A stretch of DNA of 64,000 nucleotides from Marsupella aquatica (GCA_973895155.1 OZ316894.1:23000709-23064708), one strand, 5' to 3'. Positions 1-64,000 are shown, numbered from the stretch's first letter. Made by a program: numbers and translations. The notes: generated by a model not told the origin, from the sequence alone.

Positions 1-449
1 ATTAGATAGTAAAAATGGGTGCCAGCCATGGATATTCATTGTAAGTTTGGACACAATTGTAAATAATTATTTTCACACATTATCAATCAATGGTCCTTGC
101 CTGGGCTTCTTTGTGCGGAAATGTTTTTACAAGTATGATCTCTATCCCATGGTTCTTTGTGAACTAATAAGTAATATAATACTATTATAATTAATATAAT
201 ATAATTTATTAATATAATACTAATAAGAATTGGCCTATAAAGTGTACATTTAGGTATCAAAAAGTGTACATTTGGGCTTCTTAAAGTGTACATTTCAGGA
301 CTGATTTGTAAACAAAAGAAAATACACTTTTAATTAATAGACTGATGATTGAAGCCATACAACATGAAATTCATTCCACCTACTATTGCATGCAGATTCC
401 GCCCAACCTGATTGGGCAAATGCTGGTAATGATGAGTTTCAATGTCCAC

Positions 450-3158
450 CAGGATAGACATGGGTTGAACCAGGTTGGGAGGATGATGATGGGTCCTGGA
501 ATCAACAAGGCTGGGAAGGTGGTGAAGGTAATTGGCAACGCTTTCAAAATACAGTACCTACGAATGGCGGAAGAGGGGCAGGTAATGTATGAAGTAGTTT
601 GCAATGGAAGAACTCATTTAATCTGTGGTCCATTCATGTGGGTATACTCTGTACATGTACAATGATAGGAAATGTATGTGTGCACGTTGGACAGTCGAAC
701 CGTCGATGCAAGTATTCACTAATGCCCCTATGCAGATGCAGCACGGAAGGGGGACAGGTATTTTGGAATGTTGACTTGTTTCCGTACAGTGTACTAATTT
801 ACTAAGTTATCAGTACATATGTTTGCACATGCCTAGCTAGAAAGTGACAACATCTGTGCCTTGTACTAGGCTGGACAGGTGGTCCAAGGTTGCAACAATT
901 CCAGAGTGCAGTCCTTGCACAAATGTCTACTGGCAGAGCTACAGGTATATATGTTGGTTGCATTTTTGTTAAAGAGATGCATTGAATGGTGCCAATAGGT
1001 GTTTGTAATAAATGGTTATGGTGTATATAGTTCTCAAGCATGAATGGCATTGTATTTTCCCAGGTGACTTCAGATTCCCAGGTAGGGTGAATCAGGGGGT
1101 GCCCATTAATATTACACCGCCCAGTACTACAAAGAGCAGTGCACAAGGGGAGGTGACGAAGAAATTGACAATAAAGTTGAATGACAGACAATGGGTGGAT
1201 GCTGAGTGTCCTCGCAAAAACCGATGGCATGCTGATTTGAAAGCTGAAGTATTGCGCTGGATAGATGTGAGTGTTATTAATTTTAAAAAGCAGCATCCAA
1301 AAGATTGGAAGACTGTATGTGAAAATGTTGCTGCCAAATGGAATTATGTGGGCAGTGATGATGGCGTGGACATATATAGGTTGCCTGGAAAGTACAACAG
1401 CTAAAATCATCAAGCAAGAGATGGAGAATGCATAAGGCTTGGAAAGAAGGTGGGGAGAAGCCAGATATGCCTGCACCAGCAAGTTGTGATGATAAAGCGT
1501 GGGCAAAATTAGTAGCTTATTTTGTGACTGATGCTTATTAGTAGTTCATAGATGACCGAGGCTAGGTGGAGTGTTCAGAACCCTAATCTGACAGGAAGGA
1601 CCGGCACTGCACCGCTAGCAAAACGCTTGGTAAGAATCAATGGCAAGTTATGTAATTCATGCTACACTATGTCGACCTGTTGACTTTGTTTTATCAATGT
1701 TCATTGGAAACTGATAACTTGTGTTTGCCATATATGCATGTGCAGAAAGCCCAATTGGGGCAAAGCCCTTCAAAAGAAGAGTTGAGGGCTGAAATTGTGA
1801 ACAACAGGGCATGTGAGGCATCTAAATCCTCCAAGCAGGTAAGTTAAATGAGGTTTGATTGGAATTGAATGACCTGTGTTGAATTTTAGGTGTACACATA
1901 TCATTGATTGTGCATATATTGCCCAACATTTCATATGGAGTGATTCACTATTGCCCTGTATGATGTAGGGAGGAGGATCTTCACTTACGGAGATAAGTGA
2001 TCGTTTGAAGGCTGTGGAAACATGTCTTCCAGAGATCAATGAACGTTTGAATTCATTGATTGACTTGTTCCATGTGAATTTCAAGACATTAATGGAAGCC
2101 ATTGTGTCGGTGAGAGATAAAATTGATTGTAGTTCTGCAGGAGTTCCACCATCACCACTTGAGGTGACAAAGTCTATGCACTCTTCTGGCATGCCAACAA
2201 CAAGTAGGCTTGAAGGTAACTTTGGCCTTCATAACTTTGTGGGATCATATGATTATAAAATCTATTGTTTGACATAGTGTATGAATGTGTTATTTTTAGT
2301 AACATAGATTGTGGTTGTTGTGCCCATAGAGAATAAGATAGGTGCTGCAGAGAAGAAGTATGATCACTTGGCAAATAGTCGATGCAATTTAGAGGCAACA
2401 AAGTTGCAGTCTGTATCTGCAACTAATTTGATAAAGGACAGTCAACCATGTTTGGTTGAGGATGAGATTGGGAAGGGATTGGATGATATCAATGTTGGGG
2501 CAAAGGAGGATATCAACAAACGTGACAATGATACCATTGAGCCAGATTCATGTGATGTGGAGCAAGGTTTGTGCTATGTAGATCTTGATCCCATTGCAGA
2601 GATAAATGATTTGCAGAATGTGTCATTGTCAACTATAGGTGTGCCTCTTGTTGTGATAAATCCAACCAAAGAGTTAGTTGGTATGGCACTCCCAGGTGAG
2701 GAACCTGCTACCGTGACAGTCCCAACAGAGGAACCTAGTGAGCCTAGTTTCACTACTATGAAGAGAGGAAGCATGCGCACACAAAGCAAGTCTGCTGCTG
2801 GGAGCAGAGCCACGTCAAAGGTTTCATACAAACCTCCAAGATCGATGCTGGTAGAAAGATCTAAGGTGGAAGCGGGGGTGGAAGTGGGGAAGGCACCTAA
2901 TGCTGAGGGACAAAGTGGCTTGTTAGCTGTTGATGAAAGTGGAACACAAGTAGGATTTGGCAGAGTGCAAGTCGGTTCTACAATGTTCCATGGCAAGAGG
3001 ATTCCCCCAGGTTATTCAGTAGTGTTAATCACGTTACTAGTGAAACCTAAAGCTGTCCTTCCCATTCCAAACACAAATGATGATCTCCTCAGAAGACACT
3101 TGGAGATGCTGTAGGTTCTTTGGTATTATGGCCAAGCAAGTACATAGAGGATCCATAA
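450..3158 (+). pseudogene. Multi-exon CACTA TnpA-like (second ORF) gene, frameshifted
   Basis: Peptides KNRWHADLKAEVLRWIDVS...WNYVG and C-terminal FHGKRIPPGYSVVLI...LPIPN...GDAVGSLVLWPSKYI (Tnp1/En-Spm-like C-terminus) match 37290-37470 and 39350-39565. GT-AG introns visible. 5' boundary is approximate. Confidence 0.7.
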
Positions 3159-3685
3159 CAATGTCATGTCATTGTTTGTTTGTAGTGTAGTGTGAGTCAT
3201 GCTTTGTAGATTTTAGAATTCAAGAAGCAATGCATTATCATGTTTGATAATTGATAATATCATGCATTTGCTTTCAATTATTTCAAACAATTATCAATTT
3301 GCAAGTTCCTGTTTTCTCTGAATTACATTGATGACATTGTAAACTGTTCCATTGTAATTGAATTGATCATCTTTCAACAATATTGTGATTATGTTCAATT
3401 CTTATGAATGTTTTATGTAGGATCTACTTATATCATGCTGTGTTTCATGTGTATGTCATTCATGCTCTGTTTATTTTTTGTATTCAATGTGTTATACTTC
3501 TAAAGTGATATGACCATGAGTGTTTCTATGTATTGCAATGTGGAGTGCTCATGAATTGACTATCTCTCCTTATGACCTGTTACACAATTCATTAGTCATG
3601 GTTACAACTTCCCTAAATCTCAACATTATTAGTTATGAACATGACTATATAGAGACCCAAATGGTTCTGTTGTGTGACCTGGACC

Positions 3686-3991
3686 CCCGGGGTCCTCACT
3701 TCTTTTCTTCCGACCCATCATGCGCGAATAAGTATAGGGTTTTTTATTAGGTTTAGTGAAATATTTTTAAAATTTTGTTGAAGAACATTAGGGTTATTAT
3801 AATCCAATTTTGAGAATTATAAGAATCATAGGGTTTTTTTAAATCAAATATGGGAATATTCTTGGAATATTCCATTAAGTCAGGGGTAAAAAAATTCCTA
3901 AAAAAAACTTTATTGACTTAACTTTTAGGGTGTTTATTCCCCCAAAACTTCAAGCGTGATATGGGACACCCCTTGGATTGAGGCCCCCAAG
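3686..3991. mobile_element. hAT-like MITE inserted in the CACTA subterminal region
   Basis: 8-bp TSD CCTGGACC (3678-3685) / CCCGGACC (3992-3999). Imperfect TIR CCCGGGGTCCTCA / TGAGGCCCCCAAG. AT-rich interior. Absent from the homologous CACTA end at ~48003-48010. Confidence 0.8.
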
Positions 3992-4340
3992 CCCGGACCA
4001 GGGTCTCCATTGGTCTATTATGTGATACTACAAGGTCATAAGCTAGGCATTGTTAAGGGCAACTAAGTCATGGACATGACTTACCCTATGACTAATTAAA
4101 GTCACATTGCAGTCACGTATCAACAAGGCAAGACTCCATAATGAAGTCATAGATCAGTCACAAATGGGTATCAAGAAAGTCACAATGTCCAGTATCAATA
4201 GTGACTTCTATTTTTTGGTCTCAACTTTTGCAACTCCAAGGGTCACAGCCTGGGTCACGTCACGTGCAGTCACAATGAAGTCCCATGAGCCAAAATGAGT
4301 CACATATTGCAGTCTCAGAATGACCCGGTTTCTTCTAGTG

Positions 4341-4500
4341 GGATTTTCACGTGTTTTACCTCTATTGTTCCACTGGTTTTACCCCCTTTATTGGGTCTCC
4401 TGCATTTGGGATCGATCCTGTGTCCGAATTTGATATTTTTCTTGTTCTTCGGCTATGGCAATGTAATAACCAGTTTATTTTGACATCTCTTTGGGCAATC
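4341..4500. repeat. Dispersed repeat, truncated on the left by the CACTA end; uninterrupted copy at ~55157-55310
   Basis: GGATTTTCACGTGTTTTA...GGCAATGTAAT..CCAGTTTATTTTGA is nearly identical to 55157-55295. Confidence 0.8.
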
Positions 4501-4665
4501 AAAACTCCTGATTTTTGCCATCAACACCATCTGAAAAAAACTGAGAATCTGCATAAGCTCGACCAGTTTTGTCCCCTCTCCCCTGCGATTTCTCCCTGCA
4601 CACAGACAGACAAGAATTATGTTGGGAGAGCTTTCTTTTCCCTCGCAAACAGTGGCTTCTTCAAC

Positions 4666-5390
4666 ATGTTTCTCACGAGGAGCGAGTATGACAGGGGAGT
4701 CGACCTTCTCACCTGAAGGGCGCCTGTTTCAAGTGGAATATGCAATTGAGGCTATTAAGCTTGGATCAACTGCAGTGGGTACTCAGCAAGGGGTGGTTCT
4801 TGCTATTGAGAAGCGAATTAGCTTGACACTTCTTGAGCCCTTGAGCCTAGCAGTGTTGATAAGATTATGGAAATTGATTCACATATTGGACGTGCAATGA
4901 GTGGACTCACTGCCGATGCTCCTACCCTGATATATAGAGCATAGACGTGTTGAAACTCAAAACCATAGATTCTCGTACAATGAGCCTATGAGTGTGGAGT
5001 CGACAACTCAAGCATTATGTGACCTTGCTCTGTGCTTTGGTGAGGGTGACGAAGACTCTATGTCACGACCTTTTGGAGTTTCACTCCTCGTTGCTGGTCA
5101 TGATGAGACAGGTCCTTGCCTATACCACACAGATCCATCAGGTACCTTCTAGCAGTGTAACGCCAAGGCCATCTGATCTGGATCACAGGGCGCTGACTTG
5201 TCCCTTCAGGACCATTACAATAAAGACATACTTTGAAGGAAGCTGAAATTCTCGCTTTATCTACATTGAAGCAGGTTATGGAGGAAAAGGTAACAGCTTC
5301 CAACGTGGACATCGCCAATTAATGTTGCCCCGACTTATCACCTCTACAACCCAGCAGAAGTTGAGGAAGTCATTGGCCAGTATGTGGTAA
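4666..5390 (+). pseudogene. PAE1: Processed pseudogene of 20S proteasome subunit alpha type-5 (PAE/PSMA5)
   Basis: [38 protein letters not shown]...[47 protein letters not shown]...[10 protein letters not shown]. Intronless, several frameshifts and stops, A-rich tract at ~5558-5583. Confidence 0.93.
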
Positions 5391-7989
5391 TGAGAGGGAG
5401 AAGTGTTCATTTTGTTCTCTTCTCAAAGAAACCATAGCTCATTTGGCTGCAAATTCAAAGGACTAAAGAAGGTGTAGCCTTCTTGGAAGCATTCCAAATG
5501 TTAAACTTTCCACAAAGTTTGAATGTGATTAGATGGAGAAGCCTTTTTTTTGCAGTGGAAAACAAAAAATAAAATTAAAAAATTGATACCAGAATTGGAC
5601 TACTATGATAACTGTAATGCAGCTGAATCACAAGGAGGATAACTAAGGAAAACAAGCCCATGGCTTAGATTCCAAATCTAGATTACTCTTACAGATCACA
5701 TAGACCAGGTTACAAGACAGTTCTTTAGGGTACCAGTACGCTATGCCCGTGCATTGCACAGTTGTCATGGCAGCTGTGTCGGTTGGTCTGAAGGTATTGT
5801 TGTTGAGGAAAATGCTGTCATTGTGAAAGTGTATGTGTAGGCGCCAATGCCTGTGTGTCACTTGCACACTTGCCATTTTGGCTGTGCTGTTATCGTGGAA
5901 GTGTTCTTGTCACCTAAAGTGTGTCAATGCAAAAAGATTTGCCATTGAATGAAATTTGTGTTATCAAATGACTCGAAAGATGGTATTATTTTGCAAGTGG
6001 TAGGAGGGAATGGAAGGCACAAAATAGGTAGGGAGAGTTAGGCAGAGGCTATTGGGCTTTTGGTTGTCCTTGCTTTCCTGTTGGTGGCCCTGAGTGGTGT
6101 TCCCTTTTGCTTGGGTGGTTCTTCCCCCTGCTTGCTATAAAGCATTTTTAAAAATTAAAATAAAAATGGGCAGAAAAATTGATTCCCCCTGGGTGTCTAT
6201 TTATATCATCTCTAATTTTTTTCTCCCCTTCCCTTATTTTCCCATTCTCTTTCCTCTTTTGCACCTCCCCACCCATTTGTTCTCCTTTTCCCTTTCCCAC
6301 CACATCTTTAGCAGTGGGTACTGTTCAGCCTTAGCAAAGGCTTACCCCATCAGAGGGCATCCATGTTTCACTTGCAGACTTAGTTATGGCTCTCATGAAG
6401 CATTAGAGCATCACACTCTGGTAGTCATAGGGTTTTCATTTTAGTTTCGTTCTTTACTGGTTTTTGCGATTTGCTTTAAGTTCCCCCTTGTTTTTAGGTT
6501 TGTGTTTCTCCTCTTTAGCTTTTACTTCATTCTACTTTGTTAAGCCAATGATTGTACTTTGTCAAGTAACTTGGTGCATTTCTTTTTGGAGGGATGTGTT
6601 AGTGCCAAATGATGATGAAAAAATCAGTGGTATAATTCTCTGATGGATCTCATCTGTTTTCCGTGCATTGATCTGAACTTTGAATCAATCTTTGAACTCT
6701 TTCTTGTCCCAATCCTTCTTCTAATTTATGTGTTCCAGTATCTTTTGTTACCGCAATGCCGGACACCCTGATGCTACTGTTAGTACTATAGTTAGAATCT
6801 TCTCTGACTTGCACAAGAGTTTTGTGAACATTTGGGTTTAGATAATGACCAAATTCTTAATTGAATGACCTAATTCATGTTCATTGAAATTGGGGGTTCA
6901 TATCACTCCCAGGAGCACTCCCATTCAGAGCCTTAGTCAATTTGTGCTATGATCATGACAACCTTGATTACATACATTGTGTACTGCAAGGCAATGCCTG
7001 AGCATTGTTGACAAAGAACTGACTTCCCTGTGGTTTTGTTTGAGTCTCTTGGTGCTCTTTCTCATAGTTGAAAATGTGTGTTGTGAAGGGATTCTTTCAA
7101 GTGAAATAAATTTTTCTTGCAAAGTGCAATTGTACACAACACATCATGCCCAAAAGAATTGAAGCATGACCTCATTGGACTTTATCCTCTTCAAGTTCCC
7201 ATCAACTTCCATAATCAAGCCAGATTCTTTCTTATGTTGCATGAGTCCTTAACTCAACAGTAAGTTACATTACTTGCCCTTGTGATTAAGGCTTGGAAAT
7301 ATCATCCACCTAGACAACGTTCAAACCCATTCACATGGGTATGGAATGAGTTTGGAGGGAGGATTGTTGTTTTTGAGCACAAAATACCCCCTCATGAGTT
7401 CAACTCCACCCCCCCCCAAAAGTCACTTTATGCTTCCAGAGCAAGAGGATGACTTAAGAAGTAACTGACCACAGGACCGTGCAATTTTTCCAAATGAATA
7501 TTCCATATTGTAACTTGGACGTGGTCCAGGCTTGCATACTTAAGAAAACCCAAAGGAAAAAATGCTGACCAAAAGTTTGTCCTCTATAACAAAGATGACT
7601 CTTGAAGAGCAATGTTTTACTCCAGCTTTCTCTTCTCCAAACACCTATGTTGTCCGCTGTCTCTACGACCCTCTATTAGTCTCACACACATTATCAGACG
7701 GCATTCTTACTTTCTACTGACTAAAGCCGTACAATCAATTTTCAATGTGGAACAAACTAGCACTCATTAGAATTGGAAGCTCGCTAAAATTAGATTTGAC
7801 GTACAGGATCAAAAGGCTGATAATTCTCTCGAATTGCAATTAACTCTCTCTTCTCAGCACGGGGAGGTTGCCATAATAAAATTCCCTACAAGCAGCAACT
7901 CTCTGAGTAAAGGAAGTCCCTACCGCAGTCATAATTGTCACCAAAGTCCATTTTTCCAACAGAACATTCTTTCCACAGTTGGCCATGTC

Positions 7990-8277
7990 CTCGGGGGGTT
8001 AACTAAGTGTATATTTTGGGGTACCACGTGCGATCCTAGCCTAATATAAATAGACCTATTTTATAAAAAAGATATTCCAAGAATATTCTCTATTTTCAAT
8101 ATTAATAACCTATTTTACTTTATAAAAGGTATATATTAGAGAATATTCTATAAACATGAGTTTATAATACCTTCTTTTGCCTCCTACGCTTTTTAAAAAT
8201 TTAGTTAAGTTCTATCCAAAAATACCTATTTTGGATCGCACGTGGTTCTCAAGATTTTTTATAGTCAACCCCCCGAG
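7990..8277. mobile_element. hAT-like MITE
   Basis: TIR CTCGGGGGGTT(A/G)ACT. Perfect 8-bp TSD GCCATGTC (7982-7989 and 8278-8285). Internal inverted CCACGTGCGATCC. Empty site with a single GCCATGTT at ~62618-62625. Confidence 0.9.
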
Positions 8278-9145
8278 GCCATGTCGGGAGTGGCTCCCAC
8301 AGTCGATTATTATTCATAGTACTTCCCAATCTCCAGCTTCCGTCACTAGTAGAAATCGGGGCAATTTAGACCTAACCTTATAGGACTGAGGCCACTAAGT
8401 CCTTTTTTCATACTTAAAATGACTCGGAACCATTGCACCGGTTCACATGAACACTAGGAAAGACTATGAGTGCTTTCTAGTTTATGATAAGACTGGAAAA
8501 AGTCACCTTGCTACTTTGTGAAGGGTGAAACTCTTAATGTTGGCTTTTGCTAATAGCCGTGCATTGGGGGGGGGGGCCTGGATGCACAACAAAAATGGGG
8601 AATAGCCCCAATGTGTCATCATATATACCCAACAAGGCCATGCTTTAATCCATGATCGACTTGTCATCCCCCAAGATCGAACATGTCGTTATTTTTACAA
8701 CAACAAAGCAAGCAACCAAGTTAGGATAACTTGTGCTTTGGTACATACTCCAAATTCATTTGTATCATCGGAAGTGGAAAACATAAGTATAAGGGATTCA
8801 AGAGGACATTGTTCACTTATATTAAGGAGGCACTTAACTCATTAAATGGCCTCATTTGTGACCAAAACATGTTTGGGTTACATGAAGTTAAGTTTGCTCT
8901 TAATTCAGCCCAACATATAACCCTTACTGCCAAAGTGTTGCTTTAGGGTTTAAACCATTTAACTACCCTAATATGTCACAGTCCAAAATTCTTGAGTTCA
9001 TGAGGGAGGGAGGTGCAAGATTTTATTCATGCACCGTTACTTACACATCGGCAACATCGGCTAACTTTTGTAAGGGAATCCCAAGGGGGCTTGTACTTCT
9101 GCGACCGTTGGACGGGAACGAGTTGGAGCTACCGTTGGAGGGTCA

Positions 9146-9312
9146 ACCCTAATCCCACCACATTTCTAAGTTTTTGCATATCCAGCCAGTGGTTTATTGT
9201 GTTGTCTTTGCGGGCCACTTCGCACCTCCACACTCTGTCGCACCCTAATCTTGCCACATTTCTAACTTTTCGCATATCCAGCCAGTGGTTTATCGTGTTG
9301 TCTTCGCGGGCA
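9146..9312. repeat. Two-copy direct repeat (~97-bp period) in the CACTA 5' region
   Basis: ACCCTAATC...CCACATTTCTAA.TTTT.GCATATCCAGCCAGTGGTTTAT.GTGTTGTCTT.GCGGGC occurs twice. Confidence 0.8.
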
Positions 9313-10965
9313 CTACTGTGAAGTGAGGTTTAGTGTGACTCTTTTCTCGTGGTCGGTGCTGTGGAATTAGAGACAAAGGATTTGGTGTGCCAGGGATGTT
9401 GCGGGGTAACAAAGTGAACCGGTTATTACAGTGAGTCCTGCAATGTTAGTGAGCTGTGAAGGTTGCACATGAGAGCTGACAGTCCCGTCGCCGCCTGCTC
9501 CCATTGTTGTGACTTCATTCAAGTTGCTCGAGCATAGGTGATTTCTACTACTGCGGAAGGCAAGCTGCTTGAAGGGAGGCGACATTGTATGCAAACATTG
9601 CGGAAGGCCATCAGAGGCTAGGCAGAGCAGCTGCAAGAGCTACAGTTGAGGAGGACCTCAATGTGGGGAGAAGCTACGGGTGGGGACAAGCTGCGGGCGG
9701 GGAGGAGCTGCGATCAGGGAGGATACATTGGGTCATCGCTTACATTTTAGGTGTTCACGTGAGGGAGACCTTGAGGTCGGAGGTGGTCTGCAATTGACAA
9801 GAAGGTTGACATTCCCTCCCGCTGCGGATTGGTACTTCATTCAGGTGATTCCTATTGCTGCCTCCCACCGCCATTGCCGATTGCCGCTATCATTGTTGAT
9901 TACTAGTCAAAACCGGGTTCATACACTCCATTGTTTGAGCTAGACTTATAACTACCATTTCTTCTTCATAGCTACGATGACCACTGCATTGCCTTACTCT
10001 GTTCATTGCAGTAGCACAACATTGCATGTCCATCATGGGTTTTTCTTTAAGGAATCGCGGAATGACAGGATCTAAAGCTTTTAGTATCGACTCAGAATGA
10101 GGTTAAACCATCTTTGCAATGGCGTCGCTGGCCCTTAGATGCAAAATGCTCCGTTGTAATATTGCCTCCAACTTGATGAGATAGGACTGAGAGAACTGAG
10201 AACTGAGAGAACTGGCGGAGCCTTCCTGTTTTCTTTTTTTTGTGTTTATTTTTTTAGTGTGGATTCTGCGGCCTGTCTTGGCCTGTCCTTCGTGCCGTTG
10301 ATGTGCTGATGATTGCTGCGTCCTTCTGGATGCGATTAACTACGAGTGCTGAATCGATCGGCTTGTTTCCCCGCATCTAAATGATGTTTCTTGTCTTCGT
10401 TAAGTGTTTTAGGGCTAAGCAGCTTGCACTTGTCTCGTTGGAATCCGGGTGCTAAACGTTTTAGACTGTGTGTTAATCGACAATTTGGGTGGGACTCCCT
10501 TGGGGCTGCGGTGGCGTCATGGGCTCTACTGCCCTGGTTGTTTACCCCCTGGAGGATTGAAGCTTTTCTCCGGCAATTTGCATGCATTATCTTGCTTTGG
10601 AGATCTGGGAACTACGCTTTGGATTCGGGACCCCCACGCTGTTACCGGTTGCTAATCTAATCCCGGGATTGTTCCTGCTACCCTGAGATGATTGTTACTC
10701 CACGTTGTGTTTCTTCTGGATCGGGTGTCGGTTGTGACCACCTTTCCAGTTGTGTCCCCTTACGCAGTGAGTGACTCTCCGCCCTTTGTGGGTCGCTGAA
10801 TTTGATACTCTTTTCCTTTCCGTCTGTACTTACGCTTTGCAAACCCTTTCTGGAGGACTTTATCTCTCCCCTGTGTACAACTGGGATGAATTCTAATCGT
10901 CGGGGATCTTCGGGCTTTGGCGCCCCCTTTCTGGTCGAGGTGCACTCCTTTTTGGTCCTGCGGTC

Positions 10966-13144
10966 TTGAGGGAAGGCCAGGCTTTTTGTGAGGCAACGAC
11001 TTTACATGGAGATCCAAGAACGAAAGATGTTGAGGGAGGTGCAGGTCATTGGGTTGCTTCTCCAGCTCCACCGTCGCTTGCTCCATTGGCTACGGGAAGG
11101 CCGCTTGCTTGTGGAGACAATCCAGGCAGGAATTTTTTGAATCAAGATGTCCATTCTGGCCCTGGCGGCACCTCGAATGCTGGACGTTACATCCTTCCTG
11201 GGAACGGGAATCCGGTCAGCAATAAACAAAGTTGGTTTGGATTACGGGCTTCTGGTCCTGAGACGGATGGGTTCTCGCGCTGGGACCCCCCTCGACTTGA
11301 GCCTTTACCAATGGATGTGCTGGAGGACAGATTGAAGGAACCATACGAGAATCACTTTCGGGAGGACATTGGGGACAGAATGGATGCTGATGCAACTAAC
11401 AACGACTCAATTGCGGCTGGGCAACCTTCTCGTCTTTTTAGAGCGGCGCCTGGGTCTGGCCCGGGGTTTGGTGCTTGTGGTGCTCCACCCCTAATTGATC
11501 GCCCTTTTGTTGATCATTGTGCTGATGAGGCGGAAGCCTGCATTCCCATTTTGAGACGCATTGCTGACCTGTCTATTCAGGACTGGCCTTCTAAGCTGCA
11601 CACCACAATTGAGTGGTCCTTGGAGGAGGCCGCTGAGATTGTGAAGGAACTTTTCAACTGCACAATGATGTGTTACTTCACTGATCGACCCCCTTTGCTC
11701 CTGACGTTCAAATTTTGGGTGAACAAGACTTTTGTGGTTGACTTAAAATGGCCGATATCCCAGGTGAAGTTTGTGGGAAAGAACTTTTACATGGTTGTGT
11801 TCAAGGATCCTGCCCACCGCGACTTAGCGCTGGCTGAGGCTCCCTGGTTTCTGGATTGTAAATTTGTATTTACTTTTCCCTGGGACCCTTCCTTCGATAT
11901 CAGAAGTGAATCATACACCCTTCTCCCTGTTTGGATCAAAATCCCCTTCCGTGCTCTTGTTTTGGAGCCGTGCCGCAGGAAACTTGCAGCCTCCCTAGGT
12001 GACATTTTGCATTACATTCAAGGTGATGAATTAAGCTCCTATCCCCACGATCGTGCTTGCATTCTGTGGGACACCCAACGGGAATTGCCACTGAGTGTTG
12101 AAGTGCTGATTAAGACCGAACTCTCTATCTGGCAGCCAGTGATCTTTAAAAATATTCCTTTCCATTGCTTTCATTGCAGCAAGAAAGGCCACTTAGTGAG
12201 AGATTGCCACGCACACAAGGAGGAAGAACCAAAACTTACCAAAAGTCAAGGTGCTGCCGATCCTGCTCCTACTATGGAGACTGCCCCCCCTCTAAATGTC
12301 CCCTCGCCGGTGAACGTGATTCCCTCGTTGGACCCGACTTTGATACCTCCTGATGAGAAGTAACTCACTGTCGATCACCACTGTGTTACATGGGGCTACC
12401 AATGATGCCCTGCCTAACGAACCTGCGATCACTGAAAGTTTACTTTTTGGAAGCTCCAGGAATCCTGATGTTGACCCTTATCCGATCGTTACAAGTCGTG
12501 AAATTGAGGAGGCCTCCACTGGTGCTGCCCGGTGCGACCCTTCGTCACTATTACTTTCTTACAACGCCGACTTCCCCAAGATCATACAGGATCTTCAGGA
12601 GGTCCAATTTGACTCTATAATTCAACCGGGACCCCAATTCTTGAACTCTCTCCCTGCCTTGAATGCGAAGTCTGCCGCAACCGTTCCTGTCCCTCAATTG
12701 CCGCTGATGATTGTCGAAGTTGAATCTGAGGAACTTATTGCTGTTGAGGATGATATTTTGGCCTCTGACATTCCCTCCAACATGGACCTATCACAATACG
12801 AGGGCATCATCTCTCGCTCTGCCATCAAGAAAGAACGAGCTAGGAAGCTGGCAAGGCGCTCCCCTCCCGAAGATAAAAAGAAGGACAAGGGTAAGAAAAA
12901 GGCCAGGAAGCAAAGATCCTTACAATTCACTTCGGATTCTAAATTGCAGGATGCGGCTGGGTGGGTGACATCGGAGAGGCGCTTATCACGTGAACTTCAG
13001 ATGCCTTCGACTATGACTCCCGATGAAATCAATGATACTTTGGCGATTTCGGCCGACCCTCATGCTGAGATTACAAGTAACCCTCTTCCGAGTCCAGCCC
13101 TGCCGATGCTGGAACCTGCTAAGTCACCGCTTACCCCTGTGTAG
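10966..13144 (+). pseudogene. L1 ORF1 (DUF4283-like region plus CCHC zinc knuckle), one frameshift
   Basis: NFYMVVF...APWFLD..FVFTFPWDPSF...LPVWIKIP and CFHCSKKGHLVRDC. Frameshift near 12355. Confidence 0.85.
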
Positions 13145-13186
13145 TTGATCTGGTTTTGCTCCCTCTGAGATGTGATATCACGGAGC

Positions 13187-16100
13187 ATGAGAATTTTCCA
13201 TTTTTCCTCATGGAATGTTTGCGGACTATGTAATCCGGTTTGTAAGCATGCTGTTCTTAGGTGGGCTTCCTCTTTGCGCCCACCTCTTGATGCTCTGGCT
13301 TTACAGAAGATCAAGGCTGATGGATTCAGATTGGATAGTGCTCTACGTACTATTCTACCCTCCTTGCAACACTTTTGTTCTCCCCCTGATGATGGCCGCG
13401 GCGGGACGGCTCTTCTCATTCACCCCTCTTTCAAGGTTACAACATCTGGCGTTCTTGACGGAGGAAGAGCGATTTGGATTCAGATTGAACATGATGTGGG
13501 GAATTTTGGACTGGTTAGCCTTTATGCACCCAATTCGGCTGGAGAAAGATTGCTGTTATGGAACAACTTGTTGAATGTCCTGCCTCAGGACCGCTGGATA
13601 ATTTGTGGTGACTTCAACATGACTGAGAGAAGCGAAGATTCTATTGGAGTATCCCCTCTCATCTGCGGCCGTGAGTTGGAATTTTGGCGCTTTCTCAAAA
13701 CTAAGTTTGACCTGCTAGACGCTATCTCCATCCTGGGCCAGGCTACTGGTGCGTCCTTTACTTGGCGCAGAGTTCGCAATGGTAGACTGTCCCAATCAAG
13801 ACTTGACCGCTTCTACTTCAGCGAGGCTGGCTGCTGGACCTCTGAGATTGTCGAGCTTAAACATGATGGAACATCAGCACTTTCTGATCACGACCCTGTA
13901 CTGATTACCTTTCGTCTTAATCCCTCACCTATGATTGACTCCAACAGGAGAAACGACCCTGTACTGATTACCTTTCGTCTTAATCCCTCACCTATGATTG
14001 ACTCCAACAGGAGAAGAGCGACCTACTTTAAGGCGAACCCCTTGGTACTTCAGAAGTCTGGAAATTTGGAATTATTGGCAGCTGCGTGGAAGGGGGAAGG
14101 AGCTGCTTTGACGGACCCGCATCTTCGTTTTGCTGGGGCTTTTCAAAGATTTTGGAAATGCTACATGGAGCTTCAATCTCTGCCTGTGCCTTGCGAAGAA
14201 GAATTGGCACTCCTGAAGAACAAACTTCGCCTCCTTAAAATTGCTATCATGGATGAGTACTCTCTGGGAGCTGTCCAGGATTTTTCCTTCACAGATAATT
14301 GCGTTCGCGAGCTAGAGCTTGAAGATGCACACTACTACCGGCGTCTTTCCCGAATCAACTGGCTTGGTTAGGGGGAAGAACCTTCTAAGTTCTATTTCTC
14401 ATTGGTCAAGGCAAAGCAAGTGAGAGAGACGATGGAATGCCTAATTGGAGAGGATGGCAAAGAAATTAGGGATGAAAATATGATTATCAAGGAGGTTCAG
14501 ACATTCTGTGAATCACTGTACTCTCCACCTGAACGAAGTGCTGTGGAACTTATGGAGATGAGATCTGCTCGTCGGAGGCTTTGCGAACACACTCATTTCT
14601 CCCCGTCTGCCACTGAGAACAGAAATCTAGATATGTTACCTACCTTATAGGAGGTACATGATACTCTGCTCATGCTACCCAATGACAAGGCGCCTGGAGT
14701 GGATGGTATAACCGCCGAGGTCTTGAGGGCCTCTTGGGATTTTGTGAAAGCTGATTTCTATGATATGATCTGTGCCTTTTGGAGGACTGGTCATATTTCT
14801 TATGGCATCAAGGATGGAGTGATCCGCTTTATCCCCAAAAAGACTGACAAGCGGCATCTGAGCGACTAGAGGCCGCTGACGATGCTTACCATTACCTACA
14901 AGATTTTGGCTAAGCTGCTTGCTCGACGACTGATGGTGCTGCTGCCCCGTATGATTAGTCCACAGCAGACCGGTTTCATTCCCGGTCGACACATTTTGGA
15001 GAATATCTCGCTTACTTGGTTGGCAAGCGACTGGATTGAATATACGCAGACCCCATCTCTCTTTTTGCAACTTGACTTTGAGAAAGCTTTTGATAGGGTC
15101 GACCATCTCTACATCTGGGAGACTATGAACCTTCTAGGTCTTAGTTCACATTTCATTCTCTTGGTACGGTCCCTCTTAAGCAACTCTTGCTCTAAAGTTC
15201 TCATCAACGGTCTTTGGTCTGCTGATATTCACATGTGCAGAGGAGTCCGGCAGGGGTGCCCCCTCTCCCCACTTCTATTTGCTATCTCTACTCAGCCCCT
15301 AATGGATTTCTGCCAAGCGGAGATTGTTGCTGGTCCTTTGCAGGGACTCAAAATCTCCCCTTCCTTCACCCTCTGTTTTAGGTTGTTTGCTGACAATCTG
15401 GGCCTCTTTATCCCTGCTGATGTGATAGCTTTTGAGCAAGCCAGAAGCACTATTACCTGCTATGAGTGTGCTACGGGTGCTAAACTCAACCTGGCTAAAT
15501 CAACCATCATTCCCCTGGCACTTGAAGAGATCCCTGGCTGGCTACAGGACACTGGCTGTACAATCAGCCCTGCTGGCACTGTGCAGAGATATTTGGGTGG
15601 ACCTTTTGGATCAATCTTATTGAGAAGCAACTACATTGCTTTTGCTTAGGCCGGATTAGTGCACGTCTTGCATCCTGGTCCACTCGCTTTCTTTCCTTCA
15701 CAGGTCGTCTACTGTTAATCAAGCATGTGCTTCAGGCCATCCCGGTCTATCACATGATGTTCCTACTCTCTCCCGCTGCTTTGACTAAAAAGCTGATTGC
15801 TTTAAACACAATTTTTCTGTGGGGTTCGAACCCGTTGGGTGGAAGACGCATCCCACTTGTGGCTTGGGATAAGATGACTCGACCCAAATCTGACGGTGGA
15901 CTTGGCCTAAAGGACTTCAAGAGTCACTCTGATGCCCTTCTGTGTAAGTGGTTTACTGGCGCTTTGGACCATCCTGAATCTGAATGGGCTTGCATGTTCG
16001 CGGAAAACCTTCGACTTACCAAATGGCGGAACTACAAGGCTATACGTCGAAGCTCTTACTCTATGGCTGACAAGTTGCTACTCTGTACCCCTTGTAGCTT

Positions 16101-17230
16101 TGGGAGACTTACGTATACGAATCAGTTGTGGAGTGCCTGGGAGAGAATGAGATCAAATTTGATTTTCTGTCCTACTGAGGCTGATCATATCCCTGGCCAC
16201 TGGGGATTTGAGGATACTATCCACTGTCTACAAGGATTCTACAATTTACCTGAGATCGATATTGTGCTGCTAACAAGAACATTTGGTTCTCTGGGTATCA
16301 GGAGAATTCGGGACTTCTGGTCTACAATTGATGGCACTTGGAAAAATGTTGAATTACGTCTACCTCGTCTGAGAGGCCTTACGCTTCCCAACAGGACTTT
16401 ATGCCTCTCTCTTGCTGGTGTGATTCGTGGCTCTCCCTGTGAGGGAGATGCTACTGCTACTGCTTCTCGTACCTGCATGTGGCGCTGGTTGGATCGGGTG
16501 GAGAGAATGAATTGTTTTGACTTAACAAATGCACGTGCTTATGAGTTGCTTCGCCCAAAAGGCACTGACTCCGCCCGGCTGGACCGGATCTAGGGGGAAA
16601 ATTTACCGGATGAGGATTGGAATAGAGTGTGGAACACTGTGTGGGCTTCTGACCTCTCTACCCGTGCTAAGGTCTTTCTGTGGCGGATTATTGCGCAAGG
16701 CTTGTTCTCTGGCTCCCGTGCTCTACGGATTGGCAAGTCGGATGGCTGCTGTGGCTTATGTGCTGGGACGATTGAAACTATTCCTCACATTTTCTTTTCA
16801 TGCCATCATGCTTGTTGCTGTTGGCGGGAGGTCCACGGATGGATGGAGGGTGCACTCTACGATGGATCACCAAGTTTATTCACTCTGATTTTTTCCGCTG
16901 CAGGGAAACTGCCTATTCACTCTCTTCGGATTTACACGGTTTACCAGATCCTGTGGTGCATTTGGCTAGCCCGTAATGCTCAAACTTTTGACAAAACTCG
17001 TCACAGAATCTTTGATCAATTGCATCATCTCTGAGATTTTGGACCACTTGAATGCGGTTATCACATCCACTTTGGTGCTATCTACCTCTCTGTTAAGCCG
17101 CAAACATCGACGCCTCTCAGGTGCTAAGGGACTGATAGAGACAAAATGCATCAGCATTCTCAGGAGTGGGGTTAGGAGGATTGAATCCATCCTGGATGGC
17201 GGTGTTGCAGGAGGACACCCGGCGCTTTGA
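13187..17230 (+). pseudogene. L1 ORF2 (AP endonuclease, reverse transcriptase, zf-RVT), inactivated
   Basis: SWNVCGL, GDFN, SRLDRFY, SDHDPV; KAPGVDG, QTGFIPGR, LDFEKAFDRV, GVRQGCPLSPLLF, LFADN (YADD motif mutated); ETIPHIFFSC. Several TAG stops and frameshifts. Confidence 0.93.
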
Positions 17231-19799
17231 TCCTTTTTAGGCCACAGAAGCTCTTAGTTAATGGTTTACTTAGCTGCCTTTGTGTCCTTGATCATAGGCC
17301 TACTTTATATCTTTAGGATTAGGAATTTTCGCTCTTATGCCTGCCCTTGATCTTATTACGGCATTCCGAGCTGCTTGACTACCCCCCCTTTTTTTACCCT
17401 TGCAGGCTTGGTTGACTGATGAGCCTTAGGACCATACTCCTGACAAGACATCCGTCCCCTTGCACTGGCACTATTTTGATTCTGCTTTACTCTTGAGTTG
17501 ATTAGATACAACTGTCTGAGTGCCAGTGAAAACTTGATTCTTACTAGTTTTCAACATCTGTGGGATCTGATGTCCTTGACTTTCTTGGACTCTTATGTGT
17601 CCTATCACTCTTTTGCCCTTTGTGGCTTCTGCTGCCGTTTGGCCTGCTGGTTCCCCCCGTCCGTGGGGTTCACGCGGAATAAAATAAAAAATAAAAAAAT
17701 AAAAAAATATTGCCTCCAACTTTTCTAGTGTTGTCTAGGCAATTAGATTGCTTTTGAGAAAACTACCCTTCTTAAAAGTGAGCACTATTAAACCCCGATA
17801 GGGGGGAGCTAGGCGGAGCTACGGGTACTGAGGGAGCTGAGTGTGAGGGTTGGTTACAATGGCCGTGGGCCTGCCGTGGGCTATGGTAGAAAAAAATGTG
17901 CGGAACCGAGCTCCTGCTGTGCCCTTGAACCGGCATTTTGCAATAGCTCATTCCCTGAAGCTTTCAATGGGGAAGTTCTGCAATACCAAAGTTGAGAGCG
18001 GAGGTCACTGTGGACTGACATTCAGGCCTGGGTCAAGCAAGGAGGTTGGAGTTGAAGCCGCCTATGCTTGACCTTCTCTATTTTCTCTCCCTGCCACTGC
18101 CTCTATTGTTGCTTATCATTTCCGAAGCCATTTGCTGCATGATTTTAGGTGTTCACGTGAGAGAGACCTTGAGGTCGGAGCTACAGCCAGTTGGAGGTGG
18201 TCACAATTTCCTACTAATAATCACATCCTGGGTTAGTTTTTTGCATCTCAAAGCTGTCTATCTTTTGCGCTTCTGGCCATGCTGCCTCTTCTGCCAGTGC
18301 ATGAGTCATCTTGAGGAATTGTGTATCATTTCTTCTCAGGAGGCACAAAATGAGCTTTGTACCATGGTTTCCCAAATTTCTAGCTTGTTGGGTCCATCTA
18401 GTTGCACCATACATGTAGTTGTGTCATACAGCTTTTGCATAATGTGGGAATCCATATTTTCACAGTGCTTGCTCTTGGAAACTGGGAGCCAAGAGTTTGG
18501 AGCCGGGAGCTGAGACTAAGACTTGTGACTGATTTTGGGCTCTATGATGCATGTTTCCTACTTGCAAATGAAGATTGGGGACCACTACATTGCAGAGTGC
18601 GACCTTGGAGCTACCCGTGCAGCTCCGAGTATTTGGTGCTGCATTGCTCCACCCACTAGCGGAGGCCAGGACAGTCACTACTTGCATTTCTTTGAAGCAC
18701 TTGGCACTGAAGTCTACGTGGGAGGAATGCACGGCTTCGTGACGCTGGTGGCCCCCCATTGACATTTGTGAGCAACTCCACTATGACTCGTTGAATTTTA
18801 TTTCTGTCTTTTGTGTCATTGCGCTGCATTGGTAGAATCTTTCTCTGCATACACAGTATATATAGCTCCCAGTCTTGCTCTTATGTACCGCTAGGGTGTG
18901 CCGGGCATAGACTTTGTTGCATTTTGCGGTGGGAAATCTGAGCTAGTAGTTGTGCAAAGGGGATTGTTGAGCTGAAAGGCCATCAGAATTTTTTTTGGTT
19001 GCCCCGGGTAAGTGACTGAGGTCGATCAGTTCAGTTGTTAAGTGCCCTCATGTTCCGCGACCATCTTCTTCATTCACCTTAGAGGGTAAGGTGCGGCTCC
19101 ATCATACCAAACACTTCTCGCCGTCCCAAACTGCGAAAGGCTTCTCCCATTCTCTTTGGTGCAGACGTCTCTGTGGAATGCAATGCCCTGTATGCCAGAG
19201 TTTTCATCTATTGGCATGTTAATATTTGCTCTTGGAATGATCTCGAAAGCTCCATGAGCAGTTTATGTTGAGAATTCTGTTTATGTTGTTGTTTCCGTCA
19301 TATGCAACTTGCATTTTTGAATATATGTCCTGTCATTGATGATAGAGGGTGGTTGAGATCGGTTTTCTTTCTTCTTGGTAGTGGGTTAGTGTGTTCCCAT
19401 CATGCGCCCTCCATCTAGCGCCAAAAATGTGGTGCTTCCCATGGCTCCCCAAACCCAAGAAAACTCCCTTGCTCAAGCCGATTCCCGCAGGTTTCATCCT
19501 TGGCGAGGTCATTTTTGAGGCTTAGCGGCATGGGACGCTGCTAATTCTCCTTCTACTACTATTAACATTTTACACACATATACTGGACAGATCTTTCATC
19601 GGGTCATGAGATACTTAGTCGGCCTATTCTAGGCCTTCCCTTGTATTCCTCTCCTGGTCTTCCATTAGGTATGTTTGGATTCTGTCGCCGGAATGATCCC
19701 CAATTGGCTTGGTTAAGCCGCTAAGACCTCTCTCAGCTCGACACATCCAACTCTCACTCCCTTGTTACTTCCCTTCATTGATGTGGGCACTCTTCACAC

Positions 19800-22700
19800 A
19801 AGTTAATGCGACACACAAATAGCAAAATGATTCCTTCTGACTGAGTTATACCATGCACTTGCCATACAAACAGTACATCTCATACACAAGCTCTGCGAAC
19901 TAAGTCGTGAGGCCAACTCTATTTAGTTCTTAGGCATGAGGAAACATAAATATACACAAGGGTCACTGTATAACTAACCGAGAGCTTCTCTTACTACTTG
20001 ATCCCAGTCTTGCTGGTGCAACTAAAAACTTGCTAAAAAAGAGGCCCTGAACTCCCCGCAGCCTAGGTACTTATCCTGGTTGTGGATCCGCCTGATTCCT
20101 TGCAGCGTAAGCCTAATCTACTTATCTGTAATCTACCTACCTATAATCTACCTATGTACAGCAAGGCAGGAGCACAAGTGTCGCCCTTACTCGTGGATCC
20201 ACAATCCCACTAATCTAAGTATCAGGGCCGTCTTCTGGTCTTGATCCTAATCCTAAACTTGGAGATCTGAGCTCGCCCTGCCCACTCACGCCTCCTACCT
20301 CCATGTCCGCCCTTCCTAAAAGGAACGGCGCCCTTGCACCGTCACGACACTGGTGGCGGATCCTCAATGGACGTCCCCAACGCTTCCCCCGCAGCCACTG
20401 CCGACGGTCCGTCCTCTGACAGATTACCTGCCCCAGACCGAGTCAACTGTCCATCGGCTTGACTGGGTCCACCCTTGGCTTTGGCCTCAGCATCGGTCAC
20501 GGCCTTCGATACGGCTTCGGCCTCCCCGACATGTTCTAGTGGAGGATTCGATACCTCGGACTCATCAATAGCTGTCCCGGCCTCGGCCCTGCCATCTCCA
20601 CCTTCTTCAACAGGTGGATCTACTGCCGTGACCATGCCGGAAGTTGGTGCCAGATTGACCTCTTGGGTCACAACGGCTTGGTAAGACGTATAACTCCCAG
20701 ACCCAGAAGGTTTTCGCTTCTTCTTCTTCCCTGTTTCGGTAGCTGGTCCCTTCCCTTTGCTACCTACCTCCGGCACCGGGGCTTGTGTCTCGGCTTGTCC
20801 TTCGGCCAGTACCCCTCCTGGTAACGGAGTTCCCACAATTGGATTTGGACTAGATGAAGCCAAGCATTAAAATACTGCGGCTTGTTTCTTTAGCCGCTCC
20901 GTTTGGTTGTCGGCCCGCCGCTGTAGGTTCTCCATCTTCCTCGTGATTTCCTCCAACTCCTCCTGGGTCTCGTCCAGGTCCTTGCACGCCTCCTCCAGCT
21001 CCTTTTTGGTTTCCTCCAATTCTTTCTTTAAGGTAGCCCTCTCCTCCTGGGTTGCTCTTAGCTCCTTGTCGAGCTCTGCTACGACCTCAGACTCCATCTT
21101 ATTCATCTTGGCATAAGTCCGGTCGAGCTGGTCGTCTTTCTCACGGAGGTCGGCCTTGAAGCTGGCCTTCAAGGACGCAAGCTCCTGCTGCAGCACAATA
21201 ATCCCTTGATAGGATTTCCCTAACTCGGCCTCCTTTTGCTCAAGGGCTCCGCGGATATCCTCGAGTTCCCCCTTTAATGCCCTCTCCCTTCTCTGGTTCT
21301 CCGCCATGGCCCGATTGTTGGTTGCTAAGTGGGCCTCCTCTACATCCCTTAGCTCCCGCTTCCATTTCTCTTTTTCCTTGACTGCGCCGGCCAACTCTCC
21401 TTGGGTCCGAGTCAGTTTATCTTTGATAATCTGATTGTCAGACTGAGCGGTATCCAACTGCCCCTGCATGATGTTTAGCTCATGTCGCTTGATCCGCAAG
21501 TCATCTTGGGCTTTCCTGGCCACCTGCAGGACTTCCACCTCGGCTTCCTTCTCCCTAAGCCGTCGGATGACCTCGTCCTTCTTGCTTCTCTCCAAAGCCA
21601 CCGCTTCTTCTAATCGGTGCTTCTCCAACCTCTCCCTCTAGTAGAAAGGTCCCTGCTCCAACTCCTCCCCAAAGATGTTGAGCGCCAGGTCCCCACACAT
21701 CTCCCCGTACTCCATGGCTCTATCTTTAGCATAGGTGGAGTAAGTAGAAGTCATCGGCATCAACCACCTCGGCCTCTGTTCCCAAGCTGCCTTGCGGATT
21801 TCTTCTACGGTGGCAAGAGGGTTGCTTCTTTTTTTGGCAAGCCGCCTGATGTCCTCTGGCCAATCTCCTCCCGGTAAATCTTTCTCCCTAGCCAAGGCTG
21901 CCCTCTCTTCCTCCGTGAGTCGCTCTTGAAAATCTTGTGCCGTCTGCTTTATGCCGTCAAAGCTCGGGGGAGCAACCTCGGGTGGGGGAGACTCGGGGCT
22001 ACTCTGCTGGGTGGGGTCCCCTCGAACTACTCTTGGAAGCGTGGGGATAAATCGGCCATAGGTCCTTACCGCAACATGATGATCCAACCCATAGCCGGAG
22101 TTATCATTGCTGTAGTCCTCCACCGCCTCCTCCACTGCTTGGACTCCCTGCTTCCCCCTCTGTTCCCCTGGTCCTGCCGTGAAAATGGCCTCACAGACCA
22201 CGGGCTCTTGTTCCTCCTCTGGGTTCCAGGCTATCCTCTCCCTCTGCTCTTCGTGGGAAGGAGCCTTAGGCTGCTCTGCCTTCGATTCGGGGCTTGAGGC
22301 TCCCACATACATTTGCACTCCCGGCTTGTGTTCCGGCCTCCTTCTCTCCTTGGCTCCGGTAAAGGGGTTTTCCCTCCTGAGTCGGCTTAGGCCGGCCTTT
22401 GGGGCAGTGTCCTGTACCGGTGCCGTTGCCGTTGCTGGTGCCGTTCTCTCCTTCTCCAGCATTTTCAGCAGATTTTGCATGCCTGATTGCTGCATCGGCA
22501 AGTCTTCTTTCCTTGGCCGAAACACCTGCTCGATCGTAGGACTGGCAGGCTGGTTGGGCTCTTCTATTGCCGGCCTCTGCTCTGGAACCTCCTCCGGTGC
22601 CCTTGCCGATAGGGGAAGTACTGGGGCAAAGATTTGACTTCTGGCATACTGGCACAACAGCGGCATGTGATAGCCAAGCCAAGACACGCTTCCCACGCCG

Positions 22701-24159
22701 ATCACCTGCTGTTCCTCCTTCAAGATCTTCTTCAGTTGGTTGAGGAGGTACCCGTTGTAATCCTGGCTTGGGTCTGGCCTTTCTGCCAGGTAGACCTGAG
22801 CCTTGCCGATCTCTGCCCTTGGCAAGTTACAATGCATGGTCACCCGCAAGAAATCGATCATCTCTCCGATGTGCGGGTTGGTGCAGTATTCCGGAAGAAG
22901 CCATTCTTCGTTGATGGTCCTGGGAACGACCGGAACTCCTTATCAGGTAAGGTCTTCCTGGTATCAACCTTGGTCTTATTACCCATCGGCTAGCCAAACA
23001 CCTTGGCAATCACCCTAGGAGTGAGATAGAAATCCTTTCCATACACCCTCGTGGAGTTCGTCTTGGGTTCCCATGATCTCACAAATTCTAATAAATCTGA
23101 GTCCGGCACCTTCGGCTTCAGCCATGGTAATCTTACGAAGGCTTCCAAGCCAGATTCGGCCATGAAGCCCTGGTACTTCTTGGTCTGCATGGCCGTAAAG
23201 CATGCATCCTCCTCCCGTGCAAAATGTAATTGCACTTCCTCTGGTAGGATCGCCGCCCAGCCTTTCCAGGTGTCATCCTGTGTTGGAATGGCATTGATGG
23301 GATCGACCTCCTCCTCTTCGGCTTCTCCCTACCTCCTGTTTTGCTGCTCTACTGGCTTCCTTGGTGCCGCCGACCTTGTTCTTTTTGCCGGGGTGGCCTC
23401 TTCGTTGTTGTTTCCTTTCCTCTTCATCTCGGCTGCCGTGGATGTTTCTCCTAGCACAGTTGCCTCCATCCACCCCTCCGTGCTACCCTTCAACTCCCAG
23501 TGCGCGTCATTGCAGCGGTTGATGGCTTCTCAAATGCCGACGATTTTGTCTTCGCAAAACAGAAGGTCATCAAGCTAATTGGCAGTAGGAGTCCATAAGA
23601 ACTTGGCCTTAATGAATTCTCCTCCTAAGAAGGCAAACTTCTGCAGCTCCCACACTCGAGCGAGCTCTTGCCATTCTCGAGCTGCTCTCTCCAATTCTTC
23701 ATCCTTGTAAGTCCTAACGTACTCAGTTGCCCGTTCGAACAGGCATCCCCAAAAATGTGCTGCTTGATTGACGTTGCTCATACCCTCCTTGAGTCGATCG
23801 TTGGTATCTGCTCCAGCCCAGAGTGCTTGCCTAAGCAACTGATAGTAGTTAGCCTTCCGTAGTTGTCTGCCCAGTTCGTGCTTGCAAATGAGCCACCATT
23901 CCTTGCGAGCGGTCCTTACCCCTCTCCTCCTCTGGTCTTTCCTCCCGTTGGTTACCCCTAGCCGCCGATGCTTAGCGCGCCCTAACCCTAATCGTGTTAT
24001 CTCCCCCGACGTCCTTTCTTCCAGTCTCGGCCCGGGTTCCATAGTCACCCTTAATTGTTTATATTTTCCTTGTCTTGTTACTATACTAAGGTGTTTCCAG
24101 GGTACACCCCTGCTTTTACCATGTAAACCGGCCTAGTGATTCCTGGCTAGGCATCACAC
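19800..24159 (-). mobile_element. Unclassified 4.36-kb insertion bounded by a TCACAC direct repeat (possibly LTR-retrotransposon derived)
   Basis: TCACAC at 19794-19799 and 24154-24159. GC-richer than flanks. Terminal hairpin GCCTAG-N10-CTAGGC at 24131-24152. One long minus-strand ORF. Confidence 0.65.
20342..24048 (-). pseudogene. ~1200-aa ORF with a plant-transposon accessory-type domain and a long coiled coil; several stops and one frameshift
   Basis: ORFs 23575-24048 and 22990-23235 share a frame; 21638-22861, 20867-21628 and 20342-20863 share a second frame; frameshift near 22890. LEFVRSW...VYGKDFYLTPRVIAKVFG resembles retrotransposon accessory-ORF domains. Heptad E/K/L-rich coiled coil at 20867-21628. 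Confidence 0.7.
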
Positions 24160-24713
24160 CTTTTCTTGAAAGATCCTTAATGTGAACACAGTCTATACTT
24201 TGATTATGAGTATGACTGAGTGCTGCAATTTGCTTCATGTTGCATCCACTCTTTAGTTTCCAACTATTTTATGGACGAGTTTCATGCCAGTCTGCCTACA
24301 CTCCTGCTCATTCACTCTTGCAAGCCCGCTTGCAAGCTCTATTTTGAATCCTACTCTGAATTTTCTGCTACTAAGATGTCTTCTTTTGAATAGCATACAC
24401 CAGAAGTAAGCAATAGTGGAGGTTGTACTGCACATCAACACATCCAGTGAACTACCTCTCTGCTGCTCACTGTAGGGTGAGACTTTCACTCTTTCTGGAT
24501 ATTGTAGTTTGTAAGCAAGTTGATTAGGAGTGTTTCATGCTATGTTTATACTGTGACCCCTAGCTGGAACCAATGGAATGACACAGTGAGTGGGAACTGA
24601 TAATTTAAGGTTGGTTGCTGTTGGTGAGGCAAGTACAGCTCCTGCTCACCTTGCTGATCGAAGGTGCTTATCAGAGGACGTGAACACACGTCATCTCCAC
24701 AAAAGCAACACTT

Positions 24714-25820
24714 ATGGTGAGGACCCGCAACGCTGAACATGTGCGGCTTGCACGCAAGGCAGAGATGTTGCGCCTTGAGTATGTTAGACTTGGGATCCTT
24801 CCAGCCCAGTCTGCATGGTATTTTGAGTACCCTGTTGTTGCCAGGAACAACTACAGCCGGCCTGTACCTGCCTCTCCACCACTCCCAACATCCTTGGTAA
24901 TTTTGTCTCTCATACATGACCCGCCACAAATTAGGGCCCAAGGGTGTGTGCATAGTTGCCAATATGACTGTCCTACCTCTAGGAAACGTACAAAGGTTGA
25001 CAACCCGCTTCTGTTGGCTGGAATCAAAGCCATTTTGATTCCTGGCCACTATGGGTTCACCCAAGTGAGTTGGCCAATCGTACAAAAATGATTCTCAGAG
25101 TTCCATGGGACTAAAGTCAAGGATATCACTCCACAGACTACACATGTTATTGCGGGGACATGGTTGGATGTGATGAACAAGTGGTCATGGTCCTTCATTG
25201 ATTCTGCCATTACCAACCAAGGTCTAAAAGTGGTTGAAGTCTCTTGGTTGACTGATTCTGTTAAACATAGGTGTGTACAGAGTACTGAGCAATATGAGTT
25301 GTGGGAGAGTGAGGAGGCCACTGCAGAGGCTTTGGCTGAAAAGGAAGCCTATGAAGCAGCGGCAGAGAAACCCAACTTTGCTTTTGTCCAAAATGGACCT
25401 GTTGTCAACATAGGACACCATCCTATGCGTGCAGATGCTATATTGAATGAGCATGGCAACGAGAGAAATACCATTATGAAGGGGTTCAGTGTGGTATTTG
25501 CAGAAGAGGGAATTGGGGAGACTAAGTGCAGACTGTACAAGTCCATAGTTGTTGAGCTAGGTGGGACAGTGGAGGAGAGTCTAACAGAAACCTCTACTCA
25601 TGTTGTAGGTCTGTCATACATGAAAATATGCAGAAAATTCTTTAAGACAATAGTGCATCATTTTGTCATGAACAACAATCTTTGGGTGCTTTCCCCTGAT
25701 TGGCTTCTGGAATCAGCAGCGAGAGGGAAGCGACAGAATGCTTGGGACTTTGATATTTTTGAGGCCTGGCCCTCCAAGATTCAGCGGAGATGTATGCTTA
25801 GCAATGGTGGGAGAGAGTGA
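24714..25820 (+). pseudogene. Intronless tandem-BRCT-domain gene carried by the CACTA; one in-frame stop (25089-25091)
   Basis: BRCT1: FHGTKVKDITPQTTHVI...LKVVEVSWLTDSVKHRCVQSTEQY. BRCT2: LGGTVEESLTETSTHVV...VLSPDWLLESAARGKRQNAWDF. ORFs 24714-25091 and 25164-25820 are in frame. Confidence 0.8.
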
Positions 25821-25996
25821 GGAGTAGGAGTCCCTCATATTTTTGTATAAATCACAATTTTGTAATAAATGTGATGCTTGAACTAACTCATCTTGTCATG
25901 GCTGGTCGCAGTTGAAGTGATTGTTGTTTCCTATTGCGTGGGGTGTGACTGTGAATCTACTTGCTGGGCTCTATTTGGCTGAAGACTTTGGTGGGT

Positions 25997-26518
25997 ATGC
26001 TGCCTCTTCCAGACCGGCAAGCCCTATGTAGGGTCCTCCTACGGGTTGCATCGTGCATGGCTATTGCTTGGGCTTACATGTGTGGATTGGTAACCAGACA
26101 AAGTGTAGCTCCATCCGAGATAATGCCTGCAGACCTTGGATGTGTTGTGAATGAGGATGCACAGTCCGAAGAGGACATTTACTTTTCAGCAGATGAGTTA
26201 GACAAGCACAATGCTGTAGGTGGTTCCTTGTTGCCTGATTTGGCAGATCATATAGTTCTTACACATGTCTGGCCAAGGGTTCTTGTGGTGTCTGGCGCAC
26301 AAGATATCTGCAAATATAGACTAATTAGTACCTAGTGGAGGGACTTGGTAGCAACATGTGCACCGTGGAGGGCATTGCTGCCACTGCTTGTAGGCACGGA
26401 TCGAAGACCACCATGGCATGAGCAGGGTTTAGACCTTGATGACTTAATGTACATGCTTGAGTACCTCAGGGCTGAGTGGCATCGACAACAGGATTGGTAT
26501 CCGTATTTGATGTGGTAG
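25997..26518 (+). pseudogene. F-box-like gene carried by the CACTA; one premature stop
   Basis: SLLPDLADHIVLTHVWPRV...ICKYRLIST*WRDLV fits the F-box pattern LP.d....I..rl...l..Vs+.W+.l; reading continues in frame after TAG 26333-26335. Confidence 0.6.
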
Positions 26519-29500
26519 TAAGATGAGGACATCTCACACCGGTCTCACACCTGGCACCTGTGTCTATGACTATACATGACTGGACTTTGATATGGTCCTG
26601 GATGTACGTGCAGAGGCAGTACATGTGAGGATAGTGGAGGAGTTGACACCCTCAAACATTTAGGAATTTTGTCTCATTCACTTGAGAATAGGTACATGAC
26701 TCAGGCACCTATTTTTTTGTTGTTTTGCTTTCTTGGAATGTTATGCTACATCTTTTGGCAAGTACAGTTGGGGGTGAAATCCTTAATAGGGAGTGTATTT
26801 TTCACTTGCATAATAAAATGACAGGGCGTTGAGTGCGTGTCTATAGTGATGGCTCCAAGGTTGCCTCTTCACAACCCATTTAGGATTAGGCATCATGATT
26901 CTAAATTGTGGATGCGTGAACAAGCCCGGGCTGCCCAAGGTAGGAGTAGGAGGATGAGATGCCCATGCACACAGTGCCAAGGATTCAAGTCATTGAGTTT
27001 GAACACTATGCACCTTCACCTGCTGCGGGATGAAAGGCACCCTCGGTGGAGGGTTTGGAATGTACCAGCAGAAGAAGACTTCTCTGATGAAGAGTGGAGA
27101 GCTGACTTTGTGGATTCTAATACAGCTAGGCATAGAGACTACGTAGAGCAGGACATAGATGGTGCAGAGGATGGTCCTGGGGTACAACATGAGAACGTGG
27201 ATGACCAAGATGGAGATGCAGAGGCAGTCACTGAGGACGGTGGGATGGATGTCCCAAGAATGGTTCAAGAGATTTTTGAAGACCTTGATGCTTTTTACGA
27301 CATAGTGGAATCAGAAGAGGACAATGAACCGCAGCCACACATTGGACACGGCCCACCTGAACCTGACTTTGACATTGGGGAAGGTGCAGCAGAGAGGGAG
27401 TGGGTGTTTGGGGGCCCAAAACACATCAAAGAAGCTTGCATTCCTATCTACGAGGGTCAAACTGCTCCAAGCTGGGTTTTGTGGTGTTGTTGTTGAACAT
27501 CTGTGGCAATCACAATGTTCCCAATATATTTGTGACAGAGTTGTTGACCTTCCTGCGCCGAAATGTGTTACCAGATGGTAATTCAATTCCAAAAAATATG
27601 TACGAGGCTAGGAAATGATCTCTAACCTTGGGCTGAATTATGTGTCTATTGACGCATGCCCTAATGGGTGTGTTCTGTTTCGCAAAGAGCATGCAGATAA
27701 ATTGACATGCCCTCATTGTGGTAAGCACATGTACAAGAATGTAGGGAAATGTACACACCCTGCCAAGGTTCTTCGTCATTTTCCTCTCATTCCTAGACTA
27801 CAACGTCTATTTAGATGCCCTGCCATTTCCAAGCTGATGACATGGACTCCTAATAACAAGAGCAGTGATGGCCTGCAGCGTCACATTGGAGATTCTAACC
27901 ATTGGAAATTTGTTGATGAGAGGTGGCCACGGTTTGCTGTAGAGAAGCAAAACTTTCAATTTGGTCTATCACTGGATGGAGTAAACCCATTTGGAGACAA
28001 AAACAACCGTTATTCATGTTGGCGGTTACGCTGCTAAATTACAACCTTCCCCCATGGATGACTACAAAGAGGTTTTTTGTGATGATGGTGCTGCTAATCC
28101 TTGGACCAGCTTCTGTGACCGAGAAATTCATAGATATCATGTTGGCTCCAGCAGTGGAAGAGTGGAAGACTCTGTGGATAGAAGGGGTGTTAACCCATGA
28201 TGTTCTGAAGGGGCTTCTTCGACCCAGCCCCTTTAGACTGCATGCAATTTGTTTGCTGGATATAGCAGATTACCCAGGCCATGGCATCATATCTGGACGA
28301 GTGACAAAGGGCTATGTGGGGTGCACACCATGTGGGAAAAATGTGACAAGTGAGTGGTTGCATGCCCTGCACAGTATGAAATTTCAGGGGCATAGAAGGT
28401 ATCTGCCTGCTGATCATCCTTACAGGCACACACGGTCTCAAATTGCACACTTCAACAACTGTGGACCGGCTCAATATAGGGTATGTAAGGAACTTGTCAA
28501 TTTTTTTGTTGTTTGTACAAGGAATAGTAAGAAAGTTGTTGTAGTGTTAGCAAAGTACTTAGGGTTTGCAACCCTAAGTCACTAGGGAAGGCTAGTAGGA
28601 AATCATGGAAGGGAGAAAATGTGTTGTTCTAAGCAAATGTAAAGGGATAAGTAATGTGATTTTGGTAGGCAGCAAATGTTCCACCCTTAGTTAGGATAGG
28701 CGACTAAGTCGGGACCGGAAAATGACCCAACACCTGACATCTTATTTTTGGCTGATATTTCTCCCATGGGTGCTGGGAGGTACCTAGGGAACCCTGAAAA
28801 AGTATGAAGTCAAGTGGGGTCTCAACCTAGGAGTTGTGAGTATTTTGACAGAAATTAAAATAACCAACTAGCGGGCCCTGGAGAAAATAGCCAACGGGTA
28901 AATTTTGTGGGTTCGAGGTTAGAATTGAGTTTAGTATAGACCATAATATCCCTGGATTGTCTCAGAAATAATTTGTCACCTTTTGTTACTTTTTGGGAAC
29001 ACCTCAAAGATTGGGAATACTAATGCGCTTTAATAGATATGGTCAAACTTATGTATTTTTAGAAAAGTCGTTATGGAGTGTTTAGAGAGTTTGATAAATT
29101 TAGGAGTGAGTCCCATGTCCAAGAATTCCAGAAATGTGCTCAGAAGTACGTTTGGAAATTTGAGTGAATTATGGCATGGCCTTCAAGAGGGGCCAGTATA
29201 ACTGTTTCTCCTGAGAGGAAAACGAATTTTTCTAAGTGTCAAAACGTGTCGACGCGGCTGCGACCAGACTAGCACGAGGTCAGGCAAGCACGACATGGGC
29301 AGGAATGCACGAGGTGGGCTAATTGAAGGGCTGGTGCTCATCAAAATAGGCCACTCTTGATCTGAATAGGCAGGTGCGGGATTGAATTGAGCTAGCTGCT
29401 GCTGAGAAGGACTTGACCCAGCTGCTACTGTGAAATTGAATTGAGCTATGGCTGCTGATTGGAATAGGGAGGCTGGTTTTGAATTGGGAAGGTTGCTTGC

Positions 29501-29584
29501 TGCTATGGCAGCGGCACAATAGATTAGAGGTGCTGCTATTAATCAGGCATGAGATGCTCACGAGAATTGGCTGGCTGTTGCCTT

Positions 29585-29645
29585 GATGCTGCTGAATTGA
29601 TGGATGCTGCTGAATTGATGGATGCTGCTGAATTGATGGATGCTG
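29585..29645. repeat. 18-bp tandem repeat (GATGCTGCTGAATTGATG) x3 inside the solo LTR
   Basis: Directly visible. Confidence 0.85.
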
Positions 29646-30400
29646 CAGCTAGCTGCGAAATTGCAGAGGTGGGCAGCTATGAAATTGAGAAGAGAGACCT
29701 GCTTGGCTAAGTGATTGGAATAGAGCTAGTTGTTGAGAAGGAATCAAGCTATGGCTGCTGCTGCTGTGCTTCGAATCAGCTGCTATGCTTCGAATCTATT
29801 GCTGTGCTGTTGTGTTGCAAGCTGCGAATTGGTGGGCTATGGCTGCTGAAAAATTCTGCTGCGATTTTGAATTACTTGCAAGGCTGGATGGCTATGGAGG
29901 TGGACTGAGAAGGGTGCTGTAGACCTGGCTGAGCTATCAATTGACCTGCTGTCATTCGATCCAATAGAGAATGCTGTCGTTTCAGATTGAATTCAAGAGA
30001 TAGGAAAATGCTGCAAAAATTGGTGTCCTTATCAATCTTCTTCATAAGAAACGTGAGTATAATGAGAGTACTCTCCCCTCATGACACGTGGAATCCCCAT
30101 AAGGGGCGTGTAAGGTTCAAGTGTAATTGGGTCGCCGCTTACATCCGCTTTACACCAAAAATAGGCCTTGGAAGAATGGACATAACTTTGGCTAGGGGTA
30201 TCCGTTGGGGCCCAAATTTTTTTGTGCTGAGTTAGGGGAAGGTAAGGCACCCCTTGGTGAAGGTGGAAACCCAGAAAAATAATCACTCAAATATATTTTT
30301 AGCGGAGGCCACGAGGGGGTCCCCATAGCTTGCAAACGAGAGTCGGCATGGGGGAAGTAAGACCAGGTTTTTAGGTCGACAATTCTTGCACCCGTGTCAC

Positions 30401-32835
30401 TGTCACGCGATTGGCATGGGTCTTAACACCAAAAACGTCACTATGGGTGCCAAAACCATCTCCTTGTACCTGAGGATCACGAAGGGATGTTGTGAAGGCC
30501 GGTAAACACCAATTTATGCCCTTAACACCAGACTATCATAGCAAGACTCTATCACACATCACCCAAGCTCAATCCCAAGGAACCAAGGTTGGGGATCAGA
30601 TCTGCGCTCATGATAGTTCTGGTGAGAAGGGGTCTTCATATCGGGCCCGTACCCACAGGGCCTAGCGCTACGGTGCGCATAGGTCTATACGTATGCTTAC
30701 TGTCATAGGTATGTTTCTATTCCGCCGCCGGAATGTACCCATAAACCAGTGACTCCTGACTGATTCCCGGCTTAGGGACTTCTAAGCCATTGCCCCACCA
30801 CTCTGCCATTCCACTCTCAATAATCAGAGCTATGACAGTCCTCACCCAGCCCGCTTCAATGTACCCTGTACACCTCTCAGTGGCGTTGCTAGTCCCATCA
30901 TACACTCAGATTGCCTCACACACACACACATCCATGAGAGAAATGAGGCCTGAGAGGAAAACTCAATTAGATTCAAAGATGTGCACAATAGTTCACTAAG
31001 AACACTTGATCCGAACACTAGGGCCGAAGGCTGTCTCCTCCAGATTGTGACGTGCTTGCCCCGCAAGCCCCATGCTTGCCATGCAAGCTCAATCCTGAAC
31101 CTGAGCCTGGCTCACTCCAGATTGCGACGGCAGATTGGACTCAAACCAATCCCGTACTTGCCTTGCAAACTCAATCCTGAACTCAACCTCCTTCATTGCA
31201 CTTCATTCTTGGGGGCACATGCAGATCTCACACCTCCAATTCAGAATGTCAAGTTACGAATGCACAGTTGACTCGACTTCAAAGCTGATACCAGGCCTAA
31301 CGACGATCTATCCTAGACTGCAATGAGGCCCGGCCTCACGCTTGCCCTGCAAGCTCAGCTCTGGCCATAAATCCCTTAGTGCTCTCTACCAGACAAAGGC
31401 CGGGACTCCCCATGGATCACGTAGCCTTGCCAGACTGAACTATAAATGCTCCTCCTGCTGCCCCTCAATTAGTGTCTCAGCCTCCCCAATGTGCTCACCA
31501 CAAATCACATTGAAATCCTCCCCACAGTTTACAATCACCAATACATCACCTATCACCAAGGCTCTGTATCGGGGGAAAAGAACCCAGTTGTGCTGCCCAT
31601 TAGAAAGAGCCACAATCCAACTCGCAAACCTAGCAACCCATTGCAGTTGTGAAGCTTGGTTGATTACTCCCTGAGTAATAGCACAACCAAGCTCTCCCCA
31701 ACACGCAGCGTCCAAGTCCAGCCTTGCTTGCACAGAGCTCCTCCCTGCTGCTCAGTCTAAGTGAGATCACACAACTGAAGTCCCCCCCCCCTTGCCTCTA
31801 CCGGGGGGCTGCTCTATATACTCTCATACTGAGCCCAAATGGATGGATACTACGCTGTTGGAGCCCCATCCCAGCCCTAACAGAGCCGCCACTATCTCTA
31901 ACTACTGAACCCTAACTCGCAACTTTATTTCTATCTCGAATTGGCTATGTACTTCGGATTTGGCCCTCCTCCATGGTTTTTGCGAGCTTGCGCCTCCTCT
32001 CCCGATTTCTCTATTCAACCATTTGCTGCGTGGATAGCAGCGTTGGAAGCGGCTTGAGCTCCTCTTTCCAACGAGGTTAATTATAGCCGATTTGGTCAAA
32101 TACACAGAGAGTTATGCCCCCACAACCGAGAGGGGGTGCTCACTGCTGCGCTAACCCGAGTTACATAGCTAACCCAAGTTTGGCTAACCTAGCTATCCTA
32201 TCTAACCCGAGTAGAGCTAACCCGTGATCTTGGGTTAGGCTGCTACCCGCTATCCGCTATCCGCTAATCTAGCCTAAGCTGAGCCCAAACCCAAGTTTAT
32301 CTATGCTAACCTGAGCCCGAGTTTAGGCTAACCCAAGTTAAGTCTAACCCGGGATCAAATCAATCCGAATGCGGGTTAAGCCTAAGCTAAAGCTGTGCTT
32401 ACTTGAGCTAAGCTGAAGCCGTGCTTACCTGAGATAAGCTAAAGCCGTGCTTACCTAAGCTAAGCCGTGGCCGAGCTTGGGTTAACCCGAAACTGAAGCC
32501 GAACCCGCTAATTCCGGTCACAAGTTAACCCGTCACACTAATCAGGCCGTATCTTTCTTAATACACCTTCGTTTTCCAAGTGTTTTATATAGATTTTACT
32601 CGCCTTGACCAGATCTTTCCAATGCTCTTTACAGATCCGCATTTGGTGACATATTGAAAGAGATATGGTCACCGACCACCCGCGACATAGCTTTTATTTC
32701 CCTACTCTTAACGCCATGATTGCCCTTATTCTTGCCATCTTGCTAATTGTTATGCGGTATCAATAGCTACTCCTTGCATACAGCAACCTAGTTACTCAGA
32801 TTATAGAATTTAAGGACCATGTCATCGGCGTCACA
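30401..32835. mobile_element. Second solo LTR nested in the first
   Basis: Starts TGTCACGC, ends GGCGTCACA. 5-bp TSD GTCAC (30396-30400 and 32836-32840). CTAACC/GCTAAG-rich repeats at 32150-32500. No coding domains. Confidence 0.88.
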
Positions 32836-35449
32836 GTCACCCAAGTTAGGATACATGGAGAAGACAGTACCTCAGGGTAAAGATGCAAGGCCGTTAGGGT
32901 AAGGAAAGTAAGTTGATAGGTCGGGGTAGTAAGTAAGAACTAGTAAATAAGGAGCCAACTTTGACATGACACAACTTGAGACTCACTCACTCTTTTTGCA
33001 AGCTTTCAAGTGGGTTGGGAAGCTGGTGAGGAGGACCATAAGTGAGAGCAGGTTTGGAGGTCAAAGCATGCAACTCATGTGTGGCATATTCCAGGGCTTG
33101 GAAGGAGTCAAGCAATAGGTTGTAGAGTGAGCTACAAACTATAGAGTTGGACTTTGTGTGTTAAGAGGACTTGGGGGAGGAGTAGTTGGACCCCAGGTCA
33201 AGCTTGGTGTGGTGTGGAAGGAGAATAGTATATAAAGAGAAAGTTTTTCTTTGTTAGGGACCGGGAGTCTCATCTCTTAAGTGGAATCTCTACCTTGTCA
33301 AGGTAGGGCTAAGCTTGAGAAGGGAGAGGTGGTCCAATCATGCTTAGTGTGGAGAATGTGTAGTGAACTTTTATTGTAAAGGTGATGCAATAAAATGAGA
33401 CTTGCCAATCTTCATTGTGACCATTAAGTGTGAGTGCATTTGAAGTATATGAAGAGCAAGAGAAGAGTCCATGCTATGATGTAATCTTGGTCTAAGCTCA
33501 AAGGGGATGTGCTAGTATAAAACCAAGGCCAAGGAGGCAAGGTTAAGGTAGAGCACTACTTTGAGACTTAGAAAGGATTATAGCTTGAGGGGGGAAAGTA
33601 TTTTGCTTGGTGTGTGGTGTTAACAAGAAGTAAGAACAAGAGGAAGAGTCCTTAGATAGAGGAGCCTTCTCTAGAGCTCAAAGGGATGTGTGGATCCAAA
33701 CCAAGGCCAGAGGGCAAGGTTGAGGGGTAACACTACTTTGAGGGTCTTGAGGAGACTTAAGCTTGACGAGGAAAGTACTTTGGTTCTTGGATGTTTGTGT
33801 GAGACTCTTCTCTAAGGTGACAGCTTGGAGCGGAGATCCCCCTTGCTGATCCTTGGAGTAGAGGAGAGGGGAAGGGTGTGAGTACAAAAGTAGTCAAGGG
33901 GACTACCTCTCTAGAAGTGGAGAGTTGAAACTACTTATGTATGGAGTGATTGGTCATTGTAGGCACATTTCAGAAGTTTTGTCAATTCTTTGTGACCCTG
34001 GTATGATATGGAGCAGGTATTAGGTAGTCTTTTGGGGAGAAAAGCCGCTTAAGCTCCTTGACAAGTATTTGACAACAACAAAACAGAGCTTCGTGGCCCA
34101 CCACCAAGGGTCACCAGAGAGCAAGTCCTGGTGGGCAGCCAGGAAGGCTGATTGGGACAAGAGAAGTGCCACTGATCGAGAACCTGAGGATCCAGTGGTG
34201 AAACACGGTGTGAAAAGACAGACCTTGATGGACTTGGAGTTGGAGTACTGGAGGGTAATGTACTTAGCCTCCAGCCCCTGTATGATTGCAATTTTAGATT
34301 GGAGCAATGGTGGATTGATGTTGGTTACAATCCTCCTATTTGGTTAATTAGTTTTTCTGTTGTTGAATTCTTTGCTTTGTGGAGTGCAGGAATTCGAGCC
34401 TAGCAAACACAATGTGGACGTCATGCACATTGAGAAAAATATTTTGTGAGAGCTTGCTGAAGTTCTTGTCTGGTGAGAAAGATACAAGAGCAGTTCGAGC
34501 TGATATGCAACAGAAGGGGATTCGCCCTCACCTTTGGTTGAAGCCCCATGCAAGCAATCCCAATGTACTTCTCAAGTTCCAAGCTCCCTATGTGTGCACA
34601 CAGGAAGAATGGAAGACATTCTTGTATAGATTGAGTTGTCTGAAAGTGCCCTCTGGCTATGCTGGTGCCTTCAAGAAGCATATTACAAATAATAAACTTG
34701 GCGGTATGAAAACACATGACTACCATGTGTTGATGCAGCACATTTTGCCCCTATGCCTCAGAGGTCTCATGCAGAAACCAGTCCGTAATGTCATTCTTCG
34801 ATTGTGCAATGTATTTTGCCGTATATGTATGAAAGTGTGGGATCCCCAAGGATTGGAGCAGTTGAAGCAGGATGCTGCTTATGTCCTCTGTGACTTGGAG
34901 ATATACTTCCCCCCTGCTTTCTTTGATGTTATGACTCATCTCCTAATCCATGTGGTAGAAGAGCTAGGGCAATATGGGCCAGTCAGCACGAGATGGATGT
35001 ACCCTATGGAGCGATACATGAAGTTGTTGAAAGGTCATGTGAGAACATACTACAGGCTAGAGGCTTCCATGGCATTGGGGTATATTAAGGATGAGACGTT
35101 GGGGTTCCTAACAAAGTACATGGCTGGGTCTGGTGAAGCTATAACAAGAGTTTGGAAATCTGGTGAAGATGATGGAGTGAGTGGCGAGGTTGTTGAAGGT
35201 GTGGGACGTGTTGTGCAGCTGTCTGTTGCGATTTGAGACAAGGCTCATTCATATGTGCTGGCGAACACAGAACCTATGCAACCATGGTGGAGGTGAGTGA
35301 TTGAATTGGCTTGCCTTTGTTGTGATGCTTCTTGTCTATTCCAAGGGTGATCTTAGGTTGTCATGTGTTGTTTAGACCTAACTATGCCTGTACCTCATAT
35401 TGCAGGGAATATGATATGCAAAAAGCTGCACACTCTGGGCAGCAAGATT

Positions 35450-35502
35450 GTTCAGCCTAAATTGGCCCGGTTCAGTCTAAATTGGCCTGGTTTCTACTAG
35501 TG
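35450..35502. mobile_element. Orphan CACTA terminus (53 bp) inside a TnpD exon
   Basis: Ends GTCTAAATTGGCCTGGTTTCTACTAGTG (rc matches the 8344 TIR at 25/28). 20-bp unit duplicated. Flanked by ATT/ATC. Confidence 0.75.
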
Positions 35503-36398
35503 ATCCCTTCCCATAGTTCGAGTAGTGGATTCGGGTGGCAATTCGAGAGCATAGTAGACATCACCCAAATATGGAGAAGGATTTGTATCTTCTATCTGTG
35601 CCACCACAATTGTCTATTCTGACCTACAAATGGATGAGAGCTTATGGAAATCATTATCGAGTGAGGGATGAGCAGGGTGACCATTGTGTATCATATGATT
35701 GTGGATTGATATCTGTGTTTGAGCAGAGAACCTCTGAAGAACAGAGGGGGTGGATGAAGATGGGTTACGTGGGGGAGTTGACAGACATTTGGGTCTTGAA
35801 TTATGGTAACACAAGTGTCCCTATAATATTGATGAAGGGAGCATGGGTGAAATCAGAATGGCAGAGGCCAAGGGCCACCATGAAGCGTGATCCTGATGGG
35901 TTCTTGTTGGCCAATTTTAGGTCCAGAGTACCAGAATGGTCTGAGCCTTTTGTTTTCCCCAGCCAAGTCGAACAGGCTTTCTTTCTAGATGTGGAGGGGT
36001 CACATGACTGGAGGGTGGTATGCCATAGCCAAGCACGGAACAGGCGGATGGATGGAAGTAAAGTAGAGTTCAGTTTGGATGACCATGCTGCATTCGAGCA
36101 TCCTAGTTAGGAGACTGTAGTTCCAGCTTGGGCAGGGACCGACTACATCCCGTTAACATTGAGAGGGACATATGATGAACCTGGGGAGATGGAATATGAT
36201 GAGGTTGATGATGTGCAATAGGCAACAGCTGGTGATTGGCAAGTATGAGGTTGAGGATGACTACCTGCATAGAGTCACAGAACGGGAATTGCTGCCTGGA
36301 ATGATGTTTAGGATAGTTGGATATGCATGAAATTGATTGATACTTTGAATCTAGTGTGCTGATTCTCCCTGTTTGGTTGTGGGTGTTGTGCAAAAGCT

Positions 36399-39300
36399 AT
36401 GGGGGAAGAGGGTGATGACATGGAGACAGACATGGGGCTTGGAGAGTGGGGTGAAGAGGAAAGATTGAATATGGATGGAGATCCAGATGCAGGGGGCTCA
36501 CAGAAAAATGCACCTGTGCAGGATGCACAGGGCCCTCATCAAGTGCCAGGTAGGTGGGCAGCTAGAGAGAAATCACATAATCCATACCCTAGAAGGAGCC
36601 AGAGTTATGGCAAGGGACGCCTGATGATTATGATGATGACTGTGATGGAGCAGAAGATGGATGGGATGAATATGAACACCCAGAGCGTGGTAGAGACGGG
36701 TACAGAGGGCAATGGAAAGGTGAGGAGGATGATTGGACAAGTAAGTGCCTTGTGCTAGTGATTTTGTGATGGTAGTAGAGATTTAGCTCAATATGGACTT
36801 AGCTGATGTCTAGCTAGGGCAAAGAGTTTATCTTACAGGTCCATCAATGTGGCATGTACCTGTTGGTATGCAAACTCTGATTGGGACAATCACGAAAAAA
36901 ACAAAGGCCATCCAGTTCAGATAAGAGGCAATCATTCACAGGCGAGAGAAATGGCCCTAATTCATCAAGACAAAGCAATTGGACAGGTGGTCTAGAACCA
37001 TGTATGCGCCAAGGGAGTGGTAACTTGGTCATTGCAGAATTGCTCTGAAGTCCAGTGTATATTTGGCAGCAAAATTTATGCTTCATACTTACCTAATGGA
37101 TCTCGTAAATGTGCAAGGACTCCAAGGAGGTTTGGACAATGCAATCCAGGCCGTGGGGGGAGATCAGGCCATGGAGGGACCCCGGGCCGTGGGGGGACAC
37201 CAGGCCGTGGAGAGACACCTAGTAGCACTTCAGGGAGTACCAAGGCAGGAGACAGTAACAAATTTGGTAAAGTAGAAGTGAATTCCGATGGTTGGATAAC
37301 TCCCACATGTGATGGTAAGAACCGTTGGCATTCTGACCTAAGAGGAGAAGTATTGCGTTGGTTAGATTTGAGCATTACAGATTTGAGCATTACAGAGTTT
37401 AGGAGTCAGAACAAAGCTGATTGCATGGGCTGCTATCTGCAAGGACATTCTTGAACGGTGGGACTATGTTGGTAATGATGGTAAGGGCCCAGTTGAAGAT
37501 TGCATATCAGATTATGCAATGAGGATTTTGAAACAAGAGAGGCATAGGTTGAAAAGGATGTGGATAGACAATGGTTCTAATAGGAGAATGCCACCACCCC
37601 CATCTTTGGAACTGGATCAATGGACACGGATAATCAAAGGGTTCATGTCGGAGGCTGGACAGAGCAAGAGTGAACTGATGTCAAATGCTCGAGACAAAGT
37701 GAAACACCTTTCACAGGCTGGGAGAGGAAGTTATGCTCCATTGAAAGAACAATTGGTAAGGCAGTGACATGTCTGATAGTAAGCCTCAAACTTATCCTCT
37801 TGCTACCATTATTACATTTTCATTGACAATCAACACTTGGTTTCATTCATATGTATGTTGATGTGGACTGCAGAAGAAATTGACAGGTGAAGAACCATCT
37901 GCACAAGAAGTGAGAGAGGAGTTCATGAAACAAAGGAGTGAGGTGACAAGTGTGACTTCCAAACAGGTGATTATGTTGTAATTATGTATGTTCTGTGACT
38001 ATTTGGCCTTGAGCATCAGAAAGAAATGTAGTAGGAAGTAAGCAACCAGTTCTTGGGGACAGTTATCTGAGATATGTAAGCTGTGTTATGACAGGGAACT
38101 GTTACAACTCTCACAGAGATGTGTGAACGGTTGAAGTCATTAGAGTGTGGAATCCCTCGAGTGGAAAGTAAATTGGCTGATCGTTTGGATATTGTGGAGG
38201 CATCTGTAGTGAACCTTCTTGCATTAGTGGAATCTAATTTCAAGCTTGTGATTGAAAAATTGGGTGGTTCCCAACCAAACAATGAGGGCAACATTGTACA
38301 AAGTGTGCCCTTGTTAACAAAAAAGGGAGTTGGCAAATCTGACACAGGTATGGAAATGACCCCGGCCCATTGTTCATTGTGTCCTATGGTCAAATGTTAG
38401 AAGTAAGTTTTCATGAATTGAGTGAATGGTTTGAATGCAGGAAGAGTGGAGGCAGAGAAGGACCCTGTAATCAGTAAGCAGAAGGGCAAGAAGGTTGCTG
38501 AGACAGGTAACCTGCTATGATCCAGTACATTGAAAAGTGCATGGAGTTTTGTGAAGCTTAAGCCGGTTGGAGGTAATCTTTTCTGTAAGAACTGGTTGGA
38601 TCAACTAGGATCTGAAGTGACATCATGATTGATGTATCAGGTGATTCAAAGAGAAATAATGAAAAAGATGTGCCCAGTGCCTCAGTGACCATAGCCAAGG
38701 AGGTATCAGGTAAGCTGATGCTTTAAATTCCTCTATATGAATGTTGAGAAACAATTCAGTGGTTAATAGATTCAACCTGAATATTGTGGTGTGTTTGTTG
38801 ATGAGCAGAAGCAGACATGGAGGATATGGCAATGGCAAAGAAGGGGAAGAAGACTGTTCATAATGGTAAGGAGATAGTGACAACTTTGTGGTTGGTGACA
38901 TGTACATTTAGCACATGTGATGAGTGATTGAGTTATGTTGGACATGACACTGAATTGTAGTTGATGCAGAGTTGACAGACTCTCAACCAAGTGGGAGCAG
39001 GGTGAAGCGATGTTGAAACTTGGGAGCAACATTGGATGCAAGTAAGATTGTAGATGCTTCAATTGAAGCAAGTACAATGTTGGCAGATACTGAGATGATG
39101 TCGCAGGGAAATCCTGCTACACAATTGGAAGTGTCAAATATGGATGTAGATTCTTTGAAGAAGAGTGTAGCCAATTCTCGATCACCAGCACAAAATACTC
39201 GTGCCAAAGTCATGACTCGCAACCAAGGTATGAATAATGTCATGTATAAGCCACCTAGGAAAGCCAAGAAAAATAGCCAGGGTAAGGTGGAGGTGATAGC

Positions 39301-39565
39301 CACAACAAAGCCAGTCCATAATCTTCTATCATGGGAGGATGACTTGCAGGTATGTGTGGGTACAGGCATTTTTTGACCGGATCATGCTAAATTCCATGGC
39401 AAAGTGGTCCCGGATGACCATGTAGTAGTGTTGTTGACTACAGTGATTGTATCTGATTGTAATTTGCCATTTCCGAATAGAGACGATGATCCACCTCAGG
39501 AAATAATTGCAGATGCAGTAGGATCTCTTGTGCTCTGGCCATCAGAGTGTGTTAGTCTGCAGTGA
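36399..39565 (+). pseudogene. Multi-exon CACTA TnpA-like gene
   Basis: KNRWHSDLRGEVLRWLDLSI, ILKQERHRLKRMW, SELMSNARDKVK..SQAGRGSY, and C-terminal FHGKVVPDDHVVV...LPFPNRDDDPPQEIIADAVGSLVLWPSECV. Paralog of 450-3158. GT-AG introns. Confidence 0.8.
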
Positions 39566-41977
39566 TTGAATGCAAGTGTAGATAGAATCATGTGAATTGT
39601 GTCACATTTTGACATTGCCTTGGAAAGATCCAAGAAAAATCTGTACCAATTTTTCCATTTGGTAAAGAGGATGAAGGAGCCGTTGTGTGTGACATTGATA
39701 TTTCTGAATTCTGTATGTATGAAACAAGTGATTGATGTCAAACTATGGCTCTATGGTGATTGTCTATGATACTTGAATCTGTTTTGTATCATTTCAGTAT
39801 TAGTGTGTATGGTATAGAGGAATACTTTGTGACCTTCTTTGTAGTCTATGATGTTTGAATCTGTGAATTCATATTAGTGTACATGGTATAGAAGATGGCT
39901 TTCTAAAACTCTATGCGTTCTAATGTTAACATGATGAATGGTGAGCTTATAGAGTGAGTTCATTCCAAGTACACAATAAAACATGAATGGAATGTGTTAT
40001 TTCTGCACAAGAGTGAGTTCATTCCAATTAGTATAGTGGGGTCTTCATCACTCATATCCGGTTGACATGAAAGACTTATACATACCTCACAAAGTGTCTA
40101 ATTTAGTCATTTTATAAACCCACAAAGTATATTTAAAGACTACCCTCCATAACCTTTTTAGTCGTTCCCAACGATTCACCATCGCAGCCCATAAAAGACT
40201 AAAAATGACTCACCAAAGCTACCCACACAGGAAAGCCTTTTCTGAGGAAGTGTTCTAAAGGAGTATTCAATTTATATTTTTCAAAACTTTTGAAACCTTT
40301 TAAGCGACAAATGAAGTTATTTAAAGAAGACGAAGGAGTTAAAGCTCTAAATTGCTTTCACATTGAAGGATCCTTTTTAATCGACAATTGCTTTCACTAG
40401 AAGAAACCCACCCTTTTTGAGACCACAAAGAACATGACTCATCCAAGACCTTCATGAAACAGTGACTCCGAGGTTGTTGGTGTCATGTTAGTCACACCTC
40501 CTTGACTGAGTTTTGGTGAACTTTTGGGGAGTCATGTTTACAACTTTTAGGGAAGTTGCAACTATAACTCAGTTAAGGCAATTAGGTTGAAGTTATACAA
40601 GTGATTCTACATTAAAGTACAACTTATGAGAGCACAACATTTAAACCCTTCAACCTTAAAGTATGGGATCTAACCCAATACATATGATTTTGGATAAACC
40701 ATATGTCATTCCACATTAATTTAATCATAGTTTGGTCATACCATTTTAAACCATTAATGAGTATTCCATCATTATTCCTGCCCCCATTTAGACACAATGA
40801 AGCCCTAGCCCCATTCAACTGCAAATAGGGTAGCTTTCTCAAAGCTTGCTAACCTAACTTAATGCTTTTTGTAGTCAATCTCTAGTTTTTCTATCAAGGT
40901 CTTCTGGTCGTGCCAAAGGAGTGCTTATCACCCAATTTCAGCCTCACATATGCAGGTTGGGTTTACTTATTGCCATGTCCCATAAACCTTCATGTACTTT
41001 CGGCCGGCCCCCTTCGTATATGACAACCTATGCATGCTTCAGTTTCAATATAAGTCCAACTTAAATGTCCAACTTAAATATATATGAAAAGTACCCCAGC
41101 CCTAAAAATGGGTACTTTTCATAATGGTAATGTGGGGTCATACCTGACTATTTGGCCACATTTTTCACCAAAGGGTTGGCTCAAAGTTGTTCCTAACCAC
41201 TCACCCCACATATAACTATTGCGTAAGTCCTTTGGTTATCATTAGGCAAATCATAGACTTTCGTGTCTCTTTGTGAACTAATGTCTCCACTTCAATGGGA
41301 AGACAAGTGAATGGTCTTCGCGTTCGGCGTTTCTCTCTCGCACAAGGTTTTGGGAAGGTTTTTCCAAGGAGTCGGTTTGCCTCAAGGGTTTGCAAGCCAA
41401 ACAGAGCTTTGTGTGCCATTGTCATTGAGCTGGTGGGAGGTCATCGAGGCTCTTGAAGAGGGAGGTCGAATGCCATCTGTCTGACGGGAAATTCTGTCTT
41501 TGGGACTCGTGATGGTCGCGAGATGGATTGTCCGATTTGCGGTTGGAAGCAGAGACTTGCTCGGAACGTCGAGCGCTTGTGTACAAGGCAGATAGAGCTG
41601 CGTTTGTGTTTGTGCCGCGATGTAGTATCTTTGAATTGGAAAAGTGGGATTGGCGTGGGGCATCCTTTCCTCGAATGCAGGTCTCCTTTGAGGAATCTTT
41701 GGCATCGCAATGGCTTTGTCTTGTGCCATGAGCAGAGGGAGGAGTTTCTTTATTAAGCTGTACTTGAGAATACAGAGTTTGACATTATTCAACTCCTGAA
41801 CAAGCTGCTCGCGATCTTCCTGTGTCTTTTCCACTGCCTTTTTGTTGTCTTTTAGGAGGAATCTCCAGCTGCGGCTTCCATTCAAAAGGTTTACTTAGTA
41901 TTGTCCAACTGATACTCTGTATCAATGTCTTCATCTACAAACTCGCTCACATCCAGGGGTTCCTTATTCGACATGAT

Positions 41978-42553
41978 GAGCCCTACTTCCTAAAAGACAC
42001 CTTCAATCTGCTCATGGATCAGATGAACGACATCGAGTCTTACAACGGGGGAGACCAGGGGTATCTGAACAAAATCTTTCCTTCATGGTACCGGATCCCC
42101 AAGCACCTGAATTTCCTGAAGCATTTCTGGTTGAATGAGACGAAGGAACGAGACAAGAAGACGAATCTCTTCCAAGCTGTGGACCCTCCATCGTTGCATG
42201 TCATCCACTACCTTGGCAGGAAACCATGGCTCTGCTACCGGGACTACGATTGTAACTGGGACTCCGGAGAATACCGGAAGTATGCGAGCGACTCTGCACA
42301 CAGCCGCTGGTGGGAAGTGCATGACACTATGCCTGATAAGCTTCAAGACCAGTGTCTGCTACTGGCTAAGCAGAAAGCAAACATCGAGTACAATCAGAGG
42401 AGGGCTGAGGCGGCGGGCTTCAAGGATGAGCATTGGAATATCACCATCACCAATCCGCGGCAGAACATTTGCACTGAGAGCTTTTGCAATTGGCGCAGCA
42501 TGCTTAAGCATTGGGGAGAACTGCGCGTATCTCGCAGGACACTGCAGTTCTAG
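41978..42553 (+). pseudogene. GUX1: Captured C-terminal half of a GT8 xylan glucuronosyltransferase / PGSIP (GUX1-like)
   Basis: TFNLLMDQMNDIESYNGGDQGYLN.IF..WYRIPKHLNFLKHFW...VIHYLGRKPWLCYRDYDCNW...ASDSAHSRWWEVHDTMP...HW.ITI.NPR...C...FCNWRSMLKHWGE. No DxD motif or N-terminal half. Frame is open. Confidence 0.9.
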
Positions 42554-44989
42554 ACTGATCTTGTCACGGATTGGTTGTTCTTTAGATCGAAGCGCTTGTC
42601 TGCAAAAGGTTTTGGTTCCCTAAAAGTTGTTGTCAACAATGGATAACTGTCCACAAATTGACCACGTTGGCGTTTTACCCTCCATTCTACAGGAAGCTTG
42701 TGAAAAGAAGCCAGCCATAGATAAAATTAATCCAGGTGATTACAGTGTACCACAAATCTAATTCAGAATCGGGACAAAGAATGTTAGGTCGGCGTAGGCA
42801 CTAGCTGCTTTACATGATTGCACATTGATATATGGAACAACTGGCCATTTTCCAGACGGAGTTCTTGGGACAAACAACCGTAGCAAACATTTTTTGTTGA
42901 CAACCTGCTACGGGAAGATCTCTCTTGATTGAGAAGAACTGATCTAAACTTGAAGGCAAACCGAGACATGGCGACACAATAGGGTGTTTTCATGGACAAA
43001 ATTTCCGGCCGAGACGTGCCTACAGTAACAGTATTTATGGACACGGTACGGTTGATTTTCTCATTGTCACCTTCTGAAGTTCATCATCTTTTGCTAAATT
43101 CAGACTTTCTCCCTGCGTCTTTTACGATAGTCGCATTATTTAGTCTTGTCCAAGACCCCACAAGTTTGTACATGTTGCAATGCAGGCGGTTCTCTTACCT
43201 CAATTGAGTCCTACTGATCGAGATGACCCCTGATGTAGGAAGAGTATCAAATCTACGCTGAAAGCAAGGAGAAATTCACCTCGCCACGCCAGCCCCACTG
43301 GATCAGGCTCAAAGCTAAGTCATGTTGAGGCCAACCATACCATCGCTCGTTCTTCGTCTTTGCACAATCTCTTTGAACAATATCTAATCTTGAAGGCACT
43401 CCCGTATCAGCTCTACAGTTTGAGTTCAAACTTTGTTCTGCCACATTTGGGGGAATACTAGACATCCGTCTCCTGAGTCTCTGGGGTTTCAGACAGTCTC
43501 AGAGTGATGCAATCAACAGCTCATGATTTTGAGAGTCTTAGATGTACATTCATGCATGCACACTACATCCGCATTAATGGACTACCTACAATCCGTAGAA
43601 TGGACACATGCCTGTGGACAAAACTGACTAATACAGCTTTACAGAGCCACACAGATGGATCCAGTCACCCTATGGTCAACTCATGCCAGAACTTTAGAAT
43701 GTTCAATCCTCAGCAAAGACCGTTGCCGTTTCTTGCCCCTTTCCCAAGTGTCCTTAGTTTGGTCGGCCAATCACTGTGACTTCAATGGTTTGTTTCGACA
43801 CCGACAAAGTTTGTCAAAGGCAAGACTTTATCAGGAACACGAGTTCATACATTCATCGTCGGTACATGATTATATGAAGCAGTCGGTGACGTCTGCACGA
43901 GCACATACTCGTACCGGGATCCCTTCTACCTCAATTCTTGTGAGCGCACAAGGTGCAATAGAGGTTAACTGTTTGACAGAATATTTTGAAGTATATATGC
44001 AGGCTATAGAAAAGTGGGTAGAACTCCACGGCAGACTCTGACGAGTAAATAATGAACGACCCAATGTCAGATTGCAATTAGCAACGTTTCCACATATTCT
44101 TCCAATCTGCGTGATAATCAACTACACGAGGAAATAAAAAATCATGAGAAGTATATACAAGCTCTTACAATAAATCCTGGGAAATTGGAGAAGATGGTCA
44201 AGGCTCTAAAGAAGGAGAAGCTTGTCAGGGAGTTGGAGAACAAAAGGAAGGAGCGGGTACATTCTACTTGTACGAAAGTTGTAGCTACGTTCCTCTAAGG
44301 TAACAAAAGATGGCATTTTTGGGTCCTTAGGTGCTTCAGCTCGGAGTTGTTTAGGTTTCAGCGAGCTTCCCAAGCTCGCAATGCTCCTATGCCTTTCGAA
44401 CAATAGTGGCCTGGCTTCGTTCTTATAAGCTCCAGCCGGGAAGATTGTCCACTTAGCTGACATGCCAACTGCTATGACTATCATTGTCTAGTAAGGCAAG
44501 ATCTACGTCATATAGAATATGTTGAGAGACACACAACTTAACTAGTCTGCACAATTGCAATGCCATCCGTTGCTGGCCCTTGGATAGTTTGTCAACCATA
44601 GCTCGTTTGTCCCTAATGTCCCTATTATTATGTACTTTCAACCACTAACAAGGGAATTGTAAAAGTCTTTTGTCTATATGAATTAAACCTTTTGACTATG
44701 TGGTTTGATGACGCGTATGGTTCTTCCTGAATGGTCGTTAAAGTTTCCTTTTCCTAATGTTAGTTGTGACAAAAAAATTGATCACTTCCAGAATGAACTC
44801 TGCTTTCACCCTGTTATCGTGTCCATTTGAAACAACCAAGGTTCCAAGTCGTGCATTTGCCCCACCTTCCCGGTGGCGTGTGAGTTGTATCAGCACCCTG
44901 AAGATCATGAACTTTTGTGAACTTGATGGGGTCCCAGTTTTCACTTTCTGGTCCTTCGCCTTACTCTCTTTATGTTTGTGGGGATCAGG

Positions 44990-47520
44990 CTAATGGAAAT
45001 CAACAGGCAAAACCTGTTGTGAAAGTTGATGTAAATGGAGGTATGTCCGTCATTGATTCTGTTTTCCTTGCCACTCTTGAATTTTGCATTGTTTTGACGT
45101 TTGGATAGTTTTTGCATTTCTGGTTCCTCATGGAATGATAAATATCGTTGCAATGTGGATTGTTTTCATCTTTGGAATTCTGTACTGATTGATATGAAAA
45201 TGTGCTTTCCCAGATAATGGTAGGCCCAAGTCGACCCGTGCGTCCACTTCCAATCGTAAATATGTAAATGTCACTGATGCAAAGGTAGAAACCAGGGCCA
45301 CACGCTGTCCACAAGTTGTCACACAAGGCATCATTTGGGAAAAATTGGTGCCTAAGTTGACGTATAGTATCATTTTTTTCGTTACGCATTTCATCAGATG
45401 TGTGTGGTAGTTTGCCTTTCCTTTTCACATGTTTGTCTTTATTTTGCCTAGACAGATGGCACTGCGAGTCAGAGCAAAGATCACATAGCAAATGGCACTG
45501 CATTTAGCAAAGAATGTGTATTATTAAATCCTTCCAAAGGGAAAGGGCCTTTTACTCAACATTCTCTAGACACAGAAGCATTTACAGCATACGGTCGGAA
45601 AGATGCTAGTAGATTCGTCTCCTGTGATCTGGCTGGAGCTTCACCTCGACCAGGATTACAGTCTGGTTCAAAGCTATGCAGTCAATGTGGCGGGTCCAGC
45701 ACTGACCTGATGTGCACAGATTGTTGGTAAGGTTCTTGAATCATAATTTCTTGAGAAGACCACTCTGGACTATTTTTGACATAGATGTCGGTCCAGACGC
45801 AGATCATGACGATCCGATGTTGTATCGTGTTATATATTCAACTCCAACGGTGATAGACACTTGATTGTAAGGAACCACATTGGCTTGCTCCTTTGCTATG
45901 GTACATGGCACTCCGCTACTGCCACTGTAGTTCATAGCTTTGGTGTCAATGTCAAAGTTACAAGTCAAAGCAGATCAGAATTTAGACCTTTTGATGCAGT
46001 AGTGCACTCTGGAGGGAAAGTATACTCGGTGAAAGCAGTTTTGAAACGCTGCAAACAGTTTTGAGCAAATGGTTTGTGAAGAGACTAAACCCTAAGGATT
46101 TGGATTGGTGCATGAAGGTTTTACAGGAAGCAACCTAAGCGCTTTTTTGCAGCAAAAGAGGTGATGACACGCTCACTGCATGTTGTAGGCTGTTTCTAGT
46201 CATGAGTATGTGGGTATCCCGTGTGTATAGAAGTAACGTCATACTGTGCAATAATATGCTTGTCAAGGCTCCACACATGGCAAGCCTTCAGCAGTCCTTT
46301 TCACCTGTAAGTTGATGTGATCATTTTGGGGCCTCGTACTTAGAAAAATGATAAAGTTACATGCTCTGTACCTTTGAGTGTTGCAATACAGGACTTTGGG
46401 TGTGTTTCGCTAGATGTTGATGCCTAAAGTCTACACCTAAAAATTGTCGTAGGTAATCTGGTCATGCTTGTCAATTTTGACAGGATATTATCTCTATTAG
46501 ACGTCTACATTGACGAATCAGGAGTTTTCAAGTGCAAAATTGATGTAGTAAATACCGCGTGGACGTCATGCTATTAAGGATGGGATTCTCCATTGAGAGA
46601 TGTGTATATGCATTTCAGGTACCCGAACAGAATTCATCGCCTGGAATTCTGGTTAGTAAAGCTTTGACGGGATTCTTGATCCATCATTATCTTGAGGGCA
46701 AAGGTGGTTGTGTTTATGAAGCCAGTTGCAAAAGCATAGATTGTCTATTATGCAATCCCTAGCAAAATTTGGTGGGGTTAATTTTGGAAGCCGACTGGTG
46801 TGACAGGAAAAGGTTGTGGAGTTGTTTTCTTCAGAAGATGAAGAAGTCAAAGTAACTTGAGAGACGTACGATGACTTTCAAATAGCTACCCAGATAAAAG
46901 TTTATGAAACTCAAAGTGCACTGTCACCTAGGTAGGATACTTTCTAAAACTAGCACGTCTACGTCTGACAAATCTGGGAGCTTGAGCTGTGGCCTTGAAA
47001 CACCAACATGGATTCAGCAATTTTCCGTCAGGATTTCTCTATTCTGATCTTTGTCACTTTGTAGTATCCGTCCTAGAGATAGAAAGTCCTTTTTGGTTCT
47101 GGATAATTTTCTTCCTGTATGTTAAAATTTGATTTCATTCTTGTGATACTTTCCAGCATGGAGGGATTTAGAATTGCGTATCCATCTAGGTAAGATTCGT
47201 TGAAAAAGGACATTTAGACAGCTATGCAAATGTATGGGAACCTTTAAATAAAATCTCGCTTGCTCCAACCTAAATCCTATATTAGTCTTGGATTGTTGCT
47301 AATTTACTGTCTCTACAAAATGTATTGGGAGATTTGGTCTGTATGCTATAGGTAGTCCTCGCTCCCACTTTTCTTCTTGCTTGTCAATTTATGCATTATT
47401 TTTGTCTGTTTTTGTGGTCTTGAAGGATGATCCTGAAGCTGTAGAGGTTGCATACCATGACATACTCCAACTAGAACCAATGGAATTTCTCAATGATACT
47501 GTGATTGACTTCTATATTAA
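44990..47520 (+). pseudogene. Captured intron-containing 5' fragment of a C48 SUMO protease (ULP1c/d OTS-like or ULP2-like)
   Basis: Exons MEGFRIAYPSR (47158-47189) and DDPEAVEVAYHDILQLEPMEFLNDTVIDFYIK (47427-47520) with AG/GT borders. Further short AG...GT exons upstream, including KLCSQCGGSSTDLMCTDC; their assignment to the same gene is inferred. Truncated before the catalytic triad. Confidence 0.75.
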
Positions 47521-50507
47521 GTAGGTAATCTCAGCTGCAAAGGATCTTGGTTTTCGGGAGGCTCCGGCAAATCATGTTGTGTTCTATTGTACCCATGTTG
47601 CTAAAATTCTAGGGAACATCTTAGTAGTTTGGCACTTTTTCTTGGGCTTCTATTGGCTCGTTGAACTTTAGTAAAGTTGCAGTTTGTGGTCCTAGCAACA
47701 GTTGAATATTTGCTTATATCATGTGGATGTCATTCATGCTCATGTTCTGTTTATTTTTTTAGTTAATATGTTATATTATTAAAGTGTTAATATGTTATAT
47801 TTCTAAAGTGATGATGAACATGAATGTTTTTATGTAATGCAATGTGAATTGTTCATGAATTGATTATCTCTTTTTATGAACTATGACATAATTGTTATAA
47901 TTCATTTTGGATTAATCATGGTTACAACTTCCTTAAATTCAATCTCAACCTTATTAGTTATGAACATGACTATGTAGAGACTCAAATGAAAGTGTTATGT
48001 GACTCGGACCAGGGTCTCCCTTGGTCTATTATGTGACACTAAAAGATCACAAGCTAATTGCTTTTAAGGGCAAGTAAGCCATGGACATGACTTACCCTGT
48101 GACTAATTAAAGTCACATTGCAGTCATGTATCAACAAGACTAGACTTCATAATGGAGTCACAAATCAGTCACAAATGAGTATCAAGCAAGTCACAATGTC
48201 CAGTATCAATAATGACTTCTAATTTTTGGTCTCAACTTTTGCAACTCCAAGGGTCACATCCTGGGTCACGTCACGTTGAGTCACAATGAAGTCACATGAG
48301 CCAAAATGAGTCACATATTGCGGTCTCAGATAAGCTCGGATTCTTCTAGTGTTTTATATGGGAAGAATCGCTCAGGCGTTTTAAGTTGAATTCTGATTCA
48401 ACATCTCTTAAACCATTTTTTCTTTCTCTTTTCCTAAATTGAGCTCATTAGATAGAATTTAGCTTAGTTAAACTACTTTAGCCATCATTAGGAATCTTAG
48501 CTTAGGAAAGTAGTTCAAACTACTCACCTTTTCAGATCTTCTATCAATAGTTAGTTTTTAGGTAGTTAAGTAACCTTTTCAGATCTCTTTGATTTGTGAG
48601 GGAGTATTACAATTGAACTCCCAGGCAAAATTGCCTTGTCATTTTTCTCTAGAAACGATTTGTGACCAGTATGGATCTTTTCCTCATGCCAGGTTGGGCT
48701 TTAGGAGGAAGAATCGCAGAAATGAGAAAATGCACCACCCAAATTCTACTGTTATTCATGATTTCCTCGTGCATTTCTTGCAAACCTTGGAATGAATGAA
48801 TACATTTTGAGAAAACATTTCTTTGGTTTTGTATGGAAAAATATGAGTAAAGTTCTGAAATCTAGAGTTTAGAGAATTGTAGTGAAATTTCTAATGTAAA
48901 GCCGATCTCTGTTGAGTATAAGGAATTTAGGAATGGAATGAAAAAGCAAACTTCTATTGAGAAGGAGCGATAGTCTCAGAGTTTTCATATTAAAACGATT
49001 GATCATAAATATTTTGAGTGATACATAGTACTTGTGTAAGGAAAGAGACTCCTAAAGATCTCAAAGTCATTAATACCATCATAAATTGATTTCCTTTATT
49101 CCCTACGGGAACAAATTCAAGTTTCTAAGATACATTTTATAAAAGTTTCATCTAAAACGCTTACCACACAAAGACTAAGATAGACTGAAAATCCAGTCTA
49201 TTAAACGACTTATAAACCAGTTCTATAAAGGACTCAGTTGATTATAGTAACAAAACATATGACTCGCAGTCATATAAAGGACTGGAGTCATTCCCAGTCG
49301 TTTCCAAGTCCTATACGGTATTGAATAGTCATTTAATGGGGTCTAAATACCCCCCGGTTTCTACTAGTGAGTTCAGTATTTGACAAACAAACCTGATTCA
49401 TTTAGATGAAATTGATTCAATTCACAAAATTGACAAAACTGATTGCTTGGGAAGTATTTGATTGAAATGAGATTGATTCCAATTGCAAAAATGGACCCAT
49501 GGAATTGACGGAATTGATTGAAACGTACTGAGAGGGGCACAATTCTTGGATCAATATTCATGTTCTTCATCCATAATCTCGTGTAAATTTGTGAGTAGAC
49601 TATTATATGTATTCCAAAGAGCGTAACTAAGTTAGCAAGTGGGACATGGATGTCCTCTAAGGGAACAAGCCCATGCTGATCCTATTGCTAAACACCAAAA
49701 GAGAAAGATTAGATTTTTTTTAAAAGCGTTATGGCAGTTGTTTAGATTGGAGCCTTTTTCAGAACTTTCAATGTGATGAAAACCTAGCTAGCTCTAGATC
49801 TTTCTCCACTGAAGAGGCTCTTTCAAAAGCGTCACCCTGGAGTGGTGAAGTAAGTTCAATGCAAAAGCTATCTTTCCCATGTCTATCTTCTTGGAGCCAA
49901 GAAGATTGTCGACAGATTAAAATCAAGCCATTCCACATAACCGGATTTGGCTAGAAGTACAGATCCCAATTATGGTCTGGAGAAATTCATTGCTCCTACT
50001 AATACTGGTACCCGATGTCCTTCCTCCTTATTTAATTTATTTCAATTGACTCGTTTGTCGGACTACCGGTAAAATTCAGTTGATCATCGTCGGACTATTA
50101 AGTCAGAGATCGACATGAGATTAAAATTTGAGCGTTAGATCGATAGCAACCTACCTCATCGAGGATTCAATGGCATCAGCTCCATTGAGGAATGCACATC
50201 ACCACAAAAGTAGAGACTGAGAGAGGAAAATATCAAGCCTTCATGCAATCTCTAGATCATTCTCCAAGACTAGAGCAAAATTCTTTGTGAGGTCTGAGCG
50301 AAGCACACAACTTTATTGGAGGTGAGAACTGTGTCTCAAATTAAAGACACTACAAAAGGGGCAAGTCTCATATTTCACTCTCATTGGTGTGTTTAGATAC
50401 AGGACTCTATCTGTCCCAGGTCTCTGTTTATTTGCCAAATGCAGGTTTTCAATTGTTGAATCTCCTCCTCACTCTCTTCATTTTCCCCTTACCCAATCCC
50501 AGGTCTC

Positions 50508-53500
50508 CTATATATATTCGCAAAATGCAGAAACTTTGCTCCTCACCCATGCAAAACTAATTCCCCTTTGGAGAAGAACAGATGTTACATCATAGATTTT
50601 CCTGACCCACCTAGTTCTAGGAAAAATAATACCAAGCAATCGAATAAATAGCAGCAGAAACCCTATCAGACAAATTGCTCCACCTATGGAAGCTGTGATA
50701 ATTGTCAAATTTCCTCCCACTGATGATATACCATTAGCACTTATAACAACTATAGAACCTGCAGCAAAAGCCAAAAGTATACATACAATGGATGGGAAAA
50801 GGGTTGCAACTGCCAAGATGATCATCCCACGAGTTTTTTCTAATTCGGCTGCCATTGGCTGTTGTGGCATTGGGAGTGCCGGAATCAGAGAAAAAGTAAT
50901 GGCCGCAATTGCTAGATAGAAGGACAGTGTATCACAAACAATAAAAATTCTCACCCATATGTACCTGGCTTGTATTTGATTAGGCCCATCTCCACTACTA
51001 TAGCCAAGTGGGGGTTGCAATGGTCCCACATATGATGCTGTTGCAACCAATGTTGCCATGACTGAGATTGCGTTTGTAGCAAAACTCATGCCAGTTTGAC
51101 TTGCACTAAACTCCTTCAATTGCCTGTCATACCACCATGAAAGGAACTTCTCGTCGGTGCTCAAGCTACCTTTTGGATACGGAGCTTGCCCATCCTCGTC
51201 AACTTTGAAGAGATCACATCCACACTGCAACAAGAGGTCGATGCATCCTTGTCTCTCAACAATGGTACTCTCATATGCTGGAGGCCCCAGATAATTTGGT
51301 CTAATGTACTTGACATTCACAAAGTCAAGTAAATGACCCTGAATTCTGAGATCTTTGGGGTCCAGGACTGCATGAAGAACAGTCCGTTTGTAGTGGTCTT
51401 CAATGTAAGGATCACATATTTTGCTCTGGAGGAAAGCTCTCAGGAGCTTATAGTTACCCAATCTTGCAGCAACATGCATGCTTGGCCATTCAAGATCCGT
51501 GCGGCTGGCTCGTTCTCCACGATGCCATCCATATCCTAAAGTTCGCCCTCCTTTATGGACAGTTGTTGGGCGGGCCTGTTCAGAAATCTAGACCACAAAC
51601 AAGATTCTACAAGTTCATTATTACATCCAGCATGGATATAAATTTCGGGAAACCATGCACTAAACTTTAGACCCGTATCTTATAGTTTTAGTTGACTTTT
51701 CAATCTGTCAATACGAAAGTATTCCAAAGAAGGTGCCATTTGCAACCGGTCACACAGCCCAAAATTTTCAACGATAATAACTTAAAAGAGCATCAAAGTC
51801 CCTCACAATTGCAATAAGCCAGAGTGGATAAAGGTTTGGTACTCACATCAAGTAGTTGTTTCACCATGTCCACCTGGCCTGTCAGACTGGCAAGCTCTAA
51901 CGCATCTAACGCGACGACCTGACCATTTTCTAGTGAACACCAGAATCGTTTATCTTGTGGGGAGAATGTTTCCGTTGCATACCAAATTTCTAGGCTTCCG
52001 TGCATTATTGCACTGTGGAGAGGGGTTATACCATTTCGGATTTTTCTATGCCCTGTAAAGCCATTCTGGACTGACAGAGAATTCAATTCTTCATCAGCCA
52101 GATCTATCCCTCGCCGTTTCCAACCGAGGAAGGGATTCATGGGCTGTTGCCAAAGCCCTCCGTACGACCTGGTATGTCGTTTTAGGTCGAAAATTCCGGG
52201 AGAATCTATTCTGTAGCTACTGCACTCGTCGCCCAACCACAGGTGGTATCGTATGAAGCCTGAGACCGACCCACCGTCGTTGCCTAGTACGACAGCTCGG
52301 TGCCAAACCGTTCTTCCTAGACCATCATGTGCCTTTATTGCAAGTTCAAAGACTTCCACTGCCGCTTGAAGTCCCATACTGCGCGATAGATCGTGGAAAG
52401 CTGATATGGATCCCTCATCCACAGCAACATGCAATGGGGTTCTCCCCTGCGCATCATGGAGCTTCAAGAGAGATTGCCAAAGAGGTTCTTCCCCTGGTTG
52501 AGCCGGGTACTGCCAAACCTCCCGCCACAAGTACTTTAGAAGGAGCTGTGCTTTTCTCCAAGAGCTCCCCTGACATCGCTTGGTGAATAGAAAGTGAAAC
52601 AGGTACTCTGACACTCGCTCTTTCGAGAGATCAAAATCCCAGAAGAGAAAATTGAATTCTCGATCGTCCGTCCAGGCATCGAAAATACTTTGGCAGAGTC
52701 TGAGAGAAGCAGGGTCTCCTTTGATCCTCTCTACAACTCCTTCCGTGATTTTCCTTAGTCGGTCCCTGTGGAGGTCAATCCGGGAAACTATCAGTGTCTT
52801 GGTTAAGAGTAAAGCAAGGACATCGACGTTTCCGTTTACTACTGCCACTCCTAGTGCGTCGAACTCGTGAGCGGGTCCAGAGTACATATACTTTGCACGT
52901 ATCAACTCATCAAAATCGAGGACTGGGCGCTTGTGTATTTCCTTCAGCTTGGCAAGATCAGTCTTGAATTCGAGAAAATGACTAGCAGTCCCTTTGTCCG
53001 GTGCCACGCGAATAGCATCATCTTGAGAATGAGAAGGATCTACACCGCTGTTTTTGGTCTTATCATCTGCCTTATCAGTCTGAACCTGGTCTGGGGCCAC
53101 TGTGGGTGCGTCTTCGTTGCCACTCGAAGCATTGATTCCCTCATCTGTTGAAGACTCGAGTCCTTGCTTATCCATTTCCGACTTATCACCTAGGATGTCT
53201 TGTTTTGTGTAGAACTTGAGAACTTGCTCCACAATTTCGACGCAGCCTCTGCTTACACCCAGATGAAGAACAGCTAACGCCCGGTCTTTCAAGAGGCTCG
53301 GATCGTCTTTCAAGAGCCGCATGACCTTAATACAATCGCCAGCCAAGTCCTTGAGTTCCGCGTCAAGTTCGTCCTTCAGCGAGTTACCACCGGTGCGTTC
53401 TTCCGGATCTGTATCCAGATGAAGCACAGCTTCCCGCCGGTCATTCGAGAGGCTAGAATCCTCTTTCAAGGGCCGCATGATGTCAAGGAAACAACCGCTA

Positions 53501-53574
53501 TCCCTGTCCTTGAGTTCAGTGTCCATTTCGTCCTTCAGCGCCTCACGGTTCGTGCGTTCTTGAGGATCTGCCAT
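50508..53574 (-). CDS. Ankyrin-repeat + PGG transmembrane protein (ACD6/ITN1-like family), 935 aa; exons 53574-51847 and 51587-50508
   Basis: GRTPLHVAV, GRTVWHRAV, ITPLHSAI, SMHVAARLGN; VMATLVATASYVGPLQPPLGY plus 4-5 hydrophobic helices. Phase-0 GTGAGT...TAG intron joins the exons in frame. Confidence 0.9.
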
Positions 53575-54911
53575 GAAGTAAGTAGAAATGGAGTGGAAGA
53601 GAGTTGTGTGTTGTGAAGAGAGGACTCACTTGGAACCCGTTTGTACCGTTCGGCTCTGGCCGAATAGAACACTAAGAGCTGGAAGCTCACGGTAGAGACG
53701 GGGAAATTGCAGCTTATCAGGTGTTTCAATGCCGTATTCAACACAGCACATTCCTCGTGGCTCCTTCGCTCCTTCGCTTGCATTAATCAATTGGTTCCCT
53801 CTTGAGACTCGTTCGAGAAACAGGCTGTATTACTGTTCCACAATCATTTTTTGAACCGTGCAAAATACTCTCCGCGTTGTTGTGCAGTCTCTTTTCTTAT
53901 TCGCAGAAGACATTTCTTATTTAACAAAAAAATTCCGAAAGGGTACAAAGCTCATAACCCATTCTGCAGTGTCAGAACGAGCAAGGAAGCTGGCATCACC
54001 CGCCCTGGGTAGGCCTTCCCTCTGTTGGCCGTCAAACATTGGTACAGTCTAATCAAAACCTCAAACTTTCCAAGAAAAAAGAACCCAAATCAAGGAACCT
54101 AGTAGTGATTCGCACAAGAGCAGATTGACTGATCGAGGAACGTACTCCTATAGTTTGTGGGAGTTAGAAGTGCTTGACGGGCGCCTAGATGTGAATGATC
54201 AGATTGCCTTCCCTGAGGTATCTACGAAATTGTATTGGGCGAAGATCGTGCGGTGCTTGTTCGACTTGAAGCCCCTCATCCACAGGGTTGAGTGAGAAGC
54301 CTAACTTGCAACTGGAGTTGATTGAGAAGGCAGGCTGAGAAGCTTGTACAAGTACGTTGCTGATTTTGCTTCTGTGTGTTGCTTGTTTCTGCATGTTTGA
54401 TGCTAGAAATTAATTTGTCACTGGTTCTTTGGTTGTTTAGAAGGGGGTCTCAAAGCTTCAGATTTTATGGATCTTGACTCAATAGTTAAGGTAGGGACAT
54501 AAAAAGTTATCAATTGCCAAATTCACGACTCATAACTTTTGGCCATAACTATTGGTCATATATCTTGACCATAACAGACATATGTGAGTAGAGAAGTTTT
54601 TGAGCTCAAATAACACCAATCATGCAGTATACTAACATCAGACTTAGATCAATGATTCCTATGAAAACACCTTATAAAAGTTTTCTGAGGGAATGATTAA
54701 TGTGAAAGTAACGGTTTAGATGGGTTCTCGTGATTTAAGGATTCTTTGTATGTGTTATCTTTTAAATATTCCTGTTTTCAATCATATTTTCCCCTTACAA
54801 CAAGATTCATAGTTTCATTCAAAGGTTTTGGGATCACACCACAATGAGCAGATTTCCATAACTAATGTTAGTAACACAAACTACACTATAGAATGTACTA
54901 GTGTAGGGAAT

Positions 54912-55065
54912 TTTTGACTTCACTAAATTCTTGTGTGGGAAGTAGCAGTGCAACAAATTGGTACGGCAGGCTCTACACCCTTTGCGTGTGGATGGGGGGA
55001 TTGAACCTGGGACCTCTCGGTTCTAGTCTAATCCCTTGGCCAAGTGGCCAAAGCCAGTTGCTTGA
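54912..55065 (-). mobile_element. tRNA-derived SINE
   Basis: Minus strand: A-box-like TGGCCACTTGG (55050-55040), B box GGTTCAATCCC (55007-54997), short A tail, possible 7-bp TSD AGGGAAT/AGGGACT. Confidence 0.55.
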
Positions 55066-55879
55066 GGGACTGAATTCTTCAGGCTGCATAAGTGGGAGTT
55101 GGCCCATAATTTCTCTGCTCGACTTTAGGCCTTGTTTGGCCCTTTGGTCTTCCTGGGGATTTTCACGTGTTTTATCTCTATTGTTACACTGGTTTTACCC
55201 CCCTTTAGTGGGTCTCCTGCATTTGGGATGTTGTGTCTGAATTGACGTTTCCTTGTTCTTAGGCTAAGGCAATGTAATTACCAGTTTATTTTGATGTCTT
55301 GTGGGCAATTTTGTATGAATGGTGGAAGGAAAGAGTCTACTAAGAAGGCTCTCAGCTTGTTGAACTACTATGACGTTCCTCCACTATCTTTTCTAGAGAA
55401 CCTGCTTGTACTAGAAGGAGACAAACACTATTGGTCTGTTGTGGTCCATAATCTGTTTTGTGGGTACGTATTGGCTATCAGTTTCAAGAGAAATCCTAGA
55501 TGTCCAACTGGTAGATAAACCTTGCCTAGAAACCACCACCCTTCCTTAATTGCACCCTACAAGTATCTAAGATTCACAACTTACAGACTAAATGGCCAAG
55601 CCATAGACAAACAAGTTCTCCAAATAATACACATTTTTGAAGTTGGCTCTTGATGGAAACCTAAAGTTGCAAATAAGTACATACTTACTATAAATCATGT
55701 TAGTTACCGAACATTCCCCAAATAGCCCATAATTAATATCCTGATAAGTAAGATAGACTGCAAAATATGAACAAGTGTGATGGGAATGGAAAACAAAACG
55801 GGACAGAAAAGGCATTGCCTAGTAAGTTAAACAAAAATCAGAATTGAGCACCGAGCAAAATTCCCAATCACACATTGGC

Positions 55880-56670
55880 TTACTGGTGACTCCATCGAAC
55901 AAGCTTTCCAGTTGGTTGCTCGACTGCGCTCTTGTCACAGAGCAGGCTACCTACAGATGCTAGGATTCTTTCTGATATATCAAGTAATGTGGAGAATGTG
56001 GCTAGCGCAGAATGGACAGACGCTAATTGCACCAAGTCACCGAGGCGACCTTAATCAACACTCTGTTCTAACTTGCTGAAGCCCTAGATCACTTGACTGC
56101 TAGCTGTTGGTGCAGCCCCACAGCCTCTCTCCCTCGGACTAGGGTTCAAGACTACTTAGGACTAGAGAAGTGCTAGCAGCGGAAAGTGCCCGCTTGATGA
56201 GACTTGGTCCTCGACTTCTCTAGCTCCCCACTGAATTGGTCTATAGTTTGCCTTACTCTCCATTTGCTGGCAGGAATGGGAAATTCCTTTACATGCCCCG
56301 GATCCAAGCCCCTTGCACATACTTAGGATGCTTGCTCTATTCCCGGGCTCTATTGTACTTGGCACAAATTACCTGCCCCTTGCAGGTTGGATAGGTTAGG
56401 ACGTCAACCATTGTCTTGCTGGCCTCGTACTAAGGGTTGCTTCTGTAGATTGGTTTTTGCGGTGAGTATTTGATGACTACGTTTACTTTGAGACTGCTCT
56501 GTGGATGGGCTGGGTGACTTTGGGCTGCAATCTTTCCCGTGTGCTCGGGCCTATGCCCTTTGTGAGCTTCCTTGAATCGCCTTTTTACCCTCTGGGTGCT
56601 GTTACGCTTACATTTGCCTGCTGTTTACCCATCTGTGGGTTTCATGTGGAATAAAATTAAAATTAGAAAA
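55880..56670 (+). mobile_element. 5'-truncated L1 fragment related to the full-length L1
   Basis: YQVMWRMWLAQNGQT resembles YQILWCIWLARNAQT. 3' end CTGTGGGTTTCATGTGGAATAAAATTAAAA resembles CCGTGGGGTTCACGCGGAATAAAATAAAAA at ~17660-17700. 5' boundary approximate. Confidence 0.7.
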
Positions 56671-57448
56671 ACAAATCATTCAAACATTGACATGGCCATC
56701 CCACAAAACATTTGGTAGTACGTTTGACCTGTGTTTGACTAACCTAATAACACCTTACCTTTCCTGTGTATGAATGCTCAGAGACAACTTAATGGGTACC
56801 AAACGAGTGTTGGGTCCATTGGAGTTCCCAGGTAGATTAAATGTTCTGGTCCATCTGAGCATCAATTTCAATCAGGTTGAAAAGAAAAACTTAATTTTGC
56901 CACTAGAGTCACTACAACAAATTTGGCCATTTTCCGATTGGAGTTTTTTGATTGGCATGCACAATTTTGATTTTCTTGTTATGTAAAAACAATTATCCAA
57001 AGTTTGATTTTACCAGTATTGAATATTTCTGATTTCTAGCTAATTTGATATTCTTTCACATTATTTAAATAACTTAAGTATATACTTTTTGCCTCTCCTT
57101 ACTTTTGGGAGCAGAGTAGTTTGCCTTGTGCATTGTGGTTTCCAAAGCACCAATCTGTCCCCTCTCTTACTCATGCCGTTAAGTGAGAATTTATTGTTAA
57201 AAATAGTCATTGGTTAAAAGGGGTTACATCTACATCCAAAGCACCAATACACCTTGCCCCAAGAGAACATTCTGTAATCTTTTTAACTTTGATTTATAAA
57301 CCAAGAACCCCACAAATGGGGCCAGGGAAGCAAATTGGGCCAGGAACACCATTTGGGCCACACATAAGACAGGTGGGTAGTAGTGTTCTCAGGGTTCACT
57401 TGGGTTTCATTGCCCAAAACCTTCTTGCAATCTGTACATCTTTCGTCA

Positions 57449-57808
57449 AGACTAGTCCAAAAACTTCTGAAGTACACAACTTTATTGCAGGTGAAAACTG
57501 TGTTTCAAGACACTACAAAACGTAGCTAGTCTGATATTTCAGTCTGAGATTTAAGTCTCATTGGTGTCTGAATATCAGGTTCCAGGATTTTATCCATTTG
57601 GCACATGCAGTTCTTAAATTGTTGACATTCTTCCTTACCCACACAAATGTAATTCCACTCTGGAGAAAAGCAGATGTTAAATCATAGAGTTTCCTGACCT
57701 GCATGCAGACTTCTAGGAAAAACAGTCCCCAGCAACCCAATAGAAAGCAAGAGAAAACCTATCAAACAAATGGCACCACCTATGGAAGCTGTGATAATTG
57801 TCAAATCT
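57449..57808 (-). pseudogene. Duplicated 3' end (last TM helix, tail and 3' UTR) of an ANK-PGG paralog
   Basis: Aligns to 57890-58261; encodes a DLTIITASIGGAICLIGF...VRKLYDLTS-like sequence. Confidence 0.8.
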
Positions 57809-58035
57809 ATACTATGAAGCCTTCACTCTCGCTGTGTACATTTCTCAAGTCATAGGCTCTTGACAAGTGTCAATATGAAGCCTTATCCCAGACTAGTCCA
57901 AAATCTTTGAAGTACACATTCAGCTTTATTGGACGTAAAAACAATCTCTCAAAACACTACAAAAGGTAGCTAGTCTGCAATTTCAGTCTCATTGCTGTGT
58001 TCAAATTTCAGAGAACAGTCCCAGGATTCTATCCA

Positions 58036-61000
58036 TCAACCAAAGGCAGTATTTAAATGGATTTTCCTCCTAACCCTCCGGATTTTCCTTGTGACCCGTG
58101 CAAAAGTAAATCCCCTTTGGAGAAGAACAGATGTTACATCATAGATTTTCCTGACCCACTGAGTTCTAGGAAAAACAATCCCCAACAACCGAATAAACAG
58201 CAAGAGAAAACCTATCAAACAAATGGCACCACCTATGGAAGCTGTGATAATTGTCAAATCTCCTCCAAGTGATGATATACCATTGGCACTTATCACAACA
58301 ACAGAACCTGCAGCAAAAGCTAAGAGTATACAAACAATGGATGGGAAAAGGGTTGCAACTGCCAAGATGATCATCCCACGAGTTTTTTCTAATTCGGCTG
58401 CCATTGGCTGTTGTGTCATTGGAAGTGCAGGAATCAGAGAAAAAGTAATGGCAGCAATTGCTAGATAGAAGGACAATGTATCACAAACTATAAAAATTCT
58501 CACCCATATGTACTTGGCTTGTATTTGATTAGGCCCATCTCCACTACTATAGCCAAGTGGGGGTTGCAATGGTCCCACATATGATGCTGTTGCAACCAAT
58601 GTTGCCATGACTGAAATTGCATTTGTAGCAAAACTCATGGCATTTTGACTTGCACTAAACTCCTTCAATTGCCTGTCATACCACCATGAAAGGAAGTCCT
58701 TGTGGGTGCTCAAGCTACCTTTTGGGTACGGAGCTTGCCCATACTTGTCGACCTTGAAGATGTCACATCCACACTGCAACAAGAGATTGATGCATCCTTG
58801 TCTCTCAACAATGGTACTCTCATATGTTGGAGGCCCCAGATAATTTGGTCTAATGTACTTGACATTCACAAAGTCAAGTAAATGACCCTCAATTTTGAAA
58901 TCTCTGGGGTCCAGGACAGCATGAATAACAGTACATTTAGAGCTGTCTTCAATGTACGGATCACATATTTTGGACTCTATAAAAGCTTTCAAGAGCTCGT
59001 AGTTACCAGAACTTGCAGCAATATGAATGGTTGGCCAAGTAACACGATCAGAATCTTCTTCATGTGGCCATTCTCCAGCAAGCCATCCATACTGAGAACT
59101 TTTCCCCCGGTCAGGATATTGAAGTTGTTTCCAGAGTCCAAGCCATCCATACTTAGAATTTCTTCCCCCTTCAGAATTTTGCCGTCTTTTTTGGAGGCCC
59201 TGTTCAGCAGACTAGAACACAAGATCCTACAGGTTCATTACTACATTCAGCATGGATAAAAACTTCAGGAAATCATGCACTAAACTTTAGACCCTGTTTA
59301 TGGTTTTAATTGAATGACAATCTCCGAATATGAAAAGAATTACAAAGAATGCGCCATTTCCAACTGGTCACAGAGCCCCCAAAATGTCAACGATAATAAC
59401 TTGAAAGAGCAAAATCAAAGTCCCTCACAATTGCAATAAGCAAGAGTGGATGAAGGTGCCCATCCAACAGAGTTTCAATGCAAAAAAGAGTGGATGAAGG
59501 TCTGGCACTCACATAAAGTATTCGTTTCACCGTGTTCACTTGGCCTCTCAGAGTCGCAAGCTCTAACGTATCTGCGGTGCGATGTATCCTCCATCCGGTG
59601 CCATATATCGACAAATGGAAGGGAGTATCTTGTGGGGAGAAGCTGTCACCTCGGAAATGGAGGAATTGGCTCTCGTGCATAATTGCGCTGTGGAGAGGGG
59701 TTGTAAGATCAATTTCTCTCACGGATCCAAAGCCATTCTCTCCAGAGACATCATTCGAATCAAGATCCACATCTATCCCTCGCCGTTGCAAACAGATAAC
59801 GGGATCCTCCATTGGCTGTTGCCAAAGCGTTCTGTAATAAGCGTCTCTCGTCAGGTTGGAAAAATAGAGATGATCTATTTCCTGCTTATAGCACGCGCTG
59901 GCCAACCGCCCGTGCATATTCATGAGCCCCGTACCCCGGTAGCCTAGTACGATTTGTCGGTGCCAAACCGTTCGCCCTAAACCATCAGGTAGCTTCATTG
60001 CAAATTCGAAGACTCTTATTTGATCGCTCAGTGGGAAATTACAGCATAGCTCCTCGAAAGCGTGTACTGACCTCGTATCCACGGCAACATGGAATGGGGT
60101 TCTCCCCTGCGCATCATGGAGCTTCAAGAGCGACTGCCAAAGAGGGTCTTCCCCTGGCGGAGTCTGGTACTCCCAAACCTGCCCCCACAAGCACTTCAGA
60201 ATGAGCTCTGCTTCTCTCGCTTCTCTCGAAGGGTCCCATCGGTCCCCCTGACGTCGGATACTGAACAGAAAGTGAAACAGGTACTCTGGTACTCGCTCTT
60301 TCCAGAGATCAAAATCCCAGAAGAGAAAGTTGAATTCTCGGTCGTTCCTCCACGCATCGAAGATACTTTGGCAGACTCTCAGAGAACGAGAATCTCCTTT
60401 GATCCTCTCAACAACTCCTTCCGTGATTTTTCTTAGCTGGTCCCTGTGGAGGTCAATCATGGAAACGCTCCGTGTCTTGGGGCCAATCCGGGAAGCGCTC
60501 GGTGTCTTGGTTAAGAGTAAAGCAAGGACATCAAGGTTTCCGTTTACTAGTGCCACTGCCCGTGCGTCCAATTCGCGAGCGGGACCAGAGTACAAATATT
60601 TTGCACGTAACAGTTCATCAAAGTCGAGGACTGGGCGTGCTTGGATTTCGTCAGCTTCGCTATCCAGCAAGGCAAGATCATTGGTCAAGCTTAAAAGATG
60701 GCTACTAGTACAGTTGTCCGGTGCCACGCGAATAGCATCATCTTCAGAATGAAAAGAATCAGCACCGCTGTTTTCGATCTTACTGTCTGCCTTGGTGTGA
60801 AACTTATCTGGGGCTCCTGTGGATGCGTCTTCGTTGCCACTTGAAGCACTGATTCCTTCGTCTGTTGAAAACTCGACACTTTGCTTATCCTTGTCTGACC
60901 TGCCACCGAGGTTGTCTTCTCCCCTACAGAACTTGACAACTTGCTCCACGATTTCGATGCAGCCTCTGCTTACACCCAGATGAAGCACAGCTAACGCCCG

Positions 61001-61291
61001 GTCTTTCAAGAGGCTTGAATCGTCTTTCAAGAGCCGCATGACCTTAATACAATCGCCAGCCAAGTCCTTGAGTTCCGCATCAAGTTTGTCTTTCAGCGAG
61101 TTACGACCGGTGCGTTCTTCCGGATCTGTATCCAGATGAAGCACAGCTGCCCGCCGTTCGTTCAAGAGGCTAGAATCCTCTTTCAACGGCCGCATGATCT
61201 CGAGGAGACAATCGCCATCCCAGTCCTTAAGTTCAGTATTTATTTCGTCCTTCAGCGCCTCACTGCCCGTGCGTTCTTGCGGATCTGCCAT
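58036..61291 (-). CDS. Second ankyrin-repeat + PGG transmembrane protein, 984 aa; exons 61291-59513 and 59211-58036
   Basis: Starts MADPQERT like its paralog. Same phase-0 GTGAGT...TAG intron. Exon 2 is in frame with the PGG/TM region, which is nearly identical to 50508-51479. Confidence 0.9.
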
Positions 61292-61529
61292 GAATTCTGT
61301 AGAAATGGAGTGGAAGAGTTGCGTGTTGTGAGGAGAGGGCTCACTTGGGACCCCTTGGTACCGTTCGGCTCTCGCCGCATAGGACAGTAGCAGCTGACAG
61401 GGTAGAGACGGGGAATGCAGCTTATCAGGTGGGTCAATGTCGAATTCAACACAACACATTCCTCGTGGCTTCGTCAGTCCTTCGGTTGCATCAATTGATG
61501 TGTTACCTCTGGAGACTGAACTCCGTCCC

Positions 61530-62100
61530 AATCCATTTCGGACTTATCACCGAGGGTGTCATCTCCTGTGTAGAACTCGAGAATTTGCTCCACGATTTCT
61601 ACGCAGCCTCTGCTTACACCCAGATGAAGCACAGCTAACGCCCGGTCCTTTAGGAGGCTCGAATCGGCTTTCAAGAGCCGCATGACCTTCATACAATTGC
61701 CACCCAAATCCTTGAGTTTTGGCGTCAAGTTCGTCCTTCAGCGAGTTACCACCGGTTGGTTGTGCAGCCAGATGAAGCATAGCTGCCCGCCGGACGTTCA
61801 AGAGGCTCTATAGTCCTCTTTCAAGGCCGCATGATCTCGAGGCGACAATTGCCATCCCAGTCCTTGGATTCAGGTGTCCATTTCCTCCTTCAGAGCCTGA
61901 CGACCCGCGGGTTCTACAGGATCTGCCTGGAATTCTGAAGAAATGGAGTGGAAGTCCCTGGTATGGCGCCAGGAGAGGGGTCGCCCTTTGCACCGTTCGG
62001 GTCTTGCCGCATAGGAGAGTGGCAGCTGGAGGCAAGTCTACGACAGGCAGAGACGGGGAAATTGCAGCTTGTGAGACTCGTTTGAGAAGCAGGCTGTCCT
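61530..62100 (-). pseudogene. Degenerate duplicated 5' part of an ANK-PGG paralog
   Basis: GGNSLKDELDA...KDRALAVLHLGVSRGCVEIVEQ...LGDKSEMD with frameshifts. ATG appears mutated to AGG (~61928). Upstream GAGACTCGTT.GAGAA.CAGGCTGT is shared with ~53802-53830. Confidence 0.8.
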
Positions 62101-62264
62101 ACTGTACTGCTGGACCTGGCCAGCCGCAGTTCTAATGTCGTTTTACTGTAGAATGTGTTCCAGTCAGAGACAATCTTGTAATCCTGCGTATTGCGAGTTC
62201 ATGTGCATGTTGCAAGTTCATGTACAATCTTGTAGTACTGCATATTGTTAGGCTCGTTCACTGA

Positions 62265-62830
62265 ACTATTTACTTTTTACTGAGGAACTCTAGCAGACTT
62301 TTCAGTTCTCCATTCACTAGAGTGTTAGTCTTCACGGCTCTTTTGTAGGTTACCTTTTGGTCCTTGTTCTGTTGTAGTTAGCACTCGGTAGGCTTGGGAT
62401 CTCGCTAGAATTTGATTCCACAGAATCAAAATGCTACCATTTTCTAGGAGTGCAAGTAACTGTCGAGAGAATACATTCTCTTCTCTGCACGAGAGGTCGC
62501 CATAATTATATACTCTACAGGTAGCGACTCTTTGACAAAACTCTTCAGAAGGAAGTCTCTACTGCAGTCATAATTGTCGTCAACTCCATTTTCCAACAAA
62601 CATTCCTTCCCCAGTTGGCCATGTTGGGAGTGGCTCCCACAGTCGATTATCATGAAGTTTCTGTCAGTAAGCTTCCGTGAATTCCCAATCTGCAGCTTCC
62701 ATTCAGTACTTGACGATTCTGACAAACAGACCTGATTGATTTAGATGGAATTAATTCAATTGACAAAATTGACAAAACTGATTCGGATTTGATTGTAACG
62801 AGATTGACTGGAATCAAAGAATTGCACCTC
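62265..62830. repeat. Paralogous segment equal to 7705-7989 + 8286-8343 + 49373-49490; empty site for the MITE and the 41-kb CACTA
   Basis: Colinear matches including GCCATAAT, GCAGTCATAATTGTC, GGGAGTGGCTCCCACAGTCGATTAT, TTCCCAATCT.CAGCTTCC, ACCTGATT.ATTTAGATG and ACAAAATTGACAAAACTGATT. Confidence 0.88.
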
Positions 62831-63213
62831 AATAGAAACTCGTCCGGACGTGTTCGTACAAGTCTATGGACGTTGCAGAAATTTCTATCTAAATTCCCGA
62901 CATTGCTGCTGAATCAAGAATTGTTGAGCTTTCTACTTGAAGGGTTTGGACTTATTGTATTTATCTATCATTACCAACTAAAAAGCAGCCCAATCCCTGA
63001 GTGGGTAATTTCTTCAAAGTGTAGTTGATAGTAAGGTGTCAACTATTGTATAATCTCTTCCCTATACAGATCCGTAACCCAAAAACCCCGTTCCTAAAAT
63101 CAGGAGTTTCTGAAATCCAAAATGTGGATAGCGTTCCTAAAATACACAGTTTCTGAAATCCTGATAGCGTTTGGGACAACGGATTCAAGCAGCACTAAAC
63201 CAGGTGTTGCATT

Positions 63214-63453
63214 CCTTGATAAGAGCACACCCCTTAAAAGTGCACTTGTTTGATAAGTGTACATGATGTATACCACTGTTAAATGTGCCCTTTGTGACTG
63301 CGCAGCCTCGTACTTTGTATCCTTGCCCTAAATTATGTGTCCAAACTCCCTAAGGGCATTTTTACCTCTACACAGAATGGGCATGCAGTAATCAGTGGAT
63401 GCAATTTATTGGATCGTGCATTTACCGATAAGTGCATATTGACGCTTATCAAG
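63214..63453. mobile_element. Possible small MITE
   Basis: 10-bp inverted ends CCTTGATAAG / CTTATCAAGG with internal GATAAGTG(C/T)A repeats. No clear TSD. Confidence 0.3.
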
Positions 63454-64000
63454 GGTAAGGGCTTAGAAAGTTGTCTGGCCCAGTTGGTACCTCCTAGCTC
63501 TTAGGTTTACTACTAGTCCGCAATCCCTAGTGTCTTCGGAGGTCCTTGAGAAGACTTGGGAATCCTGAGGGAGATCACACAACTTGTGTGTGGGAGACAG
63601 AGCTCTTCAAAGGAATATTTTACTGAAAAAGGAAACATCACAAACTATGCTATAGTTGCACAAATCTCTAATTGCAGCTTCGGCGATTCTTCACTCGCAA
63701 CTTCCCAGCCTCTGAAATTGGATCGACACACTCATCAAACAGTCGATGAGAATTTGCGGCAATGTTGACAATAGGGCATACCTACCTACTTAACGTAGAA
63801 ACTCATTTTCAAAGCATGGTGTGAGCTGTATTCGGATTATCCAATTGTGAAATTGCATCTTTCTCACCAAATCTCAATCCTGCCGTCAGTTGGCAGTAGG
63901 GCAGGCACCACATTTTCACCCGATGCAATGTCAGTAACTCAGCAGGTGCAGTACGTAGGTAAGCAATGCAATCTCCCACTCGTTGATGCCCACAACAAGA

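Follow-up and report, generated by a model that had tools for sequence, protein, structure and literature searches.

Twin-BRCT and likely F-box genes directly upstream of TnpD in a decayed member of a multicopy CACTA family, with a putative link to repair of excision breaks

The known accessory proteins of plant transposons act on silencing or on the transpososome. CACTA/En-Spm elements encode TnpD and TnpA, and the available parts of PMC8978399 and PMC13547354 describe variants that add Peptidase_C48 (Ulp1-like) or Transposase_24 domains; in these accounts the additions lie within ORF2 or form short 5' fragments. Separate, fast-evolving accessory genes that are thought to aid propagation are represented by VANC of VANDAL elements and MURB of MuDR (PMC10398659 and PMC12973397, both in part), and host-derived domains occur inside elements with terminal inverted repeats (TIRs) of the Pack-CACTA and Pack-MULE type (PMC13317346, in part). 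F-box sequence is also carried by transposons, as in a Drosophila telomeric retrotransposon with fragments of the F-box gene CG12520 (an extract of PMC13534243) and in 1–3 of 1846 MULE clusters (the available portion of PMC12973397, Table S6). These are fragments or isolated Pfam matches in other transposon classes, and the same portions list none for CACTA or together with BRCT.

We analysed a window of 64,000 nucleotides from Marsupella aquatica, and it contains a decayed member of a multicopy CACTA family, in which a twin-BRCT gene and a probable F-box gene stand immediately 5' of TnpD. The element resembles described CACTA/En-Spm elements in its CACTA termini, TnpD domain order, putative downstream TnpA-like gene and extra coding capacity; in contrast to them, whole, separately framed BRCT and F-box-like ORFs stand before TnpD and are conserved across diverged families. 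The cassette is comparable to VANC and MURB as a set of separate accessory genes, but those belong to the MULE superfamily and have other folds, and their link to anti-silencing is not carried over to the BRCT/F-box cassette. As in Pack-CACTA and Pack-MULE elements, domains of probable host origin lie inside a TIR element, whereas here there is no close donor among the sequences searched, the ORFs are whole, the copy number is high, the core is of the autonomous type and there are signs of long-term selection. No description of a CACTA cassette of BRCT plus F-box was found in the literature. The features of the element are as follows.

8344–8377, plus strand: CACTA terminal inverted repeat at the inferred left end, preceded by CGT
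10175–17722, plus strand: nested L1-type LINE (DUF4283, endonuclease, RT, zf-RVT), target duplication of at least 14 bp, outside the cassette
19442–24153, minus strand (ORFs): nested high-copy TG..CA insertion, target-site duplication TCCCA/TCACA with one mismatch; depth drops after 24200
24714–24971, plus strand: short unknown ORF, fused in frame with the BRCT ORF here, likely separate in other copies
24972–25820, plus strand: twin-BRCT gene of ~282 codons with a premature TGA at 25089 and domains at ~25005–25300 and ~25467–25770, Pol lambda-type by sequence
25997–26520, plus strand: F-box-like gene of 174 codons with a premature TAG at 26333 and its motif at ~26234–26370
26849–36110, plus strand: TnpD transposase gene (Transpos_assoc, Transposase_21, DUF4218, DUF4216), frameshifted, with two inferred introns, split by the LTR-type insertion
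28460–34074, no strand given: nested LTR-type insertion, TG..CA, perfect 5-bp target-site duplication ACAAC, inside TnpD
36380–39560 (approximate), plus strand: frames of a decayed TnpA-like gene, resembling ORFs of a neighbouring CACTA element at 1216–1271
40395–48351, no strand given: nested second CACTA element, TTT target duplication
49340–49369, minus strand: CACTA terminal inverted repeat at the inferred right end, followed by AGT

Both termini begin with CACTA, and 26 of 30 bases are identical between the ends at 8344 and 49369. The sequence-only reading had described the element as TIR-defined; the two ends form a putative pair. The flanking triplets CGT/AGT agree at two of three positions of the 3-bp target-site duplication examined in this copy, and four nested insertions lie between the ends. 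Subterminal repeats are clear for the nested CACTA, which bears a glycogenin-like fragment; for the outer element, no clear motif is common to both ends. An internal repeat at 35469–35502 matches the left repeat at 29 of 34 positions, compared with 20 of 34 for an ungapped alignment to 49369; as a right end, 35502 was rejected because TnpD runs on in frame past it and because its flank, ATC, mismatches CGT. The interval 19441–26850 first proposed for the cassette can be kept only in its 24714–26520 part, since it starts with an unrelated 4.7-kb TG..CA insertion whose long ORFs lie on the minus strand. Alternative limits of 19403–24432 for this insertion show a perfect 5-bp duplication, yet chance alone would yield about one such match, and they were rejected because the drop in contig depth after 24200 contradicts them. 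Pfam profile searches place the four TnpD domains in order and directly 3' of the F-box-like frame, two of the four falling below the Pfam cut-off in this decayed copy, and the TnpA-like gene has a Transposase_24 match at E 0.11 only.

The assignment of a tandem BRCT protein stands, with PF00533 matched in two stretches (E 1.6e-12) and both domains modelled at pLDDT >90. Intact relatives of 294–295 aa share 61% and 53% identity with the window's protein, distant relatives share 21–38%, and a tryptophan-rich helix in the first domain is conserved and specific to the family. No relative was found in metagenome, viral or prokaryote contigs for BRCT alignment A3, or in viral contigs for alignments A8 and A2. 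A viral origin of the gene is unsupported, the top BFVD matches being ligase BRCTs (E 1.5e-4 at best). The F-box assignment lies at the margin: the window's frame reaches only E 0.17, and its intact relative P0006 comes close to the Pfam threshold but stays below it (E 0.0011; 19.3 bits against a cut-off of 20.5; 41 of 43 profile positions). The top two PDB matches of the F-box-like protein are both F-box proteins (E 0.036 and 0.27), its Atlas F-box clusters score 0.91, 0.87 and 0.86 with a recognition value just below the tool's threshold, and a relative of 170 aa at 50% identity is intact.

Three plus-strand ORFs had been placed before TnpD. Two of them, the BRCT and F-box frames, are separated by 176 bp (BRCT stop to F-box ATG) and followed by 328 bp (F-box stop to the TnpD ATG at 26849), but the third, the unknown ORF, is in this copy unclosed and fused to the BRCT ORF. 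Both frames are intronless as described, aligning with intact relatives with no intron-sized gaps, and each contains a single premature stop, TGA at 25089 and TAG at 26333. The further claim that they are less decayed than TnpD is not upheld by the counts (2 lesions in 1373 nt versus 6–9 in 3405 nt; binomial P 0.73–1.0).

In public runs BRCT and F-box occur at the same contig depth as TnpD, so both genes extend beyond a single copy. Summed contig depth, which is not equivalent to copy number, is 95,000–284,000 in every bin of 24506–28600 in run X1, compared with 1,000–3,000 at 17400–19269. Single contigs of run X3 have depths of 1767 (BRCT, 25155–25575), 1772 (spacer and F-box start), 1919, 2006 and 1817 (into TnpD), and the last three overlap successively from within the F-box frame on into TnpD. 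Among the listed contigs, none reaches from BRCT to TnpD and none bridges the BRCT stop with 31 bases on each side. These similar X3 depths mark one homogeneous family. Run X5 gave depths of 55 (BRCT), 43 (F-box) and 62 and 59 (TnpD), and most of the depth of runs X1, X3 and X5 carries CGA in place of the BRCT stop at 25089. Cover was low in runs X7 (26 of 30 cassette bins) and X9 (16 of 30, with most of the BRCT frame lacking cover). No RNA run is among those listed for the sequence, which speaks neither for nor against expression. The linkage of BRCT and F-box to TnpD was shown for the window's family only. Among the best 80 of at least 432 confirmed metagenome CACTA TnpD loci, none had a BRCT or F-box match, a weak negative because these loci are distant, none exceeding 53% against the TnpD piece of the window, and just 7 extend 3 kb or more upstream.

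The BRCT and F-box frames are very probably element-owned genes under purifying selection. They had been set apart from Pack-type scraps in the sequence-only reading, and this view gains from their depth parity with TnpD, the contigs that run into TnpD, the intact majority allele at 25089, the intact diverged relatives and a shared CpG depletion. None of the three outcomes that the reading had named as counting against it was observed (a single copy, best matches to single-copy host genes with neutral dN/dS, failing domain calls). Three-way invariance extends to 94 of 201 columns in the BRCT domains versus 15 of 53 in the linker (P 0.019), and 30 of 47 positions of the F-box motif are identical versus 13 of 48 just upstream. 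The CpG observed/expected ratio is 0.24–0.37 in the cassette and 0.23–0.31 in TnpD/TnpA; it is higher elsewhere, at 0.44 and 0.57 in the two longer 5' segments and 0.43–0.63 in inserts and host genes. If the frames were instead passive Pack-CACTA cargo, captured once, amplified with the element and functionless, they would fit with the common capture of genes in the 5' part of CACTA elements (PMC8978399, in part) and with the glycogenin-like fragment of the nested CACTA, and the searched database, composed of intact ORFs only, is biased towards intact relatives. We regard this as unlikely: no close named host donor occurs among the sequences searched, which do not cover the host's own genome; the best matches outside the family are single domains at E 2e-7 or worse; whole BRCT-family ORFs of 260–320 aa stay open at 21–61% identity; and conservation is concentrated in the domains, with CpG depletion like that of TnpD. 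There is a very slight chance that the cassette is part of another mobile unit that merely abuts TnpD, the repeat at 8344 not being the end of the family; the fall in contig depth to a few percent left of ~24400, the imperfect target duplication and the closer match of the left repeat to 35469–35502 would suit such an arrangement. However, the X3 contig of depth 1817 connects the spacer with TnpD and overlaps equally deep contigs within the F-box frame, the stretch between cassette and TnpD shows neither a terminal repeat nor a target duplication, and variable 5' regions would explain the depth drop.

The nearest outside domain is Pol X-labelled (polymerase-lambda-type) for 22 of 29 family domains, a label carried by only 7 of 29 candidates, and by this measure the twin BRCT is probably a captured N-terminal BRCT of Pol lambda, doubled early and without its polymerase. 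Four of the seven labels (P0142, P0152, P0156 and P0157) rest on similarity, with no polymerase domain in these records. Pol X catalytic domains are present in P0160 and P0161, and human Pol lambda is the sole PDB match of P0159. Under an HMM of the family's domains, Pol X-type BRCTs rank ahead of REV1-, BARD1-, TopBP1- and PAXIP1-like ones, and hhalign gave E 6.8e-11 to P0161, 3.6e-12 to Mesotaenium P0142 and 1.4e-7 to TopBP1-like P0163. When the Pol X HMMs were restricted to animal and fungal sequences, Pol X was the preferred match for 15 of 29 domains and TopBP1 for 10, the margins being small. In structure comparison, Pol lambda ranks 23rd (Z 10.8), behind PARP4 (16.2) and XRCC1 (13.8); many BRCTs score like or above Pol lambda in the fold search of the twin-BRCT model, and the domain tree is largely without resolution. 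The element protein resembles the N-terminal BRCT of Pol lambda (PDB 2jw5, 9g9l) in that a basic N-terminus leads directly into the BRCT and phosphopeptide pocket marks are absent, but differs from it in having two copies, no polymerase or lyase domain and mostly changed Ku-contact residues. No Pfam match to Pol X catalytic domains occurs in the window's ORF or in family members. The Ku-contact triad (R57, L60 and F61 of human Pol lambda, scored as R/K, L/I/V/M and F/W/Y) is present in 4 of 28 family domains, compared with 5 of 7 domains labelled Pol X; of the two BRCTs in the window, the second has it (K, L, Y) and the first lacks it, and an aromatic residue at position 61 is kept in 10 of 11 second domains.

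Cut-and-paste elements gain copies only if the template that repairs the donor break still holds the element. Our best explanation overall, to which we give slightly less than even confidence, is a CACTA family with a captured Pol lambda BRCT serving as an enzyme-less decoy of end joining at excision breaks, together with a likely F-box protein. The twin-BRCT protein would occupy the Ku or XRCC4–Lig4 site that recruits Pol lambda, so that gap-filling end joining would be hampered at the donor site; sister-chromatid repair would then be favoured, restoring the element and raising its copy number. This putative course of events, from site occupancy to higher copy number, is as a whole possible rather than probable. 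The available part of PMC12056208 reports that Ku recruits the human Pol lambda BRCT to breaks even when this domain is isolated, and that Pol lambda without catalytic activity has a dominant-negative effect only as long as its BRCT engages Ku. For Arabidopsis, PMC4444747 (in part, citing other papers) states that the Pol lambda BRCT binds Lig4 and XRCC4 and that Pol lambda is active at transposon excision sites. No precedent for a transposon-encoded NHEJ decoy was found in the literature. The F-box-like protein may bind SKP1, and a role as small adaptor or decoy of SCF ligases is proposed because it has almost no C-terminal domain. That the cassette steers repair of excision breaks, as suggested at the outset, is a reasonable inference for a putative function; the companion suggestion, that the F-box protein degrades host factors, appears weaker, because only ~45 residues follow the motif and these have no Pfam match to a substrate-binding domain (LRR, Kelch, FBA, WD40). 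More tentatively, an old CACTA lineage of non-seed plants may have stolen and doubled the recruiting domain of Pol lambda and, with an F-box-only partner, may putatively redirect the repair of excision breaks.

Other functions have been considered for the same genes. Phosphopeptide-binding tandem BRCTs pack head-to-tail across a short linker and are marked by the phosphate pocket motifs S/T-G and R/K-T-x-K. The twin BRCTs had been read as such a phosphopeptide reader in DNA-damage signalling, with an F-box degrading host repair or silencing factors, and the presence of two BRCT folds in one chain, the multi-BRCT checkpoint proteins (Rad4/TopBP1, Rtt107) at the top of the Foldseek and PDB-profile matches and the TopBP1 HMM as the best for 10 of 29 domains would agree with this. 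In sequence and model, however, they do not look like readers of the BRCA1/MDC1 type: the model is unpacked, with a long helix and a disordered linker of ~50 residues between the domains (pTM 0.48), all two-domain matches lie at rmsd 15–19 Å from tandem structures, and the pocket motifs, both of which were found in BARD1- and PAXIP1-like controls, occur in 1 of 29 (S/T-G) and 0 of 29 (R/K-T-x-K) family domains. The F-box-like protein also has no recognised substrate-binding domain, and this reading is very improbable. A doubtful but real prospect is that the BRCTs are element-owned and conserved yet repurposed, as an interaction scaffold for TnpD/TnpA or for a factor of chromatin or silencing, and take no part in end joining. 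All of the evidence for ownership and selection applies equally to it, the Ku-contact residues are mostly lost while the tryptophan-rich helix is conserved, and accessory transposon proteins evolve fast and gain host contacts (PMC13547354, in part). Against the repurposed function, no analysis that we ran indicates a partner, the aromatic residue at position 61 is retained in nearly all second domains, and the window's copy keeps the full triad. Against the end-joining decoy stand the retention of Ku-contact residues in so few domains and a fold search that does not single out Pol lambda.

Even without a decoy mechanism, the twin-BRCT proteins represent an unannotated family linked to the core of a CACTA element, in a plant lineage that has been little sampled. 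If the decoy reading is true, steering of host repair choice by a transposon would be directly testable with one small gene, and that gene would also give plant genome editing a natural candidate for modulating end joining.

For the short first ORF (ATG 24714), no Pfam profile scores below E 0.35. A separate ATG at ~24972 is seen in loose ends of runs X2 and X5, and X2 also has an in-frame TAG 18 nt upstream; therefore, this ORF appears to be separate only in those copies. The peak contig depth of the cassette, in runs X1 and X3, lies at 24706–24907.

The window contains a heavily nested CACTA element. Its putative terminal repeats, the left at 8344 and the right with its end at 49369, share 26 of 30 bases, with the flanking triplets CGT on the left and AGT on the right. 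Without its four nested insertions, the element measures 15.2 kb. Its parts are as follows:

10175-17722, L1-type LINE nested inside the CACTA element, target duplicated
about 19442-24153, TG..CA element nested in the CACTA element, ORFs on the minus strand, a coiled coil as the sole Pfam match
24714-26520, accessory cassette
26849-36110, TnpD, after the cassette
28460-34074, TG..CA element splitting TnpD, perfect ACAAC duplication
after TnpD, decayed TnpA-like gene
40395-48351, second CACTA element, nested, TTT duplication

A sequence-only reading had placed a transposon with three accessory ORFs at 19441-26850. The start of that interval proved to be the edge of the second insertion, whereas the cassette at 24714-26520 does precede TnpD; the twin-BRCT and F-box-like frames also stand, but the unknown ORF is here continuous with the BRCT frame. 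This single frame runs from the ATG at 24714 to 25820, and its final 282 codons match BRCT as originally called (PF00533, E 1.6e-12), aligning end to end with intact proteins of 294-295 aa at 61% and 53% identity. Because these intact relatives begin at the position equivalent to 24972, where an ATG is visible in loose contig ends from two runs, the first 86 codons likely stand as a short ORF of their own in other copies; no family match was found for them. The frame at 25997-26520 is likely an F-box: an Atlas search returned F-box clusters at 0.86-0.91, and its one intact relative, P0006 (50% identity over 97% of the length), has F-box proteins as its top two PDB matches, although the Pfam F-box score of P0006, 19.3 bits, falls below the cut-off of 20.5. 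About 45 residues lie C-terminal to the motif. Each frame has the one stop first described (TGA at 25089, TAG at 26333), but the idea that they are less decayed than TnpD did not hold, with 2 lesions per 1373 nt in the cassette frames versus 6-9 per 3405 nt in TnpD (P 0.73-1.0).

The cassette is very probably owned by the CACTA element and not a one-off, in agreement with the sequence-only reading, as it shares both contig depth (runs X1, X2, X3 and X5) and CpG depletion with TnpD. The region 24200-28500 is partly present in 10 of 12 listed public sequencing runs (8 studies); depth was compared in six as summed contig depth, which is not copy number and covers neither terminal repeat. In X1, this depth was 95,000-284,000 in every bin of 24506-28600 versus 1,000-3,000 at 17400-19269, and X2 showed the same contrast. 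Long contigs of X3 had near-equal depth over the BRCT (1767), the spacer and F-box start (1772), the F-box frame (1919 and 2006) and the spacer into TnpD (1817); X5 repeated this even pattern at 43-62, and X7 and X9 gave only sparse cover. The last three X3 contigs overlap by 30 and 27 bases, joining F-box to TnpD, and no listed contig reaches from BRCT to TnpD. The cassette was found at 0 of 80 distant TnpD loci (the best 80 of 432), a weak negative because most loci are short. The BRCT stop site reads CGA in most depth of X1, X3 and X5; the 40 of 170 majority differences listed do not include the F-box stop. Left of about 24400, depth drops to a few percent, from which we infer that most copies carry a different 5' region. 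CpG values in the cassette (0.24-0.37) are on par with those of TnpD/TnpA (0.23-0.31), versus 0.43-0.63 in two longer 5' segments, inserts and host genes; the 247-bp piece directly upstream of the cassette is low as well (0.22). The cassette is a real, multicopy and apparently selected accessory module in a CACTA core.

When 1.84 billion representatives were searched with a twin-BRCT profile, 38 matched, 12 of them at E 1e-10 or better. Fifteen of the new matches were aligned with the intact relatives P0001 and P0002 and the window frame (18 rows, 21-58% identity); the sources of all 15 are Logan, ENA, JGI and NCBI, and their names go no further than 'hypothetical' or 'BRCT domain'. Full two-domain members are open frames of 264-321 aa. 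In a three-way comparison, invariant columns number 94 of 201 in the BRCT domains versus 15 of 53 in the linker (P 0.019), so that conservation centres on the domains. The twin-BRCT proteins form an old, unannotated family. Short loose contig ends of X3 look like P0001 and P0002, and therefore several diverged versions can occur within one genome.

A structure model from the 18 rows is confident within each of the two domains, with 191 residues reaching pLDDT 90 or more, and not for their relative position (pTM 0.48), since a long helix and disordered residues lie in between. Of 29 family domains (three near-duplicate rows dropped), one has the phosphate-pocket mark S/T-G of phosphopeptide-binding BRCTs and none has the mark R/K-T-x-K. 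Because the modelled domains are unpacked, every structural match spanning both has an rmsd of 15-19 A and the marks are nearly absent, the phosphopeptide binding first suggested is unlikely. The domains probably descend from Pol lambda. On the family domain HMM, two unlabelled single BRCTs and Mesotaenium P0142 score highest among outside proteins (60-69 bits), followed by Pol X-type domains (41-53 bits) and, at 39 bits or less, BARD1-like, REV1, TopBP1 and PAXIP1; the truncated plant-type P0157 reaches 30 bits. P0160 and P0161 contain Pol X catalytic domains, P0159 has human Pol lambda as its sole PDB match, and for P0142 and P0157 the best-scoring HMM is one of Pol X. For 22/29 family domains, the closest outside domain carries a Pol X label (unlabelled P0153 and P0149 omitted). 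Counting against this ancestry, only 15/29 prefer Pol X when the reciprocal test uses HMMs of non-plant Pol X, Pol lambda ranks 23 in the fold comparison and the domain tree is poorly resolved. The single-BRCT proteins P0149 and P0153, top outside scorers on the family HMM, also score best on the Pol X HMM; they are possible undoubled intermediates.

In human cells, the Pol lambda BRCT is reported to dock on Ku via R57, L60 and F61, and dead polymerase to stop gap filling only with this docking intact (PMC12056208). The Arabidopsis Pol lambda BRCT reportedly binds Lig4 and XRCC4, and the enzyme is linked to transposon excision-site repair (PMC4444747, citing Roy 2013 and Huefner 2011). Because the Pol lambda BRCT docks on these partners, a doubled BRCT without the enzyme is, by analogy, a natural candidate for a decoy or tether. 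At the donor break, such a protein would compete for the site that Pol lambda uses and impair end joining; template repair would be favoured and the element restored at the donor site, and the F-box-like protein would be a putative small adaptor or decoy engaging SKP1. This end-joining decoy is our preferred mechanism, held only tentatively. Repurposing as a scaffold comes close to it as an alternative because the Ku-contact triad survives in just 4/28 family domains, although the window's second domain retains it.

No CACTA element with a BRCT and F-box cassette was found in the open literature, as the sequence-only reading had supposed, and no paper there has both 'CACTA' and 'BRCT' as whole words; subscription papers, bioRxiv supplements and transposon databases such as Repbase could contain one. 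Titles and abstract openings on BRCT with transposon accessory genes gave no transposon-borne BRCT. PMC12973397, which surveys 1007 plant genomes, covers accessory proteins of 775 CACTA clusters; the searched rows of its Table S6 include one for RTT107_BRCT_5, with no species stated, which could be a related element, and F-box or F-box-like entries for MULEs only. F-box fragments are reported in a Drosophila retrotransposon (PMC13534243). The texts of PMC13547354, PMC8978399 and PMC13317346, supplements aside, do not mention F-box, and BRCT is absent from the searched text of two.

Of the named relatives among the best 120 of 175 TnpD matches, those of Riccia sorocarpa (53%) and Adiantum (49%) are the most identical; other records reach 58-76%, which makes a non-seed land plant the likely host. 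Within a TnpD exon, 35449-35502 holds a 34-bp terminal-repeat copy that agrees with the left end at 29/34 bases and includes a tandem duplication of 20 bp; the frame goes on beyond this possible self-insertion remnant. The nested CACTA at 40395-48351 has clear subterminal repeats, and no TnpD ORF was seen in it. Its glycogenin-like (GT8) fragment (E 3e-6 to glycogenin-1) occupies a single open frame, 41783-42553, and has the look of usual Pack-CACTA cargo. The very high-copy TG..CA element at 19442-24153 carries a near-continuous minus-strand ORF run (185, 112, 433, 256 and 174 aa) with one long coiled coil, and neither gag nor pol nor any further Pfam identity was found in these ORFs. The low-copy 5' region 18019-19000 has a plus-strand frame that looks decayed and matches none of the 185 proteins compared; a 39-bp repeat (9744-9782/18142-18180) lies either side of the LINE insertion. 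At positions 1-4340, a further CACTA with TnpA-like ORFs is represented by its right part, the last 350 bp being 90% identical to the end of the nested CACTA; next to it, beyond its end, is a fragment of a proteasome alpha subunit (4535-4900). On the minus strand, 50508-61543 holds two tandem ankyrin-repeat/PGG genes, 76-91% alike, with internal 156-bp repeats.
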